From NCBI GenBank assembly GCA_042576225.1, contig JBHPCA010000002.1:529-64528 (forward strand): a stretch of 64,000 nt of DNA, given 5' to 3'. The translations under genes were made by a program, and so were the position numbers. The notes beneath the pieces were generated by a model. The model was given only the letters and a program-made list of their open reading frames with translations. It was not told the DNA's origin and did no database searches. Origin of the DNA: Candidatus Babelota bacterium. GTDB lineage: Bacteria; Babelota; Babeliae; Babelales; Vermiphilaceae. Shown here one piece after another: positions 1-64,000 of this stretch (positions are counted from its first letter, which is position 1; every line of letters starts with the position of its first letter).

Positions 1-63
1 CTTGAGGATACAACCTCGCATTATGGTAAAATAATTAATCTTCTTAAAACATTAGAGCAATAA
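1..63 (+). CDS. 3' end of an unidentified CDS cut by the window edge
   Basis: Frame 1 is open from base 1 (LEDTTSHYGKIINLLKTLEQ) to TAA at 61-63. Too short to name. Confidence 0.25.
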   Translation, partial: LEDTTSHYGKIINLLKTLEQ

Positions 64-84
64 AAATTTAAAAAAATAATATTG

Positions 85-170
85 CATCCCTCGTTACATC
101 CTTCGATAACCATCCTTCGACAAGGCTCCGGAGGGTACTCAGGATTGCTCGGGAACAACGGGAGGGTGTG
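85..170. repeat. GC-rich dispersed repeat element, copy A
   Basis: GC-rich patch in AT-rich DNA. It has three tandem catcc(c/t)tcg units, then ctccggagg, then ctcaggattgctcggga (138-154), which recurs as ctcaggatgctcggga at 63620-63635. Confidence 0.4.
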
Positions 171-207
171 TTTTATTCCTTATAGAAGAGCATCATTAAC
201 AACCATT

Positions 208-444
208 ATGGCTTCTATGAGTTCGGGCTCAACCCCAGTTGACCATGCATTTACACAAATGCCATACGCAGTTCCTGCGATTATAGGATGCATTATTGCG
301 TTTTTAATATCAGGTTTTTTGATCGGCTACTATTTTTGGGCAAGCAGCTTAGGATCTATTGCAATCAGTTTGCCTATAACCTTAGGGCTACTATTTTTGT
401 TCAACAAAATAAAAATCGCTAAACCAAAAAGCCCACAAGCCTAA
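208..444 (+). CDS. small hypothetical membrane protein
   Basis: Part of ORF 82..444. ATG at 208 (MASMSSGS) is preferred because codons 82-207 are encoded by the GC-rich repeat. Two hydrophobic segments: AVPAIIGCIIAFLISGFLIGYYFW and IAISLPITLGLLFLF. Confidence 0.35.
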   Translation: MASMSSGSTPVDHAFTQMPYAVPAIIGCIIAFLISGFLIGYYFWASSLGSIAISLPITLGLLFLFNKIKIAKPKSPQA

Positions 445-461
445 CCTGCATTGCGCACATC

Positions 462-500
462 AAAAAAGAGCAGCAACTTGTCAAATAGTCAAATTGCTGC
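462..500 (-). terminator. putative intrinsic terminator downstream of the pepP-like gene
   Basis: Stem gcagcaacttg (470-480) pairs with caaattgctgc (490-500) with one mismatch. On the minus strand it is followed by a T-run (plus-strand aaaaaa at 462-467). Confidence 0.4.
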
Positions 501-544
501 CTATTAAAAACACATTCAGGCTAGACGCTATAAGAAAAGACCGT

Positions 545-1897
545 TTAGGCCTGAACCTCTTGCTCCTCCCCAAAACCTTTTTTCATGAAAGTCTCGATCT
601 GATCTGCCTCTTTAGGAATCATCTCACTCAAACATATAGCCTTCTCTTTTGCTATCCAATAATTATCTTCTATTCTTATGCCTATTGATTCTTCTTGTAT
701 ATACAAACCCGGCTCTATCGTAATCACATCACCTTCCTGCAGAGGCGAGTTTGGCTTGCCAACATCATGAACATCAAGACCTAAAAAGTGGCCTATGCCA
801 TGGGTAAAGAACTTTCCATAGCCCCCTTTTGAATCCAGAAACTCACGAGCCAAACTGGTCAAACATTTGTCTTTATAATCTTCATTTTTTAGGTAATATC
901 CCGGCTTTGCGATTTCTTCGATATACTTTTGGGTCTCCAAAACTATATCGTAAAGCTCTTTCTGTCTTTTTGTAAACTTGCCTGAAATAGGATATGTTCT
1001 TGTGATATCCGAACAATAATTGCCAAATTTTGCGCCTGCATCAACAATAACAAGCTCACCATCTTCCAAATCATCATAATTATCTTGATAGTGTAAAATT
1101 GTTGCATTATGACCACTTGCTACAATTGTTGGATAGGCTGTTTTTGCACCCACACTATTAAAAGCATACTCAAGAGTAGCTTGAACATGACTCTCAGTTT
1201 CACCATTTTCCAATATGATCGCAGCAGATTCATGTGCCAATCCAGTTATTGCAATAGCTTCTGAGATTTTACCTATTTCAGAAATATCTTTTTTTCTTCT
1301 CATTATAGTAACTAAAGGCGACATATCTACAAAATTAGTATCACCTGTCTTAGACAAAAATTTAGGCAAAAAAGATTTTATCCTGTCTAAAACAAATCGC
1401 TGCTCAACATATTGAAACGCATTATTTGGACTCAAAACAAAAAATTTGCCCCCTGAATCAAGCACGGCTGAAATCTCACCCAAAACATTTTTATACGCTG
1501 ACTCATCAAAATAAGGATAAAGAACCGAACCTTTTATTTTATCACCTAACACACTAATAGTATCAAAATTAAAACACTGTGCATCTTTATCATTTGGCTC
1601 TATTGCGCTCCCGTTCCACTTCTTTCTTTCTTGTACACAATTAGGAACAAAAAGGCTCGATTTGCCATCCATGTCAATAATCATAGCCAGACCACTTTCT
1701 TCTAAACCTGAAAAATAATAGAATGTGCTCTCTTGCCTAAAAACAACATCCGGTTTTTCAAAAGAGGAAAAAAGAACCACACGACCATTTTTTACACCTG
1801 GATACTCTTTTTTTATCTCTAAAATTAATCGCTCTCTTCTTTCTTGATATACTGCATAACTTTCACCTACCAAACCCATTAAGTCGAAATCTAGCAT
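545..1897 (-). CDS. pepP: Xaa-Pro aminopeptidase, peptidase family M24B
   Basis: M24B metal-ligand motifs: VIVDAGAKFGNYCSDITRT, HGIGHFLGLDVHD, GDVITIEPGLY, GIRIEDN. ATG at 1897 (MLDFDL) is preceded by GGGGAGA; the track ORF extends to TTG at 1909. Confidence 0.8.
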   Translation of the reverse strand: MLDFDLMGLVGESYAVYQERRERLILEIKKEYPGVKNGRVVLFSSFEKPDVVFRQESTFYYFSGLEESGLAMIIDMDGKSSLFVPNCVQERKKWNGSAIEPNDKDAQCFNFDTISVLGDKIKGSVLYPYFDESAYKNVLGEISAVLDSGGKFFVLSPNNAFQYVEQRFVLDRIKSFLPKFLSKTGDTNFVDMSPLVTIMRRKKDISEIGKISEAIAITGLAHESAAIILENGETESHVQATLEYAFNSVGAKTAYPTIVASGHNATILHYQDNYDDLEDGELVIVDAGAKFGNYCSDITRTYPISGKFTKRQKELYDIVLETQKYIEEIAKPGYYLKNEDYKDKCLTSLAREFLDSKGGYGKFFTHGIGHFLGLDVHDVGKPNSPLQEGDVITIEPGLYIQEESIGIRIEDNYWIAKEKAICLSEMIPKEADQIETFMKKGFGEEQEVQA

Positions 1898-1952
1898 TGT
1901 TCTCCCCAAAATTATGTACTATGTTACAAATTATTTATATTAAAAAACAGTA

Positions 1953-2552
1953 TTAAAAGGGCCTTCTTTCTGAAATAGCCTTAAAAACAGTCAGCCTATC
2001 CATAAACTCCAATGACGAACCAATCGGTATCCCCCTTGCCAAACATGACAATTTTATGTCTTTAGTCTGCAATTTTTTGGAAATATAGGCAGCTGTTACC
2101 TCCCCTTCTGGCGTCTGATTAGTCGCCAAAATTATCTCTCTAACCCCTAAGTCAACTCTACGGGTAAGATGGTCTATGGTCAAATCCTCAGGACCAATGC
2201 CCTCAAGCGGACAAATAACCCCGCAAAGCACATGGTACACACCCGTATAGCCACCCGTTCTTTCTATAGTAAGTAATTCCTGCCACGTTTCAACTACACA
2301 AATAAGAGACTGGTCCCTTTTTGCATCCGAGCAAAAAATACAATGTTGCCCACGCTCTTGCCATGAGAAGCATTTACTGCAACGCAATACATTTTTTTTG
2401 CTCGCAAGTAAAATCTCACAAAATTTCTCAAGCTGACTGTCATCCATATCTAAAAAATGTGTCGCCACACGATTTAAATTCTTTGAGGCCAAGTAAGGCA
2501 CCTGCTGTAAACATCGCAAAAGTTTATTGAGTGAAGCAATTTTCTCTACCAT
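1953..2552 (-). CDS. recR: recombination protein RecR
   Basis: C4 zinc finger CSKCFSWQERGQHCIFCSD, followed by a Toprim-like region (ICVVETWQELLTIERTG, EIILATNQTPEGEVTAAY). Confidence 0.9.
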   Translation of the reverse strand: MVEKIASLNKLLRCLQQVPYLASKNLNRVATHFLDMDDSQLEKFCEILLASKKNVLRCSKCFSWQERGQHCIFCSDAKRDQSLICVVETWQELLTIERTGGYTGVYHVLCGVICPLEGIGPEDLTIDHLTRRVDLGVREIILATNQTPEGEVTAAYISKKLQTKDIKLSCLARGIPIGSSLEFMDRLTVFKAISERRPF

Positions 2553-2587
2553 AATACCTAAAAAGATTTAAAAATACTTACGTACAT

Positions 2588-4141
2588 TTATGCACTTTTG
2601 AATTTTTTAATCAAGAATGTCTGCAAGACACCCAATCCAACACTTGCAACTATATACAGAGAAAGTCCCGCTGGGAATGTTGCAAATAAAGGCCCTATAA
2701 CCAATGCCATAGCAATCATCATAAATCGTTGCTTTGGATCAACGGTAAATGCCTGTGCCAACATTGCAAGTGACATCAAAGCCGGTAATACGTAATATGG
2801 ATCCTTTGCAGATAAATCTGTTATCCAAAATGCAAATGGCGCCCTGTACATCTCTATAGAACTTCTTAGCAAGTTAGACAAGGCTATAAAAATTGGTATC
2901 TGTATCAACAATGGCAAACAACCACCTAATCCCGGCATGCCATGTCTTTTAATCAACTCAGCCTGCTCTCTTGCAAAAGCCGCCTTGTCGTTTTTATGTT
3001 TTTTCTTAAGATACTCAAGTTTCTTTTGAAACTCCATTCTTTGCTTCATTCCCTTTTCGGCTTTTATCGAAAATGGCAACATCAATAGTCGAATCATCAA
3101 TGTAAGCACAATTATAGCTAAACCATAATTTTTTAGATATTTGTTTAAAAACTTTAAAATCTTTAAAAGGATCTTAGAAATTACAGAAAACCAGCCCGAA
3201 TATTCCAAAGTTTTTTCCAACCTTGGATCAACCATAGCCATAGCGTCTTCTTCTTTTGGCCCAAAATAAAAAGAAACAGTATAAACCTGTTTTTCATTTA
3301 CTGTTGGACCTTCTAAAATAGAAAACAACTTTGTGCCATCTGTAATCTTGTAATAAGCACGCTGCGCATACCCCTGAGGATCCTCGATCATTGCATGCAC
3401 AAAATATTTACTATCAGAACCAAACAACTTTGGCAAATAACTCCCTGTACCGAGAATTTTTTCACTACTCTTAATATTCGTTTTTTGAAATTTTCCTAAT
3501 TTATTAATAATAACAGCAGATATAACATCATTCTTCCCAAGCTCCGGCATAAACGGCGAAGGGTAAAATACCCTTGTCTCCAAGCCTTCTTCAACTTTTT
3601 TCTTAGGCGTCACTGCAAACATCAGATCCATTTTATACGTCTTTTTGTATACAATGAACGTTTTATCCACACTATAATCACTATTAGGCGACTCGTATCT
3701 GTAAAGCACCTGGACCGAATCAGACTTATCTGTTTTACTTATAAACTTATAGTAATAGGGAGTTTTTTCGCTAAACGCAAGCAACAAGCACGTATCGTCT
3801 CTTTGCATATCTGAAACAGGAAAAACTGTACCTAGACCTGCAAGCTTGCCATTTGTCTTACCTTTATACGAAAGCCTATCTAAAGACGCTCCATCACTAG
3901 AGAAAACATAAGTAGCCAAATCCGTCTCAACTTCAGTCAAGACCCTCTCCTGCAGCCTTTTTTCATCTATAAAATCTATCTCTCTGTTTAAAAGCTTTAT
4001 CTCTTGTTTGGACTTGGGCGCAACAAAACCTACAGGACTATCCTGTACTTTTGTGCCCTTACCGCCAAAAAACCAATTCTGTATCAAATAGGTAGCAAGT
4101 AAACCGAGTGCGATTGGGAATACCAGATCTTTTAACTTCAT
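2588..4141 (-). CDS. yidC: membrane protein insertase YidC
   Basis: 517 aa with an N-terminal anchor, a large periplasmic domain and a C-terminal 60-kDa insertase core (YGLAIIVLTLMIRLLMLPFSIK, MPGLGGCLPLLIQIPIFIAL). Confidence 0.9.
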   Translation of the reverse strand: MKLKDLVFPIALGLLATYLIQNWFFGGKGTKVQDSPVGFVAPKSKQEIKLLNREIDFIDEKRLQERVLTEVETDLATYVFSSDGASLDRLSYKGKTNGKLAGLGTVFPVSDMQRDDTCLLLAFSEKTPYYYKFISKTDKSDSVQVLYRYESPNSDYSVDKTFIVYKKTYKMDLMFAVTPKKKVEEGLETRVFYPSPFMPELGKNDVISAVIINKLGKFQKTNIKSSEKILGTGSYLPKLFGSDSKYFVHAMIEDPQGYAQRAYYKITDGTKLFSILEGPTVNEKQVYTVSFYFGPKEEDAMAMVDPRLEKTLEYSGWFSVISKILLKILKFLNKYLKNYGLAIIVLTLMIRLLMLPFSIKAEKGMKQRMEFQKKLEYLKKKHKNDKAAFAREQAELIKRHGMPGLGGCLPLLIQIPIFIALSNLLRSSIEMYRAPFAFWITDLSAKDPYYVLPALMSLAMLAQAFTVDPKQRFMMIAMALVIGPLFATFPAGLSLYIVASVGLGVLQTFLIKKFKSA

Positions 4142-4360
4142 TTTATCCTCTAAAAGAATTATATTTTTTTACAATACACCTTCAAAAACACAAAGGGCAA
4201 ATTATTCCAAAAATTAGCCCCTAATAACTAAACAAATCCTTGAAAAGAATACCAAATAAAACGGTATAATACCAGTACAAAATACAAGTTTATTTTACAT
4301 ATACACACGATTGGGCTATATAATTAATTAAGGGCTTTAGTAATAAAAAGAGGAAGAGTT

Positions 4361-4741
4361 ATGAAAATGCAAAAAAGACGATTTAGAATAGGAGACCTTT
4401 CAAAAAGGCTAAATGTAGATAAGTTTGTTATCCGCTTCTGGGAAAAAGAATTCTCATTACATTCTGACAGATCTGAAGGCGGTCAAAGATTTTATGAAGA
4501 AAAAGATTTTGAAACATTTAAAGAAATTAAAAATCTTTTATATGAAAAAAAATTTACAATAGCAGGCGCTAAAAAACAAATCCAAAATAGTTACGAAAAC
4601 ACAAAAATTATTGCTTCTCAAAAAATTAATCTCGCTAATACGGAGGAAATAAAAAAGACAAAAAAACTAGACACAAATATAATAAAAAAAATTATACATC
4701 TCAAAAAAAACCTAACAAAGCTTAAAAAACTTCTCCAATAA
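4361..4741 (+). CDS. MerR-family transcriptional regulator
   Basis: N-terminal MerR-type HTH (RFRIGDLSKRLNVDKFVIRFWEKEF ... GGQRFYEEKDF) with a Lys-rich coiled C-terminus. Confidence 0.7.
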   Translation: MKMQKRRFRIGDLSKRLNVDKFVIRFWEKEFSLHSDRSEGGQRFYEEKDFETFKEIKNLLYEKKFTIAGAKKQIQNSYENTKIIASQKINLANTEEIKKTKKLDTNIIKKIIHLKKNLTKLKKLLQ

Positions 4742-4855
4742 CACTTGCACAAACTCAAAACAAACCAAACTTGATATTTTCTACCCCTCTTGTACTATCT
4801 AGTTTATACTACTTTATTTATATAATTTTTTTGTTTTAAAATTATCAGGATTACT

Positions 4856-6253
4856 ATGTACAAAAAAAAGGCACACGTACACTTTGTGGGTATCGGTGGA
4901 ATTGGCATGAGTGGCATTGCCATGATTCTCAAATGCCAAGGGTATAAAATATCTGGATGTGATGTGGACATACACCAAAAAAGCATAAAAGACTTAAAAG
5001 CTCTAGGTTGTGAAATTTACGAAGGCAATAATACTCCTCAATGCAAAAACAAAGATATCAACATTCTTGTATACTCATCTGCCATAAAACATAACAACCC
5101 TGAGATAGTAGCTGCTCAAGCACGCGGCATACCCATTATACCCAGAGCACTCATGCTGGCAGAACTCATGCGCACCAAATACAGTGTCGCAATAGCCGGC
5201 TCCCATGGCAAGACAACGACCACTTCACTAATTTCTCACATTTTAATAGAATCCGGCATAGACCCAACAGTTATAATCGGCGGACATTTGAAAAATATAT
5301 CAACAAATGCCCGATTAGGAAGTAGCGATTTTCTGGTCGCTGAAGCTGATGAAAGTGATAAATCATTAGTGCACTTGCAAGCAACTCTTGCTGTTTTGAC
5401 CAATATAGATTTAGAACATTTAGAAACATACAAAAATCTAGAAGACATAAAATCAACGTTTAAAATATTTTTAAACAATTTGCCGTTTTATGGCAAAGCA
5501 TTTTTATGCACTGATGATGAAAACGTCAGATCTATTTTGCCAATGCCCCATATAAAAATAATTACATACGGACTTGACCCTCAACATGCTGATATTTGCG
5601 CCCAAGAAATAAAATTAAACCCTGATAACTCTGTGTTTAAAATCTTCAGAAAAAACACTCCAAACCCTCTTGGTAAAATAATATTAAAAATGCCTGGCAA
5701 ACATAACACACAAAACTGTGTAGCAGCAATAGCTGTCGCTTTAGACCTTGGTATAAAATTTGATTTGATTGCCAAAGCTGTAGAAAGCTTTAAAGGCATC
5801 GAACGTAGGTTCTGCTACCGAGGAACCTACAAAGGCGCCGAGATATTTGACGATTATGGCCATCACCCAAAAGAGATACAAAACACACTGGAAATAGCAA
5901 AAAATAGGGCAAAAAACAGGCTCCTAGTAGCGTTTCAGCCCCACCGATATACCAGAACCCATAAATTATGGGATAACTTTGTAGATACGTTTGCGCAAAG
6001 CAATATAGACCGGCTAATCATAACAGATATTTACCCTGCAAGCGAAGCTCCTATTGAGCATGTAACCAGTGAGCGACTGGTACACGAAATACGCGAGAAA
6101 AACCCCAATTTTCCCGTTATGTACGCGCCTTATGACGATGATTTGAGCTACATAACGCAAAACATAGAAAAAAACGCCCAAAAAGACGATCTGATACTAT
6201 CTTTGGGAGCAGGAAAGATTACAGATCTGGCAAAAAAACTGGGTGCCATATAA
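4856..6253 (+). CDS. murC: UDP-N-acetylmuramate--L-alanine ligase
   Basis: HFVGIGGIGMSGIA N-terminus, Mur ligase P-loop IAGSHGKTTTTS, and DDYGHHP near the C-terminal domain. Confidence 0.92.
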   Translation: MYKKKAHVHFVGIGGIGMSGIAMILKCQGYKISGCDVDIHQKSIKDLKALGCEIYEGNNTPQCKNKDINILVYSSAIKHNNPEIVAAQARGIPIIPRALMLAELMRTKYSVAIAGSHGKTTTTSLISHILIESGIDPTVIIGGHLKNISTNARLGSSDFLVAEADESDKSLVHLQATLAVLTNIDLEHLETYKNLEDIKSTFKIFLNNLPFYGKAFLCTDDENVRSILPMPHIKIITYGLDPQHADICAQEIKLNPDNSVFKIFRKNTPNPLGKIILKMPGKHNTQNCVAAIAVALDLGIKFDLIAKAVESFKGIERRFCYRGTYKGAEIFDDYGHHPKEIQNTLEIAKNRAKNRLLVAFQPHRYTRTHKLWDNFVDTFAQSNIDRLIITDIYPASEAPIEHVTSERLVHEIREKNPNFPVMYAPYDDDLSYITQNIEKNAQKDDLILSLGAGKITDLAKKLGAI

Positions 6254-6317
6254 ATACAAAACAAAAAAACATAGAGTTACAAAGCGATCTTAAAAAAGCG
6301 AAAAAGAACTTGCGTAA

Positions 6318-7037
6318 CTAAGTTTGGGTATAAATAACGATTTTACAATGCTCTTGCGTCTGCCCAGATGAGGCGAAGGAGCCTCTTTTTTTCAGTTTTT
6401 TTCTTGTGTTTTTTGAGGAATGCAAGCCTGTTTTTGGCACACTTCTTATGGAAATAGAACAAAATCGGAAAGGCTTTTTAAAGATCAATAATTTTTCAAA
6501 CCCATCAAAGCTAGCAACACTTTGCCAGCCCAAGCGCTCCATTTCTTGAGTGTAAAACATGATAATATTGGACATATTCATAGCGTTGGTATACCCAAGC
6601 ACTGTTTGCGCTGTTTGCGCTGCTTGCACTATTCTGTTATTTTCTTGCGCGAGAAGAGTATAAAAATATTCTCTGAGAGGCTCTGAATTGAGGGGGATAG
6701 GAATATCAGATAATTTCGCCTCTTTTTGACGCACAAATTCACTAAAATCTTGAGAAAAATTATGCGAGCTTTGATCTAAACGTTGATTCACATCTGGGGA
6801 ATTAATAGTACTGTTTTTGTTACGATTATTGGCAAACTGCTTTGCCTGACGTTCTGACACAGGAGAGAAAACATCTTTATTCTCCCCTGCGTTATTTTCA
6901 ATATCTTGGTAATCATGTAGGTTACACTGGGAATTAACCTGATTTTTTACTTGAGGTTTATCTCGAATAATCTGCTTTTTACAAGAGCTAATCACAAGTA
7001 TTAAGACAAGAGAAGCCATATGTATAGCCTTGAGCAC
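6318..7037 (-). CDS. hypothetical lipoprotein
   Basis: Signal peptide with a lipobox-like VISSC (MASLVLILVISSCKK). No recognisable domain; Asn/Gln-rich linker. Confidence 0.5.
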   Translation of the reverse strand: MLKAIHMASLVLILVISSCKKQIIRDKPQVKNQVNSQCNLHDYQDIENNAGENKDVFSPVSERQAKQFANNRNKNSTINSPDVNQRLDQSSHNFSQDFSEFVRQKEAKLSDIPIPLNSEPLREYFYTLLAQENNRIVQAAQTAQTVLGYTNAMNMSNIIMFYTQEMERLGWQSVASFDGFEKLLIFKKPFRFCSISIRSVPKTGLHSSKNTRKKLKKRGSFASSGQTQEHCKIVIYTQT

Positions 7038-7062
7038 TACAACCCTCTCAAAACTTAAATTT

Positions 7063-7560
7063 TTATTTTTTTTCTGGCGCTTTTTCTTGCTCTACAGTTT
7101 CTTCAGCAGGATCTTTTGCTGCAACTGGCTTGGCCGGTTTAGCAGAGGCAAGACTTTTAGCCTTTTTCTTTTGAGCTCTAAGCTCTTTTTGCTCTCTTGT
7201 AAGAACTTTTTCTGCGATACGAGCAGCTTTACCAATTCTTTCTCTGATGTAGTAGAGTTTAGCGCGGCGTTTCTTACCACTTCGAATAAATTTTATAGAG
7301 TCGATTAAAGGTGAATAAAAAGGCAACACTCTTTCCACAGGAACAGCATTAGCTCCTATTTTTCTTATGGTAAAAGAACTTGAAGCTCCATTTTTATTCA
7401 TTGCTATAACGTCACCTTCAAAAACCTGTATACGTTCTTTTCCACCTTCTTTAACCCGTAATGAAACAGCTATAAAATCACCGACGTTAAAATCAGGAAA
7501 GTCTCTATCATACATCCCAATTTCTTTTATTGTTTCACGTGTATATTTACTTGCCTTCAT
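7063..7560 (-). CDS. rplS: 50S ribosomal protein L19 with Lys/Ala/Glu-rich C-terminal extension
   Basis: L19 core FNVGDFIAVSLRVKEGGKERIQVFEGDVIA...FTIRKI...VERVLPFYSPLIDSI...RRAKLYYIR, plus about 45 extra C-terminal residues. Confidence 0.92.
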   Translation of the reverse strand: MKASKYTRETIKEIGMYDRDFPDFNVGDFIAVSLRVKEGGKERIQVFEGDVIAMNKNGASSSFTIRKIGANAVPVERVLPFYSPLIDSIKFIRSGKKRRAKLYYIRERIGKAARIAEKVLTREQKELRAQKKKAKSLASAKPAKPVAAKDPAEETVEQEKAPEKK

Positions 7561-7700
7561 CTTTATTAACCCTTAAAAAAATTTAAAATTCTGGAACTAT
7601 TTTAAAGCAAATTAAAACAAAATAGTAACCTCAATTTACCTATTCACTCCTACCAGTATAAGGCAAAAAGGGCAAAGACGCAATCTCTATTTTGCCTTTT

Positions 7701-9011
7701 TCACATCTTTTTCACGTTTAAACCAAGCCATCGATCAAAAACAATCGCAGCCGCAGACCGTACAGACAAATGATTATAATCACAAAAACCCTCTACAGGC
7801 ACTAAAACGAAGTCTGCCAAATCTACAATATCATCACTCAATCCCTGCCCAGTACCAAATAAAAGTAACACTGGACGCCCCAATTGCCATACTTTCTCCT
7901 GGTCATGGAACGTTATAATATTTTTTTTGTCATATTTTTTTGCCGAAGTAGCGATTATCAGAGGTTTTTTGCCTTCCTGTTTTTCGATATGGGCTATAAC
8001 ACTTTCTAAGCTGCTTTTTAACTCTACCTGTTTTACAGACTCAAACCTACTCTTGTTATACTTGATTCCTACGCCCTTTTGCCAAAAATCCAACATTGTT
8101 TGTACAATCTTTTGTTGGTCAACTAGTGGTGTAACAATAAAATAATTTTTCAAACCAAAACTTTTACTAGATCGCGCTATATCGTGTATATCAATCGTTG
8201 TTACAGAAGTCGTCCCTACCTGTTTATCATCAGGCTTTCTCACAAGCACTTCATAATGCATCAACGCAGCATAATGTGCAGGAATATACGACTTTGCAAC
8301 ATCTTTTTGCTCAGTATCCATAGGCTGCGTACGCATCCAGTTAAAATGCTCGAGTACCGTTTGTTTAGCAGATTGAGCAAGTCTCCATTTGCGTATCTCT
8401 TCATGATTCCCTGATCTTAAAATATCTGGCACTTTGTACCCCTGCCACTCAACAGGCTCCCCATAAGAGGGATAATCAACAAATGGACCTGAAAAAGATT
8501 CTTCCTGAACAGACTCTTGCTTACCCACTACTGACGGTATTAACCTTAAAAAACCTTCCATAAACACCATTGCCGGGAGATCTCCGCCCATAAGCACGAA
8601 ATCCCCTATCGAAACAACCGCATCGGCATAACACTCAAGAACCCGTACATCCATACCCTCATATCGAGCAGGAAGCAACATCAAATGCTGCTTTTTTTGA
8701 GCCAAATTTGCAATATCACGCAAAGAATCTTGATCCAACTTCTTTCCCTTGGGAGAAAAAAATACTTTAAACGCTGGACCAAATTTTTGCTCTTTTGCCT
8801 CAATTGCCTTCTGGACAACTTCGGCTTTTATTACCATTCCGGCCCCTGGACCAAAGGTAGGCGCATCTATACGCTCTTTTGGAGCAACAAATGACCTGAA
8901 GCTATCCAGGTTATATTTGACGAGCCCATTCTCTTTAGCTCGTCTAACCAGACTGGTTTCTAAAAAATTTTTATATATTTCTGGAAACACAGAAAGAATT
9001 GAAATTTTCAT
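7701..9011 (-). CDS. trmD: tRNA (guanine37-N1)-methyltransferase TrmD fused to a second SPOUT-type RNA methyltransferase-like domain
   Basis: Residues 1-240 are TrmD (ILSVFPEIY, FGPGAGMVIK, ARYEGMDVRV, GDFVLMGGDLPAMV, RSGNHEEIRKWR). Residues 241-436 resemble the TM1570/Methyltrn_RNA_4 family (IDIHDIARSSKSFGL, LLLFGTGQGL, YNHLSVRSAAAIVFDRWLG). Confidence 0.85.
   Translation of the reverse strand: MKISILSVFPEIYKNFLETSLVRRAKENGLVKYNLDSFRSFVAPKERIDAPTFGPGAGMVIKAEVVQKAIEAKEQKFGPAFKVFFSPKGKKLDQDSLRDIANLAQKKQHLMLLPARYEGMDVRVLECYADAVVSIGDFVLMGGDLPAMVFMEGFLRLIPSVVGKQESVQEESFSGPFVDYPSYGEPVEWQGYKVPDILRSGNHEEIRKWRLAQSAKQTVLEHFNWMRTQPMDTEQKDVAKSYIPAHYAALMHYEVLVRKPDDKQVGTTSVTTIDIHDIARSSKSFGLKNYFIVTPLVDQQKIVQTMLDFWQKGVGIKYNKSRFESVKQVELKSSLESVIAHIEKQEGKKPLIIATSAKKYDKKNIITFHDQEKVWQLGRPVLLLFGTGQGLSDDIVDLADFVLVPVEGFCDYNHLSVRSAAAIVFDRWLGLNVKKM
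7704..8291 (-). other. C-terminal SPOUT-like (Methyltrn_RNA_4-like) domain of the TrmD fusion
   Basis: Domain boundary estimated from the end of the TrmD homology (about residue 240). Confidence 0.55.
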
Positions 9012-9247
9012 TATTTTGCTACATCTACGTATATGTTACGCTCTTTAGAAACAAGGCCAGCAATACTCCGAATAGACTTGATAGTCCTTCCATTTTTGCC
9101 TATAACTCTCCCCAAATCACCTTGATCAACATGGATCTCAAATAGAATTCTAGCATTATCCTTTTTCTCTGTAATAAGTACTTGGTCAGGGTTTTGCACC
9201 AAAGCCTTTACCATGTACTCTACAATTTTTTTAATATCCATAGGCAT
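9011..9247 (-). CDS. KH-domain RNA-binding protein (YlqC/UPF0109 type)
   Basis: 78 aa with a GxxG KH motif (VIGKNGRTIKSIRSI). It sits between rpsP and trmD as in many bacteria. Its TAA overlaps the trmD ATG (TAATG). Confidence 0.8.
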   Translation of the reverse strand: MPMDIKKIVEYMVKALVQNPDQVLITEKKDNARILFEIHVDQGDLGRVIGKNGRTIKSIRSIAGLVSKERNIYVDVAK

Positions 9248-9258
9248 ATAAAAACCCT

Positions 9259-9612
9259 TTAGGCCTCAGGTTCAGTTTTAGTCTCTTTCTCAGGCTTAGT
9301 CTCTTTCTCAGACTTAGCTTCTGCCTTAGGCTTAGACTTTTTAAGCTTTGCTGGAACTTCTTCTGAAGCCAATTCTGGATTTTTGCTTAGCTTTATAAGT
9401 TTTTTTACTGTATCTGTAGGCTTAGCACCTTGAGAAATCCAATAATCTATTCTTTCTTGGTGCAACTTTACAATAACACCTGAAAGCGCATCATAAGTTC
9501 CCAAGTTCTCTAAACAAGCGCCATCTCTCTTTTTTCGAGAATCTACTGCTACAATTCTGTAGCAAGGAGCTTTCTTCTTGCCTATTCTGGATAAACGAAT
9601 CTTAACTGACAT
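9259..9612 (-). CDS. rpsP: 30S ribosomal protein S16 with Lys/Glu-rich C-terminal extension
   Basis: MSVKIRLSRIGKKKAPCYRIVAVDSRKKRDG...DYWISQGAKPTDTV, then a KPE-rich tail. Confidence 0.92.
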   Translation of the reverse strand: MSVKIRLSRIGKKKAPCYRIVAVDSRKKRDGACLENLGTYDALSGVIVKLHQERIDYWISQGAKPTDTVKKLIKLSKNPELASEEVPAKLKKSKPKAEAKSEKETKPEKETKTEPEA

Positions 9613-9669
9613 TATTTAAATCCTCTTCCCCCAAATTATTCTCAGGGTTGTTTAAAGTTAAAAAAATAT

Positions 9670-10992
9670 TTAAAAACGTCCAAACTTCTTAAAAAGTTTA
9701 GCATATTGCTGACTTTGTTCAAATCTCTGCAACAAAGTATTTACATCTTCTACTCTTGCCCCTGCCCCTTTTGCTATTCTCTGCTTGCGCGAGCCATCTA
9801 AAAGTTTCGGATAATAACGTTCTTTCGGCGTCATCGAACTTATTATAGCTTTAAACTTTTTCACCTCTACTTCACCTTTTTGCATCATTTCTGGTGAAAT
9901 TTTCATACCTGAAGCACCAGGAATGTATTTCATTATCTTGGAAAGCGATCCAAGCCGACCAACCATATCCATCTGATTGGCAAAATCTTGCAGATTCATT
10001 TTACCGCTTGAAAATGCTCTATGAAGCGACTCTTGCTCACTCTGTTTAATTTTTTCCTCAGCCTTTTCAACCAAAGATAAAATATCACCCATGCCCAAGA
10101 TTCTATCAGCTACCCTCTTGGGCCTAAACTGTTCTAGATCTTCTATCTTTTCACCAACACCCACAAAAGATATTGGCTTTTGCAACTCATACCTAAAGGC
10201 AAACGCAGCACCACCACGAGTATCACTATCCATTTTTGTCAATATTGCTGAATTGAACGGCACACTTTCATCAAACGCCTTTGCCACACTCAAAGACTCT
10301 TGCCCCGTCATGGAATCAAGCACCAATACTTTGTACTTAGGTTTTGCATATCGATCTATTTGCTTAAGCTCATCAAGCATATTGGCGTCTACGTGCAATC
10401 TTCCTGCGGTATCCAAAAATATAATTTCAAATCTATTCTGTTTTGCATAATCACTGATCTCTCTTGACGCCTGCACAGGATCTGTACTTGAAGCTCTATA
10501 AAACGCAACACCCACCTGTTTTGCCAAAACCTCCAACTGGTCAACCGCAGCAGGCCTGTAAAAATCTACCGATGCCAATAAAATCTTTCTTTTCTTTCCT
10601 CTTTTTTGAGCCTGTTTTTCAACGAATTTTGCCATCTTTGCAATTGTAGTCGTCTTACCAGAACCCTGCAAACCCATAACCATCACAATCGAGGGTATCT
10701 GCAAAATAAACGTTGCCTCATCCCCTTGAGCCCCCAAAAAATACAACAGTTTATCATGCACTACTTTTACAAACTGTTCACCAGGCTTCAAAGACTTAAC
10801 AACTTTTTTCCCTACCAACTCTTTTTTTATACTTTCTGTAAACTCATCAACTAACTTATAGGGCACATCCGCTTGCAAAAGAGCGTCTTTAACCTTAGCA
10901 ATAGCCTCTTGCAAGTTATCTTCAGAAAGATACCCTTTGCCTGTCAAACGTGAAAAGATTGAAGAAAATTTATCAGACAAAAAATCAAACAT
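9670..10992 (-). CDS. ffh: signal recognition particle protein Ffh
   Basis: NG domain (GLQGSGKTTT, DTAGRL, TKMDSDTRGG) and a Met-rich M domain (GMGDILSLVEKA). Confidence 0.95.
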   Translation of the reverse strand: MFDFLSDKFSSIFSRLTGKGYLSEDNLQEAIAKVKDALLQADVPYKLVDEFTESIKKELVGKKVVKSLKPGEQFVKVVHDKLLYFLGAQGDEATFILQIPSIVMVMGLQGSGKTTTIAKMAKFVEKQAQKRGKKRKILLASVDFYRPAAVDQLEVLAKQVGVAFYRASSTDPVQASREISDYAKQNRFEIIFLDTAGRLHVDANMLDELKQIDRYAKPKYKVLVLDSMTGQESLSVAKAFDESVPFNSAILTKMDSDTRGGAAFAFRYELQKPISFVGVGEKIEDLEQFRPKRVADRILGMGDILSLVEKAEEKIKQSEQESLHRAFSSGKMNLQDFANQMDMVGRLGSLSKIMKYIPGASGMKISPEMMQKGEVEVKKFKAIISSMTPKERYYPKLLDGSRKQRIAKGAGARVEDVNTLLQRFEQSQQYAKLFKKFGRF

Positions 10993-11231
10993 GCTATCAG
11001 CCTCTCTAATTCTTAAGTCAAATTACATAAATTACTGCTTGGCCACTACACAAAAAACTCCTCATTAAGCAGCATCTTGGCAAAAAACAGAACCTAAAAC
11101 ATTATGTTTTTGCAAAAAATAGCTCAAGAAAAGAGGTAGATAGCACCCTTTATAATTAAAATATTAGCCCAAAAACCAAAAAAAATCAATTTTTATTGTA
11201 GACTAAGACTTTTCGAAACAACAAATCTCTC

Positions 11232-11259
11232 TTGACAAATAGAAAACTTCTGTTATCCT
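11232..11259 (+). promoter_or_regulatory. candidate sigma70-type promoter upstream of hflX
   Basis: TTGACA (11232-11237), 16-nt spacer, TATCCT (11254-11259). Confidence 0.3.
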
Positions 11260-11350
11260 AATTAGTGTATAGCTATTTGGATCACAATAGTGTATATATT
11301 AATAGATATAATTAAAAATAAGTATTATACGGTTATTATGGGTGATTATT

Positions 11351-12553
11351 ATGAAACATAGAAAAGTAGCAACCAATCCAATTCACACTCCCAAAACGGC
11401 TTTGCTAGGCGTACACGCACCTTACAACCGGATCAAAAACATACAATCCTACTATGAGGAGTTTGTTAATCTAGTCAGATCAAACGAGCTTGCTCATGAT
11501 GAAGAAGTATACATGAAAATAAGGGATGTTAACCCGGTATATTTTTTGACTAAGGGAAAACTTCAGGAGCTAAAGGATTTTTGCGAAAAAAACGAGATAG
11601 AGCAACTTATCATATCAGAGCCATTATCGTCTCAACAAGAAAAAAATCTAAGTGATTACCTTGGATGCAACGTTTGCGACAGAACACAACTGATATTAGA
11701 GATTTTTGAAAAACATGCTCATTCTGCCGAAGGTAAAACCCAGGTAGAAATTGCTATGCTCAGACACCAAAAAACTCGCCTCGCAGGCAAAGGAATTCAC
11801 ATGTCTCAGCAAAGCGGTATTACAGGTAAAATAGGTGGCCCAGGTGAAACAGCAAAAGAAAGAGAAACCCGAGATATAAACCAACAGATATCTACATTAA
11901 AAAAGAGATTAGAAAAATTAAAAAAAGTAAGAGAAACACAACGAAAAAACAGATTTAGAACCAATGTTCCCAATATATGCCTCATCGGCTACACAAACGC
12001 TGGAAAATCAACAATCTTAAATACTTTGACAAAAAGCAAGGTCCTTGCTGAAGACAAATTATTCGCCACATTGGACACAACAACACGAGAGCTTTACATT
12101 GGCGGCAAAAAAAAGGGAATATTGTCTGACTCTGTTGGGTTTATTCAACAGCTTCCACACAATCTCATCGACGCATTCAAATCTACGTTAGACGAACTCC
12201 AATATGCAGATCTTCTACTGCATGTCATAGACATATCTGATCCAAACTGGGAAATGCACACACGAATTGTTAATGATATTTTGCAAGATTTAAATATAGA
12301 AAAAGATATTCTTTACATCTTCAATAAATCTGACAAAATAGATGGCATAATACCAAAACCCCTATTCGATACTAAGCCAGATATTGAACAAGATAGTGAG
12401 CCTCATGACTCAGAAAGCAACCTTTTGCTTGAGCAGGTCAAGAGATATAACCCTTACGTTTTGACATCGGCAAAGTCCAAAGATGGGGTTAAAGATCTTG
12501 TAAATTATTTATCAACCTGGAAAAGAAGCAACAAACAAAAAAATAAGGGATAA
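11351..12553 (+). CDS. hflX: GTPase HflX
   Basis: HflX N-domain, then G motifs GYTNAGKST, DTTT, SDSVGF and NKSD. The track ORF starts at GTG 11342; ATG at 11351 is preferred. Confidence 0.88.
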   Translation: MKHRKVATNPIHTPKTALLGVHAPYNRIKNIQSYYEEFVNLVRSNELAHDEEVYMKIRDVNPVYFLTKGKLQELKDFCEKNEIEQLIISEPLSSQQEKNLSDYLGCNVCDRTQLILEIFEKHAHSAEGKTQVEIAMLRHQKTRLAGKGIHMSQQSGITGKIGGPGETAKERETRDINQQISTLKKRLEKLKKVRETQRKNRFRTNVPNICLIGYTNAGKSTILNTLTKSKVLAEDKLFATLDTTTRELYIGGKKKGILSDSVGFIQQLPHNLIDAFKSTLDELQYADLLLHVIDISDPNWEMHTRIVNDILQDLNIEKDILYIFNKSDKIDGIIPKPLFDTKPDIEQDSEPHDSESNLLLEQVKRYNPYVLTSAKSKDGVKDLVNYLSTWKRSNKQKNKG

Positions 12554-12555
12554 AT

Positions 12556-12981
12556 ATGAAAAAAACAACAATCACTCTCTTTTCACTATATTTCTTGCTT
12601 TATTTTACCAATACCGCAGCCATGTACACATATGAAACTTATAAAACAAAAACCAAACAAGTAACTCAAGCAAACTATCCTCGCTTTTATAGAATTTATG
12701 AAAAAAGTAAAAATAATAAAACAGCAAAAAAATTCTTTATAACCATTAGTTTTAAAGAAAAGTTTATTGAAGATTTGAAACGCATATCAAAAGACAAAAA
12801 CGTTGCAAACATAAAAAAAATCAATCCACACTTATTGCAGTACATTATAAAAAAAGACGACGAAGAACTAGCTTCAAATATCGATAAGGCTCTATTGATA
12901 ATAGAAACACGCAAACTCTTTAAAAAGAAAAACAAAGAAAGCTCCAAACCTTTATGTATTTGCAAATCTTTTTTCAAATAA
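12556..12981 (+). CDS. hypothetical secreted Lys-rich protein
   Basis: Signal-like N-terminus MKKTTITLFSLYFLLYFTNTAA. No recognisable domain. Confidence 0.4.
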   Translation: MKKTTITLFSLYFLLYFTNTAAMYTYETYKTKTKQVTQANYPRFYRIYEKSKNNKTAKKFFITISFKEKFIEDLKRISKDKNVANIKKINPHLLQYIIKKDDEELASNIDKALLIIETRKLFKKKNKESSKPLCICKSFFK

Positions 12982-13029
12982 ATAAAGCGTTTTACACGTA
13001 TAACTTAATAATCTTCTTTAATTTTTTTG

Positions 13030-13058
13030 TTTACAGTTTATCCTTTTTGTAGTATCAA
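13030..13058 (+). promoter_or_regulatory. candidate promoter upstream of the TPR-glycosyltransferase cluster
   Basis: TTTACA (13030-13035), 17-nt spacer, TATCAA (13053-13058). Confidence 0.25.
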
Positions 13059-13120
13059 CTATTTTAACTATTAATTATGTAACAATTATTTTAAAACTAG
13101 ATACGTCAAAGGGGTACGTT

Positions 13121-15268
13121 ATGAAGCACAAAAAGGGAGTCTTCTCACTCGCAACTTGCATATTTTTTGCATCAATTATTTTTTCTTTGCAAACTTACTG
13201 TAGCGAAGGTGAAAATAAACAGTGTTACGAGCTAGCCGAAAAATATAAAAAGGAAGGCAATAATTCACAGGCAATCTATTATTATAAAAAAGCCTTGGAA
13301 CATAAACCAAATCATTTGAGAACAATATTTGCGCTTGGAAGTCTTTTATACTCTGAAAGTAAATTTAATGAAGCACTTGAGTGCTTTGAAAAAGCCGAAA
13401 CGCTATACCCAAACTCTGCACAAATATACTTTAATCAATCTCTATGCCATATGCAGAAAAAAGATACCGACAAAACAATAGAATGCTTAAAAAAAGCAAT
13501 AGAGAAAAACCCGGACTATAAAAAAGCCTATAATCAACTTGGTTCAATTTTACATAAAAATAAACGGGATAAAGAGGCAATAGAATATCTTAAAAAATCT
13601 TTAGATAAAACCCCAAATGCATACAACACAATATTTTTACTGGCTAAATGCTTACGAAATGTGGATAATCTGGAATCTGCAAAAGAATATTTTATAAAAG
13701 CTCATAAACTAAAGCCTGAAAGCACTATTGCCATGATAGAACTTGCAAATACCTATAACATGTTGCACCAGCCAGAAAAGGCTGCTGAGCTGTACAAAAA
13801 AGTGTTAGAAATAAACCCTAATCAAATGGCCACAAAATATAATCTCGGTTATACACTTAAAAAAATGGGGCGTGTAGATGAAACAATTAAAATTTACAAA
13901 GAAATTTTAAAAGAAAAACCTGATTACGCACAGGCACAGTTTAGCCTTGCTTTGGCCTACCTTGTTTTAGGCGACTTTCAACAGGGCTGGGAAACATATG
14001 AATGGCGATGGAAGGCATATAAAGAAAACAAAAGAACATTTGACAAGCCTATGTGGGATGGCAGCAATCCTCGAGGCAAAACCATTTTATTATATGCAGA
14101 ACAAGGCCTTGGTGACACATTCCAATTTGTTCGATACGCAAAGCTACTTAAAAATATGGGCGCCACTATTATTGTTGCCGCACAAAGACCTGTCGTAAAA
14201 CTTTTACAACTTTGTAAATATATAGACGTAGTAGTCCCAAGAGGGGGGACTTTACCAAATTTTGATTACTACATTCACTTAATGAGTTTACCGTTACAAT
14301 TTAAAACAACCGTTGACACGGTCCCTGATGAAATCCCATATCTATATGCTAACCCAGAGTTAATAGATTACTGGAAAAAAGAACTTGGACCGGACAAAAA
14401 CTTTAAAATTGGTATCTGTTGGCAAGGAAATAAGGGGTACAGAAGCCAAGCATTAAAACATGCCGTTGCTGCAAAATCTATGCATGCCAGCATATTCAAA
14501 CCTTTGGCAGAAATTCCTGGAGTAAGTCTTTATTGTCTTCAAAAAGTAAACGGCGAAGAGCAGCTGAAAGAAATAGATTTTGAAATACACACGTTTGGCC
14601 CCGATTTTGATAAATCACACGGTAGATTTATGGACACTGCTGCGTTAATTAAAAACCTTGATCTAATAGTTTCTGTTGACACTTCAGTATGTCATGTCTC
14701 AGCGGCATTGGGAGCGCAAGTCTGGACGATGCTTCCAAACCCTGCTGACTGGAGATGGATGCTGAAAACAAACAAAACTCCTTGGTATCCAAACATGAGA
14801 CTATTTAGACAAAAAGAGTATGGTACTTGGGAAAACTTAATGCAGGCAGTAAAACAAGAAGTTTGCAAATTGGTAGGCGAAAAAAACGTGAAAGCTAGTA
14901 GCATTGATGACAAAAGTAAAATTGAGGACTTGCCATTCCAGGAAACCCTCGATAAACTAATAATCTTAAAAATAAAATATGATGACTCCCAAGATCCAAA
15001 CATTGGAAAAGAACTTGAAAAAACAGAAGATCAACTAAGAAAAATGTTACTTTTATACAAGGCAAACACAGACGAACTAGACACTCTAGCTGAAAAACTT
15101 TATGATATCAACTCGCAGCTCATCTATATGGACAAACAAATTTCAAAACTAGAAGACAAATCTGTTTTAAACCCAGATTTCATAGACCTCACAAAACGTG
15201 TGCTATTAATAAATAAACTAAAACAACATGTAAAAAAAGAGATAAAAGGTATCATAAAATCTAAATAA
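13121..15268 (+). CDS. TPR-repeat / GT9-like glycosyltransferase paralog 1 with C-terminal DUF6165-like module
   Basis: Signal peptide MKHKKGVFSLATCIFFASIIFSL and multiple TPR units. GT-B-like domain motifs: GLGDTFQFVRYAK, FKIGICWQG, YCLQK, FGPDFD..GRFMDTAALIKNLDLIVSVDTSVCHVSAALG, DWRW, TPWYPNMRLFRQ. An extra tail of about 120 aa follows. Confidence 0.75.
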   Translation: MKHKKGVFSLATCIFFASIIFSLQTYCSEGENKQCYELAEKYKKEGNNSQAIYYYKKALEHKPNHLRTIFALGSLLYSESKFNEALECFEKAETLYPNSAQIYFNQSLCHMQKKDTDKTIECLKKAIEKNPDYKKAYNQLGSILHKNKRDKEAIEYLKKSLDKTPNAYNTIFLLAKCLRNVDNLESAKEYFIKAHKLKPESTIAMIELANTYNMLHQPEKAAELYKKVLEINPNQMATKYNLGYTLKKMGRVDETIKIYKEILKEKPDYAQAQFSLALAYLVLGDFQQGWETYEWRWKAYKENKRTFDKPMWDGSNPRGKTILLYAEQGLGDTFQFVRYAKLLKNMGATIIVAAQRPVVKLLQLCKYIDVVVPRGGTLPNFDYYIHLMSLPLQFKTTVDTVPDEIPYLYANPELIDYWKKELGPDKNFKIGICWQGNKGYRSQALKHAVAAKSMHASIFKPLAEIPGVSLYCLQKVNGEEQLKEIDFEIHTFGPDFDKSHGRFMDTAALIKNLDLIVSVDTSVCHVSAALGAQVWTMLPNPADWRWMLKTNKTPWYPNMRLFRQKEYGTWENLMQAVKQEVCKLVGEKNVKASSIDDKSKIEDLPFQETLDKLIILKIKYDDSQDPNIGKELEKTEDQLRKMLLLYKANTDELDTLAEKLYDINSQLIYMDKQISKLEDKSVLNPDFIDLTKRVLLINKLKQHVKKEIKGIIKSK
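14917..15265 (+). other. DUF6165-like coiled module fused to glycosyltransferase paralog 1
   Basis: ETLDKLIILKIKYDD...LAEKLYDINSQLIYMDKQI...FIDLTKRVLLINKLKQHVKKEI aligns by eye with GELVDKITILQIKSENI...LATKLLVINKQLWDIEDDI...FIQLARSVYYTNDERCAVKRKIN in ORF 32349..33071. Confidence 0.55.
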
Positions 15269-15291
15269 ACAAATAGTTTTAAGGTCACATA

Positions 15292-16839
15292 ATGCAAAAG
15301 AAACTATTTTTTATCATAATTTTACTACCAACTATTTTGGGTGCGCATCAACAAAACTCGGCCCCCCACAATTTTTTTGAAAAAATTTTAAACCAAGCAA
15401 ATACACACTTTCATACACAAGAATTTGACCAAGCACTCACCTGTTATAAAAAGGCCCTTGAGATACAACCCAGCAGCGTAGAAAGCATGCTGAAAATCGC
15501 CCAAATTCTAGAGAAAAAAAATGAGCCACAGAAGGCAATAATTTACTATAAAAAAATTGTTGCCCTAGCACCAAAGTTTACATATGGGTTTTTAAAGCTA
15601 GCAAAACTACACCATATATTAAAACATTACCACGAAGCTCTCGCTTACTACAAAAAAGTTGATATGTTAAAACCAAATGACACCGCCATAATTTTTAGAA
15701 TAGCGAGTATTCAAAACGCTTTGGGAAAATGCAAAAAAGCCGCGAAAAATTTTTTAAAAATAGCAAAAATTGAACCTAAGAATATTTCAGCCCTTTACAA
15801 CACTGGTTATTCTTTAAAAGTTATGGGCGCTATTGATATGGCTATAGAACTTTATGATCAGGTATTGAAAATTAAACCAGATTATGATCTTGCCCTATAC
15901 GCAAAAGCACTAGCACTTTTATACAAAGGTGATTTTGAAAGAGGCTGGCCACTATACTCGCTTAGACTGATAAAAGAGAAGAGAAACGCACCAAAGCTAA
16001 GAAATTACATAAAAAACAATCAACTCAAAGACAAAATAATATTTCTTACCCCTGAGGGGGGATTTGGCGATACAATTCAATTTATAAGATATGCCGAAAA
16101 ACTTCATAAAAAAGGAGCTATAGTCATCGTTGCCGAAAGAAAACCTCTCATAAAACTACTGGCAAACTGTCCCTACATCGATAAACTAATTTCTACTGGC
16201 AAACGCCCAAATTTTTTCCATGATTACGCAAGCATAATGAGCCTGCCTGCAATATTTGAATCAAAAGAAGAAGATATTCCTAAACAAGTTCCATATCTTT
16301 TCCCTGACAAAAAACTGGAGAAAAAATGGCGTAAACATTTTGAAAATAATAACGCATTTAAAATTGGCTTGTGTTGGGAAGCTGACCTTAAAAATGACAA
16401 GTCTCGCCTTGCTTGCGCACACAGAAGCATACCGCTCGAAAAATTTGAAAAACTTTCCCATATTCCAAATATAGAGTTCTACAGCCTGCAAAAAAGTACC
16501 GGCTCTGATCAAATAAAAATTTTACCGGACCATTTCAAGGTAAAAACTTTTGGCCCTGACTTTGATAATTCCGCCGGCCCTTTTATGGACACCGCAGCAA
16601 TCATGAACCAACTTGACCTGGTCATAACAGTTGATACATCTGTGGCACATCTGGCAGGAGCCTTAGGGATACCAGTTTGGGTAACGCTCCCATACAACAC
16701 AGACTGGCGATGGATTGCAGGCAGAAAAGATTCCCCCTGGTATCCAACTATGAGACTTTTTAAACAAAAAGAGGCCCTTAATTGGGACCATGTTGTCGAC
16801 AATATATATTACGAATTAAAACAAAGAGTAGGCTCATGA
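15292..16839 (+). CDS. TPR-repeat / GT9-like glycosyltransferase paralog 2
   Basis: Signal peptide MQKKLFFIIILLPTILGA and TPR units. Motifs: GFGDTIQFIRYAEK, FKIGLCWEA, YSLQK, FGPDFD..GPFMDTAAIMNQLDLVITVDTSVAHLAGALG, DWRW, SPWYPTMRLFKQ. Confidence 0.75.
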   Translation: MQKKLFFIIILLPTILGAHQQNSAPHNFFEKILNQANTHFHTQEFDQALTCYKKALEIQPSSVESMLKIAQILEKKNEPQKAIIYYKKIVALAPKFTYGFLKLAKLHHILKHYHEALAYYKKVDMLKPNDTAIIFRIASIQNALGKCKKAAKNFLKIAKIEPKNISALYNTGYSLKVMGAIDMAIELYDQVLKIKPDYDLALYAKALALLYKGDFERGWPLYSLRLIKEKRNAPKLRNYIKNNQLKDKIIFLTPEGGFGDTIQFIRYAEKLHKKGAIVIVAERKPLIKLLANCPYIDKLISTGKRPNFFHDYASIMSLPAIFESKEEDIPKQVPYLFPDKKLEKKWRKHFENNNAFKIGLCWEADLKNDKSRLACAHRSIPLEKFEKLSHIPNIEFYSLQKSTGSDQIKILPDHFKVKTFGPDFDNSAGPFMDTAAIMNQLDLVITVDTSVAHLAGALGIPVWVTLPYNTDWRWIAGRKDSPWYPTMRLFKQKEALNWDHVVDNIYYELKQRVGS

Positions 16840-18383
16840 AGCGACCTTATGCATTCTTAAGTTTGTTTATTTTTGCCCATATGTGCATAAAAACAAGCTC
16901 AACAACTCTCTCTCAGACGTTCACAGAGGCAAACAACTTACTTATTAATAAAAAATATACACAAGCAATAGAACTGTATAAAAAAATTATAGCGCTAAAA
17001 CCGGATGTCCCAGGATTATATTTTAACGCAGGCTATGCATGTAAACTTGCAAAAAATTACCCCGATGCAATAGCATATCTTTCCAGGGTAGTAGAAATCA
17101 AACCAAACTGGACAAAGGCCTATAGTCTTTTAGGTGAAATATACCTGGCAATAGACGAATGTGAACTTGCTTTAAAGCATTTGTATAAAGCTATTAAACT
17201 AAACCCTCAAAGTGAAAATGACCATATAAATTTTGCCTCAACACTCATAAGACAAAAAAATTACCCAGAAGCAGAAAAGTACCTCAAAAAATTTGTAAAA
17301 AAATTCCCTAAAAATACAATTCTCACGTATAACCTTGCCTACATCCTTAGAATACAAGGCAAAGAGAAAGAGGCTATCCCTTACTATTTACAAGCACTTG
17401 AAACCGATCCAAGCTTTGATACTGCTCGCTTAGGAATAGCAAAAGCCTATCTTGCAACCGGACAACTTAAAAAAGGCTGGAACTATTTTGAATATCGCTT
17501 TCAAAACAACAAAATATCACACAAAAAATTTGATCATCATACTCTTGTTCCTGCTGACCTTACAAATAAAACGGTATTATTAAAATATGAGTGGGGCCTT
17601 GGTGATATGATGCAATTTATCAGATACGCAAAGTTGATCAAAAGCTATGGCGCAACTATTTTGGTAAGCATACAAAAACCATTACAAAAATTATTTTCTC
17701 TCTGCCCTTATATAGACAAAATTGTTAATGTTGGCGACCGCGTTCCAAAAATCGATTACAAAATTCCAATATTAAGTTTGCCGCTACTTTTCAATACCAC
17801 ACTGGAAACTATACCTGCAAATATCCCATATCTTTACGCAGATGAAAAACTAATCTCTCTCTGGAGAAATAAACTGTCACACAACAAAAACTTCAAAGTT
17901 GGTATATGCTGGCATGCAAAGCCTATATTCTTAGAAAATAACTATTTAACTAGACGCACCGTACCACTAAAAGATTTCGAACCCCTTGCAAACATAAAAA
18001 ATACAACTTTGTACAGCCTACAAAAAATATATGGACTTGAAGAATTGGATAATCTCCCTGATAATTTTAACATAGCTACTTTTGGCCCAGACTTTGATGA
18101 AACAAACGGAAGATTTATGGACACAGCAGCGCTCATTGAAAATTTAGACCTGGTCATAACTGCTGATACATCAATTGTCCATATTGCAGGAGCACTGGGA
18201 AAACCAGTTTGGATATTGGTACCCTATGTTGCTGAATGGCGATGGTTACAAAAAAGCAATCGCACACCATGGTATCCAAAAGCTCGTCTTTTTAGGCAAA
18301 AGCAGCCATCTGACTGGACCCATGTAATCAAAGAAGTAACAAAAGAACTCGAAAAACATATAAATAATAACCCTCAAAAGTAA
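16836..18383 (+). CDS. TPR-repeat / GT9-like glycosyltransferase paralog 3
   Basis: ATG at 16836 overlaps the previous TGA (ATGA) and gives signal peptide MKRPYAFLSLFIFAHMC. Motifs: GLGDMMQFIRYAK, FKVGICWHA, YSLQK, FGPDFD..GRFMDTAALIENLDLVITADTSIVHIAGALG, EWRW, TPWYPKARLFRQ. Confidence 0.75.
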   Translation: MKRPYAFLSLFIFAHMCIKTSSTTLSQTFTEANNLLINKKYTQAIELYKKIIALKPDVPGLYFNAGYACKLAKNYPDAIAYLSRVVEIKPNWTKAYSLLGEIYLAIDECELALKHLYKAIKLNPQSENDHINFASTLIRQKNYPEAEKYLKKFVKKFPKNTILTYNLAYILRIQGKEKEAIPYYLQALETDPSFDTARLGIAKAYLATGQLKKGWNYFEYRFQNNKISHKKFDHHTLVPADLTNKTVLLKYEWGLGDMMQFIRYAKLIKSYGATILVSIQKPLQKLFSLCPYIDKIVNVGDRVPKIDYKIPILSLPLLFNTTLETIPANIPYLYADEKLISLWRNKLSHNKNFKVGICWHAKPIFLENNYLTRRTVPLKDFEPLANIKNTTLYSLQKIYGLEELDNLPDNFNIATFGPDFDETNGRFMDTAALIENLDLVITADTSIVHIAGALGKPVWILVPYVAEWRWLQKSNRTPWYPKARLFRQKQPSDWTHVIKEVTKELEKHINNNPQK

Positions 18384-18395
18384 AGGATAAACTTC

Positions 18396-20171
18396 GTGCA
18401 AAAAAACAAAAACACCGAAAAAATAATTTTTAACTATGCAATCCCAGCCTTGACCATAGCCTCAATTATATTTTTAGGCTCTGCGATAAAAGATAGGTTT
18501 TCAAAAAGCATTGATCAACAAAAAACTGCCCTCTTGCAAACTAGCCAAACTGGGGACAATCTAGAAACCTTAGTCAATCTAGATTATCTTCAAAAGAAAA
18601 TAGAAATTGCAAGCGAGCTCACAAAAAATGGAGCAACCAAAAAAGCGATAGAGTATTATAAAACACTTTTACAATATGAGCGCACTTTTTCGATAATTCA
18701 TTTTAATATCGGCAAACTTTACTCAAATATAAAAAACTTCAAAAAAGCAGAGTACCATTTTAAAAAATCGATCGAACAAAGCCCCAAAAACTCAAATTCT
18801 CATACATTCTTAGGTGTAGCATTACGAAATATGGAACAATATGACGAATCAATAAAACATCTCAAAATAGCTATAAAACTTACTCCAAATTATTTTGACG
18901 CTAATCTACAACTAGGAAAAACGTATCTAGATATGGGAAAAACAATAAAAGCAATAAAATACAGTTATAAAGCAGCAAAACTATCACCAAAGAGCATATA
19001 CCCACATTTAAATATCGCTTATTCATATAACAAACAGGGAAACCTTGAGAAAGCCGTCGAAATTTATCGACAAGTCATTAAAATTGATCCTCAATGCGCC
19101 AATGCACATTACAATCTTGGCTACTCCCTAAAGATTTTAGGAAAACTAAAAGAGGCCGTTACCTTCTTGGACAAAGCAATTTCACTAAAACCCGATTATT
19201 TAGACGCTCACATTGCAAGATCACAATCTAAGATTGCATTACAAAACTTCGATGAGGGTTGGGATGAATATGAATGGCGCTGGGGATTATTCGGCATGGA
19301 TCCACATAAATACAAAGCTGGTATGTGGGACGGCTCCAACATCAAGGGCAAGACTATATTGCTAAGAACAGAACAGGGACTTGGTGACACTATGCAATTC
19401 GTACGTTTGGCAAAACAGGTAAAAGCAATGGGTGCGAAAAAAGTTATCTGTAAAGTACAAAAACCTCTAGTAAAACTGCTTTCAAACTGCGACTTTATTG
19501 ACAAAGTAATACATGATCTTGACGATGCAGGAAAGTATGATCATTATGCCCACCTTATGAGCTTACCAAGAATTTTAAAAATGCAACCTGACACCATCCC
19601 TGCAGAAATCCCATACTTCAAAGCTGATCCAAAATTGGAAAAAGAGTGGCGTGAAAAACTCCAAAAAGATAAAAACTTTAAAATTGGTATCTGCTGGCAT
19701 GTTGACCCAGTTCATGAGGAAACAAAATCGCCCTGGTCACTCCGGTCGGTCAACTTAAAACAGCTCAAGCCTTTTGCAAAACTAAAAAATGTTACCTTCT
19801 ACAGCTTACAAAAACTTCAGGATCAACAACAACTTGCACTCGTTCCTGAGGGGATGAACTTCCAACATTTCGGCCCTGATTTTGACAAGAAAAATGGTAG
19901 CTTCATGGACAGCTCAGCAATTATAAAAAGCTTAGATCTTGTTGTCACAGTTGATACCTGCGTTGCTCACCTTGCCGGCGCTTTGGGCAAAGAAGTATGG
20001 ATGCTACTTCCATATTCACCAGATTGTCGCTGGTACCTCAACACTGATAAAACTCCTTGGTATCCAACCATGACACTCTTTAGACAGGATAAACCACAAA
20101 GTTGGGATAGTGTAATAAATAAAATCGCAACATCACTTGAAAAAGAGATTAAAAAACATAAAACAACGTAA
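18396..20171 (+). CDS. TPR-repeat / GT9-like glycosyltransferase paralog 4
   Basis: GTG start and N-terminal anchor IIFNYAIPALTIASIIFLGSAI, with TPR units. Motifs: GLGDTMQFVRLAK, FKIGICWHV, YSLQK, FGPDFD..GSFMDSSAIIKSLDLVVTVDTCVAHLAGALG, CRWY, TPWYPTMTLFRQ. Confidence 0.75.
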   Translation: MQKNKNTEKIIFNYAIPALTIASIIFLGSAIKDRFSKSIDQQKTALLQTSQTGDNLETLVNLDYLQKKIEIASELTKNGATKKAIEYYKTLLQYERTFSIIHFNIGKLYSNIKNFKKAEYHFKKSIEQSPKNSNSHTFLGVALRNMEQYDESIKHLKIAIKLTPNYFDANLQLGKTYLDMGKTIKAIKYSYKAAKLSPKSIYPHLNIAYSYNKQGNLEKAVEIYRQVIKIDPQCANAHYNLGYSLKILGKLKEAVTFLDKAISLKPDYLDAHIARSQSKIALQNFDEGWDEYEWRWGLFGMDPHKYKAGMWDGSNIKGKTILLRTEQGLGDTMQFVRLAKQVKAMGAKKVICKVQKPLVKLLSNCDFIDKVIHDLDDAGKYDHYAHLMSLPRILKMQPDTIPAEIPYFKADPKLEKEWREKLQKDKNFKIGICWHVDPVHEETKSPWSLRSVNLKQLKPFAKLKNVTFYSLQKLQDQQQLALVPEGMNFQHFGPDFDKKNGSFMDSSAIIKSLDLVVTVDTCVAHLAGALGKEVWMLLPYSPDCRWYLNTDKTPWYPTMTLFRQDKPQSWDSVINKIATSLEKEIKKHKTT

Positions 20172-20206
20172 TAACACAAAACAAAAACTCGTGCGAAAAA
20201 TAGATT

Positions 20207-20239
20207 AAAAAAAGGCCCCGGAAATCCGGGGCCTTTTTT
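20207..20239. terminator. bidirectional intrinsic terminator between the convergent glycosyltransferase and beta-helix blocks
   Basis: Perfect 8-bp GC stem ggccccgg (20214-20221) / ccggggcc (20226-20233) with loop aaat. Flanked by an A-run (20207-20213) and a T-run (20234-20239). Confidence 0.8.
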
Positions 20240-20254
20240 AAGTCTATTGCTAGC

Positions 20255-21922
20255 TCATACATTTGCAACTTTGTTTTTCTCAACAACGCATTTGTTCACC
20301 GTCGTAGCCAATTTTACAATTTCCACTCGTCCAGTATCTTTCTTCTCAACCTTCGTAATCCCTGCAACAGCAACAAATTTACCACAATTTGACCATTCAT
20401 TAAAAATAGCAACATTCAGTCCATCTTTAAATTCAAAATTCGTCAAAGGCGTCAAGAATGGACTCAATAATGAATTGAACGCGTAGAGTTTATTAGAGCC
20501 AGCACTTGATGTTAACAATGTCTTGCCATCTGGTGACCAGCTTACAGCAGTTAAATTAGCATCATTGCCTGCAAAAATTTCAGTCAACGTATCTGCCGAG
20601 GCCAGATACTCATAAACCCTTGGAAGATCATTAGTGCCGGTAGCTACAATACAATATTTTTCACGGGATGCTATTGGATTCCATTTTGCCTTTGCAATGC
20701 CTGCTCCTCCTATGCTTACGCTCGCCAGACCCGTCAATGGTATAGTTTTGGCAACATGCATCATCGATGTACTTTTATCACCATACACAACAAACTTATC
20801 ATCTGGTGCTACATCAAGCATTATTAGGTCATTTGTATCACCCAATAATTTACGCTCTGCCAAAACAAGCTTTATTCCATTGAAAGACAATCTCACAAGT
20901 TTCGCCGACTCAGGGCCCCCAGCAACATTCAAATATGAGTAATTATAAGCATAATTACTCCCCCCATCACTATTACCGGTAATAACAAAATTTTTACCTT
21001 CAGTTGTCGCAAAAAGTTGCTTTCCATCATGCGACCAAGCTAACCGGAGAATCCGATCTGGTGCGCTTGTTGTACCTGCAGACGTCGGATGATTGCCAAA
21101 ATAAATTGCTTCCCCAGAAGATAGAGTAGACGCAACTTCATAAGTACGATTGCCAGGAAGAGGTGTGCCATCAAGGAACTCAGCAACTTTGGTTCCTTTA
21201 TTATCCGCCGCCCTAATCGTAGAAACTGGATTATATGCACTTACCATCTTTACACCTGTACGTACACCAGAAACCAATTTCAATGATCCACGATCAAACT
21301 TGTATACCAAAACTTCTTTATCTTTATCTGCGGTACTAACAAAGGTTATAAATTCTGAAGAAACAAGTTCATAACTTCCATCTTCTTTCCTTTTACCCTT
21401 ATAAACTTCAACCGGACCTAAATTATTTGTCCCAACGGCCAAGTACTGGCCGTCTGGTGACCATGCAACGGCATTAACCGCTCTATTGAACGAAACAGTT
21501 TGAACCTCGTAAAGTTTGGCGCCGTCAAATCTTAATATTCGCAATTTATAATCTTCTTTACCAATTGTTGAAATAGCTAAATAACTGCAATTTGGAGACC
21601 AATCAAAATCTGTTAACAATTTACCGGGTTCTGCTTGATACGCCGTTATAAACTTGGTTTTCGAAAGCTTCATGTCAAGACCAACACCCTTGCGGCAATT
21701 TGATACTCTCAAATCTTTTAAGATAACTCTTTTTGTTCCTGATTTCGACGCATCATTTTTTATAATCACATCTTCCACATTTTCGTCTATGACAACAAGT
21801 GGATCTGAGCCACTACTACCAGATGACATTATCGTTTGCCCATTCAGGTTGGAAGAAATAAAAAAATAAAAAAATATTACAAAAAATGTAAGCTTCTTAT
21901 TACACAAAAAACTTTGCTTCAT
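20255..21922 (-). CDS. truncated paralog of the beta-helix/beta-propeller family (propeller retained, helix core and C-tail missing)
   Basis: 555 aa with a signal-like N-terminus and repeated W-S-P-D/N-G/C blade motifs. Collinear with residues about 95-130 and 300-765 of the 851-aa neighbour. Stops right after VVEKNKVANV, where the paralogs continue. Could be a decaying copy. Confidence 0.6.
   Translation of the reverse strand: MKQSFLCNKKLTFFVIFFYFFISSNLNGQTIMSSGSSGSDPLVVIDENVEDVIIKNDASKSGTKRVILKDLRVSNCRKGVGLDMKLSKTKFITAYQAEPGKLLTDFDWSPNCSYLAISTIGKEDYKLRILRFDGAKLYEVQTVSFNRAVNAVAWSPDGQYLAVGTNNLGPVEVYKGKRKEDGSYELVSSEFITFVSTADKDKEVLVYKFDRGSLKLVSGVRTGVKMVSAYNPVSTIRAADNKGTKVAEFLDGTPLPGNRTYEVASTLSSGEAIYFGNHPTSAGTTSAPDRILRLAWSHDGKQLFATTEGKNFVITGNSDGGSNYAYNYSYLNVAGGPESAKLVRLSFNGIKLVLAERKLLGDTNDLIMLDVAPDDKFVVYGDKSTSMMHVAKTIPLTGLASVSIGGAGIAKAKWNPIASREKYCIVATGTNDLPRVYEYLASADTLTEIFAGNDANLTAVSWSPDGKTLLTSSAGSNKLYAFNSLLSPFLTPLTNFEFKDGLNVAIFNEWSNCGKFVAVAGITKVEKKDTGRVEIVKLATTVNKCVVEKNKVANV
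20260..21675. repeat. segmental duplication, copy 1 (pairs with 22224-23640)
   Basis: Constant offset of 1964 nt. In the 120 nt compared by eye (20521-20640 vs 22485-22604) there are 10 mismatches. Boundaries are approximate. Confidence 0.7.
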
Positions 21923-21990
21923 AATTCATCCCTTTTTTGTTTTTAATTAGACAGCTCTACTCACAGTTTACTATTCACCATGCAATCCCA

Positions 21991-24546
21991 CTACTGCACG
22001 CACCCACATTCGCAAATTGCAGGAATGCAACTGCATGGACAACCAGCGCAGCCTTCATTTGCATACAAATTATCAAGAAGGCCAGGAAAACCCATCAAAT
22101 TATATCGATGTCTTGCGTACACACCTTCACTGTATGGCACACCGCTACAACAAACCATGTTGGCATCTATCAAGTTACAACACCCACCGCCAAAGATGCC
22201 AATGCCGCAAAAACCACCGCACACATTTGCGATCTTGTTTTTCTCAACAACACACTTGTTAACCGTTGTAGCCAATTGAACAATTTCCACTTGCCCTGTA
22301 TCTTCCGCCTCAACCGTCGCAAGCCCCGCAATAGCAACAAATTTACCACAACTTGACCAACCGTTAAAAGTCGCAACATTCAGTCCATCTTGAAATTCAA
22401 AATTCGTCAAAGGCGTCAAAACTGGACTCAATGATGGATTGAACGCATAAAGCTTATTAGAACCAGCCCTTGATGTTAACAATGTCTTGCCATCAGGAGA
22501 CCAGTTTACAGCAGTCAAATTAGCATCATTGCCTGCAAAAATTTCAGTCAACGTATCTTCTGAAGCCTGGTACTCATAAACCCTTGGAAGATCATCAGTG
22601 CCGGTAGCTACAATACAATATTTTTCACAGCATGCAATTGGATTCCACTTTGCCTTTGCAATGCCTGCTCCTCCTATGCTTACGCTCGCAAGACCCGTCA
22701 ATGGTATCGTTTTAGCAATATGAATCATCGAGGTACTTTTATCACCATACATAACGAATTTATCATCTGGTGCTACATCAAGTATTATTAAATCATTCGT
22801 ATCACCCAATAATTTACGCTCTGCCAAAACAAGTTTTGTTCCATCAAAAGACAATCTCACAAGTTTTGCCGACTCATCAATAGCTGGATCAACATCCAAA
22901 TATGAGTAATCATAAGCATAATTACCCCCGCCATCAGTATTGGTAATAAGTAAATCTTTACCTTCAGTTGTCGCAAAAAGTTGCCTTCCATCATGCGACC
23001 AGGCTACCCGAAGAATCCTATCTGGTGCGTTTGTTGTACCTGCAGGTGTCGGATGGTTACCAAAATAAGTTATTTCCCCAGAAGATGGAATAGGCACAAC
23101 TACAGGAGTAAGATTACCAGGAAGAGGTGTGCCATCAAAGGACTCCAAAAGCGCAGTACCAGCATTGTCTGCTACTCTAATCGTAGAAACCGAATCATAT
23201 GCACTTACCATCTGCACACCTGTACGTGCACCAGAAACTAATTCCAATGATCCACAATCAAACTTATATACTAAAATTTCCTTATCTTTATCTGCAGTAC
23301 TAACAAAGGTTATAAATTCTAAAGAAGCAGGCCCATAACTTCCATCATCTTGTCTCTCGCTTATATACACTTCAACTGGGCCTAAATTATTTGTCCCAAC
23401 AGCCAAGTACTGGCCATCTGGGGACCATGCAACTGCATTAACCGCTCTATTGAACGAAATAGTTTGAACCTCGTAAAGTTTTACGCCGTCAAATCTTAAT
23501 ATTCGCAATTTATAGTCGTCTGTGTCAATTGTTGCAATAGCTAAATGCTTGCAATTTGGGGACCAATCTAAATCTGTTAATTTTTTACCCGGTTCTGCTT
23601 GATATGCTGTTATAAACTTGGTTTGTGAAAGCTTCATATCCAGATAAATACCATATGCATTACCCCAGCTTGCAGTCTTGATAGAATCTATGCAGCAGTT
23701 TATAATTTTTGATTCCGTTTCTGGCGTATCATCTTTGTAACCAAACCTAAAACCGGCTGCTTTTGTGCAAAAATCACTATTTACACATTTTGCAATATCT
23801 TCTACAAAACATTCATAAAACAAATTATCTAGACCCCCAAGAGAGATAAATCCATACGCACTGCCTACTTGATTAGTATTACTTACCCCTAATACTTTAC
23901 ACTGCTCAAATTTATTATATTTACAACTATCTAAATCAAAGCCAGTATATTCACAACAACATACAACTGTATCTTTGAAAATACATTTTTCTGCATAATC
24001 CAAATCAACTGCAATGCTACAAGTTTTTATGTGGCAATTTTGGACCCTACAGCAGACAACCTCACTTCCTGACTCACCTGCAAAATCAATACCTTTGTAG
24101 CAATCTGATATTCTCAAATTTTTTAAAATAACTCTTTTTGCTCCTGCTTTCAACTGTATACCAGTATCAATACAGTTCCCAACAATTGCACCATTTTTTA
24201 TAATCACATCTTCTACGTTTTCATCTATTACAACCAATGGATCTGAACTGCTACTGGATGCCGTTATCGTATGCCCATTCAGATCAATTATCACTTTATT
24301 TGCAGTAACCAAAAGCGTTGCACTTGTGATATTCTCATAGAGCCCATACGAACCATCTTTGTCTATCACATTGTTGGCAGTGTCTTTGATAATATTGTGC
24401 ACAGGATCCATAGAGTGTAACATAGCCAACAAACGACTACCATTTGTAAGATCCATACATGCCGCAGAAAAAACCCTGGAAGAAAAAGATGAAAAAAGTA
24501 GCAAGGCAAACACCATTACCCTACTATAGGGAAACTTGTACTTCAT
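21991..24546 (-). CDS. secreted Cys-rich parallel beta-helix protein with embedded beta-propeller (paralog 2, Cys-rich tail)
   Basis: 851 aa starting with the MKYKFP signal peptide. PbH1-like turns with a Cys ladder (VVCCRVQNCHIKTCSIAVDLDYAEKCIFKDTVVCCCEYTGFDLDSCKYNKFEQCKV). Blades DWSPNCKHLAIAT, VAWSPDGQYLAVGT, VAWSHDGRQLFATT, VNWSPDGKTLLTS. Returns to helix turns at NKIANVCGGFCGIGIF. Tail ends CAGCPCSCIPAICECGCVQ. Confidence 0.7.
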   Translation of the reverse strand: MKYKFPYSRVMVFALLLFSSFSSRVFSAACMDLTNGSRLLAMLHSMDPVHNIIKDTANNVIDKDGSYGLYENITSATLLVTANKVIIDLNGHTITASSSSSDPLVVIDENVEDVIIKNGAIVGNCIDTGIQLKAGAKRVILKNLRISDCYKGIDFAGESGSEVVCCRVQNCHIKTCSIAVDLDYAEKCIFKDTVVCCCEYTGFDLDSCKYNKFEQCKVLGVSNTNQVGSAYGFISLGGLDNLFYECFVEDIAKCVNSDFCTKAAGFRFGYKDDTPETESKIINCCIDSIKTASWGNAYGIYLDMKLSQTKFITAYQAEPGKKLTDLDWSPNCKHLAIATIDTDDYKLRILRFDGVKLYEVQTISFNRAVNAVAWSPDGQYLAVGTNNLGPVEVYISERQDDGSYGPASLEFITFVSTADKDKEILVYKFDCGSLELVSGARTGVQMVSAYDSVSTIRVADNAGTALLESFDGTPLPGNLTPVVVPIPSSGEITYFGNHPTPAGTTNAPDRILRVAWSHDGRQLFATTEGKDLLITNTDGGGNYAYDYSYLDVDPAIDESAKLVRLSFDGTKLVLAERKLLGDTNDLIILDVAPDDKFVMYGDKSTSMIHIAKTIPLTGLASVSIGGAGIAKAKWNPIACCEKYCIVATGTDDLPRVYEYQASEDTLTEIFAGNDANLTAVNWSPDGKTLLTSRAGSNKLYAFNPSLSPVLTPLTNFEFQDGLNVATFNGWSSCGKFVAIAGLATVEAEDTGQVEIVQLATTVNKCVVEKNKIANVCGGFCGIGIFGGGCCNLIDANMVCCSGVPYSEGVYARHRYNLMGFPGLLDNLYANEGCAGCPCSCIPAICECGCVQ
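22224..23640. repeat. segmental duplication, copy 2 (pairs with 20260-21675)
   Basis: See copy 1. Covers the propeller-coding part of the 851-aa gene. Confidence 0.7.
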
Positions 24547-24592
24547 TAGGTCTCCTTTTAATTTAAGTTATTAATATTTAAATAATTATCAA

Positions 24593-26701
24593 TTAATATG
24601 GGGGTATTGAAACGTTATAATGTAATTGATCAATGCCTACAAGACCACAATACCAAACATTGAGCACTTTTTGTGAGAAACTCAAGTCACATTCGTAACA
24701 GATATTTTTCAATATCGAGTTACAATCACTAGAGCCAAATATTCCAATACCGCCTAGACCACCAGTAACATTTGCAACTTTATTGTTATACACAACACAC
24801 TTAGTAGGAGCAATACCAACTTCAATAATATTGAAGTTAGGAATAATTGATCCATCATCGCCACCAAATACCAAGAAATTACCTGACGGAGACCAATCAA
24901 GACCGCCTTGGCTAACCTGTATACCAAGTGATTTTGAGTACACAAGAGAAATTACCGGACTTACGGATGGATCAAACTTGTATACACCAACAGTTCCATT
25001 AGTTGCAAATACTGCAAAATAGTTACCATTAGGCGCCCATTTTATTCTCAATACAGTATCATCAAAAAGCGCTGCGCCTCCAAATACCAAATCTATCCCA
25101 TCAAATGAATAAACATTTATATTTGCAGTTGCCCCAGTTCCAACAGCAACAAGATAATATTTGCCATTACATGCAATTGGACACCACTGCACATCATTTA
25201 TCCCTGTCAAACCGGTTGATGTGTCTGATGCAACTTGTACAGTTGAAAATGGTATATGCGTTTTCCAATCTCTTACAAACAAGTCTCCAGTTGCGTATGA
25301 TCCAAAGGCTATAAATTTCTCATCTGGAGTAATATCTGGATTTGTTAAATCAGTTAACCCCGTGTCAATTCCTGCACCTGAATTTGCAACATTTGTCAAA
25401 GTACCATCAACCTTGTAAACATCAATAAAAGCTCCGCCCCTGATATACACAACATATTTTCCGCTTCTAAACCAGACAGGATCGGAAACATCTACATCTG
25501 GGTTATCACCCATTATCAGCCCATAAAGCGTATCATACACAACAACTTCATCGTCTTGCCCTGAAAGCGCCCCTATAGCCAAATACCTTCCAGTAGGATC
25601 CCACTCAATATGTCGCTTGTCGTTAGAGGTGGTAGTTAAACTACTAACCTCATGCCATGTCTTACAATTAAAGTCTAATATTTTTACAGGTCCAGCACTT
25701 ATTCCCTCTGAAGCCTCACCTGAGAAAACAATCGCTATCTTATCCCCAAGGGGCGACCATGAAATATCTGCTATAGAATCTTCAAAATTACTTAATATTG
25801 CCGGGCACCCTGATGCAGGGTCTGCAATAAGTGTGCTTTTGAATACCGACTCCAGAATTATACCATACGCATTACCCAACTCTGCGCCGGTTAAAGAATC
25901 TACCAGGCAATTTATAATCTTTGACTCTGTTTCACCTGCATCCTCCCCTGTTGAGGCAAATCTAAATCCTATAGCATCTTTCCCAAATTCACTTGCTGAT
26001 TTGTAAATTCCCTCTGCCATACACTCAAAGAAAAGATTATCTTGACCACTTATGGCAGAAAAACCTACGGCCTGCTTATCTGCAAAAGAACTTCCAGTTC
26101 TAATAGCTTTACACTTTTTTATTTTGTTGTACTTGGATTTTGTAAAAACAAAGCCACCTTCTGTACAACAACAACTTTCACAATTTTCAAACACACAATT
26201 CATTGCAAAATCAATTGAAAAACCAAAAGAAGAATCTGCTACAAAACAATTTGTAACTTTACAACATCGAACATATTTATCAATTGCACCAGAAAAAGCT
26301 ATACCAGTAGAACAGTTTGCTACATTGAGATCTTGAATAACAATATTCTGCGCGCTGTCATCAATTAATACACCAGTATTAACCTGGTCGCTACCAAAAA
26401 TTGATCCATTCTGTATAACAATATTTTTTTGACCTTCACCTACATTAAACACAGAAGTCTTTGCAGCATTCCCTGATACAGTAAAACCTTTAAGGTTTAT
26501 CAAGACATTATCTGCATTAACCGTTATGTCCCCTGTTATATTTTCTATAACATGATATGAACCTGGTTCTGTGATTATCGTTGTCCCGTTTTTAATTATT
26601 TGATGCGCAGGACCAACACCAAATAGGTTTATCTGGCTTATCTGAGAAAATATCGTAGAACAAAAAGATAAAAGAAGAAGTATAGGTATTTTGTACTTCA
26701 T
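24593..26701 (-). CDS. secreted Cys-rich parallel beta-helix protein with embedded beta-propeller (paralog 3, SIPPY C-terminus)
   Basis: 702 aa starting with the MKYKIP signal peptide. Helix turns (VRCCKVTNCFVADSSFGFSIDFAMNCVFENCESCCCTEGGFVFTKSKYNKIKKCKA) and the family motif ETESKIINCLVDS. Blades ISWSPLGDKIAIV, IEWDPTGRYLAIG, IKWAPNGNYFAVF, LDWSPSGNFLVFG. Ends NKVANVTGGLGGIGIF...VSIPPY. Confidence 0.7.
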   Translation of the reverse strand: MKYKIPILLLLSFCSTIFSQISQINLFGVGPAHQIIKNGTTIITEPGSYHVIENITGDITVNADNVLINLKGFTVSGNAAKTSVFNVGEGQKNIVIQNGSIFGSDQVNTGVLIDDSAQNIVIQDLNVANCSTGIAFSGAIDKYVRCCKVTNCFVADSSFGFSIDFAMNCVFENCESCCCTEGGFVFTKSKYNKIKKCKAIRTGSSFADKQAVGFSAISGQDNLFFECMAEGIYKSASEFGKDAIGFRFASTGEDAGETESKIINCLVDSLTGAELGNAYGIILESVFKSTLIADPASGCPAILSNFEDSIADISWSPLGDKIAIVFSGEASEGISAGPVKILDFNCKTWHEVSSLTTTSNDKRHIEWDPTGRYLAIGALSGQDDEVVVYDTLYGLIMGDNPDVDVSDPVWFRSGKYVVYIRGGAFIDVYKVDGTLTNVANSGAGIDTGLTDLTNPDITPDEKFIAFGSYATGDLFVRDWKTHIPFSTVQVASDTSTGLTGINDVQWCPIACNGKYYLVAVGTGATANINVYSFDGIDLVFGGAALFDDTVLRIKWAPNGNYFAVFATNGTVGVYKFDPSVSPVISLVYSKSLGIQVSQGGLDWSPSGNFLVFGGDDGSIIPNFNIIEVGIAPTKCVVYNNKVANVTGGLGGIGIFGSSDCNSILKNICYECDLSFSQKVLNVWYCGLVGIDQLHYNVSIPPY

Positions 26702-26748
26702 TAGGTCTCCTTTTAATTAAAAGTTAGTGTTACACTATAAACTACACC

Positions 26749-29304
26749 TTAGCTGCAAAATGACGTACAGCAGAAACCTTCAAACGCCAAGTTGTCTAGT
26801 GGTCTTGGCTTGATAAACATATTTGAAACTTTCATGTCATAGAACGTGTTAAACACACCTTCACTTGCATTCACACCATTTCCTGATAGCAAGTTTTTGT
26901 CTATTAAATTGCAACAGCCTGGAGCCATGATTCCAATTGCACACAATCCACCGGAAACATTTGCAACCTTGTTGTTTTGCACCACACAGTTCATGACACA
27001 TATTCCAGCTGATATAACTTCAATGTTTGTCGAATAAAGCTGCTGAATATCGCCCGCCATAACAATAAACCTTCCGCATGGTGACCAATCTAGCCATTTA
27101 TCACCTGAAATTCGAGGGGTAGGAATATAATCTACATAAGTAAGTACCGAACTCGCAGAAAGAGAAGGATCAAAATCGTATTTAATAAGTGTTGTACCCG
27201 TTACTACAAGGCTCTTGCCGTCAGGCGCCCATTTCACATCAGTCAAATCAGCATCTATATCTTCTACAGTCAATGATGTAAGTGCATTGTTTATATAATT
27301 ATACTCAAACACTTCTAAGTTCTGAGCAGGACTCCCTGCATACCCAACCACTGCTAAATAATACTTGTCACGAGATGCGATTGGATTCCAATCTGCATTC
27401 TTAACACTGGTACCGGAAGTTAAGTTGTCAGCTAATACATCTACGGTACCGTAGAACTTTGCAAAACTAGCAATATTTAATGTATTTATCTTTTCCGACA
27501 AGCCATAAACCAATCCATTATCATCCGGCGTGAGGGCCAAAGCTTTAGAAGAATTTGTCACATCAACAACTCTATTTTCAACCAAATTCAGGTTTGCACC
27601 GTCAAATGTAAAGTTAACAAGTTTTGCTTCTTCAGTAACATCGAAATTTAAATATGTATAGACAGCATAATTAGAGGTTGTGCCTATTTGCAGATTAGTA
27701 TTGCTCGAAATAACCGTATTTTTTCCGCCCTTCGTTGTCACAAAAATATGTCTTCCATCACGAGACCAAACTATACGTAAAATATCATCTGGGGCCTTTG
27801 CCTGCCCAAGCTCAATTGGCTTATTTTGAATATATGATCCTACCTCACTAGTCTTCAAAGTCCTTATAGGGCCAGGAAGACCTGGGGTTGTAACAATAGT
27901 TGGAGTTGATATCGTAGAATAATAAGATTCAGAAAGAACCTGAGTATCTCCATCATAAATCGTAACATCATTTATACCAACATGCTCATCATCAACTAAG
28001 GTCAATAACTCAGAATCAAACCGATAAACCAAAAGTTCTTTTTTTACATTATGCAAAAAAGTCACAGTATGCAGATTGTCCACCTGCTGGCTAGAATCAG
28101 ATATCCAGGATACCCAAGCTTGTCTACTTTCAATTTCAGCAAAACCATCTGTACCAACTGCCAAGTGGTGACCATCTGGTGCCCACGCAACAGCATTAGC
28201 CGGTATGCTTACAATATCAGTAATACCTGAATCAGCAGGATTCGTAATTACCTTCAACTCAACTCTATCAACCTCTCGCAAGGTTTGGCCATCAAAATGC
28301 AAAACCCTTACTGTACCATCTGAGCACGCAATTGCGACGTAATCACCTTGTGGCGACCAATCAACATCGTTTATAACATCATCAAAAAGACCGGCTGTAA
28401 CACTTGTAAGCAAACTTGATGCTTTACCCTCCAAGTAAATACCAAACGCATTGCCAAATCCTGCACCGGCAACAGAGTCAACACAGCAATCTATAATTTT
28501 AGACTCTCTTTCTTCGACAATATTGCTCTCTGATCTGTAACCGAGCACAAAACCCATCGCTTTTGTAAACCAATCACTATCAACTTTATAGATACCCTCT
28601 GCCATACACTCATAAAACAGGTTATCCCAACCACTCAAAGCAGCAAAGCCATATGCATTAGAGTCTGCCGTATCATGCCCTATTCTTATTGCTTTACATT
28701 GTTTAAATTTATTGTACTTACAATTTTCTAAATGAAACCCATATTTACACTCGCAAACCTCACAATCTTTAAAGACACAATTGTTAGCGTAAGCCATGAA
28801 TAAACCGTAGTCGCAACCTGTTACAACACAGTTTCTAACCAAGCAACATTCAATAGGAGTTCCCTCAAAGCCACCAAGGTATATTGCTTTATCTCCGCCA
28901 TAGATCTTTAGATTCTCTAGAATTACGTTTTTTACCCCTAAATATAACTGTACACCTTCATAAGCACCGGAAGTAATTATCGTACCATTTCTTATTATGA
29001 CATTTTGATGTCCAGGCTCTATTCTTATCACATCTCTATCATGATATTCTATGGTAAATCCATTCAGTTCAACAATAACATTGTCAACATCAACCGTAAT
29101 ATTACCTATTATATTTTCTATAAGGTGATACGAACCTGGCTTTGTTATTACTGTTTCAACGCCATTTTTAATAATGGTACTCTCTGGCTGCATTGAATTC
29201 ATGAGAGACAATAACGGATTGCCTTTGTTAAAATCTAAACATGTTTTGGTAAAAACCGAAAACGTAAACAATAAAAGAAGAAGTATAGGAATTTTGTACT
29301 TCAT
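26749..29304 (-). CDS. secreted Cys-rich parallel beta-helix protein with embedded beta-propeller (paralog 4, Cys-rich tail)
   Basis: 851 aa starting with the MKYKIP signal peptide. Motifs ERESKIIDCCVDSV, VDWSPQGDYVAIACSDGTVRVLHFDG, VAWAPDGHHLAVGTDG, IVWSRDGRHIFVTTKGGK, VKWAPDGKSLVVTGT, NKVANVSGGLCAIGIM. Tail ends FEGFCCTSFCS. Confidence 0.7.
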   Translation of the reverse strand: MKYKIPILLLLLFTFSVFTKTCLDFNKGNPLLSLMNSMQPESTIIKNGVETVITKPGSYHLIENIIGNITVDVDNVIVELNGFTIEYHDRDVIRIEPGHQNVIIRNGTIITSGAYEGVQLYLGVKNVILENLKIYGGDKAIYLGGFEGTPIECCLVRNCVVTGCDYGLFMAYANNCVFKDCEVCECKYGFHLENCKYNKFKQCKAIRIGHDTADSNAYGFAALSGWDNLFYECMAEGIYKVDSDWFTKAMGFVLGYRSESNIVEERESKIIDCCVDSVAGAGFGNAFGIYLEGKASSLLTSVTAGLFDDVINDVDWSPQGDYVAIACSDGTVRVLHFDGQTLREVDRVELKVITNPADSGITDIVSIPANAVAWAPDGHHLAVGTDGFAEIESRQAWVSWISDSSQQVDNLHTVTFLHNVKKELLVYRFDSELLTLVDDEHVGINDVTIYDGDTQVLSESYYSTISTPTIVTTPGLPGPIRTLKTSEVGSYIQNKPIELGQAKAPDDILRIVWSRDGRHIFVTTKGGKNTVISSNTNLQIGTTSNYAVYTYLNFDVTEEAKLVNFTFDGANLNLVENRVVDVTNSSKALALTPDDNGLVYGLSEKINTLNIASFAKFYGTVDVLADNLTSGTSVKNADWNPIASRDKYYLAVVGYAGSPAQNLEVFEYNYINNALTSLTVEDIDADLTDVKWAPDGKSLVVTGTTLIKYDFDPSLSASSVLTYVDYIPTPRISGDKWLDWSPCGRFIVMAGDIQQLYSTNIEVISAGICVMNCVVQNNKVANVSGGLCAIGIMAPGCCNLIDKNLLSGNGVNASEGVFNTFYDMKVSNMFIKPRPLDNLAFEGFCCTSFCS

Positions 29305-29393
29305 TAGGTCTCCTTTTAATTAAAAGTTAGTATTGCATCATAAATCACACAAAACTATACACTACTACAAAATGCTCGCACAGTACTAAATTC

Positions 29394-31910
29394 TTAGTAT
29401 GGAGGAATTGACCAGTTACCTAAAATACTGTGCTTGCCTGCCAAGCCTTTATAGAATACGTTGTACACACCTTCTGTAAAGTTGACACAATTTTCATACG
29501 CAACATTTCTTGTAATGCAATTACAACATGATGCACCCATTATGCCGATTGAGCAAAGGCCACCAGTTGCATTTGCAACTTTATTACTATCAACAAGACA
29601 ACACTTCACGCTGTCGCCAACCTCTAGTACCTCAACATTCAAAACATCTTGCGTATTTTCTCCTGCAATAACAATATATTTGCCACACTCACCCCAATCA
29701 ATGTATTTTGCCCCTGCAATTTGAGTATCGTACACAAAAGTACTTTCCAATGTACCCGTCACACCTGCAACACTAAAACTAAATACACCCACCTCGTTTG
29801 TTGGACCTGTACCTGTAACAACTAAATCTTTACCACTTGGCGCCCATTTTACTGAGGTCAACATACTGTCAAATACTTGTGCAACAAGTGATGTTACGGT
29901 TGTACCACCTTTGTACTGGAACACTTCTAGGTTAGAACCATCTAATACACCTGCAACTGCCAACAGATAATTATCACAGCATGCAATAGGATTCCAATCT
30001 ACACTATCTACCAATGTATTTGAACTTGCATTATCAACAACCATAGTCCCAAATGAATCTGCTAGTATTTCATCTATGCGCAACTTATTAGCATTTTCAG
30101 ATACCCCATAAGAAATATATTTGTCATCCGGCGAAACGGCCAATGCCTTTGACGCATTAGTAGAGTCTAAAACTTTGTACTTTTTGGCCTTTATTGTGCT
30201 ACCATCAAATGAGAAACTCACAATTTTTGCTTGCTCAGTGAAGCTAAAATTTAAATAAGCATAGTTAATATAATAACCTATAATATCTTCCCAATCAGTA
30301 TTTCCTGATACACTCGTAGTTTTTCCGCCTTTTGTTGTAACAAAAATATTTCTTCCGTCACGAGACCAAACTATACGTAAAACATCATCTGACGCCTTCA
30401 CATTATCAATTTTAAATGGCCAATTGCCATACCAAACCAAATCAAAAGGATTAGGATCAGGCATACCTCTTACAGGACCAGGGAGACCTTGCGGAAACAT
30501 GATGCTTGGATAGGGACCCGATGCAATATTTCCTCCTCCTTCAGACCAGGTCTTTGTTGTGCCATCATAAATTCTTTTAATTTCATTTAATCCAACATAC
30601 TCATCATCCACAAGCGCTAGTGAGCCACAATCAAACTTATAAACCAAAAGCTCCTTTTTTACATCATTCAAAAAATTAATCTCGTGAGTTGAGTTTACTT
30701 GATCAACCTCTAGTTCCCGATACCCCACATTAACTGTAACTCCCTCCAAAACAACAGCTTCACCATCTGTTCCAACTGCTAAGTATTGTGCATCGGGAGA
30801 CCAAGCAACGGCGTTAACCGGTCTATCAAATAATGTATCACTCGCAACCAGGCTTAGGGAAGTACCGTCAAACCTTAAAACTCTTACAGAATTGTCATTA
30901 CATGCTATTGCAATGTGTTTACAATCTGGGGATATATCCATATCTTTTATATTTTCATCAAACAAACCTGTCGTTACCGAAGATAGAGAATCTAGCATAC
31001 GAGTATCTAATTTGATGCCGATTGCGTTTGCCCAACTTGTACTGGAAACAGAATCTACCAAACAATTTATAATTTTTGATTCTCTTTCTGTTCCAGTAAG
31101 CAAGAACCCAATTGCTTTGGTACACCAATCACTGTCATACCCACCTTTGTAAATATGTTCTGCAAAACACTCAAAAAACAAGTTGTCTACACCACTTTCA
31201 GATACATAACCAAGAGCCATTTTTGTCGGATCATCACTACCCACATCAACAGCTATACAATGCTTAAACTTGTTATACATACAATATTGCAAATCAAAAC
31301 CTGCTTCTTGGCAAAAACATACTTCACAATCTTTGAAGACAGATCTCTTAACGTAGGTAAGCTCATATGCTTTGACACAACTTGTGGTAAAACAGTTATC
31401 AACTTTAGAACATTTTATCTCTTGGCCTTTTTCACCCGCAAAATTCATACTATTTTGCAAGTTTGAAAGATACAAGTCTTGCAAAAATATTCCACTTGTG
31501 CCTTTGTCAACTAAGACACCGTCATTAGTTGTATCACCAACAATGGAACCATTGTGAATTAAAATATTTCTCTGACCTTCACTTACCATAATTAAAGAGC
31601 TAGTAGAACCTGAAACGGTAAAGCCATTCAGATTGATAATAACATCACTTGCGTTAATTAAAATATTGCCATCAATATTTTCAAGCACTTGGTAAGAACC
31701 AGGCTCTGTAATATTTGTAGCAGCACCATCTTTAATAATCTGTTGAGCCGGATACATAGACTTCAACATGGTTAAAATGCCACCGTTAGTTAAATCTATG
31801 CACGTATTTGGAGATTGTGAAAATATCGCAATGGGTGTTAATATGGGTGTTAATAAAAGAAGAAGTGTTGCCAAAATCGGCACTCCCTTACGCAAGGACT
31901 TGTACTTCAT
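29394..31910 (-). CDS. secreted Cys-rich parallel beta-helix protein with embedded beta-propeller (paralog 5, SIPPY C-terminus)
   Basis: 838 aa with signal peptide MKYKSLRKGVPILATLLLLL. Motifs ERESKIINCLVDSV, MDISPDCKHIAIACNDNSVRVLRFDG, VAWSPDAQYLAVGTDG, IVWSRDGRNIFVTTKGGK, VKWAPSGKDLVVTGT, NKVANATGGLCSIGIM. Ends WSIPPY. Confidence 0.7.
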   Translation of the reverse strand: MKYKSLRKGVPILATLLLLLTPILTPIAIFSQSPNTCIDLTNGGILTMLKSMYPAQQIIKDGAATNITEPGSYQVLENIDGNILINASDVIINLNGFTVSGSTSSLIMVSEGQRNILIHNGSIVGDTTNDGVLVDKGTSGIFLQDLYLSNLQNSMNFAGEKGQEIKCSKVDNCFTTSCVKAYELTYVKRSVFKDCEVCFCQEAGFDLQYCMYNKFKHCIAVDVGSDDPTKMALGYVSESGVDNLFFECFAEHIYKGGYDSDWCTKAIGFLLTGTERESKIINCLVDSVSSTSWANAIGIKLDTRMLDSLSSVTTGLFDENIKDMDISPDCKHIAIACNDNSVRVLRFDGTSLSLVASDTLFDRPVNAVAWSPDAQYLAVGTDGEAVVLEGVTVNVGYRELEVDQVNSTHEINFLNDVKKELLVYKFDCGSLALVDDEYVGLNEIKRIYDGTTKTWSEGGGNIASGPYPSIMFPQGLPGPVRGMPDPNPFDLVWYGNWPFKIDNVKASDDVLRIVWSRDGRNIFVTTKGGKTTSVSGNTDWEDIIGYYINYAYLNFSFTEQAKIVSFSFDGSTIKAKKYKVLDSTNASKALAVSPDDKYISYGVSENANKLRIDEILADSFGTMVVDNASSNTLVDSVDWNPIACCDNYLLAVAGVLDGSNLEVFQYKGGTTVTSLVAQVFDSMLTSVKWAPSGKDLVVTGTGPTNEVGVFSFSVAGVTGTLESTFVYDTQIAGAKYIDWGECGKYIVIAGENTQDVLNVEVLEVGDSVKCCLVDSNKVANATGGLCSIGIMGASCCNCITRNVAYENCVNFTEGVYNVFYKGLAGKHSILGNWSIPPY

Positions 31911-32016
31911 TAGATCTCCTTTTAATTAGAAAATTAGTGTTTAGCTTAACTTACACAAAAATATACAATACTTTACATTACTAGGTTTAGGGTACACAAG
32001 TTAAAATAAAAAATCA

Positions 32017-32110
32017 ACCCTCCGGCATCCCCCTTCGCTCGTTCCGAGCTACGGAGGACAAGAGCTCAGGGCAGGTTCCTTCTGCCCAAAGTTCTCGCAT
32101 TGTTAAACCT
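32017..32110. repeat. GC-rich dispersed repeat element, copy B, in the divergent intergenic region
   Basis: cccttcgctcgttccgagctacggaggacaa (32031-32061) matches ccccctacgctctttcagagctacggaggacaa (63516-63548). The inner hairpin gctcG-ttc-Cgagc versus gctcT-ttc-Agagc shows a compensatory pair change. Followed by the hairpin gggcag-gttcctt-ctgccc. Confidence 0.45.
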
Positions 32111-32348
32111 CGATACGCCTGACTTTGTCCTTTATCAAGCTCACAACTATGCCAGACTACTCAGGACTATTTCTAACCGTCCTATCACGCATATTAATTC
32201 AAAGTTCCAGAAAAGGCGAAATAAATCCTTTACTCTTTTGAAAATTTTTAGTAGAAATTATTGGAATTAACTATTTGAACTCAAAAAGAAAGGAAAATTG
32301 CAAAAGAATAATAAACCATTTTAACCACTTTTACCCAAAGGAGATAAC

Positions 32349-33071
32349 ATGAAGTACACAAATAAAATAATTGCATTATCCGTGCTGTGTGCAATATACG
32401 CACAGACATCTTTTAGTTGCGACGAATGCGATAGAATAAAACAACAATATGATAATCCACCAAGCTCTATTGAACAACCAAAAGGCTGTTCCTGCTCACA
32501 ACCAAAACCCCCAAAACCAAAAAGTGAAGATGAAGAGAAAGGCTGCTCTTGTTCTCAACCAAAACCCCCAAGACCAAAAAGCGAAGATGAAGAAAAGGGC
32601 TGCTCCTGCTCACAACCAAAACCACCAAGACCAAAGGGATGCTCCTGCTCGCAACCAAAACCACCCCGCCCAAAAGACGACTCAAAAGTAACCGCTGAGA
32701 TCGCAGTTGGTGAGTTAGTAGACAAGATTACCATCTTGCAAATCAAATCAGAGAATATCAAAGATACAGCAAAGCTAGAAAATATTCATAGAGAGCTTGA
32801 GGCACTTGGTGAAACATTAGACGAACGTGTAGAGAAATCTCCTGAGCTTGAGGACCTTGCAACCAAACTTCTTGTAATTAACAAGCAACTTTGGGATATA
32901 GAGGACGACATCAGAGACAAAGAACGTGCCAAAGAATTCGATACCGAATTTATTCAACTAGCTCGAAGCGTTTACTACACAAATGATGAAAGATGCGCTG
33001 TAAAAAGAAAAATCAATGATCTTACAGGATCGAGACTTCAAGAAGAAAAATCTTATAAAGATTATAAGTAG
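32349..33071 (+). CDS. secreted protein: Cys/Pro/Lys tandem repeats plus C-terminal DUF6165-like domain
   Basis: Signal peptide MKYTNKIIALSVLCAIYAQTS and four KGCSCSQPKPP(K/R)PK repeats. The C-terminal 120 aa (GELVDKITILQIK...INKQLWDIEDDIR...LARSVYYTNDER...EEKSY) looks like the DUF6165 family as I recall it. Confidence 0.7.
   Translation: MKYTNKIIALSVLCAIYAQTSFSCDECDRIKQQYDNPPSSIEQPKGCSCSQPKPPKPKSEDEEKGCSCSQPKPPRPKSEDEEKGCSCSQPKPPRPKGCSCSQPKPPRPKDDSKVTAEIAVGELVDKITILQIKSENIKDTAKLENIHRELEALGETLDERVEKSPELEDLATKLLVINKQLWDIEDDIRDKERAKEFDTEFIQLARSVYYTNDERCAVKRKINDLTGSRLQEEKSYKDYK
32481..32675 (+). repeat. in-frame tandem repeat (two 57-nt units, then two 39-nt units)
   Basis: Encodes KGCSCSQPKPPKPKSEDEE, KGCSCSQPKPPRPKSEDEE, KGCSCSQPKPPRP and KGCSCSQPKPPRP. 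The units differ mostly at synonymous sites. Confidence 0.85.
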
Positions 33072-33103
33072 TAAGAATTAAACGCATGCAAAGCAGTATA
33101 AAC

Positions 33104-33121
33104 GCCCGCCGTCTGGCGGGC
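33104..33121 (+). terminator. GC hairpin downstream of ORF 32349..33071 (weak terminator candidate)
   Basis: gcccgcc-gtct-ggcgggc. The downstream T-run is poor (actatactttctc). Confidence 0.3.
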
Positions 33122-33264
33122 ACTATACTTTCTCTCATTCCCTCCTTGGATTTATTCTGAAAACCCCAAAAAATGGGGCTGTTGCAGATTAGTCTCACAT
33201 TATATACTATTATATATAGAATATATGCCTTCAAACCCCATTTTTTAGCCATAGGAGGAATACT

Positions 33265-34707
33265 ATGAGTACCACAATTAAAGGATCATTTTTTGCAGTT
33301 ATGCTGCTATTTTTGTCTTCGCTTCAAGTAAATGCCGAATCACCTCAAAAGCTTGGTAAAAAATTAATCAAGACTTTAGAAAAAGCAATATCTTTACAAG
33401 AAAAAGGACAAACTAAAAAAGTAAAAGCAAAAATAAAAAAAGCTATTTCCCTTATACATAGAAACGCAGATGTAAATTATAAAGATGATGAAACGGGAAA
33501 CACCCCTCTTATTTTGGCAATAGATTTTAGAGATATTAAATTGGTTACACTAATGTTACAAAAAAATGCTAATCCCAATCAAAAGGTGGAAAATATATCC
33601 TTGTTTTACCCTATTGCCTTAGCTACCAGTAAGGGTGACCTAGAAATAATAAGGCTTCTTGTTGAACATGGAGCAGATGTAAATGTCAAATCCTTTATTT
33701 TTCCATGTCTTGAAGCTACCCCACTTATAATCACAGTCCAGAAAAACGATTTGAATGGAGCAAAATACCTTCTTGAAAATGGGGCCTCCCTAAACATAAA
33801 AGGAAAACTCGTAAGCTTCAATAAGCGAGAACGTTCCTTTACTGCTCTTGAAATGGCTATTGAAAATAAAAACACAGAAATGGCAAATCTACTCATAAAA
33901 AACAGTACAAATACAAATTACGAATGCGAAAACAAACAAAATTCACTTATGATAGCCGTATCTAAAGATCAACCCGAATTAGTAGAAATACTGTTAAAAA
34001 ATGGAGCAAAACCAAAGAATAAGAATTCTTATAAGGCTGCAGCATTATTCGTTGCTGCATTAAAAAATAAGAGCAAAAATGTAATAAAAATACTCAGAAA
34101 ACATGATATTGTGCCAGACATTATAGAAAATCAAAAAATTATTACCAAACTTATTCTAAAAGAAGAAACGGAAGGGTGCTGTACCCAAAATGATAGAAAA
34201 AATATAACAGTAGCAAGCATTCTTTTGAGAATGGGTACTGACAAAGCAAAACTAATAGAGCCAATCTTATTGGCAGCTTACTCAGAACATTTTACCACTA
34301 TACGTCGTAATTCAAAATACCTTAATTTAAGAGACTCTGACAGTAAAACAGTATTAATACACGTTTGCGAAAAAACATTTAAAGAAAAAGGTGCGTACGT
34401 TAGAAAGAAAATGAAAAACTTGACAATTCGCCCTCTTGGCGCTGCAGTAGCAATAGAAGAATTACTAAATAATGGCGCAAACCCAAATCTACAAGATAAT
34501 ACAGGCAAAACCGCACTGATATACGCGGTTAATAGGGAAAAAACAGACCTCGTAGACTTCTCGCACACATCTAAACAACAACTTATAGAGGCACTACTTA
34601 CATATGGCGCCAACCCCAATATAAAAGACAAGAGTGGAAAATCAGCAATGGATTATGCAAAAGAAAATGGGGATAAAAGAATTATTGCATTATTACAAGG
34701 ATATTGA
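33265..34707 (+). CDS. secreted ankyrin-repeat protein
   Basis: Signal peptide MSTTIKGSFFAVMLLFLSSLQVNA. Several ANK units (GNTPLILAIDFRDIKLVTLMLQKNANPN; LLVEHGADVNVK; LLENGASLNIKG; LLNNGANPNLQDNTGKTALIYAV; LLTYGANPNIKDKSGKSAMDYAKENG). Confidence 0.85.
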   Translation: MSTTIKGSFFAVMLLFLSSLQVNAESPQKLGKKLIKTLEKAISLQEKGQTKKVKAKIKKAISLIHRNADVNYKDDETGNTPLILAIDFRDIKLVTLMLQKNANPNQKVENISLFYPIALATSKGDLEIIRLLVEHGADVNVKSFIFPCLEATPLIITVQKNDLNGAKYLLENGASLNIKGKLVSFNKRERSFTALEMAIENKNTEMANLLIKNSTNTNYECENKQNSLMIAVSKDQPELVEILLKNGAKPKNKNSYKAAALFVAALKNKSKNVIKILRKHDIVPDIIENQKIITKLILKEETEGCCTQNDRKNITVASILLRMGTDKAKLIEPILLAAYSEHFTTIRRNSKYLNLRDSDSKTVLIHVCEKTFKEKGAYVRKKMKNLTIRPLGAAVAIEELLNNGANPNLQDNTGKTALIYAVNREKTDLVDFSHTSKQQLIEALLTYGANPNIKDKSGKSAMDYAKENGDKRIIALLQGY

Positions 34708-34737
34708 AAAATAACATACCATTTCCCTAATAAATTT

Positions 34738-34783
34738 GTGGTGTTTGTGAAAATAAAAATTTCACAAACACCACCACGTTTTT
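34738..34783 (+). terminator. intrinsic terminator after the ankyrin gene
   Basis: Perfect 15-bp stem gtggtgtttgtgaaa (34738-34752) / tttcacaaacaccac (34760-34774), followed by cacgttttt. Confidence 0.7.
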
Positions 34784-34994
34784 ATCTACAAAAAACAAAA
34801 CTAATCAAGAAATCACCAGCTACTTTGCGTCTTGTAATAACAATTCACATCTCTCTTCCCAAAATATCATTTCTCATCTCACATCACCCTGAGCTTGAAA
34901 AAACATAAGAATCTGGAAAAAATAATCCCGTGTACTATACTTGAGTATTATATACTTATTAAAAAAAATTATCACAAAATATATATGGGAAGAA

Positions 34995-37361
34995 ATGCCT
35001 ACAAGCAAAAAATCTTTTACAGATTATGTAAAAAAGAATTTGAACGAACAACAAAAGCTGGCAGTTGAGAAAAAGAACGGGATATTTTTAGTAGTAGCCG
35101 GTGCAGGCTCTGGAAAAACACGAGTTATCACCTCAAGAATCGCACATTTAATTATTAATAAAAATATTGACCCGCATACTATTGTTGCCCTGACGTTTAC
35201 AAACAAGGCAGCAAATGAAATGAAAGAAAGGATCAGGCAGTTTCTCCAGCCTGGCACACCGATGCCTTTTTTGGGAACTTTTCACTCTTATTGCTTGCGT
35301 ATATTAAGAAGTAATGCTGATAAACTGGACAAACCATTTGAGTCCATTTTAGATGCAGATGATCAGAAAAAAATATTAAGTGGGATAATTAAACGCAATG
35401 GACTGAGCAAAAAAATAACAGCAAAAAAATTGTCATACAATATTTCACAAGTAAAAAATCGCATGGTAGGAAGCAAAGACGAAGTTATGAACCTACTTTC
35501 TGGGGATAAACTTTTACGTGAATTATATGCTGCGTATGAGTATGAAAAAACGGCAAGCAAGTGCCTCGACTTTGATGATCTTTTGGTAGAGACAGTAAAG
35601 CTTCTTCGTAACAATAAAGCATTTAAAAAAGAGTTTCAATCACATATCAAGCATGTACTTGTAGACGAGTATCAAGATACGAATGTCACGCAGCACGTGC
35701 TGCTAAAACAGATGGCTCTTGATGATACAGATAGTACAAATAATACAGGTAAAACTAAGCGCAAGACCAAAGAAGTTAAATTTGTTGCCGATTCTTTGTG
35801 CGTTGTCGGGGATGAAGATCAGTCGATATACTCATGGCGCGGTGCCACAATCGCCAATATAATTAATTTTAAAAAAGATTTTAAAGGCGCCATAATAATA
35901 AAAATAGAGCAAAATTATAGATCCGTGCAACCAATTTTAGACGCCGCTAATACGGTTATTAAAAATAACAAAAAAAGAAACCCTAAAAAATTGTGGTCAG
36001 ATAAAAAAGCAACCAACAGAATAAAAACTATCCAATGCTCTTCTGAGTACCAGGAGGGGGACGTTGTTGGACAGTTTTTAAAAATAAATTCGAAAAAAAA
36101 GAATCTCCACTCAACTGCGATACTCTACAGAGCACATTATCAATCCCGTGCAATAGAAGAAGCACTTATACGAAACGCCATCCCATATAAAATAATTGGT
36201 GGAATACAGTTTTATGAGCGTAAAGAAATAAAAGACGTACTTGCTTATTTGAGACTTGTTACAAACCCATTTGATAGAGTCTCTTTCTTTCGGGTTATTA
36301 ACTGCCCTACCAAGGGTCTGGGACTCAAATTTGAAGAACAGTTTTACAACCTTTGGAACCAAAATCTTTTCTCCGGTTTTAAAGATGTCGCCAAACTTCT
36401 ACTAGAAGAAAAAAATATCACAAATTCAAAAACAGAGTCTCTCAAAAGTTTTTTGAAAATATTTGAGCGATTAAACGAAACAACAAAACCGAGCACAGCA
36501 ATTGAAAAAATTATATCACGATCAAAATACAGGGAATTTTTGAAAGACGGCTGCGAAAAAAATGAGGCTGACTCACGGCTTGACAACTTAAAAGAACTTA
36601 TCCGGGCTACCAAGTTCATGGAAAAAGAGGGAACAAAAACTATATCAGAATTTTTACAAGAGGTTGCCTTGATGCAAGCATCTTCTCATGCACTCAATGA
36701 AGACGAGGATAAAGACCACGTAACCATGATGACACTCCATGCAGCCAAAGGCCTCGAATTTGATACAATTATTATTGTTGGTGTTGAAGAAGGAATATTG
36801 CCAAGCGCTAGATCACTTTACGAAGATGATTCACTAGAGGAAGAACGACGATTATTCTACGTTGGTATCACCCGGGCAAAAGAAAGACTCTTGCTAACAC
36901 ATTCAGAATACCGATATGCATTTGGACAAACAAGCTATCAACCACCCTCAAGGTTTTTAAAGGAAATTCCTAATAAATTACAAAACGAGGTAGATTTCTC
37001 AAAATCTTCTTTTTCTGACATAGATGCGACATTTTATCGCTGGCTTGGCACCACTATGCCCCATGCATACAAAAAATCAAACCAAGTATTTACATTTGGA
37101 ACTGCAAAAAAAGCCGTTTCCAAAACAACGACAAAATCGCATGCCAGATCTGGCTCAAAGCCTAACTCAAAACAATATGGCTCAGCTTTTGGCTCATCAC
37201 ATACCAGCAAATGGCGTAAAAACCAGCCGGTTTCTCATGCAACATTTGGCATTGGAATTGTACAGAAAGTCGAAAAACGAGGGGAAAATAAATTTTATGT
37301 TACTGCCAAGTTTAAAGCCGGCGTAAAAAAACTTGACTCAAAATTTTTGACCCAAGTATGA
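34995..37361 (+). CDS. pcrA: ATP-dependent DNA helicase, UvrD/PcrA family
   Basis: SF1 motifs AGAGSGKT, LTFTNKAANEM, VDEYQDTN, VGDEDQSIYSWRGA, QNYRS, TLHAAKGLEFD, RLFYVGITRAK, plus a C-terminal Tudor-like FGIGIVQKVEKRGENKFYVTAKF. ATG at 34995 is preferred over TTG at 34941. Confidence 0.88.
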   Translation: MPTSKKSFTDYVKKNLNEQQKLAVEKKNGIFLVVAGAGSGKTRVITSRIAHLIINKNIDPHTIVALTFTNKAANEMKERIRQFLQPGTPMPFLGTFHSYCLRILRSNADKLDKPFESILDADDQKKILSGIIKRNGLSKKITAKKLSYNISQVKNRMVGSKDEVMNLLSGDKLLRELYAAYEYEKTASKCLDFDDLLVETVKLLRNNKAFKKEFQSHIKHVLVDEYQDTNVTQHVLLKQMALDDTDSTNNTGKTKRKTKEVKFVADSLCVVGDEDQSIYSWRGATIANIINFKKDFKGAIIIKIEQNYRSVQPILDAANTVIKNNKKRNPKKLWSDKKATNRIKTIQCSSEYQEGDVVGQFLKINSKKKNLHSTAILYRAHYQSRAIEEALIRNAIPYKIIGGIQFYERKEIKDVLAYLRLVTNPFDRVSFFRVINCPTKGLGLKFEEQFYNLWNQNLFSGFKDVAKLLLEEKNITNSKTESLKSFLKIFERLNETTKPSTAIEKIISRSKYREFLKDGCEKNEADSRLDNLKELIRATKFMEKEGTKTISEFLQEVALMQASSHALNEDEDKDHVTMMTLHAAKGLEFDTIIIVGVEEGILPSARSLYEDDSLEEERRLFYVGITRAKERLLLTHSEYRYAFGQTSYQPPSRFLKEIPNKLQNEVDFSKSSFSDIDATFYRWLGTTMPHAYKKSNQVFTFGTAKKAVSKTTTKSHARSGSKPNSKQYGSAFGSSHTSKWRKNQPVSHATFGIGIVQKVEKRGENKFYVTAKFKAGVKKLDSKFLTQV

Positions 37362-37380
37362 GAGAAAATTATTATTATTA

Positions 37381-38895
37381 TCAACAAAAAAAGTTATTGT
37401 CAAAATAAGATGTAGCCTCTTGCGTGTCTATTTCCATTAGGTCATCTATTTTTATTTCTTCCATCTTTTTTTGCGTCTTCTTAATATCATTAAACGTTTC
37501 CCTCAAAATTTTTACTTTCTCAGATTCTTTCTCTCGAATACAATTAAGCAAAGCGTACGCTCTTGCTTTAAATTCCACGTCATACTTTTGATTATATGTC
37601 TTTTGAAGATATATTTTTGCTTGAATAAAATCGTTTCCATTGAAAAATATTTGACCAAGAGCAAGACAGCTTGCGGCCTGAATTCTGTTATGTACACCTT
37701 GATTAACACACTTATTAAAAAGTTTAATCGCATCATCAATTTTATTCGCTTTAAGCTTCACCATTGCAAGCGAATAATTCCTAAAAAGCAACGCTTTTTT
37801 TATTTTCGTCTTATCCTTTTTTAAATTCTTGTTATTCAAAAAACTAAAAAAATAAGAAAACGCTTTTTTGTGGTTAAAAAAGGTTAGTTCTAAAAAACCT
37901 AAATCAAAAATTTTATTCGAATCATCAAAAGAATACTTTACCCCTTTAGGAGAAAACACAAGCCCCAACTCTTTTTCCAATGCTAAACCTATCTCTTGAA
38001 CATAATTCAATCTTTTTTGCGTAGGAGGATGTAAAGTAAAAGTAAGATTTTTAGCTTGTTTTTCCTGAACCAAAACCTCTCTAAGAGATAGCTCTGCTTT
38101 CTTGCAAACAAGCAAACTACCAAGAACACTAAAAATATCTGCCTGAATCTCATGTAATTTTTGCAACTCCACAATATCTTTGCTTAAAGACTTTTCAAGA
38201 TCTCCAGACTTATCAAACTTTTTACAATATTCCTTACAGATTGACTTTATACAAAAAGTTTTCAGATTGTGTCCATAATAAACATGCCCTAACTCATGGG
38301 CCAACGCACCAAAGATATATGAGATAGAATAATTTTTAGCAGCATAGCTTCTTAATATTATTATTTCACCATTGCTACCAGTTGGCATATCATCAAGAAC
38401 TACAAACTTTAACACTCCAAACTTTTCAGTGCTAATGTTTACACCATAAACAGTTTTATCATATTTACTTCTCTCGAAAGGTTTACACTCCATTTTTCCA
38501 AAAAACTTTTTTAAAAGAGGTGTATTACACAAATCAAATACAACTTCACAAATTTTGTAATCGATAGTTTTGTAAACACGGATTTTCTGCTCATCTAAAA
38601 GTAAGCGCTGTTTATGTATTTTTCCATACCTACTTATGAGTTCTTGCCAAGATACAGGCTTTGACGAAACTTTACTCAAAATTTTTTGTTCTTGCTCTCT
38701 CACCTTTTTTTCAACGATAGATAAACACCATTTGTACACCGACACATTTTTTGGCTTACTTTTAAAATTAAAGTCTATTCTTTTAGGCTTTACTTTTAGC
38801 TTTTTATTAAAATTATTAAAACCAAAAACGCTACTTGTACTTAGTAAAAAAATAAAAAAACAGTAAACTATATGTTTTACAAAATTCATCCTCAA
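37381..38895 (-). CDS. secreted M48-family zinc metallopeptidase with C-terminal TPR-like region (BepA-like architecture)
   Basis: Signal peptide, HExxH in FGALAHELGHVYYGH, downstream E-x-x-AD (LHEIQADIFS) and C-terminal TPR-like helices (ALLFRNYSLAMVKLKANKIDDAIKLFNKC..., LALGQIFFNGNDFIQAKIYLQKT). Confidence 0.6.
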   Translation of the reverse strand: MRMNFVKHIVYCFFIFLLSTSSVFGFNNFNKKLKVKPKRIDFNFKSKPKNVSVYKWCLSIVEKKVREQEQKILSKVSSKPVSWQELISRYGKIHKQRLLLDEQKIRVYKTIDYKICEVVFDLCNTPLLKKFFGKMECKPFERSKYDKTVYGVNISTEKFGVLKFVVLDDMPTGSNGEIIILRSYAAKNYSISYIFGALAHELGHVYYGHNLKTFCIKSICKEYCKKFDKSGDLEKSLSKDIVELQKLHEIQADIFSVLGSLLVCKKAELSLREVLVQEKQAKNLTFTLHPPTQKRLNYVQEIGLALEKELGLVFSPKGVKYSFDDSNKIFDLGFLELTFFNHKKAFSYFFSFLNNKNLKKDKTKIKKALLFRNYSLAMVKLKANKIDDAIKLFNKCVNQGVHNRIQAASCLALGQIFFNGNDFIQAKIYLQKTYNQKYDVEFKARAYALLNCIREKESEKVKILRETFNDIKKTQKKMEEIKIDDLMEIDTQEATSYFDNNFFC

Positions 38896-39201
38896 ACCCC
38901 CAATTTATAAAAAATTGCTTATTATTATAAAGACCATACTCCAAATTACAACTATATAATAATATTATACCATAATCAGATAAAAAAGTAAAAAAGATTC
39001 AATTTTAAAAATTTAGCCCATTTTGCCCCATATAAGGGCCAAACCAACAAAAACAAACAAATTTATTGCGATACGCAATATACATGCAATAGAGTTATAA
39101 AGAACCATGTCCTAGAGGCCAAAATAAGGGGGAATATCATTCAATAGGCTCTTGTAGTAGGCCCACATTCACACAAAACCTCGACCAAACATGATTACCG
39201 C

Positions 39202-39229
39202 TTGACTATTTGCAATTCCATGCTATCAT
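39202..39229 (+). promoter_or_regulatory. candidate sigma70-type promoter upstream of the MYND-finger gene
   Basis: TTGACT (39202-39207), 16-nt spacer, TATCAT (39224-39229). Confidence 0.35.
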
Positions 39230-39344
39230 TAAAAGAGAGAGGTTAACCGGTATTATTGGAGTTATTTTCAAATAATGCGCCCTTTAAGTTATTTGTTTAT
39301 ATTTTTAATTGTTTTTAACTAAACCAAATATGGAGGAAAATAAT

Positions 39345-40361
39345 ATGAAAAAAATAATAGTTACTTTATCGTTAGTTTTAATAGTATCAATAAATATCTA
39401 TGCCACGAAACAAAAACAAAACACCCAGAAAAAACAAAACAAAAATAAGCAAGGCTCACTTGAAAAACTTTTAAAACGCTTGAGATTTATTGAAATTCAA
39501 AAAAAATTAATAACGTTAAAAAAGCAATTAAAAAAAACCAAAAAAACAAAGGAAAAAATATCTCTTCTGTACTCGTTAGGGTACTATTCCTTAAAAAGCG
39601 GAAGCGGAAGCGAAAGTGAAAAAGCTCTTGGGTACTTTAAAAAAACGTTAGAACTTTCAAGCAAATATAAAAACGACAAAAAAATGCAAAAAATATCTCT
39701 TGAAACAACCTCCATGATAGCACAAATTTATTACGGATACACAGAAGATAAGAGCAGAAAAAATCATAAAATGGCATTAAAATACTTTAATAGGATAATA
39801 AAACATGGTAAAAAATACCATTCCATCACTCTAAACGCACTAACAAGCATAGCTTCTATTAATTCCATGAAAAACAACCTAAAAGAAGCTAAACGATTAT
39901 TCGAAAAAGTAATAAAAAGAGCCAACAGGGCTATAAAAGAAAAAAGATATAATCAACACTATGAAGATGAAGTAAATAGGATCAAAAACAGCTTGCATGC
40001 CGCCTTGATAAACTTATCAAACATGACAGAAAGAATAAAAATTAAAAAGAAAGATCAATACAAGATTTTTGAAAATGGTAAAAATATTTCAGAGAAAGAT
40101 CTTAAAATCATAGAAAATGGATTCCTAATGCCCAATGAAAAAAAATCTGAAAAGAGCAAAATCTTGTTGGGAAAGGTAGCAGACATAGCAAAAAGATTCA
40201 CCTGCAATACATGCGGAAAAGAAGGCAAAAAGCTACAAAAGTGTAGTGCGTGCAAAAAAACATATTACTGCTCAAGAAAGTGCCAAATAAAAGACTGGAA
40301 AGAGCATAAAAAGATATGTAAAAAGTTGCACAAAAAGAAGTTGCAAGAGAAGAAAAAATAG
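39345..40361 (+). CDS. secreted Lys-rich Sel1/TPR-like repeat protein with C-terminal MYND-type zinc finger
   Basis: GGAGG lies 8 nt upstream of ATG 39345 and the signal peptide is MKKIIVTLSLVLIVSINIYA. Sel1-like units (ALGYFKKTLELS..., MALKYFNRIIKHG). The finger CNTCGKEGKKLQKCSACKKTYYCSRKCQIKDWKEHKKIC fits the C-x2-C...C-x2-C...C-x3-C...H-x3-C MYND pattern. Confidence 0.75.
   Translation: MKKIIVTLSLVLIVSINIYATKQKQNTQKKQNKNKQGSLEKLLKRLRFIEIQKKLITLKKQLKKTKKTKEKISLLYSLGYYSLKSGSGSESEKALGYFKKTLELSSKYKNDKKMQKISLETTSMIAQIYYGYTEDKSRKNHKMALKYFNRIIKHGKKYHSITLNALTSIASINSMKNNLKEAKRLFEKVIKRANRAIKEKRYNQHYEDEVNRIKNSLHAALINLSNMTERIKIKKKDQYKIFENGKNISEKDLKIIENGFLMPNEKKSEKSKILLGKVADIAKRFTCNTCGKEGKKLQKCSACKKTYYCSRKCQIKDWKEHKKICKKLHKKKLQEKKK
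40203..40319 (+). other. MYND zinc-finger module
   Basis: First Cys codon at 40203-40205 and last Cys codon at 40317-40319. All eight ligand positions are present. Confidence 0.7.
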
Positions 40362-40388
40362 TTTGGAATAGTTAAAAAATTAAGCAAG

Positions 40389-41051
40389 CTAATTGCTTGC
40401 GAGCATGCATTCTGGTTGGGGGCTATATCCATCATTATGGGTAAGCCCTTCATCCGTGCGAATAATATTCTCCAAAATAACTTTACCTAAGTTACTTGTA
40501 CCGACATCAAGTGGCGCTGCCAAAGCTTCACCCTTAAAATTCAAAAACTTCTCATCAACCATCATTTTTGGTATGTCAGCGTTCTCATCCAAAATAATAT
40601 CTTTGCCCACAATTTTGCCATTGCTCAATTTAACTCCGTCGCCAGGTGTAATAAAATGCCCCTTTTTCGTGCGTACAACCTGGTACTCTTTATCCTGAAT
40701 AGTTGGATTGTCTTGCAGATACGGCCCTTCCCAGTTTTTTGGGTAAGTTAAATTCATGGGCCCAACTTCAGAACCAACAAAGCTTTTTACATTCAAAAAG
40801 TTTATGCGATTTTTCTGGTAATCAAAATCGATGATTTTGCATTTTTTGTCTATTTTTTTGAAAATATCTACCAGCTCTCTCACCTCTCTGGCAATAATCA
40901 CATCTGATGAGATTTTCACATCATACAACATTTTATAAAGAGAAACGCCAACCAGCACCACAAAAAGCAAAATGGTTAAAGCTGGAATAATTATATTTGG
41001 GCTATTTTTTGAGGCAACCTCATTTCCCCTATATGACAGTTGTTTCTCCAT
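40389..41051 (-). CDS. hypothetical membrane-anchored protein
   Basis: Single N-terminal TM (IIIPALTILLFVVLVGVSLY) and a soluble domain containing NWEGPYLQDN. No firm family assignment. Confidence 0.45.
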   Translation of the reverse strand: MEKQLSYRGNEVASKNSPNIIIPALTILLFVVLVGVSLYKMLYDVKISSDVIIAREVRELVDIFKKIDKKCKIIDFDYQKNRINFLNVKSFVGSEVGPMNLTYPKNWEGPYLQDNPTIQDKEYQVVRTKKGHFITPGDGVKLSNGKIVGKDIILDENADIPKMMVDEKFLNFKGEALAAPLDVGTSNLGKVILENIIRTDEGLTHNDGYSPQPECMLASN

Positions 41052-41233
41052 GTCACCCCCCTAACAACTTTCAAACTCTTACATTTCGATAATACCGTAG
41101 CAAAATCGACACAGACAAAAAAAGAAATTATGTAAATTTATATAATTTTATTGGCAGCAAACAACTTTTGCGCCCAAAACATTTTCCTTTTGCCCAGGAA
41201 CCGTAAAAACACCTCACCATTTAATTAAAATAA

Positions 41234-41797
41234 CTATTTAAGATCTAAAAGCATATAGCCAGACTTTACTTTTTTGATACACTGTGACTTTTTTGCATTT
41301 TTCTTTTTGCTTTTTGTAGGTTTGGCGTCATGGCAATTACAATTACACTTATTATCACATTCGCAATAAAAATCGCTAGTTTCACCTACAACTTCACCCA
41401 TAACTTCATCGACAAACGCATTAATATCTGGATCACTTTCATCTTCGTCTTGGCTATCGCTACACATTTCAAATTCACTCTTATCATCTTGCAACAAAGG
41501 ATTAACCACCACTTCATAATCTTTCAGATCATATTTATTTTTAGGATAGAAAGTATCTTTCACCAACGTACATATATTTTTTACTGTAGAAAATAAACAG
41601 AAACAGCAGTCTTTTATCTTGCATTTTTCAATTATTGTATACAGAGCAATCTTGTTAGGCCACTCTTGTTCTTTCTTACGCATACCAAAAGAATGAACGC
41701 TCCAAAATAGTATTGCGATACAACAAAGAGATAATCTCATACTTTTCACTACCATAAGCTCCCTTTTATACGCTTTTTTCTCTAAACCCATCCTCAA
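41234..41797 (-). CDS. hypothetical secreted acidic, Cys-rich protein
   Basis: Signal-like MRLSLCCIAILFWSVHSFG (an internal Met may be the true start), an acidic stretch DSQDEDESDPD and the Cys cluster YCECDNKCNCNCHD. Confidence 0.4.
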   Translation of the reverse strand: MRMGLEKKAYKRELMVVKSMRLSLCCIAILFWSVHSFGMRKKEQEWPNKIALYTIIEKCKIKDCCFCLFSTVKNICTLVKDTFYPKNKYDLKDYEVVVNPLLQDDKSEFEMCSDSQDEDESDPDINAFVDEVMGEVVGETSDFYCECDNKCNCNCHDAKPTKSKKKNAKKSQCIKKVKSGYMLLDLK

Positions 41798-41870
41798 TAC
41801 TATACAATACTACACAAATCTCCACCTTGCACACTCTATACTATTTTTTTGAAAAACAACCAAAAGAAGC

Positions 41871-42893
<1,023 letters not shown>

Positions 42894-43129
42894 TTATTTC
42901 CATCTCTTTGAAAAAATTCTAATCAAAAATACTAACACTTACTACAACGCTGCGCGATACTGCTTGCAGCGCCGCATATCAGTATAACGCAACAAAAACA
43001 CATTGTCCAAAAGCCACATTTGCGCATTTGCACCAAGACCTACTATATACAAAATAAAAATATTTTTTTACCCTGAAAAAAAGCGGGTGCGTAATTTATG
43101 TAAATAAAGTGAAATAAAAAGGGGAAGAC

Positions 43130-44041
43130 GTGAAGTTTTTTAATGTAATACAAGAGTATTTCTGGGGTTATAATGCATTTTTCTATTGGCGAAACACCAT
43201 TGAGGTGCTCTTTTTTGCACTACTTATTTATTATTTCTCACTCTGGTTAAAACATGACCGAAAACATAATTTGCTGCCATATTTTTATGGCTATTGCATG
43301 CTCACGCTTGTTTCGCATTTTACACAACTGACAACAATCAGTTATGTGTTATTTTTATTCTCACCAGTTGCAATCATGCTTTTCATTTTATTGCACCAGA
43401 CGACACTACAAAAAAATTTTGTCGCACTTAAAAACATTACACCTGCAAAGCATGTAAAAACTGACTGGCCACAAGAGCTGATCCGAAGTTTTTTATTTGC
43501 GATAAATAACAATAGGGAAATTTACTGCGTCATAGAAAATAGCAGCAGCATTCAAGAATTTATGTACTCACCTCTGGTAATAAACGCAAATATAGAGCAA
43601 GGCCTGATACATATTTTGCAAGAGAGCCAAACGTTTGATCAAAAAAAAATACTTTGGCTTAACACAAATGGCCAAATTGTCGGGGTAAATGCATCATGGC
43701 GAGAAAAGATCTTCCAGGAAATATCAGAAATCCCACAGACCCCCAATACAAAAAGTAAAGAAAATAAAGAAGCAAAGACAGACGAACTGTTTAAACAAAA
43801 CGCAATGCTCTTAAGTTCAAAGACTGATACGTTATTTTTGCATATTACGCCGAAACAAAGAACATTTGACATAATATTTAATGGGGAGCTATTCAATAAT
43901 ATAAGTTCAGAAAACGTACTGCATATAATCAAAAAATATGCGTTTGCCAAATTCAAAGAAAAAGATCCTGAAAAACTAAAAGGGGAATTGATAAATGAAA
44001 ATTACACTCAAAAAAATCTTTTTAAACAACGCTCAAATTAA
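43130..44041 (+). CDS. CdaA-like membrane protein with a degenerate diadenylate-cyclase domain
   Basis: GTG start after AGGGGA and three N-terminal TM segments. Sits in the cdaA position of a cdaA-ybbR-glmM arrangement. The DAC-like region (REIYCVIENSS..., ILWLNTNGQIVGVNASW, ELFKQNAMLLS) lacks recognisable DGA and RHR motifs. Confidence 0.55.
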   Translation: MKFFNVIQEYFWGYNAFFYWRNTIEVLFFALLIYYFSLWLKHDRKHNLLPYFYGYCMLTLVSHFTQLTTISYVLFLFSPVAIMLFILLHQTTLQKNFVALKNITPAKHVKTDWPQELIRSFLFAINNNREIYCVIENSSSIQEFMYSPLVINANIEQGLIHILQESQTFDQKKILWLNTNGQIVGVNASWREKIFQEISEIPQTPNTKSKENKEAKTDELFKQNAMLLSSKTDTLFLHITPKQRTFDIIFNGELFNNISSENVLHIIKKYAFAKFKEKDPEKLKGELINENYTQKNLFKQRSN

Positions 44042-44387
44042 AATAATTTCGCTTATTCTGGGGTATTCATTCTGGTACATATTTAGCCAATCGCATGTTT
44101 CAAAAATATGGCTAGATGCCCCAATCTGTTTTTACAACACCCCGCAAAGCTTACAAATATCATGCAAAGACAAAGTTAAAATACAGCTTTGGGCAAAACG
44201 TTCTGACCTGTATACTATAGACAGGGAAACATTGGCATTTCACATTGACATGCAAGAAGCAAAAAAAGGCGATATCGTCATGAAACTTAATCAAAACCAG
44301 CTTCTTTTGCCAGAATCTATAAAAATGGTACGATGTTACCCTACAAACATTGCAGTAAAAATTAACGAGATAAAAACACAAACGTAG
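43995..44387 (+). CDS. YbbR-domain protein (CdaR-like, single repeat)
   Basis: LKKIFLNNAQIKIISLILGYSFWYIF N-terminus followed by one YbbR-like beta domain. Lies between the cdaA-like gene and glmM. Confidence 0.6.
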   Translation: MKITLKKIFLNNAQIKIISLILGYSFWYIFSQSHVSKIWLDAPICFYNTPQSLQISCKDKVKIQLWAKRSDLYTIDRETLAFHIDMQEAKKGDIVMKLNQNQLLLPESIKMVRCYPTNIAVKINEIKTQT

Positions 44388-44437
44388 GCTCAACAAGCCC
44401 ACGGCTTAGCAAGCCCACAACAAAAACAGGAAAGCAC

Positions 44438-45868
44438 ATGCAAAAAAAAACTTTTATCCCAGAGAAATCTGGCAACAAATTATTTGGCTCAAATAAATTT
44501 AACACAAGCCTATTTGGCACAGACGGCATACGCGCACAAATGGGGCAAGGGCCGTTAACACCAGAAAGCATACAAAAACTGGGACAAGCCATAGGGATAT
44601 GGGCACAAGAAAAATATGGAGCCAATATGCGAGTATTGTTTGGCCATGATACCCGTACCTCATGTGATACAATAAAAGAGCATCTGGCGGCAGGATTATT
44701 ACCCTATGGGGCACAGATATATGACGGGCATGTCATACCAACCCCTGCGGTTGTAAAGCTTGTCACCGGCGAACCCAAAAAATTTAACTTTGGGGTAATC
44801 ATCACAGCCTCTCATAACCCATACCAAGATAATGGAATAAAAATCGTAGATGCAATAGATGGGAAGCTTAGCGCAGTTGACGAAGACAGGATCACAGAAA
44901 TTTTTTATACGCCAAAAAAGATTGCGAATAAGCCTGGAAAGTGCATAAAATATACCCAAGCAAAAGAGCAATACGCAAAAATAATAGCAGGATATTTCAA
45001 GCATAATTTATTAGAAAATCTCAAGATCGTACTTGATTGTGCTAATGGCGCAGCGTATCAGATTGCCCCTAAGATTTTCAAGAAACTAGGAGCCCAAGTA
45101 ATCACAGTTGCAAACACTCCTAACGGGAAAAATATAAACAATAATTGCGGCTCGCTGCACCCTCAAGGATTACAAAAAGTAGTTCTTGAGCAAAAAGCTG
45201 ATATCGGCTTTGCGTTTGATGGCGATGGGGATAGAATAGTTGCGATAAACAAAAATGGGGAAATAAAAGACGGCGATGATATCTTGTGTCTCTTGTCAGA
45301 CAACCCGGATTATAAAACCACAGCTGGCACAGCCACGGCTGGCACAGCCATATCTGGAACAACCATAATAGGCACAACTATCGTTGGTACAACTATGACA
45401 AATTATGGTCTTGAAGCTCACCTGAGAAAGAAAAAAATAAACTTTGTGCGCACCAAAGTGGGCGATAAATTTGTCGCAAAAGAGATGAAAAAGAAAAACG
45501 TGCTTCTTGGCGGAGAACCATCCGGGCATATTTTATTGCACAACTATATGTGCTGTTCTGATGGAATACTCACTGCGCTAAAACTAGTTGAGACAATCAA
45601 AGCAACCAATAACTGGAAACTTGAAAGCTTTAAAAAAACGCCCCAAGAAATAATAAACGTACCGGTAAAAGAAAAAAGAGATTTGCAAGAGCCAGTTATA
45701 AAAAAAATAATCTTAGGACATAAAAATAAAATTAAAAATGGGAGAATAATTGTAAGATATTCTGGCACTCAGAACCTCCTGCGTGTTATGGTAGAAGAAC
45801 AGGATGGTGTTTTGGCCAAAACAATTTGCAAGAGCCTAGCTCAAGAATTAAGAAATATATTAAATTAG
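44438..45868 (+). CDS. glmM: phosphoglucosamine mutase
   Basis: FGTDGIR, active-site TASHNPYQDNGIK, FDGDGDR and GGEPSGH. Contains a Thr/Gly/Ala/Ile low-complexity insertion. Confidence 0.92.
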   Translation: MQKKTFIPEKSGNKLFGSNKFNTSLFGTDGIRAQMGQGPLTPESIQKLGQAIGIWAQEKYGANMRVLFGHDTRTSCDTIKEHLAAGLLPYGAQIYDGHVIPTPAVVKLVTGEPKKFNFGVIITASHNPYQDNGIKIVDAIDGKLSAVDEDRITEIFYTPKKIANKPGKCIKYTQAKEQYAKIIAGYFKHNLLENLKIVLDCANGAAYQIAPKIFKKLGAQVITVANTPNGKNINNNCGSLHPQGLQKVVLEQKADIGFAFDGDGDRIVAINKNGEIKDGDDILCLLSDNPDYKTTAGTATAGTAISGTTIIGTTIVGTTMTNYGLEAHLRKKKINFVRTKVGDKFVAKEMKKKNVLLGGEPSGHILLHNYMCCSDGILTALKLVETIKATNNWKLESFKKTPQEIINVPVKEKRDLQEPVIKKIILGHKNKIKNGRIIVRYSGTQNLLRVMVEEQDGVLAKTICKSLAQELRNILN

Positions 45869-45877
45869 GGAGAAATT

Positions 45878-46522
45878 ATGTGTTTTTGCCCACTGAGTAA
45901 AATTTTAGGAAGATTCTTTCGCTTTTTGTGGTCGCTCTTTTTAAACGGCCTTTTAACAATTTTGCCTATTACATTCACGATCGTTATATTTACTATTTCT
46001 TTTAGACTTATCACTAACTGGCTAGAGCCAATTAAAAATATCCAACCAGAATTTCTCAAAAAAATACCCTACGCAGAAGTTATTTTGGCCATTTTGGCAA
46101 TATTTTTGTTGGGAACCATATTAAAAATATTTATTTTAAAACGCATTATTCATATAATTGAAAATGTAATATCAAAAATTCCACTTATTCGACCAATCTA
46201 TAATGGCATAAAACAGCTGGTTAAAGCTCTTTCGGGTAAAAGCAAACTTTCGTTTAAGCAGGTCGTCGTTATAGAATTTCCAAGACGAGGAATATTCTGC
46301 ATCGGCTTTTTAACAAGCGAGCTACCAACCCAAATAGCCCCTGAGAACGGCCAAAAATATTTCAATATCTATATGCCTACCGCACCAAACCCAACCAGCG
46401 GGTATTATATTATTTTGCCGGAAAAAGATATTAGAAAAATTGATCTGACGCGGCAAGAGGCTATGGCAATGGTAATCTCCGGTGGCATTGTACAGCCAGA
46501 CAGGTTCAAACAAAAAAAATAA
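45878..46522 (+). CDS. DUF502-family membrane protein
   Basis: Two TM segments, IPLIRPIYNGIKQLV, VVVIEFPRRGIFCIGFLT, MPTAPNPTSGYYIILP and MAMVISGG. Confidence 0.65.
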   Translation: MCFCPLSKILGRFFRFLWSLFLNGLLTILPITFTIVIFTISFRLITNWLEPIKNIQPEFLKKIPYAEVILAILAIFLLGTILKIFILKRIIHIIENVISKIPLIRPIYNGIKQLVKALSGKSKLSFKQVVVIEFPRRGIFCIGFLTSELPTQIAPENGQKYFNIYMPTAPNPTSGYYIILPEKDIRKIDLTRQEAMAMVISGGIVQPDRFKQKK

Positions 46523-46537
46523 TACTTTAAACACAGG

Positions 46538-47530
46538 TTATGGGCAAAACTCACGGGCAAAGAACTTGGAATAAAAAAGATCGAGCGAGAATGGATCACC
46601 GCCGTTCTTAAGCGAATAATCTATCGAATACAAGAAATTATGGGCATTGGAAAGTTCATCAAAAGAAAAGTTTCGCCAACTTCTTTGCATAAAAGAAAAC
46701 GGAAGCCTAAAGCTGATTTTTCTTGCATCAGCTATCTTTCTTTCTTGCATTAGCACAATAACATTGGATGCACGCCATATTTGTTCTGACCAGTAGGTAA
46801 TCCAAAACTGCTCTGGGTAATCGTCTTTGAGATCGCGCCAAAGTTTAAAAAATATATGTGGGTTTCTATTAAAAAAATATTGCGCTAACGTAAAAAGTGA
46901 CTTTTCTGGTGTTATGATTTTTACAAGCCAGCTATCACAAAAATCTTTATATTTTCTACCAGCCAGAGACGCATAGTTCATTAATATACAAGCTAGATCT
47001 AACGTAAGCTTACTATTTTGAGAAAACATATCTAAAATAATTTTATTAAAAGACTTTGTTTTTGGCTTTGCACAAAATTGCACTAGCTTAATAAAAGTTC
47101 TTTGATCAACAAAAGGGTCTATCTCTATGACAAGATTTTTATTGCTTAGCCCAAGCTTGACAGCACTATCTGAGTAAAACGCAACTAAATTGGGGCCTGT
47201 ATAGTTTTTCAAGTAGGCAACCCAACTGGATTTATCTTTGGCTTTTAACGCAGATACATCTTCAAGCCAATAAAACTTTTTCTGCCCTAAAAACGTCGTC
47301 TCCAGTTTGGATTTCACAGTTGAGGCATTTTGAGCAGCCAAGTTTATAGCCTCTGTGCCAACTATACCATTTATACCAGTAGGCATAAACACTTTAAGTT
47401 TTTTAATAAAAAAAGAAAAAAAGAGCAATGGGTACTGCCCTTTAGAACTGGACTTGAAGTGAAACAAAACATGCTCACTAAAAACCGGCGATTTTGTATT
47501 AATTTTGTCTATAAATTCTATAAGTCTCAT
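46538..47530 (-). CDS. holA: probable DNA polymerase III delta subunit
   Basis: 330 aa. The pattern resembles HolA (LETTFLGQKKFYWLEDVS; helical C-terminal domain with SLFTLAQYFF, FWITYWSEQIW, ELSNAHNFLYSIDYSLKNG). Weak by-eye call. Confidence 0.4.
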   Translation of the reverse strand: MRLIEFIDKINTKSPVFSEHVLFHFKSSSKGQYPLLFFSFFIKKLKVFMPTGINGIVGTEAINLAAQNASTVKSKLETTFLGQKKFYWLEDVSALKAKDKSSWVAYLKNYTGPNLVAFYSDSAVKLGLSNKNLVIEIDPFVDQRTFIKLVQFCAKPKTKSFNKIILDMFSQNSKLTLDLACILMNYASLAGRKYKDFCDSWLVKIITPEKSLFTLAQYFFNRNPHIFFKLWRDLKDDYPEQFWITYWSEQIWRASNVIVLMQERKIADARKISFRLPFSFMQRSWRNFSFDELSNAHNFLYSIDYSLKNGGDPFSLDLFYSKFFAREFCP

Positions 47531-47581
47531 AGATAATAAAGTACACGCACTTACCCGTTTTGTCTATTTTTTTATATGTTT

Positions 47582-48526
47582 TTATCTATTGGCCAAGCTA
47601 AAAAACGGTGTTTTATTATTTTTCTTCCCATGCTCCTTTTTTGACTTTTCTCGAGCGTCACAAGAACTATTCTCAAGAGACTTAGTCTCCTGAGAATAAT
47701 CGCAAGATTTTTTGCTAAAAACAGCATCAAACAGATTATCGCCAATATTCAAAATATTACTTACCCCTAGGCAAGCAAACTCTTTTGCCTTCTCAAACTG
47801 CTCCCAAGTGATTAGACCCTTCTCAGCACCTCCTTGGATCTCAACTATTTTATTTGATTTAGTTATCACAAAGTTAAAATCTGCATCTGCAATACTATCT
47901 TCTTCGTAACTGAGATCAAGTAACACGTCATGAGTATTATCACTAGAATTGTCGCTAGAACTATCGTTAGGGCTCTTATCCAAATTATCTTGATTATTTG
48001 AGTTATCGCCCGTAGTGTTTATAACGCCCACAGATATTGCAGCCACATGGTCAGTGAGAATAATTTCTTTGATAAACTTTCTTTTTAGCCAATATGCTTG
48101 TGCAGCCCGTAAGGCCAAGCAGGCACCGGTAATGCACGCCGTTCTTGTGCCACCATCTGCCTGCAAAACATCACAGTCTATATAAATAGTACGTTCGCCT
48201 ATTGCGTCAAGATTTACTATCGTTCGCAAAGATCTACCAATCAATCTTGATATCTCTACTGAACGACCATTTTTACGCATGAGGGTCGCTTCACGAACTA
48301 TTCTATTGGTAGATGATGTTGGAAGCATCGCATACTCAGCCGTAAGCCATCCCGTTTTTTTGCCTTTTAAAAACGGCGGAACACCATTTTGCATAGACGC
48401 AGAACATAACACTTTTGTATTACCAAGTTCAAAAAGAACAGAACCCGCAGCATAGCCAAACGTATTAAAAGATACTTTGGCGTGCCTTAAACAGTTATAG
48501 GCACGCCCATCTCTTCGCTCAAACAT
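47582..48526 (-). CDS. rph: ribonuclease PH with low-complexity insertion and C-terminal extension
   Basis: RDGRAYNCLR, GSVLFELGNTKVLC, WLTAEYAMLP, GRSVEISRLIGRSLR and DCDVLQADGGTRTACITGA. 314 aa versus about 240 typical. Confidence 0.88.
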   Translation of the reverse strand: MFERRDGRAYNCLRHAKVSFNTFGYAAGSVLFELGNTKVLCSASMQNGVPPFLKGKKTGWLTAEYAMLPTSSTNRIVREATLMRKNGRSVEISRLIGRSLRTIVNLDAIGERTIYIDCDVLQADGGTRTACITGACLALRAAQAYWLKRKFIKEIILTDHVAAISVGVINTTGDNSNNQDNLDKSPNDSSSDNSSDNTHDVLLDLSYEEDSIADADFNFVITKSNKIVEIQGGAEKGLITWEQFEKAKEFACLGVSNILNIGDNLFDAVFSKKSCDYSQETKSLENSSCDAREKSKKEHGKKNNKTPFFSLANR

Positions 48527-48533
48527 ATTTTCT

Positions 48534-50627
48534 TTAGCTATTATTTTCTTCTATAATTTTTAATCGAATTCGACCTGTCGTTGGATCATAGCTTATAACC
48601 TCAACCTCAACTTTTTGGTCAACTTTGTATTGGCGCATAAAGTCTTTTTGTTTATCTCTTGGGATATTGGACACGTGAACAAGACCATCTGCCCCAGGAA
48701 CCAACTCAACAAACAGACCAAAGTCAGCGATTCTTCTTACTATCCCAACATAGCGAGATCCATCTTCTATTTGGCCACCTAAAACTTTAACCCATGCTAA
48801 TGCTTTTTCAATATCAGCATCTGGGCCACCGTAAATTCTGACCTTTCCTTCACCGTCTATGTCAATATTTGTCTTTGTTACGTCTATGATCTCACGAATT
48901 ATTTTACCACCAGTGCCAATTATAGCACCAATTTTATCTGTCGGAACAGTGATGGAAATAACTTTAGGAACAAGGTCTGAAAGTTCCGCTTTTGGTTTGG
49001 ACATAACTTTTTTCATCTGATCAAGAATATAGATTCTGCCATTTTTAGCCTGCTCTAATGCTGACTCAAAAACCTCTCTTGGGAAACCGGCTTTGTGTTT
49101 AATATCCATCTGAATCGCAGTTATACCCTCATCGGTACCAGTTACCTTAAAGTCCATTAAACCAAAGGCATCTTCAAACCCAGAAATATCTGTGAGTACT
49201 GCCCATGCACCATCAGATGACCTTCTTAAAAGCCCTGTTGCAACACCACCGACCATCTTTTTCAACGGCACACCAGTATCCATTAAAGCCATAGTAGAAC
49301 CACAAGTTGTTGCCATAGAAGTAGAACCATCTGATTCTAACATATCGGCAATTATTCTTATTGTGTAAGGGAAATCTTCTTTGCTAGGAAGAAGATACTT
49401 AAACGAAGATTTCGCCAAGTACCCATGACCAATTTCACGTCTTCCTGGCCCCCTTAAAAAACGAGCCTCTCCAACTGAGAACGGAGGAAAATTGTAATGA
49501 AGCATAAAAGCTGAACCTTTAGGCTCATCTAATATCCCCTCTATCTTCTGCTCATCTTGACCACCGCCTAAGGTTACACTTACTAACGCCTGTGTTTTTC
49601 CACGATTAAAGAGCGCAGAACCATGTGTGGTTGGCAAAAGACCAACTTCTGTTGTAATTTTTCGCACCTGGTCAAACGCACGTCCATCAACACGAACATT
49701 TTTGTCTATAACACAATCTGTAAGCTTTTTCTTTAAAACTAAATCTAAAATATAATTTATAACAGACTGATGTGTTTCTGTCTCTTCTATTTCATCTTTA
49801 TATTTATTATTGAAATCTTCTTTCAGTTTCTTAAGATTGTCTTTACGTTCTACTTTATCTGCAACGTACATCGACTCTACATATTCTTTTGTAAGAAACT
49901 TATCAACTTTTGCTTTCCAACCGTCCCAATCAATTCCATCATCAGGAATTTCTTCTACAACGCTTAGCTCTTTTTTAATCTTTTTTTGCCACTCTACTTG
50001 TTTTTTGATTCTCTCATGGGATTTAAACATTATGTCAAGAAAATCAGATTCTGAAATCTGGTTAGTAGAGCCTTCAACCATACAAATACCTTCTTGAGTC
50101 CCTGCAAAAACAATACGAGCATCAGATTCTAGTGTTAACTCATAAGAAGGATCGAATATCCATTGACCATCTACCTTTCCAACTTCAACAACACCAACAG
50201 GCCCAAAAAACGGTATCTTAGAAACAGTAAGCGCTATTGAAGCCGCAAGTAAAGCTAATTTACCTGGTGTATGCTTTTTATCAACTGAGTATACCGTTAC
50301 AAGAACTTGTAAATTGCTAAAATAGGTCTCAGGAAAAAGGGGTCTTATAGCCCTATCTATTAAACGGGATATTAAAACCTCTCTATCTGTAGATTTACCT
50401 TCTCTTTTGAAATACCCTCCGGGTATTTTCCCTGCCGCAGAAAACGGCTCTCTATAATCTGTTGTTAACGGTAAAAATCCTAGAAACTCTTTTGAAGGAT
50501 TAGATACAACGGTAGCAAGTAACAACGTATCACCCTGCCTAAACCAGGCCGCACCATCAGCTTGACCAGCAACCTTGCCAATATCAACAGAATACCCAAA
50601 CTCATCTAATTTAAAAATCTTTGACAT
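48534..50627 (-). CDS. pnp: polyribonucleotide nucleotidyltransferase (PNPase)
   Basis: Two RNase PH-like domains (REISRLIDRAIRPLFP; RREIGHGYLAKSS), a KH domain (IGAIIGTGGKIIREI) and an S1 domain (YVGIVRRIADFGLFVEL). Confidence 0.95.
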   Translation of the reverse strand: MSKIFKLDEFGYSVDIGKVAGQADGAAWFRQGDTLLLATVVSNPSKEFLGFLPLTTDYREPFSAAGKIPGGYFKREGKSTDREVLISRLIDRAIRPLFPETYFSNLQVLVTVYSVDKKHTPGKLALLAASIALTVSKIPFFGPVGVVEVGKVDGQWIFDPSYELTLESDARIVFAGTQEGICMVEGSTNQISESDFLDIMFKSHERIKKQVEWQKKIKKELSVVEEIPDDGIDWDGWKAKVDKFLTKEYVESMYVADKVERKDNLKKLKEDFNNKYKDEIEETETHQSVINYILDLVLKKKLTDCVIDKNVRVDGRAFDQVRKITTEVGLLPTTHGSALFNRGKTQALVSVTLGGGQDEQKIEGILDEPKGSAFMLHYNFPPFSVGEARFLRGPGRREIGHGYLAKSSFKYLLPSKEDFPYTIRIIADMLESDGSTSMATTCGSTMALMDTGVPLKKMVGGVATGLLRRSSDGAWAVLTDISGFEDAFGLMDFKVTGTDEGITAIQMDIKHKAGFPREVFESALEQAKNGRIYILDQMKKVMSKPKAELSDLVPKVISITVPTDKIGAIIGTGGKIIREIIDVTKTNIDIDGEGKVRIYGGPDADIEKALAWVKVLGGQIEDGSRYVGIVRRIADFGLFVELVPGADGLVHVSNIPRDKQKDFMRQYKVDQKVEVEVISYDPTTGRIRLKIIEENNS

Positions 50628-50666
50628 ATGTAAACCTACAATAATTAAAATCCCAATTAAAAAATT

Positions 50667-50936
50667 TTATCTTTTTAACTCTAAGCGTTTTATAAGCTCT
50701 CTGTATTGATTCTCATCTTCACGCTCAAGATATTTCAAGAACCTGCGTCTTCGAGAAATCATTTTAAAAAGCCCACGCTTTGAAGAAAAATCTTTTTTAT
50801 TTTCCTTCAAGTGCTCTGTTAAACACTTAATATGCTCTGAGAGCATTGCAATTTGCAACTGCACAGAACCTGTATCGCTATCATTTATTCTATACTGAGA
50901 AACCAACTTCTCTTTTTCTTCTTTCGTTATTGCCAT
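50667..50936 (-). CDS. rpsO: 30S ribosomal protein S15
   Basis: MAITKEEKEKLVSQY...DTGSVQLQIAMLSEHIKCLTEHLKENKKDFSSKRGL..MISRRRRFLKYL. The track ORF begins 6 codons upstream. Confidence 0.9.
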   Translation of the reverse strand: MAITKEEKEKLVSQYRINDSDTGSVQLQIAMLSEHIKCLTEHLKENKKDFSSKRGLFKMISRRRRFLKYLEREDENQYRELIKRLELKR

Positions 50937-51007
50937 GTTATTTAAAACCCGCATTTTAAAATAAATTAAACATATATATCACAAAATATTATATCAAAAT
51001 ATTGTGC

Positions 51008-51082
51008 TGGTAGGCGCGAGTGGAATTGAACCACCGGCCCTTGCTACGTCAAAGCAATGCTCTACCACTGAGCTACGCGCCT
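51008..51082 (-). tRNA. tRNA-Val (anticodon GAC), CCA encoded
   Basis: Minus-strand cloverleaf by hand: AGGCGCG-TA-GCTC-AGTGGTA-GAGC-A-TTGCT-TTGACGT-AGCAA-GGGCC-GGTGG-TTCAATT-CCACT-CGCGCCT-A-CCA. Confidence 0.85.
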
Positions 51083-51103
51083 AAAATATTTCAATATCTT
51101 TTC

Positions 51104-54100
51104 CTACTTATTTTTTTCTTTATTCAACTGCTTATCTATCTCTTTCTCTTCTTCCTGCTTGGCCTGCCTTTCTAAGTCAGACATATCGTCTCCAAGATAT
51201 TTATTTCTAAAAGACTCTATTCCTGTACCCGCTGGTATTAGTTTACCAACAATTACATTTTCTTTTAAGCCATATAAGCAATCAACTTGTCCAGAAATCG
51301 CAGCCTCTGATAAAATACGTGTTGTTTCCTGGAAAGATGCTGCTGAAATAAAGCTTTCTGTATCTAATGATGCCGTGGTAATACCCATCAAAAACGGCTT
51401 TGCCGCGGCTACCTTCTTTCCTTCCGCTTTTAATAATGAGTTAACATTTTTAAAATGTATTCTATCAACTCTATCACCAATTAAGAAATCAGAATCGCCG
51501 CTTTCTATGACTCTTACTTTACGCATCATTTGTCGTACAATTACCTCAATGTGCCTATCATTAATCTTAATCCCTTGCAGCAAATATATCTCCTGTATAT
51601 TATCTACCAGGTATTTCTGCACAACTTCAGGACCTAAGATTCTTAACATATCGTGCAGCACAGGAACACCCGTTGTGATAAGGTCACCAGCGCTAACACT
51701 TTCACCGTTTACTACGTTAAGCTGCTTTCCTCGAGGAATAAGATAATCATAAGATTCACTTCCAGAAACAATTGATATTTTTCTCATGCCCCTATGAAGT
51801 CCTGCAAAAACAACCTCCCCATCTATATCAGATATAATTGCAGGCTCTTTTGGCATTCGAGCTTCAAATAATTCTGCAATTCTAGGAAGACCACCAGTAA
51901 TATCTTTCGTCTTAGATACTTCACGAGGCATTTTAACCAGTACATCTCCTGGCTCAATACGTTGCCCATCTTTTATTGCTAAATATGAACCCGCAGGTAA
52001 ATAGTATTGCGTAATCTCCTGGCCCTTATCATCCAAAATACTTACAGCTGGCTGATACTTATCGCCTTTTCGATCTAAAACAATGTAGTTTGAAACTCCA
52101 GTAGCCTCATCAAATTTCTCTTGAATTGTAACGTTTTCAATGACATCTACAAACTCAACTTTACCACCTTTTTCAGTTAAAAGAATTTTGTTATGAGCAT
52201 CCCACTCTGCTAGTTTTTTTCCTTTTTTAACTTCTTGCCCATCTTCTACTAATAACGTTGAGCCATACTCAAGTGCATGCTCCTGCAACTCTCTACCATC
52301 TTTAGAAACAATTAATATTTTTCCTTTTCTACTGATAATAACGTCTTTATTTTCCTTGTTCCTTAATAAACGGATATTTTGAAGTTGCACAACCCCCTCC
52401 TGCTTTGCAGTGAAGAAAGGCTGTTCGGCCATACCACTCGCAGTACCTCCAATGTGAAAGGTTCTCATAGTAAGCTGTGTACCAGGCTCACCAATAGACT
52501 GTGCAGCTATAACACCAACAGTAACTCCCACATCTACAACCCCTCCTTTTGAGAGATCGTATCCATAACACATTGCACAAACACCACGCTTTGCTTGACA
52601 TGTCAATACTGAACGAATGCAAAGTTTAGAAATCGCAGAATCTGATATCCTTTTGACCGCTTGTCTATCTACGACACATCCCTGTTTAAGTATAACTTCA
52701 CCTGTTATAGGGTCTTTTGCATCGGCTGCCAAAACTCTTCCAAATACACGATCAGATAACTCACAAAGCACATCTCCCGATTCTTTGAGATCTTCAATCT
52801 CTATGTACCCTAACGTCTTACAATCTTTAAGCGTAATAATCGTATCTTGAGCAACATCGACCAACCTTCTGGTTAAATACCCAGAGTTTGCAGTTTTAAG
52901 GGCTGTATCGGCCTGACCTTTACGAGCACCGTGAGTAGAAATAAAGTACTCAAATACTTCCAACCCATCTTTGAAGTTAGTTTTGACGGGAGTCTCCATA
53001 ATCTCACCGGTTGGTTTGGCCATCATACCACGCATACCAACAAGCTGCTTAATCTGATCTTTAGACCCTCGAGCCCCAGATACTAACATCATAAATATAG
53101 GGTTAAATGGCTCAAAAACCTTATCCTCATTCAAGAATGACATCTCGTTCTGCTCTTCTAAATCATTCAACATCTCAGATGCAACATCTGCGGTTGCTCG
53201 AGCCCAAATTCCTATAACTTTATTGTAGCGCTCACCATTTGTGATAACACCATCTCTATAAAGCTGCTCTATCTCATGAACTTTTTTGTCAGCCTCATCT
53301 ATAATTAAGTCTTTTTTCACAGGAACAAGCAAATCTTGAATTGAAAATGATACACCACCCATAGTCGCATTATAAAAACCGAGTTTTTTCATTCTATCCA
53401 AGCACTTTACAGCAACATCAGAGCCAAAATTATAATAAACAAGCTCAACTAATTTCACCAAGTCGGCCTTTTTCATAATTTTGTTTATCCAACTGAAATC
53501 AGAGCCTTCAGGCAATGCGTCATAAAGCACAACTCTTCCAACAGAAGTTTCTACAATTTTTTCACCTAATCTCACTTTAATCTTAGTGTGAAGATCTACT
53601 TGTTTATACTGATACGCAGTTATAACTTCCTTAAGATCAGAGAACACCATGCCCTCTCCCTTACTATTATGCCTAATCTTAGTCATATAGTGAAGGCCAA
53701 GCACCATGTCTTGAGAAGGTACCGTAATTGGTCTACCACTCGCAGGAGAAAGAATATTTTTTGTAGATAACACCAAAGCCTTAGATTCATCTTGAGCTTT
53801 TTTACTTAAAGGTACGTGTACTGCCATCTGGTCACCGTCAAAGTCAGCGTTAAATGCTGAACAAACGAGCGGATGAAGTGTGATAGCTTTCCCATCAACC
53901 AATATTGGATAAAACGCCTGGATACCAAGTCTGTGAAGAGTTGGAGCACGGTTTAACAGAACAACTCTGTCTTTTACCACATCCTCCAATACATCCCAAA
54001 TTTCCTCATCTAAGTTTTCCACCATCTTTTTTGCTATGCGCAAGTTAGCAGCAATTTCTCTTTCTAGCAGACCCCCGTACACATACGACTTAAACAACTC

Positions 54101-55237
54101 TAAAGCCATTGTTTTTGGCAATCCGCAATTGTTTAAACTGAGTTCCGGATCAACAACGATAACCGAACGTCCAGAATAGTCTACACGTCTTCCAAGAAGG
54201 TTCTGTCTAAATCTTCCTTGCTTTCCTCGCAACATTTCACTCAAAGATTTGAGAGGCCTTCTATTGGAGCCTCTAACCGGCTGCCCTCTTCTGCCATTAT
54301 CAATAAGCGCATCAACCGACTCTTGAAGCATTCTTTTTTCATTTTTTATAATCACAGAAGGTGCTTCTATTTCAAGCAATCTCTGCAACCTTATATTTCT
54401 ATTTAAAACTCTTCTATAAAGCTCGTTTAAGTCAGAACTTGCAAATCGACCACCTTCTAACGGAACTAATGGTCTGAGATCTGGAGGGAGTACTGGTAAT
54501 GCTGTTAAAATAATCCACTCTGGCCTTATCCCTGATTGTTTTAATCCTACAAAAACCTTTATTCTTCGCATAATTTTATGACGAACCGCAACAGAAGATG
54601 TCTTTTTATATTCTTTTTCAAGCGTTGCAATCTCTAAATCCAAATCAACGAGACTCAAAACAGATTTTATAGCTTCTGCACCACATTCTGCAACAAAATC
54701 TAAATCTTCAGGATGATCTTCTGTATAGCTTTCATATTCCACACCTGTAAGCAGAGTTTTTCTTGGGTATGGAGAATTTCCCTGATGAATAACCATATAA
54801 CAATCGAAATATATTACTCGTTCCAAATCTTTAATTGGCATATCCATTATTAAGCCTAAATAACTTGGTATGCCTTTTAAAAACCAAATATGACACACAG
54901 GCGCTACAAGCTCAACATGCCCCATTCGCTCTCGCCGAACACGAGACTGAATAACTTCAACACCACATTTTTCACAGGTAATACCTCTGTGTTTCATTCT
55001 CTTGTATTTACCACAGTTACAAACCCAGTCTTTTACCGGCCCAAAGATACGAGCACAAAAAAGCCCATCTCTTTCTGGTTTTAGCGTCCTGTAGTTTATA
55101 GTCTCTATCTTTTTAACTTCACCATAAGACAAAGACTTTATTTTCTCAGGAGAAGATATTGCAAGCTTTACAGAATTAAACTTGCCAATATTTATGTATT
55201 CTCTAAATCTTTCTAATATATTATTTCTATTACTCAC
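51104..55237 (-). CDS. rpoC: DNA-directed RNA polymerase subunit beta'
   Basis: Zinc site CNCGKYKRMKHRGITCEKCGV, catalytic NADFDGDQM, trigger-loop and bridge-helix regions. GTG start at 55235-55237. Confidence 0.97.
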   Translation of the reverse strand: MSNRNNILERFREYINIGKFNSVKLAISSPEKIKSLSYGEVKKIETINYRTLKPERDGLFCARIFGPVKDWVCNCGKYKRMKHRGITCEKCGVEVIQSRVRRERMGHVELVAPVCHIWFLKGIPSYLGLIMDMPIKDLERVIYFDCYMVIHQGNSPYPRKTLLTGVEYESYTEDHPEDLDFVAECGAEAIKSVLSLVDLDLEIATLEKEYKKTSSVAVRHKIMRRIKVFVGLKQSGIRPEWIILTALPVLPPDLRPLVPLEGGRFASSDLNELYRRVLNRNIRLQRLLEIEAPSVIIKNEKRMLQESVDALIDNGRRGQPVRGSNRRPLKSLSEMLRGKQGRFRQNLLGRRVDYSGRSVIVVDPELSLNNCGLPKTMALELFKSYVYGGLLEREIAANLRIAKKMVENLDEEIWDVLEDVVKDRVVLLNRAPTLHRLGIQAFYPILVDGKAITLHPLVCSAFNADFDGDQMAVHVPLSKKAQDESKALVLSTKNILSPASGRPITVPSQDMVLGLHYMTKIRHNSKGEGMVFSDLKEVITAYQYKQVDLHTKIKVRLGEKIVETSVGRVVLYDALPEGSDFSWINKIMKKADLVKLVELVYYNFGSDVAVKCLDRMKKLGFYNATMGGVSFSIQDLLVPVKKDLIIDEADKKVHEIEQLYRDGVITNGERYNKVIGIWARATADVASEMLNDLEEQNEMSFLNEDKVFEPFNPIFMMLVSGARGSKDQIKQLVGMRGMMAKPTGEIMETPVKTNFKDGLEVFEYFISTHGARKGQADTALKTANSGYLTRRLVDVAQDTIITLKDCKTLGYIEIEDLKESGDVLCELSDRVFGRVLAADAKDPITGEVILKQGCVVDRQAVKRISDSAISKLCIRSVLTCQAKRGVCAMCYGYDLSKGGVVDVGVTVGVIAAQSIGEPGTQLTMRTFHIGGTASGMAEQPFFTAKQEGVVQLQNIRLLRNKENKDVIISRKGKILIVSKDGRELQEHALEYGSTLLVEDGQEVKKGKKLAEWDAHNKILLTEKGGKVEFVDVIENVTIQEKFDEATGVSNYIVLDRKGDKYQPAVSILDDKGQEITQYYLPAGSYLAIKDGQRIEPGDVLVKMPREVSKTKDITGGLPRIAELFEARMPKEPAIISDIDGEVVFAGLHRGMRKISIVSGSESYDYLIPRGKQLNVVNGESVSAGDLITTGVPVLHDMLRILGPEVVQKYLVDNIQEIYLLQGIKINDRHIEVIVRQMMRKVRVIESGDSDFLIGDRVDRIHFKNVNSLLKAEGKKVAAAKPFLMGITTASLDTESFISAASFQETTRILSEAAISGQVDCLYGLKENVIVGKLIPAGTGIESFRNKYLGDDMSDLERQAKQEEEKEIDKQLNKEKNK

Positions 55238-58200
55238 AGACTTCCTCCTTGCCTCTCTTGAATAAATCTACGCGCAACCCTAAACTTTGAAGCTCTTTCA
55301 CCAGTACATTAAATGACTCTGGAAGTCCCGGATCTGGAACATCTTCACCTCTTACAATAGCTTCATACACTTTATGTCTTCCGGTCACATCGTCTGACTT
55401 ATAGGTCAACATCTCTTGAAGCGTGTACGCAGCTCCATAAGCTTCTAACGCCCACACTTCCATCTCCCCAAGTCTTTGACCACCTTTTTGGGCTTTACCC
55501 CCTAAAGGCTGTTGAGTAACAAGAGAGTATGGACCAACAGATCTCGCATGCAATTTATCATCAACCATATGATTAAGCTTCATAATATACATAAGCCCAA
55601 CCGTAATAGGCTGACCAAAATACTCACCTGTTCTACCATCACGCAATTTATAAGATCCTGCCTGAGGTAAGTCCAAATCTTTAACTAATGGACTTATATC
55701 TTCGTTATATCTCGCACTATCAAATACAGGCGTCTTGTAAAACAGGCCACTTTTTGCGGTTTTTCTTCCAAGTTCCATAACGCCTTCTTTTTCGTGCTCT
55801 TGTTCATACGCGTGTATTAACTCTTTTCCGTAATACTTCTCAAGTTTTTTCTTGACCTCTTTATATCCACCGTCTTCAAGCAACTTACCAAAACGTTTTC
55901 CTACTTCGTATGAAGTTAAGCCCAATAATGTTTCTAGAATCTGCCCAACGTTCATACGAGAAGGCACACCAAGAGGGTTAAGTACAATATCCACTGAAGT
56001 TCCATCTTCCATATATGGCATATCTTCTCGTGGAACAATAATAGATACAACACCTTTGTTACCGTGTCGCCCTGCTACTTTATCACCAACTGATACCGTA
56101 CGCTTCATCGCAACATACGCTTTTACCATTTTGATTACACCAGAAGGTAACGGGTCACCTTTTTTAAGTTTATTTATTTTTTCTTCTTTCAGGCTAGTCA
56201 GAACTCTTTCTTGTGTTTCAAAGGTTTGAGCCAAATGTGCAACGTTTGCGCTTGCACCTTTATCTTGTGTCTTAAGATATAAAATTGTATCAAAATCAAG
56301 CTCTTTAAGCTTTTCTTTATCATACACACTTCTTTTAAGTAAAGATGCAGAAACTTTTCCCGAAGGCTTCTTGCCTGCAAGCTCATCAATGATCTTATTT
56401 GCAACCATTTTACCCAAAAAGTTAACGTGCAACTCAAAGTCTTTTTCCACCCTTGCGCTTTTTTTCTCAACTTCTTGCTTATACCTTTTGTCTTTTCTTA
56501 TACCACTTCTTGAGAATATCTTAACGTCAACAACAGTCCCTTCAACCCCGGGCGGAACCCTTAAAGAGGTATCTCTTACTTCTCTTGACTTTTCACCAAA
56601 AATCGCCCTTAGAAGCTTTTCTTCTGGTGAATATTGAATATCACCTTTAAGCGTCACTTTACCAACAAGTATATCGCCAGGCTTTACCCTGGTTCCAATT
56701 CTCACAATTCCATCATCATCCAAACCTTCAAGGTCTTTTTCCCCGATATTTGGAATATCTCTTGTAATTTCTTCCGGCCCTAACTTTGTATCCCGTGCAT
56801 CAACTACATATTCATCTATGTGAACAGATGTAAGCACATCCTCAGCAACTAATCGCTTATTAAGTACGATAGCATCCTCAAAATTGTACCCATGCCACAT
56901 CATAAATGCAACAAGAAGATTAGCCCCTAATGAAAGTTCACCATTAGAAATAGCAGAACCATTAGTAAGAACATCACCAACCTCTACTTTATCACCAGGC
57001 TTTACAATTGAGGTATGATGAATCCACGTGCAATAACTAGAACGTTCAAATTTTCTCAACTGAAAAGTCTCAACGCCATTTGCGATCCAATCTTCAACAG
57101 TCTTAAAGACCTCTCTATTATAACGTAATACAATTTTTTCAGAAGAAACATACTCAACAACGCCAGGTTTTTTTGCAATCAAAACCGCACCTGAAGCTTG
57201 CACTACCTCTTTTTCCATACCTGTTCCAACAACGGGAGCCTGAGTCCTTATGATAGGCACCGCCTGTCTTTGCATGTTAGAACCCATTAACGCACGACTC
57301 GCATCATCATGTTCTAAAAACGGAATAAGTGCTGCAGAAACAGAAACAAGCTGTTTCGGAGATAGATCTATAAAATCAACCCCTTCAGGCTCTACATACA
57401 AATAGTTACCTTCATGCCTTACAACAATCTCCTCGCCTTTTAATTTATTGTTTTTTTTGCTATCAGCAGATCTTGCCTGCGCTATATAATTTTTTGCTTC
57501 TTGAAATGCATCGAGAAAAACAACCTCTTCTTTTATTTTTCCACCTTTAACCGGCCTATAGGCTGTTTCAATAAAACCTAAATCGTTTACCATCGCATAG
57601 GTCGCCAAAGAGGATATCAAACCAACAGTCTGCCCCTCAGGAGTCTCAATAGGACATATTCTTCCATAGTGAGATGTATGAACGTCTCGAATTTCATACG
57701 TTGCCCGATCCTTCAAAACACCACCAGGACCAAGAGCAGAAAGCCTTCTTTTGTGGGCAATCTCAGACAATGGATTTGTTTGATCCATAAACTGTGACAA
57801 TTGTCCAAGGCCAAAAAACTCCCTCAAAACTGCACTTAAAGGCTTAACATTAAGAAAATCTTGCGGCATAATTGCGCCATGTGCCTCTTGCATTCTAAAG
57901 CGCTCTTTAACAATTCTTTCTATCCTCAAAAAGCCTTGATACATCTGATTTGCAAGCAATTCACCAACAAGTCTCACCCGTCTGTTTCCTAAGTGATCAA
58001 TGTCATCCAGCTGACCTTCACCTCTTTCTCTGAGGCCAACCAAATATTTTATTGTTGCAATTATATCTTCTTGTGTTAGAGCTGTTTTTTCTTCTTCAAC
58101 TTCCAACCCTAACTTCCTGTTCATACGAATACGGCCAACCCTTGTAAGATCGTAAAACCGTTCATTGTAAAGAGAATTTAATAATCTTTCTCTCACCCCT

Positions 58201-59570
58201 TTTATAGATGAACTATCACCCGGCCAAACCTTTGAATGAAGCTCTTTTAAGGCGTCTGCCTCTGAATAACACTTATCAACATTAAGAGTAATTGCTATTG
58301 TTGGCTGGAAAACATAGCCCGACGAAGCTATCAAGTCAAGCTCTATCTCTTTCCTAATAGTTTTAAGAAGCCCTAAATGCTCCTCAGTAAATGTCTGCCC
58401 TTGCTCTAATAATATTTCACCTGTTTGCGGATCAACTAAATCTTTTCCAAGCACACGATTTACCAAAGATACAGACCTTACAATAAGCCTATCCACATTC
58501 GCTTTTTTAAGCTTCGCAATAATATCCTTTGTAACTCTCCGACCTAAGAATTTCTTTTCCAACTTTTCAGGCAAAACCCCTTTTTCTATACGTTGCCCAA
58601 GCAAAGAATCATCAACAAACCTGAAAAATTCTCCTTTTTTGGCATATACCTTGTCAAACTTATAAAACAAAGGAATCATCTCATCTCTTGGAACACCTAA
58701 AGCTTGCAAAAACGTGGTAACGAGAATTTTCTTCCTCTTGTCTATTCGAACATACAGGTGATCGCTGCTATCAAACTCAAAATCAAGCCATGAACCGCGC
58801 ATTGGAATTATACGCGCAAGATAATACGGCCTTCCCCTAAAATCTTTTATTTTCTTACTTTGTGAAAATATGACACCGGGTGATCTGTGCAACTGACTGA
58901 CAACAACTCTGTCAACGCCATTTATTAAGAACGTACCCAAACTTCCAAGTTTAAACTTACCGCCCTCTTCAAATATATCTGCCATAACAGGAAGATCGGC
59001 AAAAAATATTTCTTGTTCTTTTATATCTCTTACCGTTTTCTTACTCTTGTCATCCTTGTCGTCTATATCCCAACTTATCAACTGAACCTTTACCCTCAGA
59101 GGCATCTGGAATGTTTGACCACTTGAACGACACTCGTCAAGCGTCATAGGCATATTTACCGCGACCCTCGATAAGCAGTTTGAACATGTTTTATATTTTG
59201 CCGTTTTCTTTTTGCAAAACTTACAAGAAAAATCCTCCGGCAACCGAGAACAATCTGATTTTTCACATGAGGAGCATTTCCACCTATATCGATCTTCAAT
59301 TCCCTCCAGTTTTCCACACGTACACGTCCAACGTCCTAAGGTATAGGAGACATACTCTAGTGACATTTTTCCATTATAATCTATAGGAAAAATATCTCTT
59401 AGCACCTTCTCAAGACCAATATTTTTACGCTCAGAAGGCAAGTAATCTAACTGTGCAAAGTCATTAAAGGAATTCGACTGTATCTCAATCAAATTAGGAA
59501 CTTCTACTATATCCTTAACAACTCCAAACGCTTTACGTATATTACCCTTGCCAATATGCAAGTTTGACAT
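55230..59570 (-). CDS. rpoB: DNA-directed RNA polymerase subunit beta, with N-terminal Cys-rich insertion
   Basis: Conserved beta motifs (GRRVRLVGELL, RLSALGPGG, NMQRQAVP, GHNFEDA, GDKVAGRHGNKGVVS, NPLGVPSRMN, GGQRLGEMEVWA), plus an insertion of about 60 aa. Confidence 0.97.
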   Translation of the reverse strand: MSNLHIGKGNIRKAFGVVKDIVEVPNLIEIQSNSFNDFAQLDYLPSERKNIGLEKVLRDIFPIDYNGKMSLEYVSYTLGRWTCTCGKLEGIEDRYRWKCSSCEKSDCSRLPEDFSCKFCKKKTAKYKTCSNCLSRVAVNMPMTLDECRSSGQTFQMPLRVKVQLISWDIDDKDDKSKKTVRDIKEQEIFFADLPVMADIFEEGGKFKLGSLGTFLINGVDRVVVSQLHRSPGVIFSQSKKIKDFRGRPYYLARIIPMRGSWLDFEFDSSDHLYVRIDKRKKILVTTFLQALGVPRDEMIPLFYKFDKVYAKKGEFFRFVDDSLLGQRIEKGVLPEKLEKKFLGRRVTKDIIAKLKKANVDRLIVRSVSLVNRVLGKDLVDPQTGEILLEQGQTFTEEHLGLLKTIRKEIELDLIASSGYVFQPTIAITLNVDKCYSEADALKELHSKVWPGDSSSIKGVRERLLNSLYNERFYDLTRVGRIRMNRKLGLEVEEEKTALTQEDIIATIKYLVGLRERGEGQLDDIDHLGNRRVRLVGELLANQMYQGFLRIERIVKERFRMQEAHGAIMPQDFLNVKPLSAVLREFFGLGQLSQFMDQTNPLSEIAHKRRLSALGPGGVLKDRATYEIRDVHTSHYGRICPIETPEGQTVGLISSLATYAMVNDLGFIETAYRPVKGGKIKEEVVFLDAFQEAKNYIAQARSADSKKNNKLKGEEIVVRHEGNYLYVEPEGVDFIDLSPKQLVSVSAALIPFLEHDDASRALMGSNMQRQAVPIIRTQAPVVGTGMEKEVVQASGAVLIAKKPGVVEYVSSEKIVLRYNREVFKTVEDWIANGVETFQLRKFERSSYCTWIHHTSIVKPGDKVEVGDVLTNGSAISNGELSLGANLLVAFMMWHGYNFEDAIVLNKRLVAEDVLTSVHIDEYVVDARDTKLGPEEITRDIPNIGEKDLEGLDDDGIVRIGTRVKPGDILVGKVTLKGDIQYSPEEKLLRAIFGEKSREVRDTSLRVPPGVEGTVVDVKIFSRSGIRKDKRYKQEVEKKSARVEKDFELHVNFLGKMVANKIIDELAGKKPSGKVSASLLKRSVYDKEKLKELDFDTILYLKTQDKGASANVAHLAQTFETQERVLTSLKEEKINKLKKGDPLPSGVIKMVKAYVAMKRTVSVGDKVAGRHGNKGVVSIIVPREDMPYMEDGTSVDIVLNPLGVPSRMNVGQILETLLGLTSYEVGKRFGKLLEDGGYKEVKKKLEKYYGKELIHAYEQEHEKEGVMELGRKTAKSGLFYKTPVFDSARYNEDISPLVKDLDLPQAGSYKLRDGRTGEYFGQPITVGLMYIMKLNHMVDDKLHARSVGPYSLVTQQPLGGKAQKGGQRLGEMEVWALEAYGAAYTLQEMLTYKSDDVTGRHKVYEAIVRGEDVPDPGLPESFNVLVKELQSLGLRVDLFKRGKEEVCE
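59157..59333 (-). other. Cys-rich (zinc-ribbon-like) insertion in RpoB, residues about 80-138
   Basis: WTCTCGKLEGIEDRYRWKCSSCEKSDCSRLPEDFSCKFCKKKTAKYKTCSNCLSRV has C-x-C...C-x2-C and C-x2-C...C-x2-C pairs. It lies between YVSYTLG and TLDECRSSGQTFQMPLRVKV. Confidence 0.6.
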
Positions 59571-59639
59571 TAAGCGGCTCCTCGTATTTTAAATCCCCAC
59601 GTATAAAAACCAAAATATCCAAAAATAAACTGAGCTTAA

Positions 59640-60023
59640 TTACGAAAGCTCAACAGTTGCTCCCACAGCCTCTAATTCCTTTTTCATTTTTTGAGCATCT
59701 TGGGCTGGAACAGATTCACCAATAACAGAAGGTACTTCTTCTACAGCTTTTTTAGCATCTGACAAACTCAATTCCGTCACTTTACGCAAAGCTTTTATAT
59801 TGTCAATCTTCTTTTCGCCCGCAGTTTTAAGAGTAACCTTGTATGCTGATTTTTCTTCTTTTTCTGCTTCTTGAGCACCAGCTTGAGCTGCTGGAGCTGC
59901 AGCAACAGGCATAGCAGCGGAAACACCAAACTTGTCTTCCAATGCTTTTACCAAATCTGCCAAATCTAAAACAGACATTTTTCCTATTTCATCAATCAAT
60001 TTATCAAACGAATTTGATGCCAT
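59640..60023 (-). CDS. rplL: 50S ribosomal protein L7/L12
   Basis: SVLDLADLVKALEDKFGVSA, an Ala-rich hinge and C-terminal KIDNIKALRKVTELSLSDAKKAVE. ATG at 60023 follows GGGGAAAG; the track ORF starts at 60035. Confidence 0.92.
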   Translation of the reverse strand: MASNSFDKLIDEIGKMSVLDLADLVKALEDKFGVSAAMPVAAAPAAQAGAQEAEKEEKSAYKVTLKTAGEKKIDNIKALRKVTELSLSDAKKAVEEVPSVIGESVPAQDAQKMKKELEAVGATVELS

Positions 60024-60124
60024 TTCTTTCCCCATATACAGTTACAATAAAATTAAAATTAATTAAAACAAAACCAAATACAACTCAAATGCCTTACTTA
60101 ACTACGCCTTTTTTATATTTATTA

Positions 60125-60646
60125 TTAGCCTTTCTTCTGCTTTTCTATTTGCTTCAACGCAAAAAGAAGCTTTAGAACAACCATATTAAGAACTCTTGCC
60201 AACCCTGATATAGGAGCTTGTAGCGTCCCACACAACTGAGCAAGCAAAACATCTCTCGAAGGCAAAGAAGCTATTTGAGAAATTTTTTCTTTTGCTATGA
60301 CCTTAGAATCAAAATATCCAGCAATAAGCTCCAAGGCTTCATTTTTCTCAGAAAAATCAGATAATATTTTTGCCACATCAGCAACTTCTTTTTCAGCAAA
60401 AACCAAACCGATCTGATCCTTAAAAAAATCTCCTAGCCCACTTACCCCTGGCTCTCCGTCAACAGCACGCTTCATCAACCTTGCTTTGGCGACTTTTAAA
60501 GATCCACCCTTAGAGCGCAAATCCGAACGCAATTGCTGCATTTTTTCAACATTCAAGCCCTTGTAAACAACCAAAAACGAAGCTTGGCTTGAAAGTAAAC
60601 CTTTTTTTAATCCCTCTACAACTAATTCTTTTTCTTGGCGATTCAT
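60125..60646 (-). CDS. rplJ: 50S ribosomal protein L10
   Basis: Position between rplA and rplL, plus L10-like sequence (FLVVYKGLNVEKMQQLRSDLRSKGGSLKVAKARL). Confidence 0.88.
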   Translation of the reverse strand: MNRQEKELVVEGLKKGLLSSQASFLVVYKGLNVEKMQQLRSDLRSKGGSLKVAKARLMKRAVDGEPGVSGLGDFFKDQIGLVFAEKEVADVAKILSDFSEKNEALELIAGYFDSKVIAKEKISQIASLPSRDVLLAQLCGTLQAPISGLARVLNMVVLKLLFALKQIEKQKKG

Positions 60647-60665
60647 AATTATGAGCTCCTCCTAA

Positions 60666-61361
60666 TCAAGACCGTAAAAATTCATCAGGGTTTACGCCGA
60701 TACCTATACCCATAGTAGATGAAATCGTCATTTTCTTTAAAAATTTACCCTTTGAAGTAGAAGGCTTCGAAGAAATTAAAGCCTTGATAAAAGCATTTAA
60801 ATTATCTTTCAACTTTTGAACATCAAAAGAAACTTTACCAAAAGAAAAGTGAACAAGGCCACTCTTATCATTTTTATAAAACGCCTTACCCTTTTTCAAT
60901 TCCTCTACAACTTTTCCAACCTCAAACGTAACCGTTCCAGTTTTCTTGTTTGGAAGCAAGCCACGAGGACCTAAAATCTTAGCCAACTTACCGACCATCC
61001 CCATCATATCCGGAGTTGCGACCGCATAGTCAAACTCCATCCAACCTTTAGAGATTTTGTCAACAAGCTCTTGCCCTCCAACATAGTCTGCCCCCGCCTT
61101 TTTTGCCTCATCGATGTGATCACCTTTTGCAAAAACAAGAATCTTTACATCCTTGCCTCTACCATGAGGAAGCATAACAGCTCCACGAACAGCCTGGTCT
61201 CCCTTTGTGGGATCTATCCCAAGATTTATATAAACATCAACAGACTCATCAAACTTTGCAAAAGCCAATTCTTTAGCTTTTTCAAGCGCCTCTGAACAAC
61301 CTAGAAGCCCTTCTTCTCTTTTTTGAGCCGCTGTTTCGTATTTTTTACCTCGCTTAGACAT
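60666..61361 (-). CDS. rplA: 50S ribosomal protein L1
   Basis: MSKRGKKYE..., FDESVDVYINLGIDPTKGDQAVRGAVMLPHGRGK, ATPDMMGMVGKLAKILGPRGLLP. The track ORF starts 7 codons upstream. Confidence 0.92.
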   Translation of the reverse strand: MSKRGKKYETAAQKREEGLLGCSEALEKAKELAFAKFDESVDVYINLGIDPTKGDQAVRGAVMLPHGRGKDVKILVFAKGDHIDEAKKAGADYVGGQELVDKISKGWMEFDYAVATPDMMGMVGKLAKILGPRGLLPNKKTGTVTFEVGKVVEELKKGKAFYKNDKSGLVHFSFGKVSFDVQKLKDNLNAFIKALISSKPSTSKGKFLKKMTISSTMGIGIGVNPDEFLRS

Positions 61362-61378
61362 AATTAAAGCCCCTAACA

Positions 61379-61804
61379 TCAATCTACGACATCAACACCC
61401 ATGCTGCGCGCACTTCCAGCAACTATTTTCTTTGCCTGCTCAATATCATGCGCATTCAAGTCAGGCATCTTAATTTTCGCTATCTCTTCTATATCCTTCC
61501 ATGAAATTTTACCAACTTTTGAATCTTTCGGATTAGAAGAACCTTTTGAAATATTAATTTTTTTCTTTATCAACTCTGATGCAGGAGGAGTCTTTACTAT
61601 AAATGTAAAGGACCTATCGGCATACACCGTAATCTCTACCGGAACAGTTTCACCTTTTCTGCTTGCAGTCATTGCATTAAACTTCTTGCAGAAATCCATA
61701 ATATTTACACCTTGCTGCCCCAAAGAAGATCCAACAGGCGGAGCCGGAGTCGCTCCCCCACCAGGAATTTGAAGTTTAATTTTAGCTTTTATCTCTTTAG
61801 CCAT
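61379..61804 (-). CDS. rplK: 50S ribosomal protein L11
   Basis: [35 protein letters not shown]... Confidence 0.95.
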
Positions 61805-61824
61805 TTTTTAACACCTAATAATTA

Positions 61825-62346
61825 CTATTTTTTTACCTGATTAAATCTGAGTTCAACCGGCGTCATTCTACCAAAAATACTTACCATAACAGTAAGCTTT
61901 TCATTTTCATAATCTATCTTATCAATAACACCAACAAAGCCCGCAAACGGACCCTCACTAATGTCAACCTCTGCTTCCACGGCAAAACCCTCTTTCTCAG
62001 AAGAAACAATAACCTCACCCTTCATCTGGGAAATAATCTTTTCAATTTCCTTTTTAGACAAAGGCATAGGATTTTTCCCACCTAAAAACCTAAACGCCCT
62101 AGGACTTTCCAAAACAAACCTAAAAGTCTCTGGGCCCAACTCCATTTCAACGAGCAAATACCCAGGAAAAAGCTGCTGATCCTTAGCCTCGTCTACAGAC
62201 TCAAAAAAACTTTTCATCTTTGCAGACGGTATCAAAATTTCACCAAAAGAATCTTGAAGCTCAGACTCCTTAATGTGCTTTTCTAAATCAGCCTTTACGG
62301 CCTCCTCATATCCAGCAAAAACCTGGACTACATACCAACGTTTCAT
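61825..62346 (-). CDS. nusG: transcription termination/antitermination factor NusG
   Basis: NGN domain WYVVQVFAGYEEAV and a KOW region GPFAGFVGVIDKIDYENEKLTVMVSIFGR. Sits between secE and rplK. Confidence 0.93.
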   Translation of the reverse strand: MKRWYVVQVFAGYEEAVKADLEKHIKESELQDSFGEILIPSAKMKSFFESVDEAKDQQLFPGYLLVEMELGPETFRFVLESPRAFRFLGGKNPMPLSKKEIEKIISQMKGEVIVSSEKEGFAVEAEVDISEGPFAGFVGVIDKIDYENEKLTVMVSIFGRMTPVELRFNQVKK

Positions 62347-62399
62347 TTACAAATTGCTCCTAAAGCCGATCTCACGTTCCCCTGCCAAAACAACCAAAG

Positions 62400-62594
62400 T
62401 CAAGAAGTCCACCATTCAAGGAGATATTTCATTCCCAAGTCAAAGCCCTTGTCAACAACGCCTAAATAAATAGACATTATCGTAGTGAGAAAAACCACAA
62501 CTATTGTCGACCCCACAAACTCATCACGCTTGGGCCAAATAACCCTAGAAAGCTCTAATTTTACTTCGCCAAGAAATTTCCCTATATCTTTCAT
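62400..62594 (-). CDS. secE: preprotein translocase subunit SecE
   Basis: 64 aa: FLGEVKLELSRVIWPKRDE followed by a single TM. Conserved secE-nusG position. Confidence 0.85.
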   Translation of the reverse strand: MKDIGKFLGEVKLELSRVIWPKRDEFVGSTIVVVFLTTIMSIYLGVVDKGFDLGMKYLLEWWTS

Positions 62595-62658
62595 ATTCTA
62601 CCCGTAGAATCTTATATGATTTAACTTTGGCTATCTAAAAACATCCTCATAAGCGCGC

Positions 62659-62735
62659 TGGCAGGCCAGGAGGGACTCGAACCCCCAACCATCAGATTTG
62701 GAGTCTGCCGCTCTACCAATTCGAGCTACTGGCCT
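62659..62735 (-). tRNA. tRNA-Trp (anticodon CCA), CCA end encoded
   Basis: AGGCCAG-TA-GCTC-GAATTGGTA-GAGC-G-GCAGA-CTCCAAA-TCTGA-TGGTT-GGGGG-TTCGAGT-CCCTC-CTGGCCT-G-CCA. Confidence 0.88.
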
Positions 62736-62748
62736 AAAAGCCAAAATT

Positions 62749-62907
62749 TTATTTGCTCTCTTTATGCTCAACATGCTTTCTGCAACGATGACAAAACTTT
62801 TTCAACTTCAAAGAGCCAACAGCCCTCTTCTTGCCTACAACTTGCGTATAATTACGCTCCTTGCATTCTGTACATGCCAAATAACTGATGATTCTATTTT
62901 TAGCCAT
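62749..62907 (-). CDS. rpmG: 50S ribosomal protein L33
   Basis: Hand translation of the minus strand gives MAKNRIISYLACTECKERNYTQVVGKKRAVGSLKLKKFCHRCRKHVEHKESK (52 aa). It has the CxxC...CxxC L33 pattern. It falls below the ORF-track length cutoff. Confidence 0.85.
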   Translation of the reverse strand: MAKNRIISYLACTECKERNYTQVVGKKRAVGSLKLKKFCHRCRKHVEHKESK

Positions 62908-62965
62908 AAAACTCTTCTTTAAAACTACTTAAATTAATCAAAACAACATCTTATAATGGTAACCA

Positions 62966-63041
62966 TGGAGCCCGCGACCGGATTTGAACCGGTGACCTCT
63001 CCCTTACCAAGGAAGTGCTCTACCGACTGAGCTACGTGGGC
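62966..63041 (-). tRNA. tRNA-Thr (anticodon GGT), CCA encoded
   Basis: GCCCACG-TA-GCTC-AGTCGGTA-GAGC-A-CTTCC-TTGGTAA-GGGAG-AGGTC-ACCGG-TTCAAAT-CCGGT-CGCGGGC-T-CCA, with one A-C mismatch in the acceptor stem. Confidence 0.85.
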
Positions 63042-63455
63042 ATCAATTACACTCTTTCCTATAAATAGAATAATTTAAAAAAAGGAAAAAGACAAATTAA
63101 TTTTACACAATCATCGCTCCTAATACATTTTGCACACACAAGAGTTCTAAAATCAACTAAAAACTCTCGGCAAGCAACCGCTTTAGAAGCTCAAATTCAA
63201 AAATCTCTTTAAACCTTTACCCATATAAAATATTTTAATCGAAAAAATCACAAAAAACAAGTTTTTATGCATATTTTTTTAATTTATTTAGTTTTTATGT
63301 CATCGCGTTAAAAAATGGCTTCGTCTTGACCAAAAAACCCTAGGATAAGCCATATGCGATAAGTTTATGATTTTTACCCCTTGCGCTCTCACCAAACCAC
63401 AGTAAATACCGGGATACCGGCACTAAATCCTAAGCTTATTGAAAGACCCAAGGGC

Positions 63456-63483
63456 AACGTACAAGTTTATTGGTTTGCAATAT
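63456..63483. repeat. 28-nt direct repeat, copy 1
   Basis: aacgtacaagtttattggtttgcaatat is identical at 63643-63670. Confidence 0.85.
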
Positions 63484-63510
63484 ATAAGTTCATGATTTTC
63501 ACCAGAGAAA

Positions 63511-63567
63511 CTGGTCCCCCTACGCTCTTTCAGAGCTACGGAGGACAATCTACGCTTTAGCGTAGAT
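63511..63567. repeat. GC-rich dispersed repeat element, copy C, plus 9-bp-stem hairpin
   Basis: Shares the gagctacggaggacaa core with copy B. The hairpin aatctacgc-ttta-gcgtagatt (63547-63568) abuts the tRNA-like fragment. Confidence 0.45.
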
Positions 63568-63643
63568 TGGAGCTGGCGATCGGACTTGAACCGCCCTTCG
63601 TCACGCTGCTTTGCAGCTGCTCAGGATGCTCGGGAGCTTCCTA
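63568..63643 (-). pseudogene. decayed tRNA-Thr-like copy
   Basis: tggagctggcgatcggacttgaaccg (63568-63593) matches the 3' end of tRNA-Thr(TGT) at 63732-63757 with 1 mismatch. The rest keeps D-arm-like gctc...gagc and an anticodon stem gctgc/gcagc with only a 3-nt loop. There is no matching 5' acceptor strand. Confidence 0.5.
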
Positions 63644-63670
63644 ACGTACAAGTTTATTGGTTTGCAATAT
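63643..63670. repeat. 28-nt direct repeat, copy 2
   Basis: Identical to 63456-63483, spaced 187 nt away. Confidence 0.85.
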
Positions 63671-63731
63671 TATTTTTTAGAAATCCATTAAAAAATTGGC
63701 TTGCCAGCCGAAGCTCCGAAGGAGCGAAGGC

Positions 63732-63807
63732 TGGAGCTGGCGATCGGATTTGAACCGATGACCTGCTGATTACAAATCAGCTGCTCTACCAACTGAGCTA
63801 CGCCAGC
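63732..63807 (-). tRNA. tRNA-Thr (anticodon TGT), CCA encoded
   Basis: GCTGGCG-TA-GCTC-AGTTGGTA-GAGC-A-GCTGA-TTTGTAA-TCAGC-AGGTC-ATCGG-TTCAAAT-CCGAT-CGCCAGC-T-CCA. Confidence 0.88.
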
Positions 63808-63842
63808 AAAAACGAATATTTCAGAGCTCTATCGCTCGATAA

Positions 63843-63918
63843 TGGAGCGGGAAACGGGACTCGAACCCGCAACCTACAGCTTGGAAGGCTGTCGCTCTAC
63901 CAATTGAGCTATTCCCGC
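63843..63918 (-). tRNA. tRNA-Gly (anticodon TCC), CCA encoded
   Basis: GCGGGAA-TA-GCTC-AATTGGTA-GAGC-G-ACAGC-CTTCCAA-GCTGT-AGGTT-GCGGG-TTCGAGT-CCCGT-TTCCCGC-T-CCA. Confidence 0.88.
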
Positions 63919-64000
63919 ACTCACACTCACTTTTCTCACATTTTTCGCATATTCATCTAACTACTTTGGCGAAGATGGCTTGCCATCCGTAGCCTTGGCG

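Follow-up and report, generated by a model that had tools for sequence, protein, structure and literature searches.

What kind of proteins are encoded by five adjacent, similar genes on the minus strand of a 64,000-nt stretch of Candidatus Babelota DNA (contig JBHPCA010000002.1, positions 529 to 64,528; hereafter, the window), and what might they do for the bacterium? The original prediction, made from the letters alone, saw in them secreted, Cys-rich paralogues in which a beta-propeller interrupts a beta-helix, an architecture that it could not assign to a characterised family.

The five-gene array

The ORF listing of the window bears out the five consecutive genes exactly, in coordinates and in size:

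20255..21922, minus strand: Paralog A, 555 aa; propeller-only derivative of Paralog B
21991..24546, minus strand: Paralog B, 851 aa; 38 Cys; very Cys-rich tail
24593..26701, minus strand: Paralog C, 702 aa; family-typical size; minimal propeller of ~330 aa; C-terminus ...NVSIPPY
26749..29304, minus strand: Paralog D, 851 aa; copy used for the structure model; Cys-rich tail ...FCCTSFCS
29394..31910, minus strand: Paralog E, 838 aa; signal peptide, beta-helix, seven-bladed WD40 insert and final helix rungs; C-terminus ...NWSIPPY

Their paralogy is far beyond chance: Paralog D matches Paralogs E and C with E-values of 7.7e-194 and 3.9e-97, respectively, and Paralog A is 78% identical to the neighbouring Paralog B. 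A six-frame search with module HMMs found no further copy in the window. Paralog A has acquired a new hydrophobic N-terminus, has lost the helix core by an internal deletion of ~440 nt and is truncated at NKVANV. Because this ORF lacks the helix core and anything beyond NKVANV, the array consists of four helix-propeller-helix proteins and one propeller-only derivative, the latter still under purifying selection (dN/dS of ~0.31 against Paralog B).

Most sequence features that had been ascribed to all five proteins hold for the four long copies, and only some of them extend to Paralog A. Four of the five proteins start with MKYK, and all have a hydrophobic N-terminal segment and blade motifs of the WSPDG type. 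The motif E(T/R)ESKII(N/D)C occurs in the four long copies; all five share the helix-return motif C.V..NK(V/I)AN, but its continuation GG...IGI is seen only in the long ones. These are indeed Cys-rich (4.5, 3.1, 2.8 and 3.0% Cys), which Paralog A (1.1%) is not, and the Cys-ladder string originally quoted is found in Paralog D. The excursion from the helix had been put at 350-450 aa; outside Paralog C, with its shorter propeller, it spans ~440-465 aa. The C-terminal tails are of two types, ending in ...NISxPPY or carrying a Cys-rich ...CC.. stretch.

A seven-bladed propeller inserted in a beta-helix

All five proteins exceed the cut-offs of the Pfam profiles WD40 and ANAPC4_WD40, and scores for NosD, Beta_helix and PbH1 lie at or near cut-off; the top PDB sequence match of the propeller is a bacterial WD40 protein of Nostoc (2ymu). 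The AlphaFold2 model of full-length Paralog D (pLDDT 78.3, pTM 0.77) recovers both domains, and these values argue for helix and propeller being held in a fixed two-domain arrangement in the predicted structure. With Foldseek, the whole model retrieves seven-bladed WD40 propellers at TM scores up to 0.81 (WDR61, beta'-COP, Cdc20). The domains of Paralog D are:

28417..29154, minus strand: N-terminal beta-helix, aa 51-296; pLDDT mostly >90; Cys/Asn ladder
27007..28395, minus strand: WD40 insert, aa 304-766; seven blades of the WxP(D/N)G type, blades 2 and 3 being separated by an elaboration of ~130 aa
26869..26997, minus strand: helix return, aa 770-812, C.V..NKVANV.GGLC.IGI...N.I..N; last one to two rungs

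When the propeller is deleted from the construct, one single helix is predicted (pTM 0.80; block-mean pLDDT of the C-terminal rungs 56-78), which Foldseek matches to right-handed beta-helix proteins with a probability of 1.0. The resemblance to tailspike depolymerases, AlgE4, PL6, GH28 and the adhesin PfbA is at the generic-fold level only (E 1e-5 to 1e-3, TM 0.3-0.55, 9-14% identity), and the solved proteins concerned are nearly all enzymes. Eleven helix modules of metagenomic relatives run directly into the C-terminal rungs, with no propeller in between; in the five multi-module proteins inspected, 2-6 residues separate the two. Since relatives have contiguous flanks and the propeller-deleted construct folds as one helix, the propeller is a true insertion; it occupies the loop that joins the third-last rung to the second-last, leaving two rungs of helix after it. 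The long copies consist of a signal peptide, a right-handed parallel beta-helix, a seven-bladed WD40 propeller, two more rungs and a short tail, so that the predicted architecture stands for these four and not for Paralog A.

The family, its leader cassette and its gene neighbours

The helix-propeller-helix proteins form a real, large and uncharacterised family, known so far from Dependentiae only. It comprises 676 cluster representatives at E<=1e-30, and all members that can be placed taxonomically belong to Dependentiae/Babeliales. The suspicion that it was not a characterised family proved right: NCBI names are generic, Pfam, NCBIfam and PHROG contain no family that covers these proteins, and our literature search found no paper describing them. 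Paralog D is named NosD at NCBI, and the Pfam NosD profile does reach 26.7 bits (cut-off 23.6) over its helix rungs. We rejected that identity: TIGR04247 (NosD_copper_fam) scores 12.4 bits against a cut-off of 300, matching only Paralog B, and the genomic context is not that of a nos operon. All that the name conveys is that the proteins have the PbH1 fold in common.

Giant proteins in which two to five concatenated modules follow a single signal peptide occur among the relatives, some of them with coiled-coil-like SKIDxxxSKVD linkers and Cys-rich ends. They are new findings, as are a family-specific promoter/leader cassette and the recurrent pairing with arrays of TPR and GT9-like genes. Close relatives occur in arrays of two to five copies, with fragments, in all eight independent loci. 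Sequence divergence between paralogues is greatest in the propeller (27-48% identity); helix and final rungs retain 37-48% and 47-58%, respectively.

The cassette and what is left of it in the spacers are located as follows:

31911..32017, minus strand: family-specific promoter-like motif, 5' leader and Shine-Dalgarno site
29305..29393, minus strand: E-D spacer, 89 nt; last 63 nt of the leader and Shine-Dalgarno retained, without the TTGATT motif
26702..26748, minus strand: D-C spacer, 47 nt; last ~31 nt of the leader retained, including Shine-Dalgarno
24547..24592, minus strand: C-B spacer, 46 nt; only the Shine-Dalgarno-proximal part of the leader retained, AATTAAAAGGAGACCTA
20208..20239, minus strand: strong hairpin terminator; 14 pairs, 8 G-C, then a T run

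The promoter-like motif, TTGATTTTTTATTTTAACTTGTGTAC (31992-32017), occurs once in the window (none expected by chance), and the leader ends in ...AATTAAAAGGAGATCTA. In each of the 11 metagenome matches to the motif, a start codon follows 96-102 nt downstream, and all 10 testable downstream ORFs encode family members. Paralog E, the first gene of the array, is the sole copy with the full cassette upstream. As this cassette is found only there in the window, the five genes probably form one operon; the hairpin, 16 nt past the stop codon of Paralog A, separates the array from the TPR genes that converge on it.

Two neighbours are associated context, not family members:

13121..20171, plus strand: four tandem TPR paralogues whose C-terminal domain is GT9-like; signal peptide or membrane anchor present
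32349..33071, plus strand: gene divergent from the array; exported product with a DUF6165 domain and repeats rich in Cys and Pro

The pairing with TPR and GT9-like genes is repeated in five other loci, and the same DUF6165-domain gene also adjoins the array in loci L001 and L010. A gene for an exported ankyrin protein is likewise among the neighbours.

Possible roles and known systems

A signal-peptide-like N-terminus was called in 86 of the 92 N-terminally complete members by a crude test of hydrophobicity and charge, and from such features Sec export of the family is predicted. As a group, Dependentiae are very rich in signal peptides (PMC6561590). Profile searches and direct reading of the N-termini detected no autotransporter barrel, canonical lipobox or known sorting signal that might anchor the proteins in the envelope. 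The surface or host-contact role originally suggested is plausible, with a surface fibre or adhesin as our favoured guess. The rigid, right-handed, cysteine-stabilised helix would be its stalk or scaffold, the propeller, predicted on the side of the helix, its diversifying, ligand-binding head, and the short C-terminal tail may tether the protein via disulfides. Tandem duplication, module loss and propeller divergence would give rise to a set of binding specificities, and a single conserved cassette of promoter and leader, dedicated to the family, would express this set, here probably as a five-gene operon. That these are Sec-exported, fibre- or adhesin-type proteins of the envelope or extracellular space of an intracellular protist parasite is the best explanation as a whole, which we put forward tentatively, as possible and somewhat short of probable. 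Both the failure to recognise an anchor and the predominance of enzymes among the solved proteins that resemble the helix count against it.

Alternatively, the proteins could be effectors secreted into the host cell, with the helix as carrier, a propeller that mimics or hijacks host WD40-dependent complexes and Cys-rich C-termini that are possibly lipidated by the host. A large part of the Dependentiae proteome is exported, and eukaryote-type ankyrin, WD40, TPR and F-box domains are regarded as tools of host manipulation (PMC4776705; PMC6561590); exported ankyrin and TPR proteins are encoded nearby, and some tails end in -CC or -C.C. We nevertheless consider this unlikely: the propeller, with its bacterial WSPDG-type blades, resembles the Nostoc protein best and no specific eukaryotic family, the Cys tails do not conform consistently to CaaX or Rab motifs, ...PPY being the C-terminus of many members, the Cys-laddered helix and the giant forms with their coiled-coil-like linkers look structural, and a translocation system or signal was not identified.

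The solved structures whose fold comes nearest to the helix (Klebsiella-phage capsule depolymerases, AlgE4 epimerase, PL6 lyases, GH28, GH87) might instead suggest glycan-active enzymes (depolymerase, lyase, hydrolase or epimerase) that degrade or remodel host or envelope polysaccharide in a catalytic helix groove, the propeller binding substrate or regulating. Glycosyltransferase-like genes at the loci of close relatives fit this, and acidic and basic residues are conserved over 196 modules: N228, E265 and K269, the conserved polar residues, inside the GNLF.EC and E.ESKI motifs, could form an active site instead of belonging to the scaffold. Yet the fold matches are generic, no CAZy-type Pfam or NCBIfam family is significant, the conserved positions are mostly Gly, Phe, Asn, Cys and Ile at rung-periodic sites, as structural residues would be, and variable tandem arrays and giant concatenated forms are atypical of enzymes, which makes this reading improbable. 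Just as doubtful is a structural coat, stiffened in the infectious form by disulfide cross-links, as is the cysteine-rich outer membrane complex of chlamydiae, and made from a stage-specific promoter; the Cys content and tails of the long copies, the strong conserved Shine-Dalgarno site, the dedicated cassette and the high copy number speak for it, but many family members have few tail cysteines, and propeller divergence and copy turnover point to recognition. It also overlaps with the fibre or adhesin explanation and does not exclude it.

Compared with known systems, the N-terminal ~250 aa and last ~40 aa share the fold of right-handed beta-helix proteins (tailspike depolymerases 9k4a and 7w1c, AlgE4 A-module 2pyh, PL6, GH28, pneumococcal adhesin PfbA), which are secreted or surface-located and to which the weak PbH1, NosD and Beta_helix matches correspond. 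The array proteins differ in having a conserved Cys ladder and no family-level sequence relationship or recognised catalytic motif. To our knowledge, a whole seven-bladed propeller between two rungs has not been described for this fold, and a literature search for such an insertion found nothing. With bacterial WD40 propellers (2ymu of Nostoc punctiforme, PkwA of Thermomonospora, 5yzv), the array shares WSPDG-type blades above Pfam cut-offs and the seven-bladed fold; in contrast, its propeller is predicted to be exported, is nested inside another domain and has the extra ~130 aa between blades 2 and 3 in three paralogues and the 555-aa derivative.

Chlamydial polymorphic membrane proteins, beta-helical autotransporter adhesins, are likewise exported, cysteine-rich paralogue families of an obligate intracellular bacterium. 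They carry a C-terminal beta-barrel translocator and GGA(I/L/V) or FxxN repeats, all absent from the array, they lack its inserted propeller, and no sequence relationship to them or to other beta-helical autotransporter adhesins was detected. In TibC-TibA and AAH-AIDA-I, a GT9-related heptosyltransferase is encoded beside the beta-helical adhesin that it glycosylates. Genes with a GT9-type nucleotide-sugar-binding motif adjoin beta-helix genes in six of the seven examined loci of close relatives; BAHT enzymes are cytoplasmic, whereas these neighbours have TPR repeats together with a signal peptide or membrane anchor, and the matching motif covers only ~30 residues. A search of IMG/VR with the family motifs found no relatives. 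Structurally, the helix is matched best, ahead of all PDB entries, by right-handed beta-helix domain proteins of Klosneuvirinae (Barrevirus A0A3G4ZPJ9, Harvfovirus, Hyperionvirus, Edafosvirus; E 1.4e-9), giant viruses that likewise parasitise protists; identity is only 13-15%, the likeness is one of structure, and a propeller insert is not reported for these proteins.

Five tandem paralogs with a WD40 propeller, in four of them with a beta-helix

The five consecutive minus-strand ORFs of the original prediction were matched exactly by the ORF listing of the window. We call them paralogs A to E, where E is the first gene of the array and A the last.

20255-21922, minus strand: paralog A, ORF of 555 aa
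21991-24546, minus strand: paralog B, ORF of 851 aa
24593-26701, minus strand: paralog C, ORF of 702 aa
26749-29304, minus strand: paralog D, ORF of 851 aa
29394-31910, minus strand: paralog E, ORF of 838 aa

Their paralogy is borne out by pairwise comparison: D and E are 45% identical (E-value 7.7e-194), D matches C with an E-value of 3.9e-97, and A is 78% identical to B. Paralogs B to E are the four copies announced to start with MKYK, with a hydrophobic stretch next, unlike paralog A, the N-terminus of which reads MKQSFLCNKKLTFFVIFFYFF; the motifs originally quoted all occur in the array proteins. Cysteine makes up 4.5, 3.1, 2.8 and 3.0% of B, C, D and E, respectively, and 1.1% of A. A lipoprotein reading was rejected, as direct reading found no canonical lipobox before the conserved Cys that follows the signal peptide. 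Identical proteins are in NCBI, on a 65-kb contig of “Candidatus Dependentiae bacterium”, with no names more specific than “NosD domain-containing” and “WD40 repeat domain-containing”. A six-frame scan with HMMs of the protein modules found no sixth copy in the window, the remainder of which is ordinary bacterial chromosome (YidC, MurC-like ligase, TrmD, Ffh, HflX, UvrD, a TrpRS/TyrRS-type synthetase, PNPase, tRNAs).

Profile matches to the N-terminal third (NosD, Beta_helix, PbH1 repeat) lie at or just under the cut-offs. Paralog D reaches 26.7 bits with NosD (cut-off 23.6) and 19.5 bits with TIGR03804 (cut-off 19.45); NosD or Beta_helix is below threshold in two other paralogs and absent from the 838-aa copy (E), and in NCBIfam, the PbH1 repeat alone passes a cut-off, borderline. 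The AlphaFold2 model of D (pLDDT 78.3, pTM 0.77), predicted from an alignment of 13 family members, displays short-strand rungs over residues 51-300, the propeller over residues 305-770, short strands again over residues 774-807 (block-mean pLDDT 62-85) and a disordered Cys-rich tail (residues 809-851). The predicted beta-helix stands, with a pLDDT mostly above 90 in the helix region and Foldseek matches to many beta-helix structures with a probability of 1.0. Overall, the helix is structurally most similar to beta-helix proteins from giant viruses of the Klosneuvirinae (E-value 1.4e-9, 13% identity), a likeness that may serve as a lead and is not evidence of homology. Across 196 helix modules, the conserved positions are mostly rung-periodic G, F, N, C or I; N228, C233, E265 and K269, within the motifs GNLF.EC and E.ESKI, are also conserved, in at least 86%.

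Several known families were considered and rejected. TIGR04247, for the NosD copper chaperone, matched the 21991-24546 paralog only, at 12.4 bits (cut-off 300), and the genes beside the array (TPR, DUF6165, ankyrin, UvrD) do not form a nos operon context. As for type V autotransporters or Pmp adhesins, there is neither an autotransporter Pfam match nor a C-terminal beta-barrel translocator; after the propeller, only some 40-80 aa remain, of which the last ~40 are predicted to be disordered. Two proteins tested against PHROG for phage tailspikes or tail fibres gave no match at E<=0.01.

The propeller, predicted as WD40/PD40-type, is confirmed by WD40 profiles above the Pfam cut-offs in all five proteins: PF00400 scores 47.2, 44.6, 27.7, 44.4 and 36.4 bits (cut-off 27) and PF12894 (ANAPC4_WD40) 34-48 bits (cut-off 22.9). 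Seven blade motifs of the WxP(D/N)G type can be read per copy, and Foldseek of the whole D model returned 7-bladed WD40 propellers (WDR61 with a TM score of 0.81; beta'-COP and Cdc20 with 0.7-0.8), where the TM scores for WDR61 and beta'-COP (0.79-0.81) are target-normalised. A sequence search of the PDB with a profile of 13 family members retrieved WD40 proteins only, the bacterial 2ymu at the top. In B, D and E, blades 2 and 3 are separated by some 130 additional residues, modelled as long hairpins. The PD40 signal is secondary to WD40: 27.0 bits against a cut-off of 20.9 in the 555-aa copy, 20.9 (the cut-off itself) in the 21991-24546 paralog and none in the other three. Membership of the TolB/PD40 periplasmic propellers was rejected, with TIGR02800 at 34.5 bits (cut-off 343) and PD40 above its cut-off in A only. 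Between paralogs, propeller identity is 27-48% and that of the helix parts 37-58%; the propeller diversifies faster than the rest of the protein.

Paralog A departs from the original prediction: it is indeed one of five paralogs, but its helix core is missing. DNA comparison identifies it as a modified copy of B with a new N-terminus, two short helix remnants and a deletion of ~440 nt that takes out the helix core; the likeness to B stops at the stop codon after NKVANV, and A has neither the conserved leader nor the Shine-Dalgarno site present in the other paralogs. An intact frame of 555 codons and a dN/dS of 0.31-0.35 against B (at dS 0.32-0.35) speak against a dead pseudogene (dN/dS ~0.31), and A looks like a maintained propeller-only derivative.

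Insertion of the propeller and the modular family

We built HMMs for the N-terminal beta-helix (H), the propeller (P) and the C-terminal helix rungs (C-module; C in the architecture strings) and scanned 158 relatives. The single-unit architecture H-P-C occurs in 36 proteins, while giant relatives consist of units in series (e.g., P0014, HPCHPCHPC). Several giants include propeller-less H-C units (e.g., P0017, HCHCHCHCHPC), and there are 11 helix modules with the C-terminal rungs directly after. Where examined (P0017, P0020, P0050), the gap between H and C-module is 2-6 residues, with the junction '...SATAYGIYIGSTVSTCLIDSNKACNTIGNATGIFGD...'; because these units are contiguous to within 2-6 residues, the insert lies exactly between the strands 'A(Y/F)GI.L' and 'C.V..NK(V/I).N'.

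A deletion construct of D (residues 38-303 joined to 768-851), modelled with an alignment of four window paralogs, keeps the strand pattern of the rungs across the junction, where block-mean pLDDT is 56-78 (pTM 0.80). Its Foldseek matches are right-handed beta-helices (E-values of 1e-5 to 1e-3), among them Klebsiella-phage depolymerases, AlgE4, PL6, GH28, GH87 and PfbA. The third line of evidence is weak local similarity: by pairwise BLAST, the C-terminal rungs of paralogs C and D match 'CQVIENKVVNNG...GGIDVGG' of a helix-only paralog in the metagenomic locus L003 with E-values of 0.18-0.28. MAFFT did not cleanly align the C-terminal rungs of the window proteins with the L003 helix-only paralogs; since that alignment was unclean and the BLAST matches weak, we relied on the architecture scan with module HMMs.

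By these three lines, the propeller is truly inserted in the helix. The helix-propeller-helix order of the original prediction holds in the D model, where the chain leaves the rungs for the propeller and then forms short strands, and in relatives in which the flanks are contiguous. That the C-terminal rungs would, in three dimensions, stack onto the N-terminal helix is our inference from the models. In propellers, the N- and C-terminus lie close to each other, a geometry that suits insertion into a loop.

The extent of the family depended on the search: a word-indexed search found 13 relatives only, while an exhaustive profile search returned 676 cluster representatives at E<=1e-30, weaker matches being partly plain WD40 proteins. 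Many of the 676 match end to end, over ~700-770 aa. The conserved end of the unit reads 'F(S/N).G(I/V)FN...GL.G.P..(L/I)(D/E)N(I/L)S(V/I)PPY'; paralogs C and E terminate at PPY, while B, D and the giants of locus L008 extend into Cys-rich tails, which in the latter end in ...FCCCN or ...NCFCN. By a simple test of charge and hydrophobicity, 86 of the 92 members with a complete N-terminus begin like a signal peptide.

L008, 1-25880: tandem genes for giants of ~2,000-2,900 aa with three to five helix or helix-propeller modules each

Each giant has a single signal peptide and a bacterial Shine-Dalgarno site, and some feature coiled-coil-like 'SKID...SKVD' linkers. The possibility that they are merged gene calls was dismissed, as there are no internal signal peptides or stops. 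Assembly gaps split two gene pairs in L008.

All taxonomically labelled members are from Dependentiae. The most distant relative, P0013, is on a contig assigned to Babeliales by its MetRS, which shares 74% identity with a named protein of Babeliales. The GTDB species representatives yielded no relative by protein-motif or promoter-motif scan, and the lineage appears to be missing from that set; the broader alignment was too divergent to yield motif patterns for a database scan. Among IMG/VR viral contigs, the family motifs retrieved no relative. Near P0013, itself a helix-propeller protein, L003 carries four helix-only paralogs (1150-6528), one of which is 56% identical to the first 200 aa of P0013. 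In the array of L005, a 172-aa ORF (7220-7738) is by eye an N-terminal family fragment with signal peptide and helix cap. The L005 fragment and the L003 paralogs point to genes being gained and lost rapidly.

Putative promoter cassette, probable operon and neighbouring genes

Tandem arrays of two to five close relatives were present at every locus fetched (L001/2, L005/6, L007, L008, L009, L010, L011/12). Upstream of array genes lies a non-coding cassette, a GC-rich hairpin followed by TTGATTTTTTATTTTAAGTTGTGTACCCTGAATTTAGTATTGTATA...AATTAAAAGGAGACCTA and then ATGAAGTACAAA, with a DNA identity between loci of 72-75%, against only 35-50% for the proteins of these loci. On our interpretation of the sequence, it could be read as TTGATT, 17 nt, TA...T, with a possible second TTGTGT-18-TATA(A/T)T just downstream. 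The 26-nt motif occurs once in the window (31992-32017, minus strand), 107 nt before the ATG of paralog E; none is expected by chance. In JGI metagenomes, each of the 11 motif matches precedes a start codon by 96-102 nt and the testable ORFs downstream were family members in 10 out of 10 cases, the breadth of this evidence being limited, as all 11 matches come from one sample. No consensus RNA structure was predicted for the 5′ leader, no Rfam family matched upstream of the array, and tracts of homopolymer or short repeats, which might hint at phase variation, are absent. Remnants of the leader persist before D (the last 63 nt) and C (the last ~31 nt; by eye also before B).

20208-20239, minus strand: strong hairpin terminator, after paralog A

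The array spacers measure 46-89 nt and contain no convincing terminator, and a scan for consensus promoters and terminators stayed at chance level but for the one at 20208-20239. From the spacers and the strong terminator after A, the five genes therefore probably constitute one operon.

The region upstream of the array promoter (32018-32260, minus strand) is non-coding, with a G+C content of 45-62% (window mean 37%), and ends with a CCTCCG...CGGAGG hairpin, after which a T run reaches into the TTGATT motif. Its folding is somewhat better than that of shuffled sequence (z = -2.3). Rfam gave no match for it, and no gene lies upstream on its strand; it may be a small RNA or a terminator left from a lost paralog. 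A GC-rich segment of 34 nt within it (32028-32061) recurs with 91% identity at 63515-63548, near a tRNA cluster (63.5 kb), and may be a dispersed terminator-like repeat. A 32-nt element, TAATTTCTACTAAAAATTTTCAAAAGAGTAAA (32229-32260), is 90% conserved in L001 (7303-7334) and L010 (3499-3530), in all three cases in the divergent intergenic region beside the array; it might serve the DUF6165 or TPR genes as promoter or operator.

13121-20171, plus strand: four tandem paralogs with TPR and GT9-like regions (715, 515, 533 and 591 aa), convergent with the array
32349-33071, plus strand: DUF6165 gene, exported protein of 240 aa with tandem 'GCSCSQPKPPRPK' Cys/Pro repeats, then DUF6165

The four convergent genes all encode TPR-repeat proteins with a signal peptide or membrane anchor and with a C-terminal domain that matches the nucleotide-sugar-binding motif of Glyco_transf_9. 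PF01075 matched all 10 such C-terminal domains from five loci, over the same ~30 residues only (E-values of 1e-5 to 2e-3). Exported Leloir-type glycosyltransferase-like proteins are unusual. For the gene at 16782-18383 (plus strand), the mechanical TTG start lies 58 nt inside the previous gene; more likely, the true start is at MKRPYAFLSLFIF..., which resembles a signal peptide and lies 18 codons downstream. Arrays of one to five TPR and GT9-like genes also flank the helix-propeller arrays in L001/2, L007, L009, L010 and L011/12, such that GT9-like neighbours occur in six of the seven close-relative loci examined; L005/6 has two GT2 genes in their place. Orthologs are 35-53% identical. This recurring neighbourhood could reflect inherited gene order within one clade or a functional link. 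The divergent DUF6165 gene occurs in three loci (the window, L001, L010), and its DUF6165 domain is 76% identical to that of the L001 gene in the same position. We found no literature mention of DUF6165, nor any that unites TPR, GT9 and protein glycosylation.

Two further genes of the window are of note. One (33265-34707, plus strand) encodes an ankyrin-repeat protein of 480 aa that begins with a signal peptide, as is typical for candidate effectors of Dependentiae. A 350-aa protein (39309-40361, plus strand) carries a C-terminal MYND zinc finger (PF01753, E-value 1.3e-12), a domain that is, to our knowledge, otherwise essentially eukaryotic.

Possible function and comparison with known systems

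Neither fold is unusual, but as far as we found, no description exists of an architecture that places a whole WD40 propeller between two parallel beta-helix rungs. In accordance with the original view that this is not a characterised family, no Pfam, NCBIfam or PHROG family and no paper was found for it, nor did we find a paper that joins Dependentiae and beta-helix. The nested architecture is well supported and unusual; it, the modular family, the promoter cassette and the TPR-GT9-like link are not described in the libraries and literature searched. The function of the family is one that we infer, and the array settles no long-standing question.

Tentatively, the array proteins are exported proteins of the fibre or adhesin type. 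The Cys-laddered helix would then be a rigid stalk and the propeller a binding head displayed laterally, while tandem duplication would furnish a repertoire expressed from a dedicated promoter. That they are instead effectors in the host cytosol seems unlikely to us. We hold it to be rather improbable that they are glycan-active enzymes. The likeness to PL or GH28-type enzymes is at the level of the fold only, and Pect-lyase_RHGA_epim stays below its cut-off of 27 with 18.1 bits; on the other side, polar residues of the helix are conserved, and they may or may not lie in a groove. Coat proteins cross-linked by disulfides, a proposal that overlaps with that of fibres or adhesins, are likewise rather improbable.

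The propeller-less modules available for comparison make the family a clean natural case of domain insertion into a solenoid. It is large, with rapid gene gain and loss, so far restricted to Dependentiae, and equipped with predicted export signals and its own putative promoter and conserved leader. It is plausibly a concrete candidate for surface or host-contact machinery in a phylum of which attachment, uptake and host range are little known, and the 26-nt promoter motif provides a practical handle on regulon and regulator.

A joint reading, which we consider quite improbable, would make the helix-propeller arrays, the exported TPR-GT9-like arrays and the DUF6165 gene one conserved Dependentiae system: the TPR repeats would recruit the helix proteins and the GT9-like domains glycosylate them, resulting in a glycosylated fibre coat under a dedicated and possibly stage-specific promoter that baits or binds phagotrophic hosts. 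In TibC/TibA and AAH/AIDA-I, GT9-related heptosyltransferases reportedly glycosylate adjacent beta-helical adhesins. Those enzymes are cytoplasmic, whereas the TPR-GT9-like proteins look exported by their signal peptides; the function would, thus, be alike but exerted outside the cytoplasm or in the host, and the coat would act like the glycosylated fibrils of giant viruses.

Follow-up and report, generated by a model that had tools for sequence, protein, structure and literature searches.

A Babelota beta-helix/propeller gene cut back, in frame, to a probable free-standing WD40 propeller

Described relatives and the array

The nearest structural relatives of the protein discussed here, P0001, are seven-blade WD40 propellers (PF00400): WDR91, Sec12, G-beta, TLE1, and a bacterial WD40 domain from Thermomonospora (5yzv). 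These domains are ~10% identical to P0001 in sequence, and the matches carry over no partner and no function. They are also smaller—~300–340 residues, against 475 for the P0001 propeller, the difference being due to long loop insertions—and they are cytosolic, whereas P0001 begins with a putative signal peptide and is probably exported.

In genetic behavior, the closest parallels are the surface-protein families of obligate intracellular bacteria, the Sca autotransporters of rickettsias and the Pmp proteins of chlamydias, in which truncated and split paralogs occur. These, likewise, are exported beta-helix proteins, encoded in tandem or dispersed in reduced genomes and subject to lineage-specific shortening. 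P0001 differs from them in lacking an autotransporter barrel and Pmp motifs. It differs, too, in the manner of its shortening, which appears to be a clean in-frame excision that spared one whole domain under purifying selection, rather than a frameshifted fragment.

Closest of all is a beta-helix/propeller family of the Dependentiae, with which P0001 shares its array, strand, leader position and homologous propeller. The family seems to occur in no other phylum, and its proteins probably work at the contact with the protist host. The members used below are P0002–P0016; related arrays occur on contigs L035, L037 and L039. P0001 is shorter than every one of them. They have a ~250-residue beta-helix with a ladder of cysteines; in P0001 the core of this helix is deleted and ~57 residues are left. 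All of them continue beyond the propeller with rung-like sequence (NK[IV]ANxxGGxxGIGI...) and end in a cysteine cluster or in IPPY; P0001 has none of these, and stops just past NKVANV. The others contain 22–38 cysteines, and P0001 contains six; compared with its neighbor P0002, 32 of 38 are gone.

The source is a draft genome of 1.33 Mb in 70 contigs, 93.6% complete, from which a stretch of 64,000 nucleotides (C2:529-64528, GC ~37%), called the window here, was analysed. The genome fits a protist-dependent TM6/Dependentiae lineage. Interaction domains of eukaryote type, WD40 among them, are known from Dependentiae genomes (PMC4776705). The comparison set comprised 40 related genomes of 0.8–1.7 Mb, one of them from the same genus.

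P0001 is encoded by the last gene of a tight array of five on the minus strand, separated by spacers of 46–89 nt (Table 1). The array converges on a TPR-glycosyltransferase operon and shares an intrinsic terminator with it. This terminator is part of a palindrome, recovered by inverted-repeat search, that starts 6 nt past the P0001 stop codon, and it is the only strong terminator-like site between 19900 and 32400. No Rfam family matched anywhere in 19800–24800. The locus is syntenic with those of relatives, whose arrays converge in the same way. The closest relative is L035, the TPR-glycosyltransferase of which is 71% identical to the last one of the window; the last gene of its array, P0006, is full-length (757 aa) and has a terminator 14 nt past the stop. 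The L037 array has the same layout, and its terminal gene is P0011. Since both of these arrays end in full-length genes, the extra, truncated terminal copy is, as far as these sequences indicate, specific to the present genome.

Table 1. The array, its terminal gene and the flanking elements, in window coordinates
Feature	Position	Strand	Description
P0005	29394-31910	-	838 aa; array gene
P0004	26749-29304	-	851 aa; array gene
P0003	24593-26701	-	702 aa; array gene
P0002	21991-24546	-	851 aa; full-length sister and upstream neighbor of P0001
P0002 parts	21991..24546	-	Signal peptide; beta-helix, ~50-300; propeller, ~303-762; 2-3 rung-like strands; Cys-rich tail
P0001-P0002 spacer	21923..21990	-	68 nt; contains, in diverged form, the translation leader conserved in the array
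P0001	20255-21922	-	555 aa; ORF, terminal array gene
Putative Sec-type signal peptide, diverged	21851..21922	-	MKQSFLCNKKLTFFVIFFYFFISS; from hydrophobicity and homologous position
Beta-helix remnant, ~two rungs	21680..21850	-	P0001 residues 25-81 (57 residues); three deletion junctions
WD40-type beta-propeller, complete, with long loop insertions	20258..21679	-	P0001 residues 82-555; from Pfam, AlphaFold2 and Foldseek
TGA stop	20255..20257	-	Homology ends here: GTA TGA G vs GTG TGC G (P0002)
Bidirectional intrinsic terminator	20199..20248	.	14-bp G+C-rich stem, 20208-20239, within a palindrome with arms of 24 nt

Truncation relative to the full-length sister

The four full-length proteins of the array, P0002–P0005, are built to one plan, in which a signal peptide is followed by a right-handed beta-helix, then by a WD40 propeller, and last by a C-terminal segment. 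Pfam matches of the helix to NosD and Beta_helix are weak, and rise above threshold in P0004 only. The C-terminal segment opens with NK(V/I)ANxxGGxxGIGI and closes with the cysteine cluster or IPPY. In the AlphaFold2 model of P0002 (pLDDT 76.7, pTM 0.73) the helix is very confident and the propeller confident; past the propeller come three-residue strands, at 766–805, of moderate confidence, and the Cys-rich end is disordered. Because short strands and rung-like sequence follow the propeller, the model suggests a chain that rejoins the helix, with the propeller inserted in it. Profile comparison of the tail with the helix rungs gave a weak match (P = 0.044), and it is mainly the short-strand pattern of the P0002 model that points to a tail continuing the helix.

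Positions 21688-20256 align with 23652-22220 in 1,436 columns (1,433 nt) at 86.5% identity, by blastn and repeat search, and BLASTP gives 81% identity between the P0001 propeller, residues 82-555, and residues 302-775 of P0002. A preliminary description of this DNA, made from the letters alone, had taken P0001 for a recent duplicate of its 851-aa neighbor that had lost its helix core and C-terminal tail. Duplicate it is: pairwise alignment of 20255-21922 with 21991-24546 is collinear, the junctions bear out the loss of helix and tail, and the tally given there, 10 mismatched positions in 120 nt (20521-20640 vs 22485-22604), is exact. The offset between the two, given there as a constant 1964 nt, has this value in the propeller, apart from a short interval at 1967, bounded by two one-codon indels that compensate each other; in the N-terminal blocks it is 2405 (82% identity) and 2435–2438 (83–85%). 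‘Recent’, on the other hand, does not survive a synonymous divergence (dS) of 0.32 and a nucleotide identity of 86.5%. By these sequences the duplication is the youngest event within the array, yet an old one, a dS of 0.32 being substantial.

Four segments of P0002 are missing from P0001: 63 codons immediately past the signal peptide (P0002 residues 24–87; junction 21851|21850), 11 codons further on (P0002 ~residues 120–131; junction near 21746|21745), 147 codons of helix core (junction within codons 79–81, 21680-21688), and the 76-codon tail together with the old 3′ untranslated region. The lengths balance: 63 + 11 + 147 + 76 - 1 = 296 = 851 - 555. The ~155 residues of helix core thought earlier to have gone in one piece are thus really absent, but went in two deletions, one of 147 codons and one of 11; the core junction quoted at that time, KRVILKDLRVSNCRKGVGLDMKL versus KRVILKNLRISDCYKGIDF...GIYLDMKL, stands in the protein alignment. 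Each of the six internal indels has a length divisible by three, for which the odds by chance are (1/3)^6, or ~0.1%, and in the models the two large cuts fall within ~10 residues or less of the first and last strands of the propeller, the first of which spans P0001 residues 84–96. At both ends of the 147-codon deletion the sequence A(A/T)GGTATT(G/T)AT lies in equivalent rungs (YKGI and AYGI), and the GGTATT microhomologies give this loss the apparent signature of slippage or microhomology deletion. As a group, the deletions seem to be single events, illegitimate or based on microhomology. The earlier statement that the array is actively recombining finds no support here: the two copies have diverged evenly along the gene, and no mosaic left by conversion shows up (max chi-square p = 0.057).

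At the 3′ end, as noted before, everything past ...VVEKNKVANV is gone: TGA comes directly there, where P0002 reads on as CGGFCGIGI. The 15-nt stretch that separates the TGA from the terminator bears no significant likeness to the 3′ end of P0002 (p = 0.58), and its similarity to the 3′ end of P0006 is confined to the terminator tract. Recoding of this TGA was considered and ruled out; TGA ends eight of the 37 long ORFs in the window, an ordinary stop codon here, and translation past it would meet the terminator.

At the 5′ end, the N-terminal ~80 residues were said to be missing and to have been replaced by a different signal-like peptide. Sixty-three codons are indeed absent. The signal peptide, however, looks diverged rather than foreign, since it occupies the homologous place, and since P0001 and P0002 both keep CTAATTAAAAA...ATGAAG in the leader and start, and TTTCTTCCA just ahead of the first junction. 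The region has diverged far more than the remainder of the gene—8/24 residues are identical to P0002, and synonymous sites are near saturation—and neither for it and the leader, nor for the 3′ flank as far as the neighboring gene, was a significant match found that would give another source in the genome. Judged by eye and by hydrophobicity, P0001 has a putative signal sequence: the n-region is positively charged, and the core reaches a maximal 11-residue Kyte–Doolittle value of 2.55, against 2.47–2.89 in four paralogs. Translation signals have fared less well. The start codon is kept, but the array leader TAATTAAAAGGAGACCTAATGAAGTACAA, near-identical in the other four genes, has decayed in P0001, where AAGGGA (21929-21934) takes the place of the Shine–Dalgarno sequence AAGGAG. 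The predicted duplex with the anti-Shine–Dalgarno sequence is -5.1 kcal/mol for P0001 and -8.7 for the other four.

What was left of the helix is in poor condition. The two-rung remnant between signal peptide and propeller is modelled as disordered (pLDDT <50 for residues 1–81), has lost family-conserved residues, among them the glycine of a turn (G57D), and matches the family at 11 of 22 conserved columns, compared with 17 of 22 in P0002; lineage-resolved changes in it number nine and one, respectively. P0001 has no Beta_helix or NosD match in Pfam, and lacks the E(T/R)ESKII(N/D)C motif. From the propeller, two paired conserved cysteines (CC to SR) and a third Cys have disappeared; the domain is complete. 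It scores 47.2 bits against PF00400 (cut-off 27) and 48 bits against PF12894 (cut-off 22.9), and in the AlphaFold2 model of P0001 (pTM 0.78; pLDDT mostly 75–96 over residues 82–545) it equals the P0002 propeller in confidence. In Foldseek searches with the propellers of both proteins, the top matches were seven-blade WD40 domains (TM ~0.65–0.8 by target length; for P0001, 0.65–0.78, with E 1e-11 to 1e-13). These models give P0001, with confidence, a closed propeller fold of four-stranded blades, of the seven-blade type.

Free propellers of this kind are otherwise missing from what we searched. Neither 5.8 billion protein clusters nor 1.84 billion representatives contained a propeller-only relative of P0001; in the latter library the entire propeller is covered by a single match in four other proteins, where it starts at residue 310–340, past a helix. 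Scans of metagenome and genome contigs for the truncated gene returned no close match, and it was not found in the 40 related genomes, the same-genus member of which is without the family altogether. Within the family, the P0001 propeller is of the same long type as those of P0004, P0005, P0009, P0010 and P0012, and is 33–39% identical across its whole length to the first four of these. An older swap of propeller modules, predating the duplication that gave rise to P0001 and P0002, is moderately supported by these sequences.

Constraint, decay and other readings

Is P0001 a gene or the remains of one? The preliminary description left the choice between a propeller-only derivative and a decaying copy. 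The derivative fits the data better, and with a probability of roughly 0.6 we take the P0001 gene to be intact and probably expressed, to encode a free-standing WD40 propeller that is exported, and to be functional under relaxed constraint. The main competing reading, less probable by our estimate though far from negligible, is that it is a relic which lost its function recently, with the deletion of helix and tail, and whose frame has stayed open through the shortness of the time or through carriage as the last cistron. Much about P0001 is as a relic would have it. It is truncated relative to every other member of the family, its helix remnant is decaying and disordered in the model, its conserved leader and Shine–Dalgarno site are degraded, and conserved cysteines are gone. 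Among the sequences searched, the propeller-only form is found in this genome alone. Its protein sequence, moreover, has changed faster than that of its sister. By majority rule, with the other members as outgroups, 48 amino-acid changes in the whole protein fall to P0001 and 21 to P0002, 19 and 3 of them in the first 80 residues and 29 and 18 in the propeller. Maximum-likelihood branch lengths for the propeller are 0.18–0.22 and 0.035–0.061, and Tajima-type counts are ~1.1–3.7 to 1 with most outgroups, and 9:0 with P0006 and 13:0 with P0007. Altogether, the P0001 propeller has changed 1.6–6 times faster than that of P0002. Whether differences between the two are enriched in loops relative to strands was also examined, and the result was not significant.

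Against a relic, and above all against a long dead phase, stand low dN/dS, a clean frame and the sparing of conserved positions. Over the 474 codons of the propeller the Nei–Gojobori estimates are dS 0.32 and dN 0.098, so that the dN/dS between the copies, which had been proposed earlier as a check, is 0.30 (bootstrap 0.21–0.41), not near 1; had one copy been neutral since the duplication, a pairwise value of at least 0.5 would be expected, and even the upper bound, 0.41, falls short of this. There is no frameshift or internal stop in 555 codons, the indels are all in frame, and the cuts lie at domain boundaries. The record at NCBI lists a 555-aa product, and P0001 was thus called as a coding sequence there. 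When 94 substitutions were simulated under neutrality, 6.5% of runs kept the propeller frame open; for a neutral phase of the length needed to cover the extra amino-acid changes, the figure would be ~5%, with indels uncounted. Among propeller columns conserved in 13 other members, P0001 matches 72 of 108 and P0002 76 of 108 (34/43 and 35/43 at the strictest level), and from these counts together with the lineage comparisons above we derive that conserved positions changed ~2.5 times less often than others. If synonymous changes are split evenly between the two lineages, omega would be ~0.4–0.5 for P0001 and 0.1–0.2 for P0002, values to be read with distant outgroups and saturated synonymous sites in mind. 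Purifying selection on the P0001 propeller thus appears to persist, relaxed roughly 2–5 fold relative to P0002. Two further readings concern the history of the copy rather than its condition, and we consider both improbable. P0001 might be an older truncated paralog whose propeller was homogenised by gene conversion from P0002, in which case the 86% identity dates no duplication. The excessive divergence of the signal region would be explained by this, and exchange of modules is seen deeper in the family. Signal peptides, however, commonly evolve fast, the helix-remnant blocks, at 82–85%, are about as similar as the propeller, and over the 1,587 aligned nt identity per 150 nt runs from 77 to 92%, so even along the gene that there is no sign of later conversion and no significant mosaic. 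That the copy, or its deletions, came from misassembly of a repeat array in a metagenome-assembled genome is the least likely reading of all, even for a draft in 70 contigs. The copies differ at 13.5% of positions, which is not how a collapsed or duplicated repeat behaves; the microhomologies at the junctions, at most 6–9 nt, are far below assembler word sizes; and frame, Shine–Dalgarno site and terminator form a coherent whole.

A propeller without its helix

If P0001 is the functional gene that we favor, its history might have run as follows. The terminal beta-helix/propeller gene of the array would have been duplicated in tandem, the copies now standing at a synonymous divergence of ~0.32. 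In several steps, in-frame deletions would then have stripped the host helix of all its segments: the N-terminal cap, the 11 codons, the 147-codon core, and the C-terminal rungs together with the Cys-rich tail. A signal peptide, a decaying linker of ~57 residues and a complete propeller would have been left over. Loss of helix and tail together makes structural sense if the tail is stacked against the helix, an arrangement that the P0002 model suggests. The gene would be co-transcribed with its neighbors, as the last cistron ahead of the terminator, translated from a weakened Shine–Dalgarno site, and its product exported by the Sec route.

What such a protein might do can be guessed from its parts. 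A propeller freed in this way would keep its ligand-binding face without the helical scaffold and, by analogy with other propellers, would bind a protein or glycan partner. Off the scaffold, it would act as a soluble binder or competitor rather than as part of a fibre, and it may compete with P0002 or complement it. That selection has kept the liberated propeller as a soluble binder of, or competitor for, the ligand of P0002, whether this belongs to the host or to a partner, is a tentative proposal to which we give rather less credence than to function as such.

Duplication followed by loss of a domain is an ordinary evolutionary event, known in this instance from one draft genome, and P0001 is a tidy but unsurprising case of it. 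Its interest lies in what was removed. P0001 amounts to a natural deletion experiment, in which all of the discontinuous segments of the helix were taken out and the propeller was left complete and, it seems, under selection, which speaks for a propeller able to fold and work by itself. Residues 25–555 or 82–555 of P0001 offer a small, soluble construct with which to search for the ligands of the family. If the tentative proposal of a shared ligand is true, this would be a case of domain liberation, and the propeller inserted in the helix would be the autonomous, ligand-binding, working part of a large, uncharacterised family of the Dependentiae.

Module make-up of a full-length neighbour

Set against related proteins from the array and from other Dependentiae (P0004–P0013), P0002, the full-length neighbour of the truncated gene P0001, resembles a mosaic of modules. 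Its helix and tail are nearest to those of P0006 and P0007 (60% and 66–68% identity; clade support 100/99), two other family members. Its propeller is of the long type found in P0004, P0005, P0009, P0010 and P0012, and is excluded from the clade formed by the propellers of P0006, P0007, P0011 and P0013. Congruent placements of P0002 were rejected by AU tests (p = 0.024 and p = 0.016), although these were post hoc and the stem branch is long. The conflict between helix/tail and propeller placements suggests that the inserted propeller of P0002 was acquired in an old exchange between paralogs.

Short shared tracts: a cysteine pair and a leader

The propeller motif WNPIACC contains a conserved vicinal cysteine pair that is replaced by Ser-Arg in P0001 and also in the array gene P0004, reflecting either convergence or a very short conversion tract. 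All four full-length array genes have in common a near-identical leader, TAATTAAAAGGAGACCTA and then ATGAAGTACAA, although their proteins share just 27–40% identity among themselves; only the truncated P0001 has lost this leader. Such a leader would be either under strong selection, perhaps for translational control, or homogenised.

Features of the array and of its relatives
Feature	Gene or locus	Position	Detail
Mosaic-like gene	P0002	window 21991-24546	
Ser-Arg for Cys pair	P0001, codons 419-420	window 20681-20686	TCC CGT
Ser-Arg for Cys pair	P0004, codons 644-645	window 27385-27390	TCT CGT
Leader copies	four full-length genes	24547-24575, 26702-26730, 29305-29333, 31911-31939	minus strand
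Double-unit ORF	P0008, another Dependentiae		917 aa, partial
Double-unit ORFs	C20, C48, contigs of P0001's own genome		1277-1645 aa
GIY-YIG genes	L035, related Dependentiae array	6830-7560	90-122 aa (all GIY-YIG genes)
GIY-YIG genes	L039, related Dependentiae array	557-829, 3766-4134	
CC/CxC ending	P0004, P0009, P0010, P0012, P0014		…FCCTSFCS, …DVCC, …NICC, …SGCC
IPPY ending	P0003, P0005, P0015, P0016		…IPPY

Fusions, endings and intervening genes

Some relatives carry two helix units within a single ORF. In P0008, one unit ends in its Cys-rich tail and the following unit begins at once with its N-terminal cap, no signal peptide intervening, a junction which implies that adjacent array genes are sometimes fused. 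The extreme C-terminus of the family takes one of two forms after a common LDN(L/I) motif, a terminal CC/CxC cluster or IPPY, neither of which is present in P0001; these endings may be sorting or modification signals.

Small GIY-YIG genes lie between or downstream of array genes in related Dependentiae. The one in L035 is flanked on both sides by inverted repeats of ~90 nt, and resembles a small mobile element with these array loci as its target.
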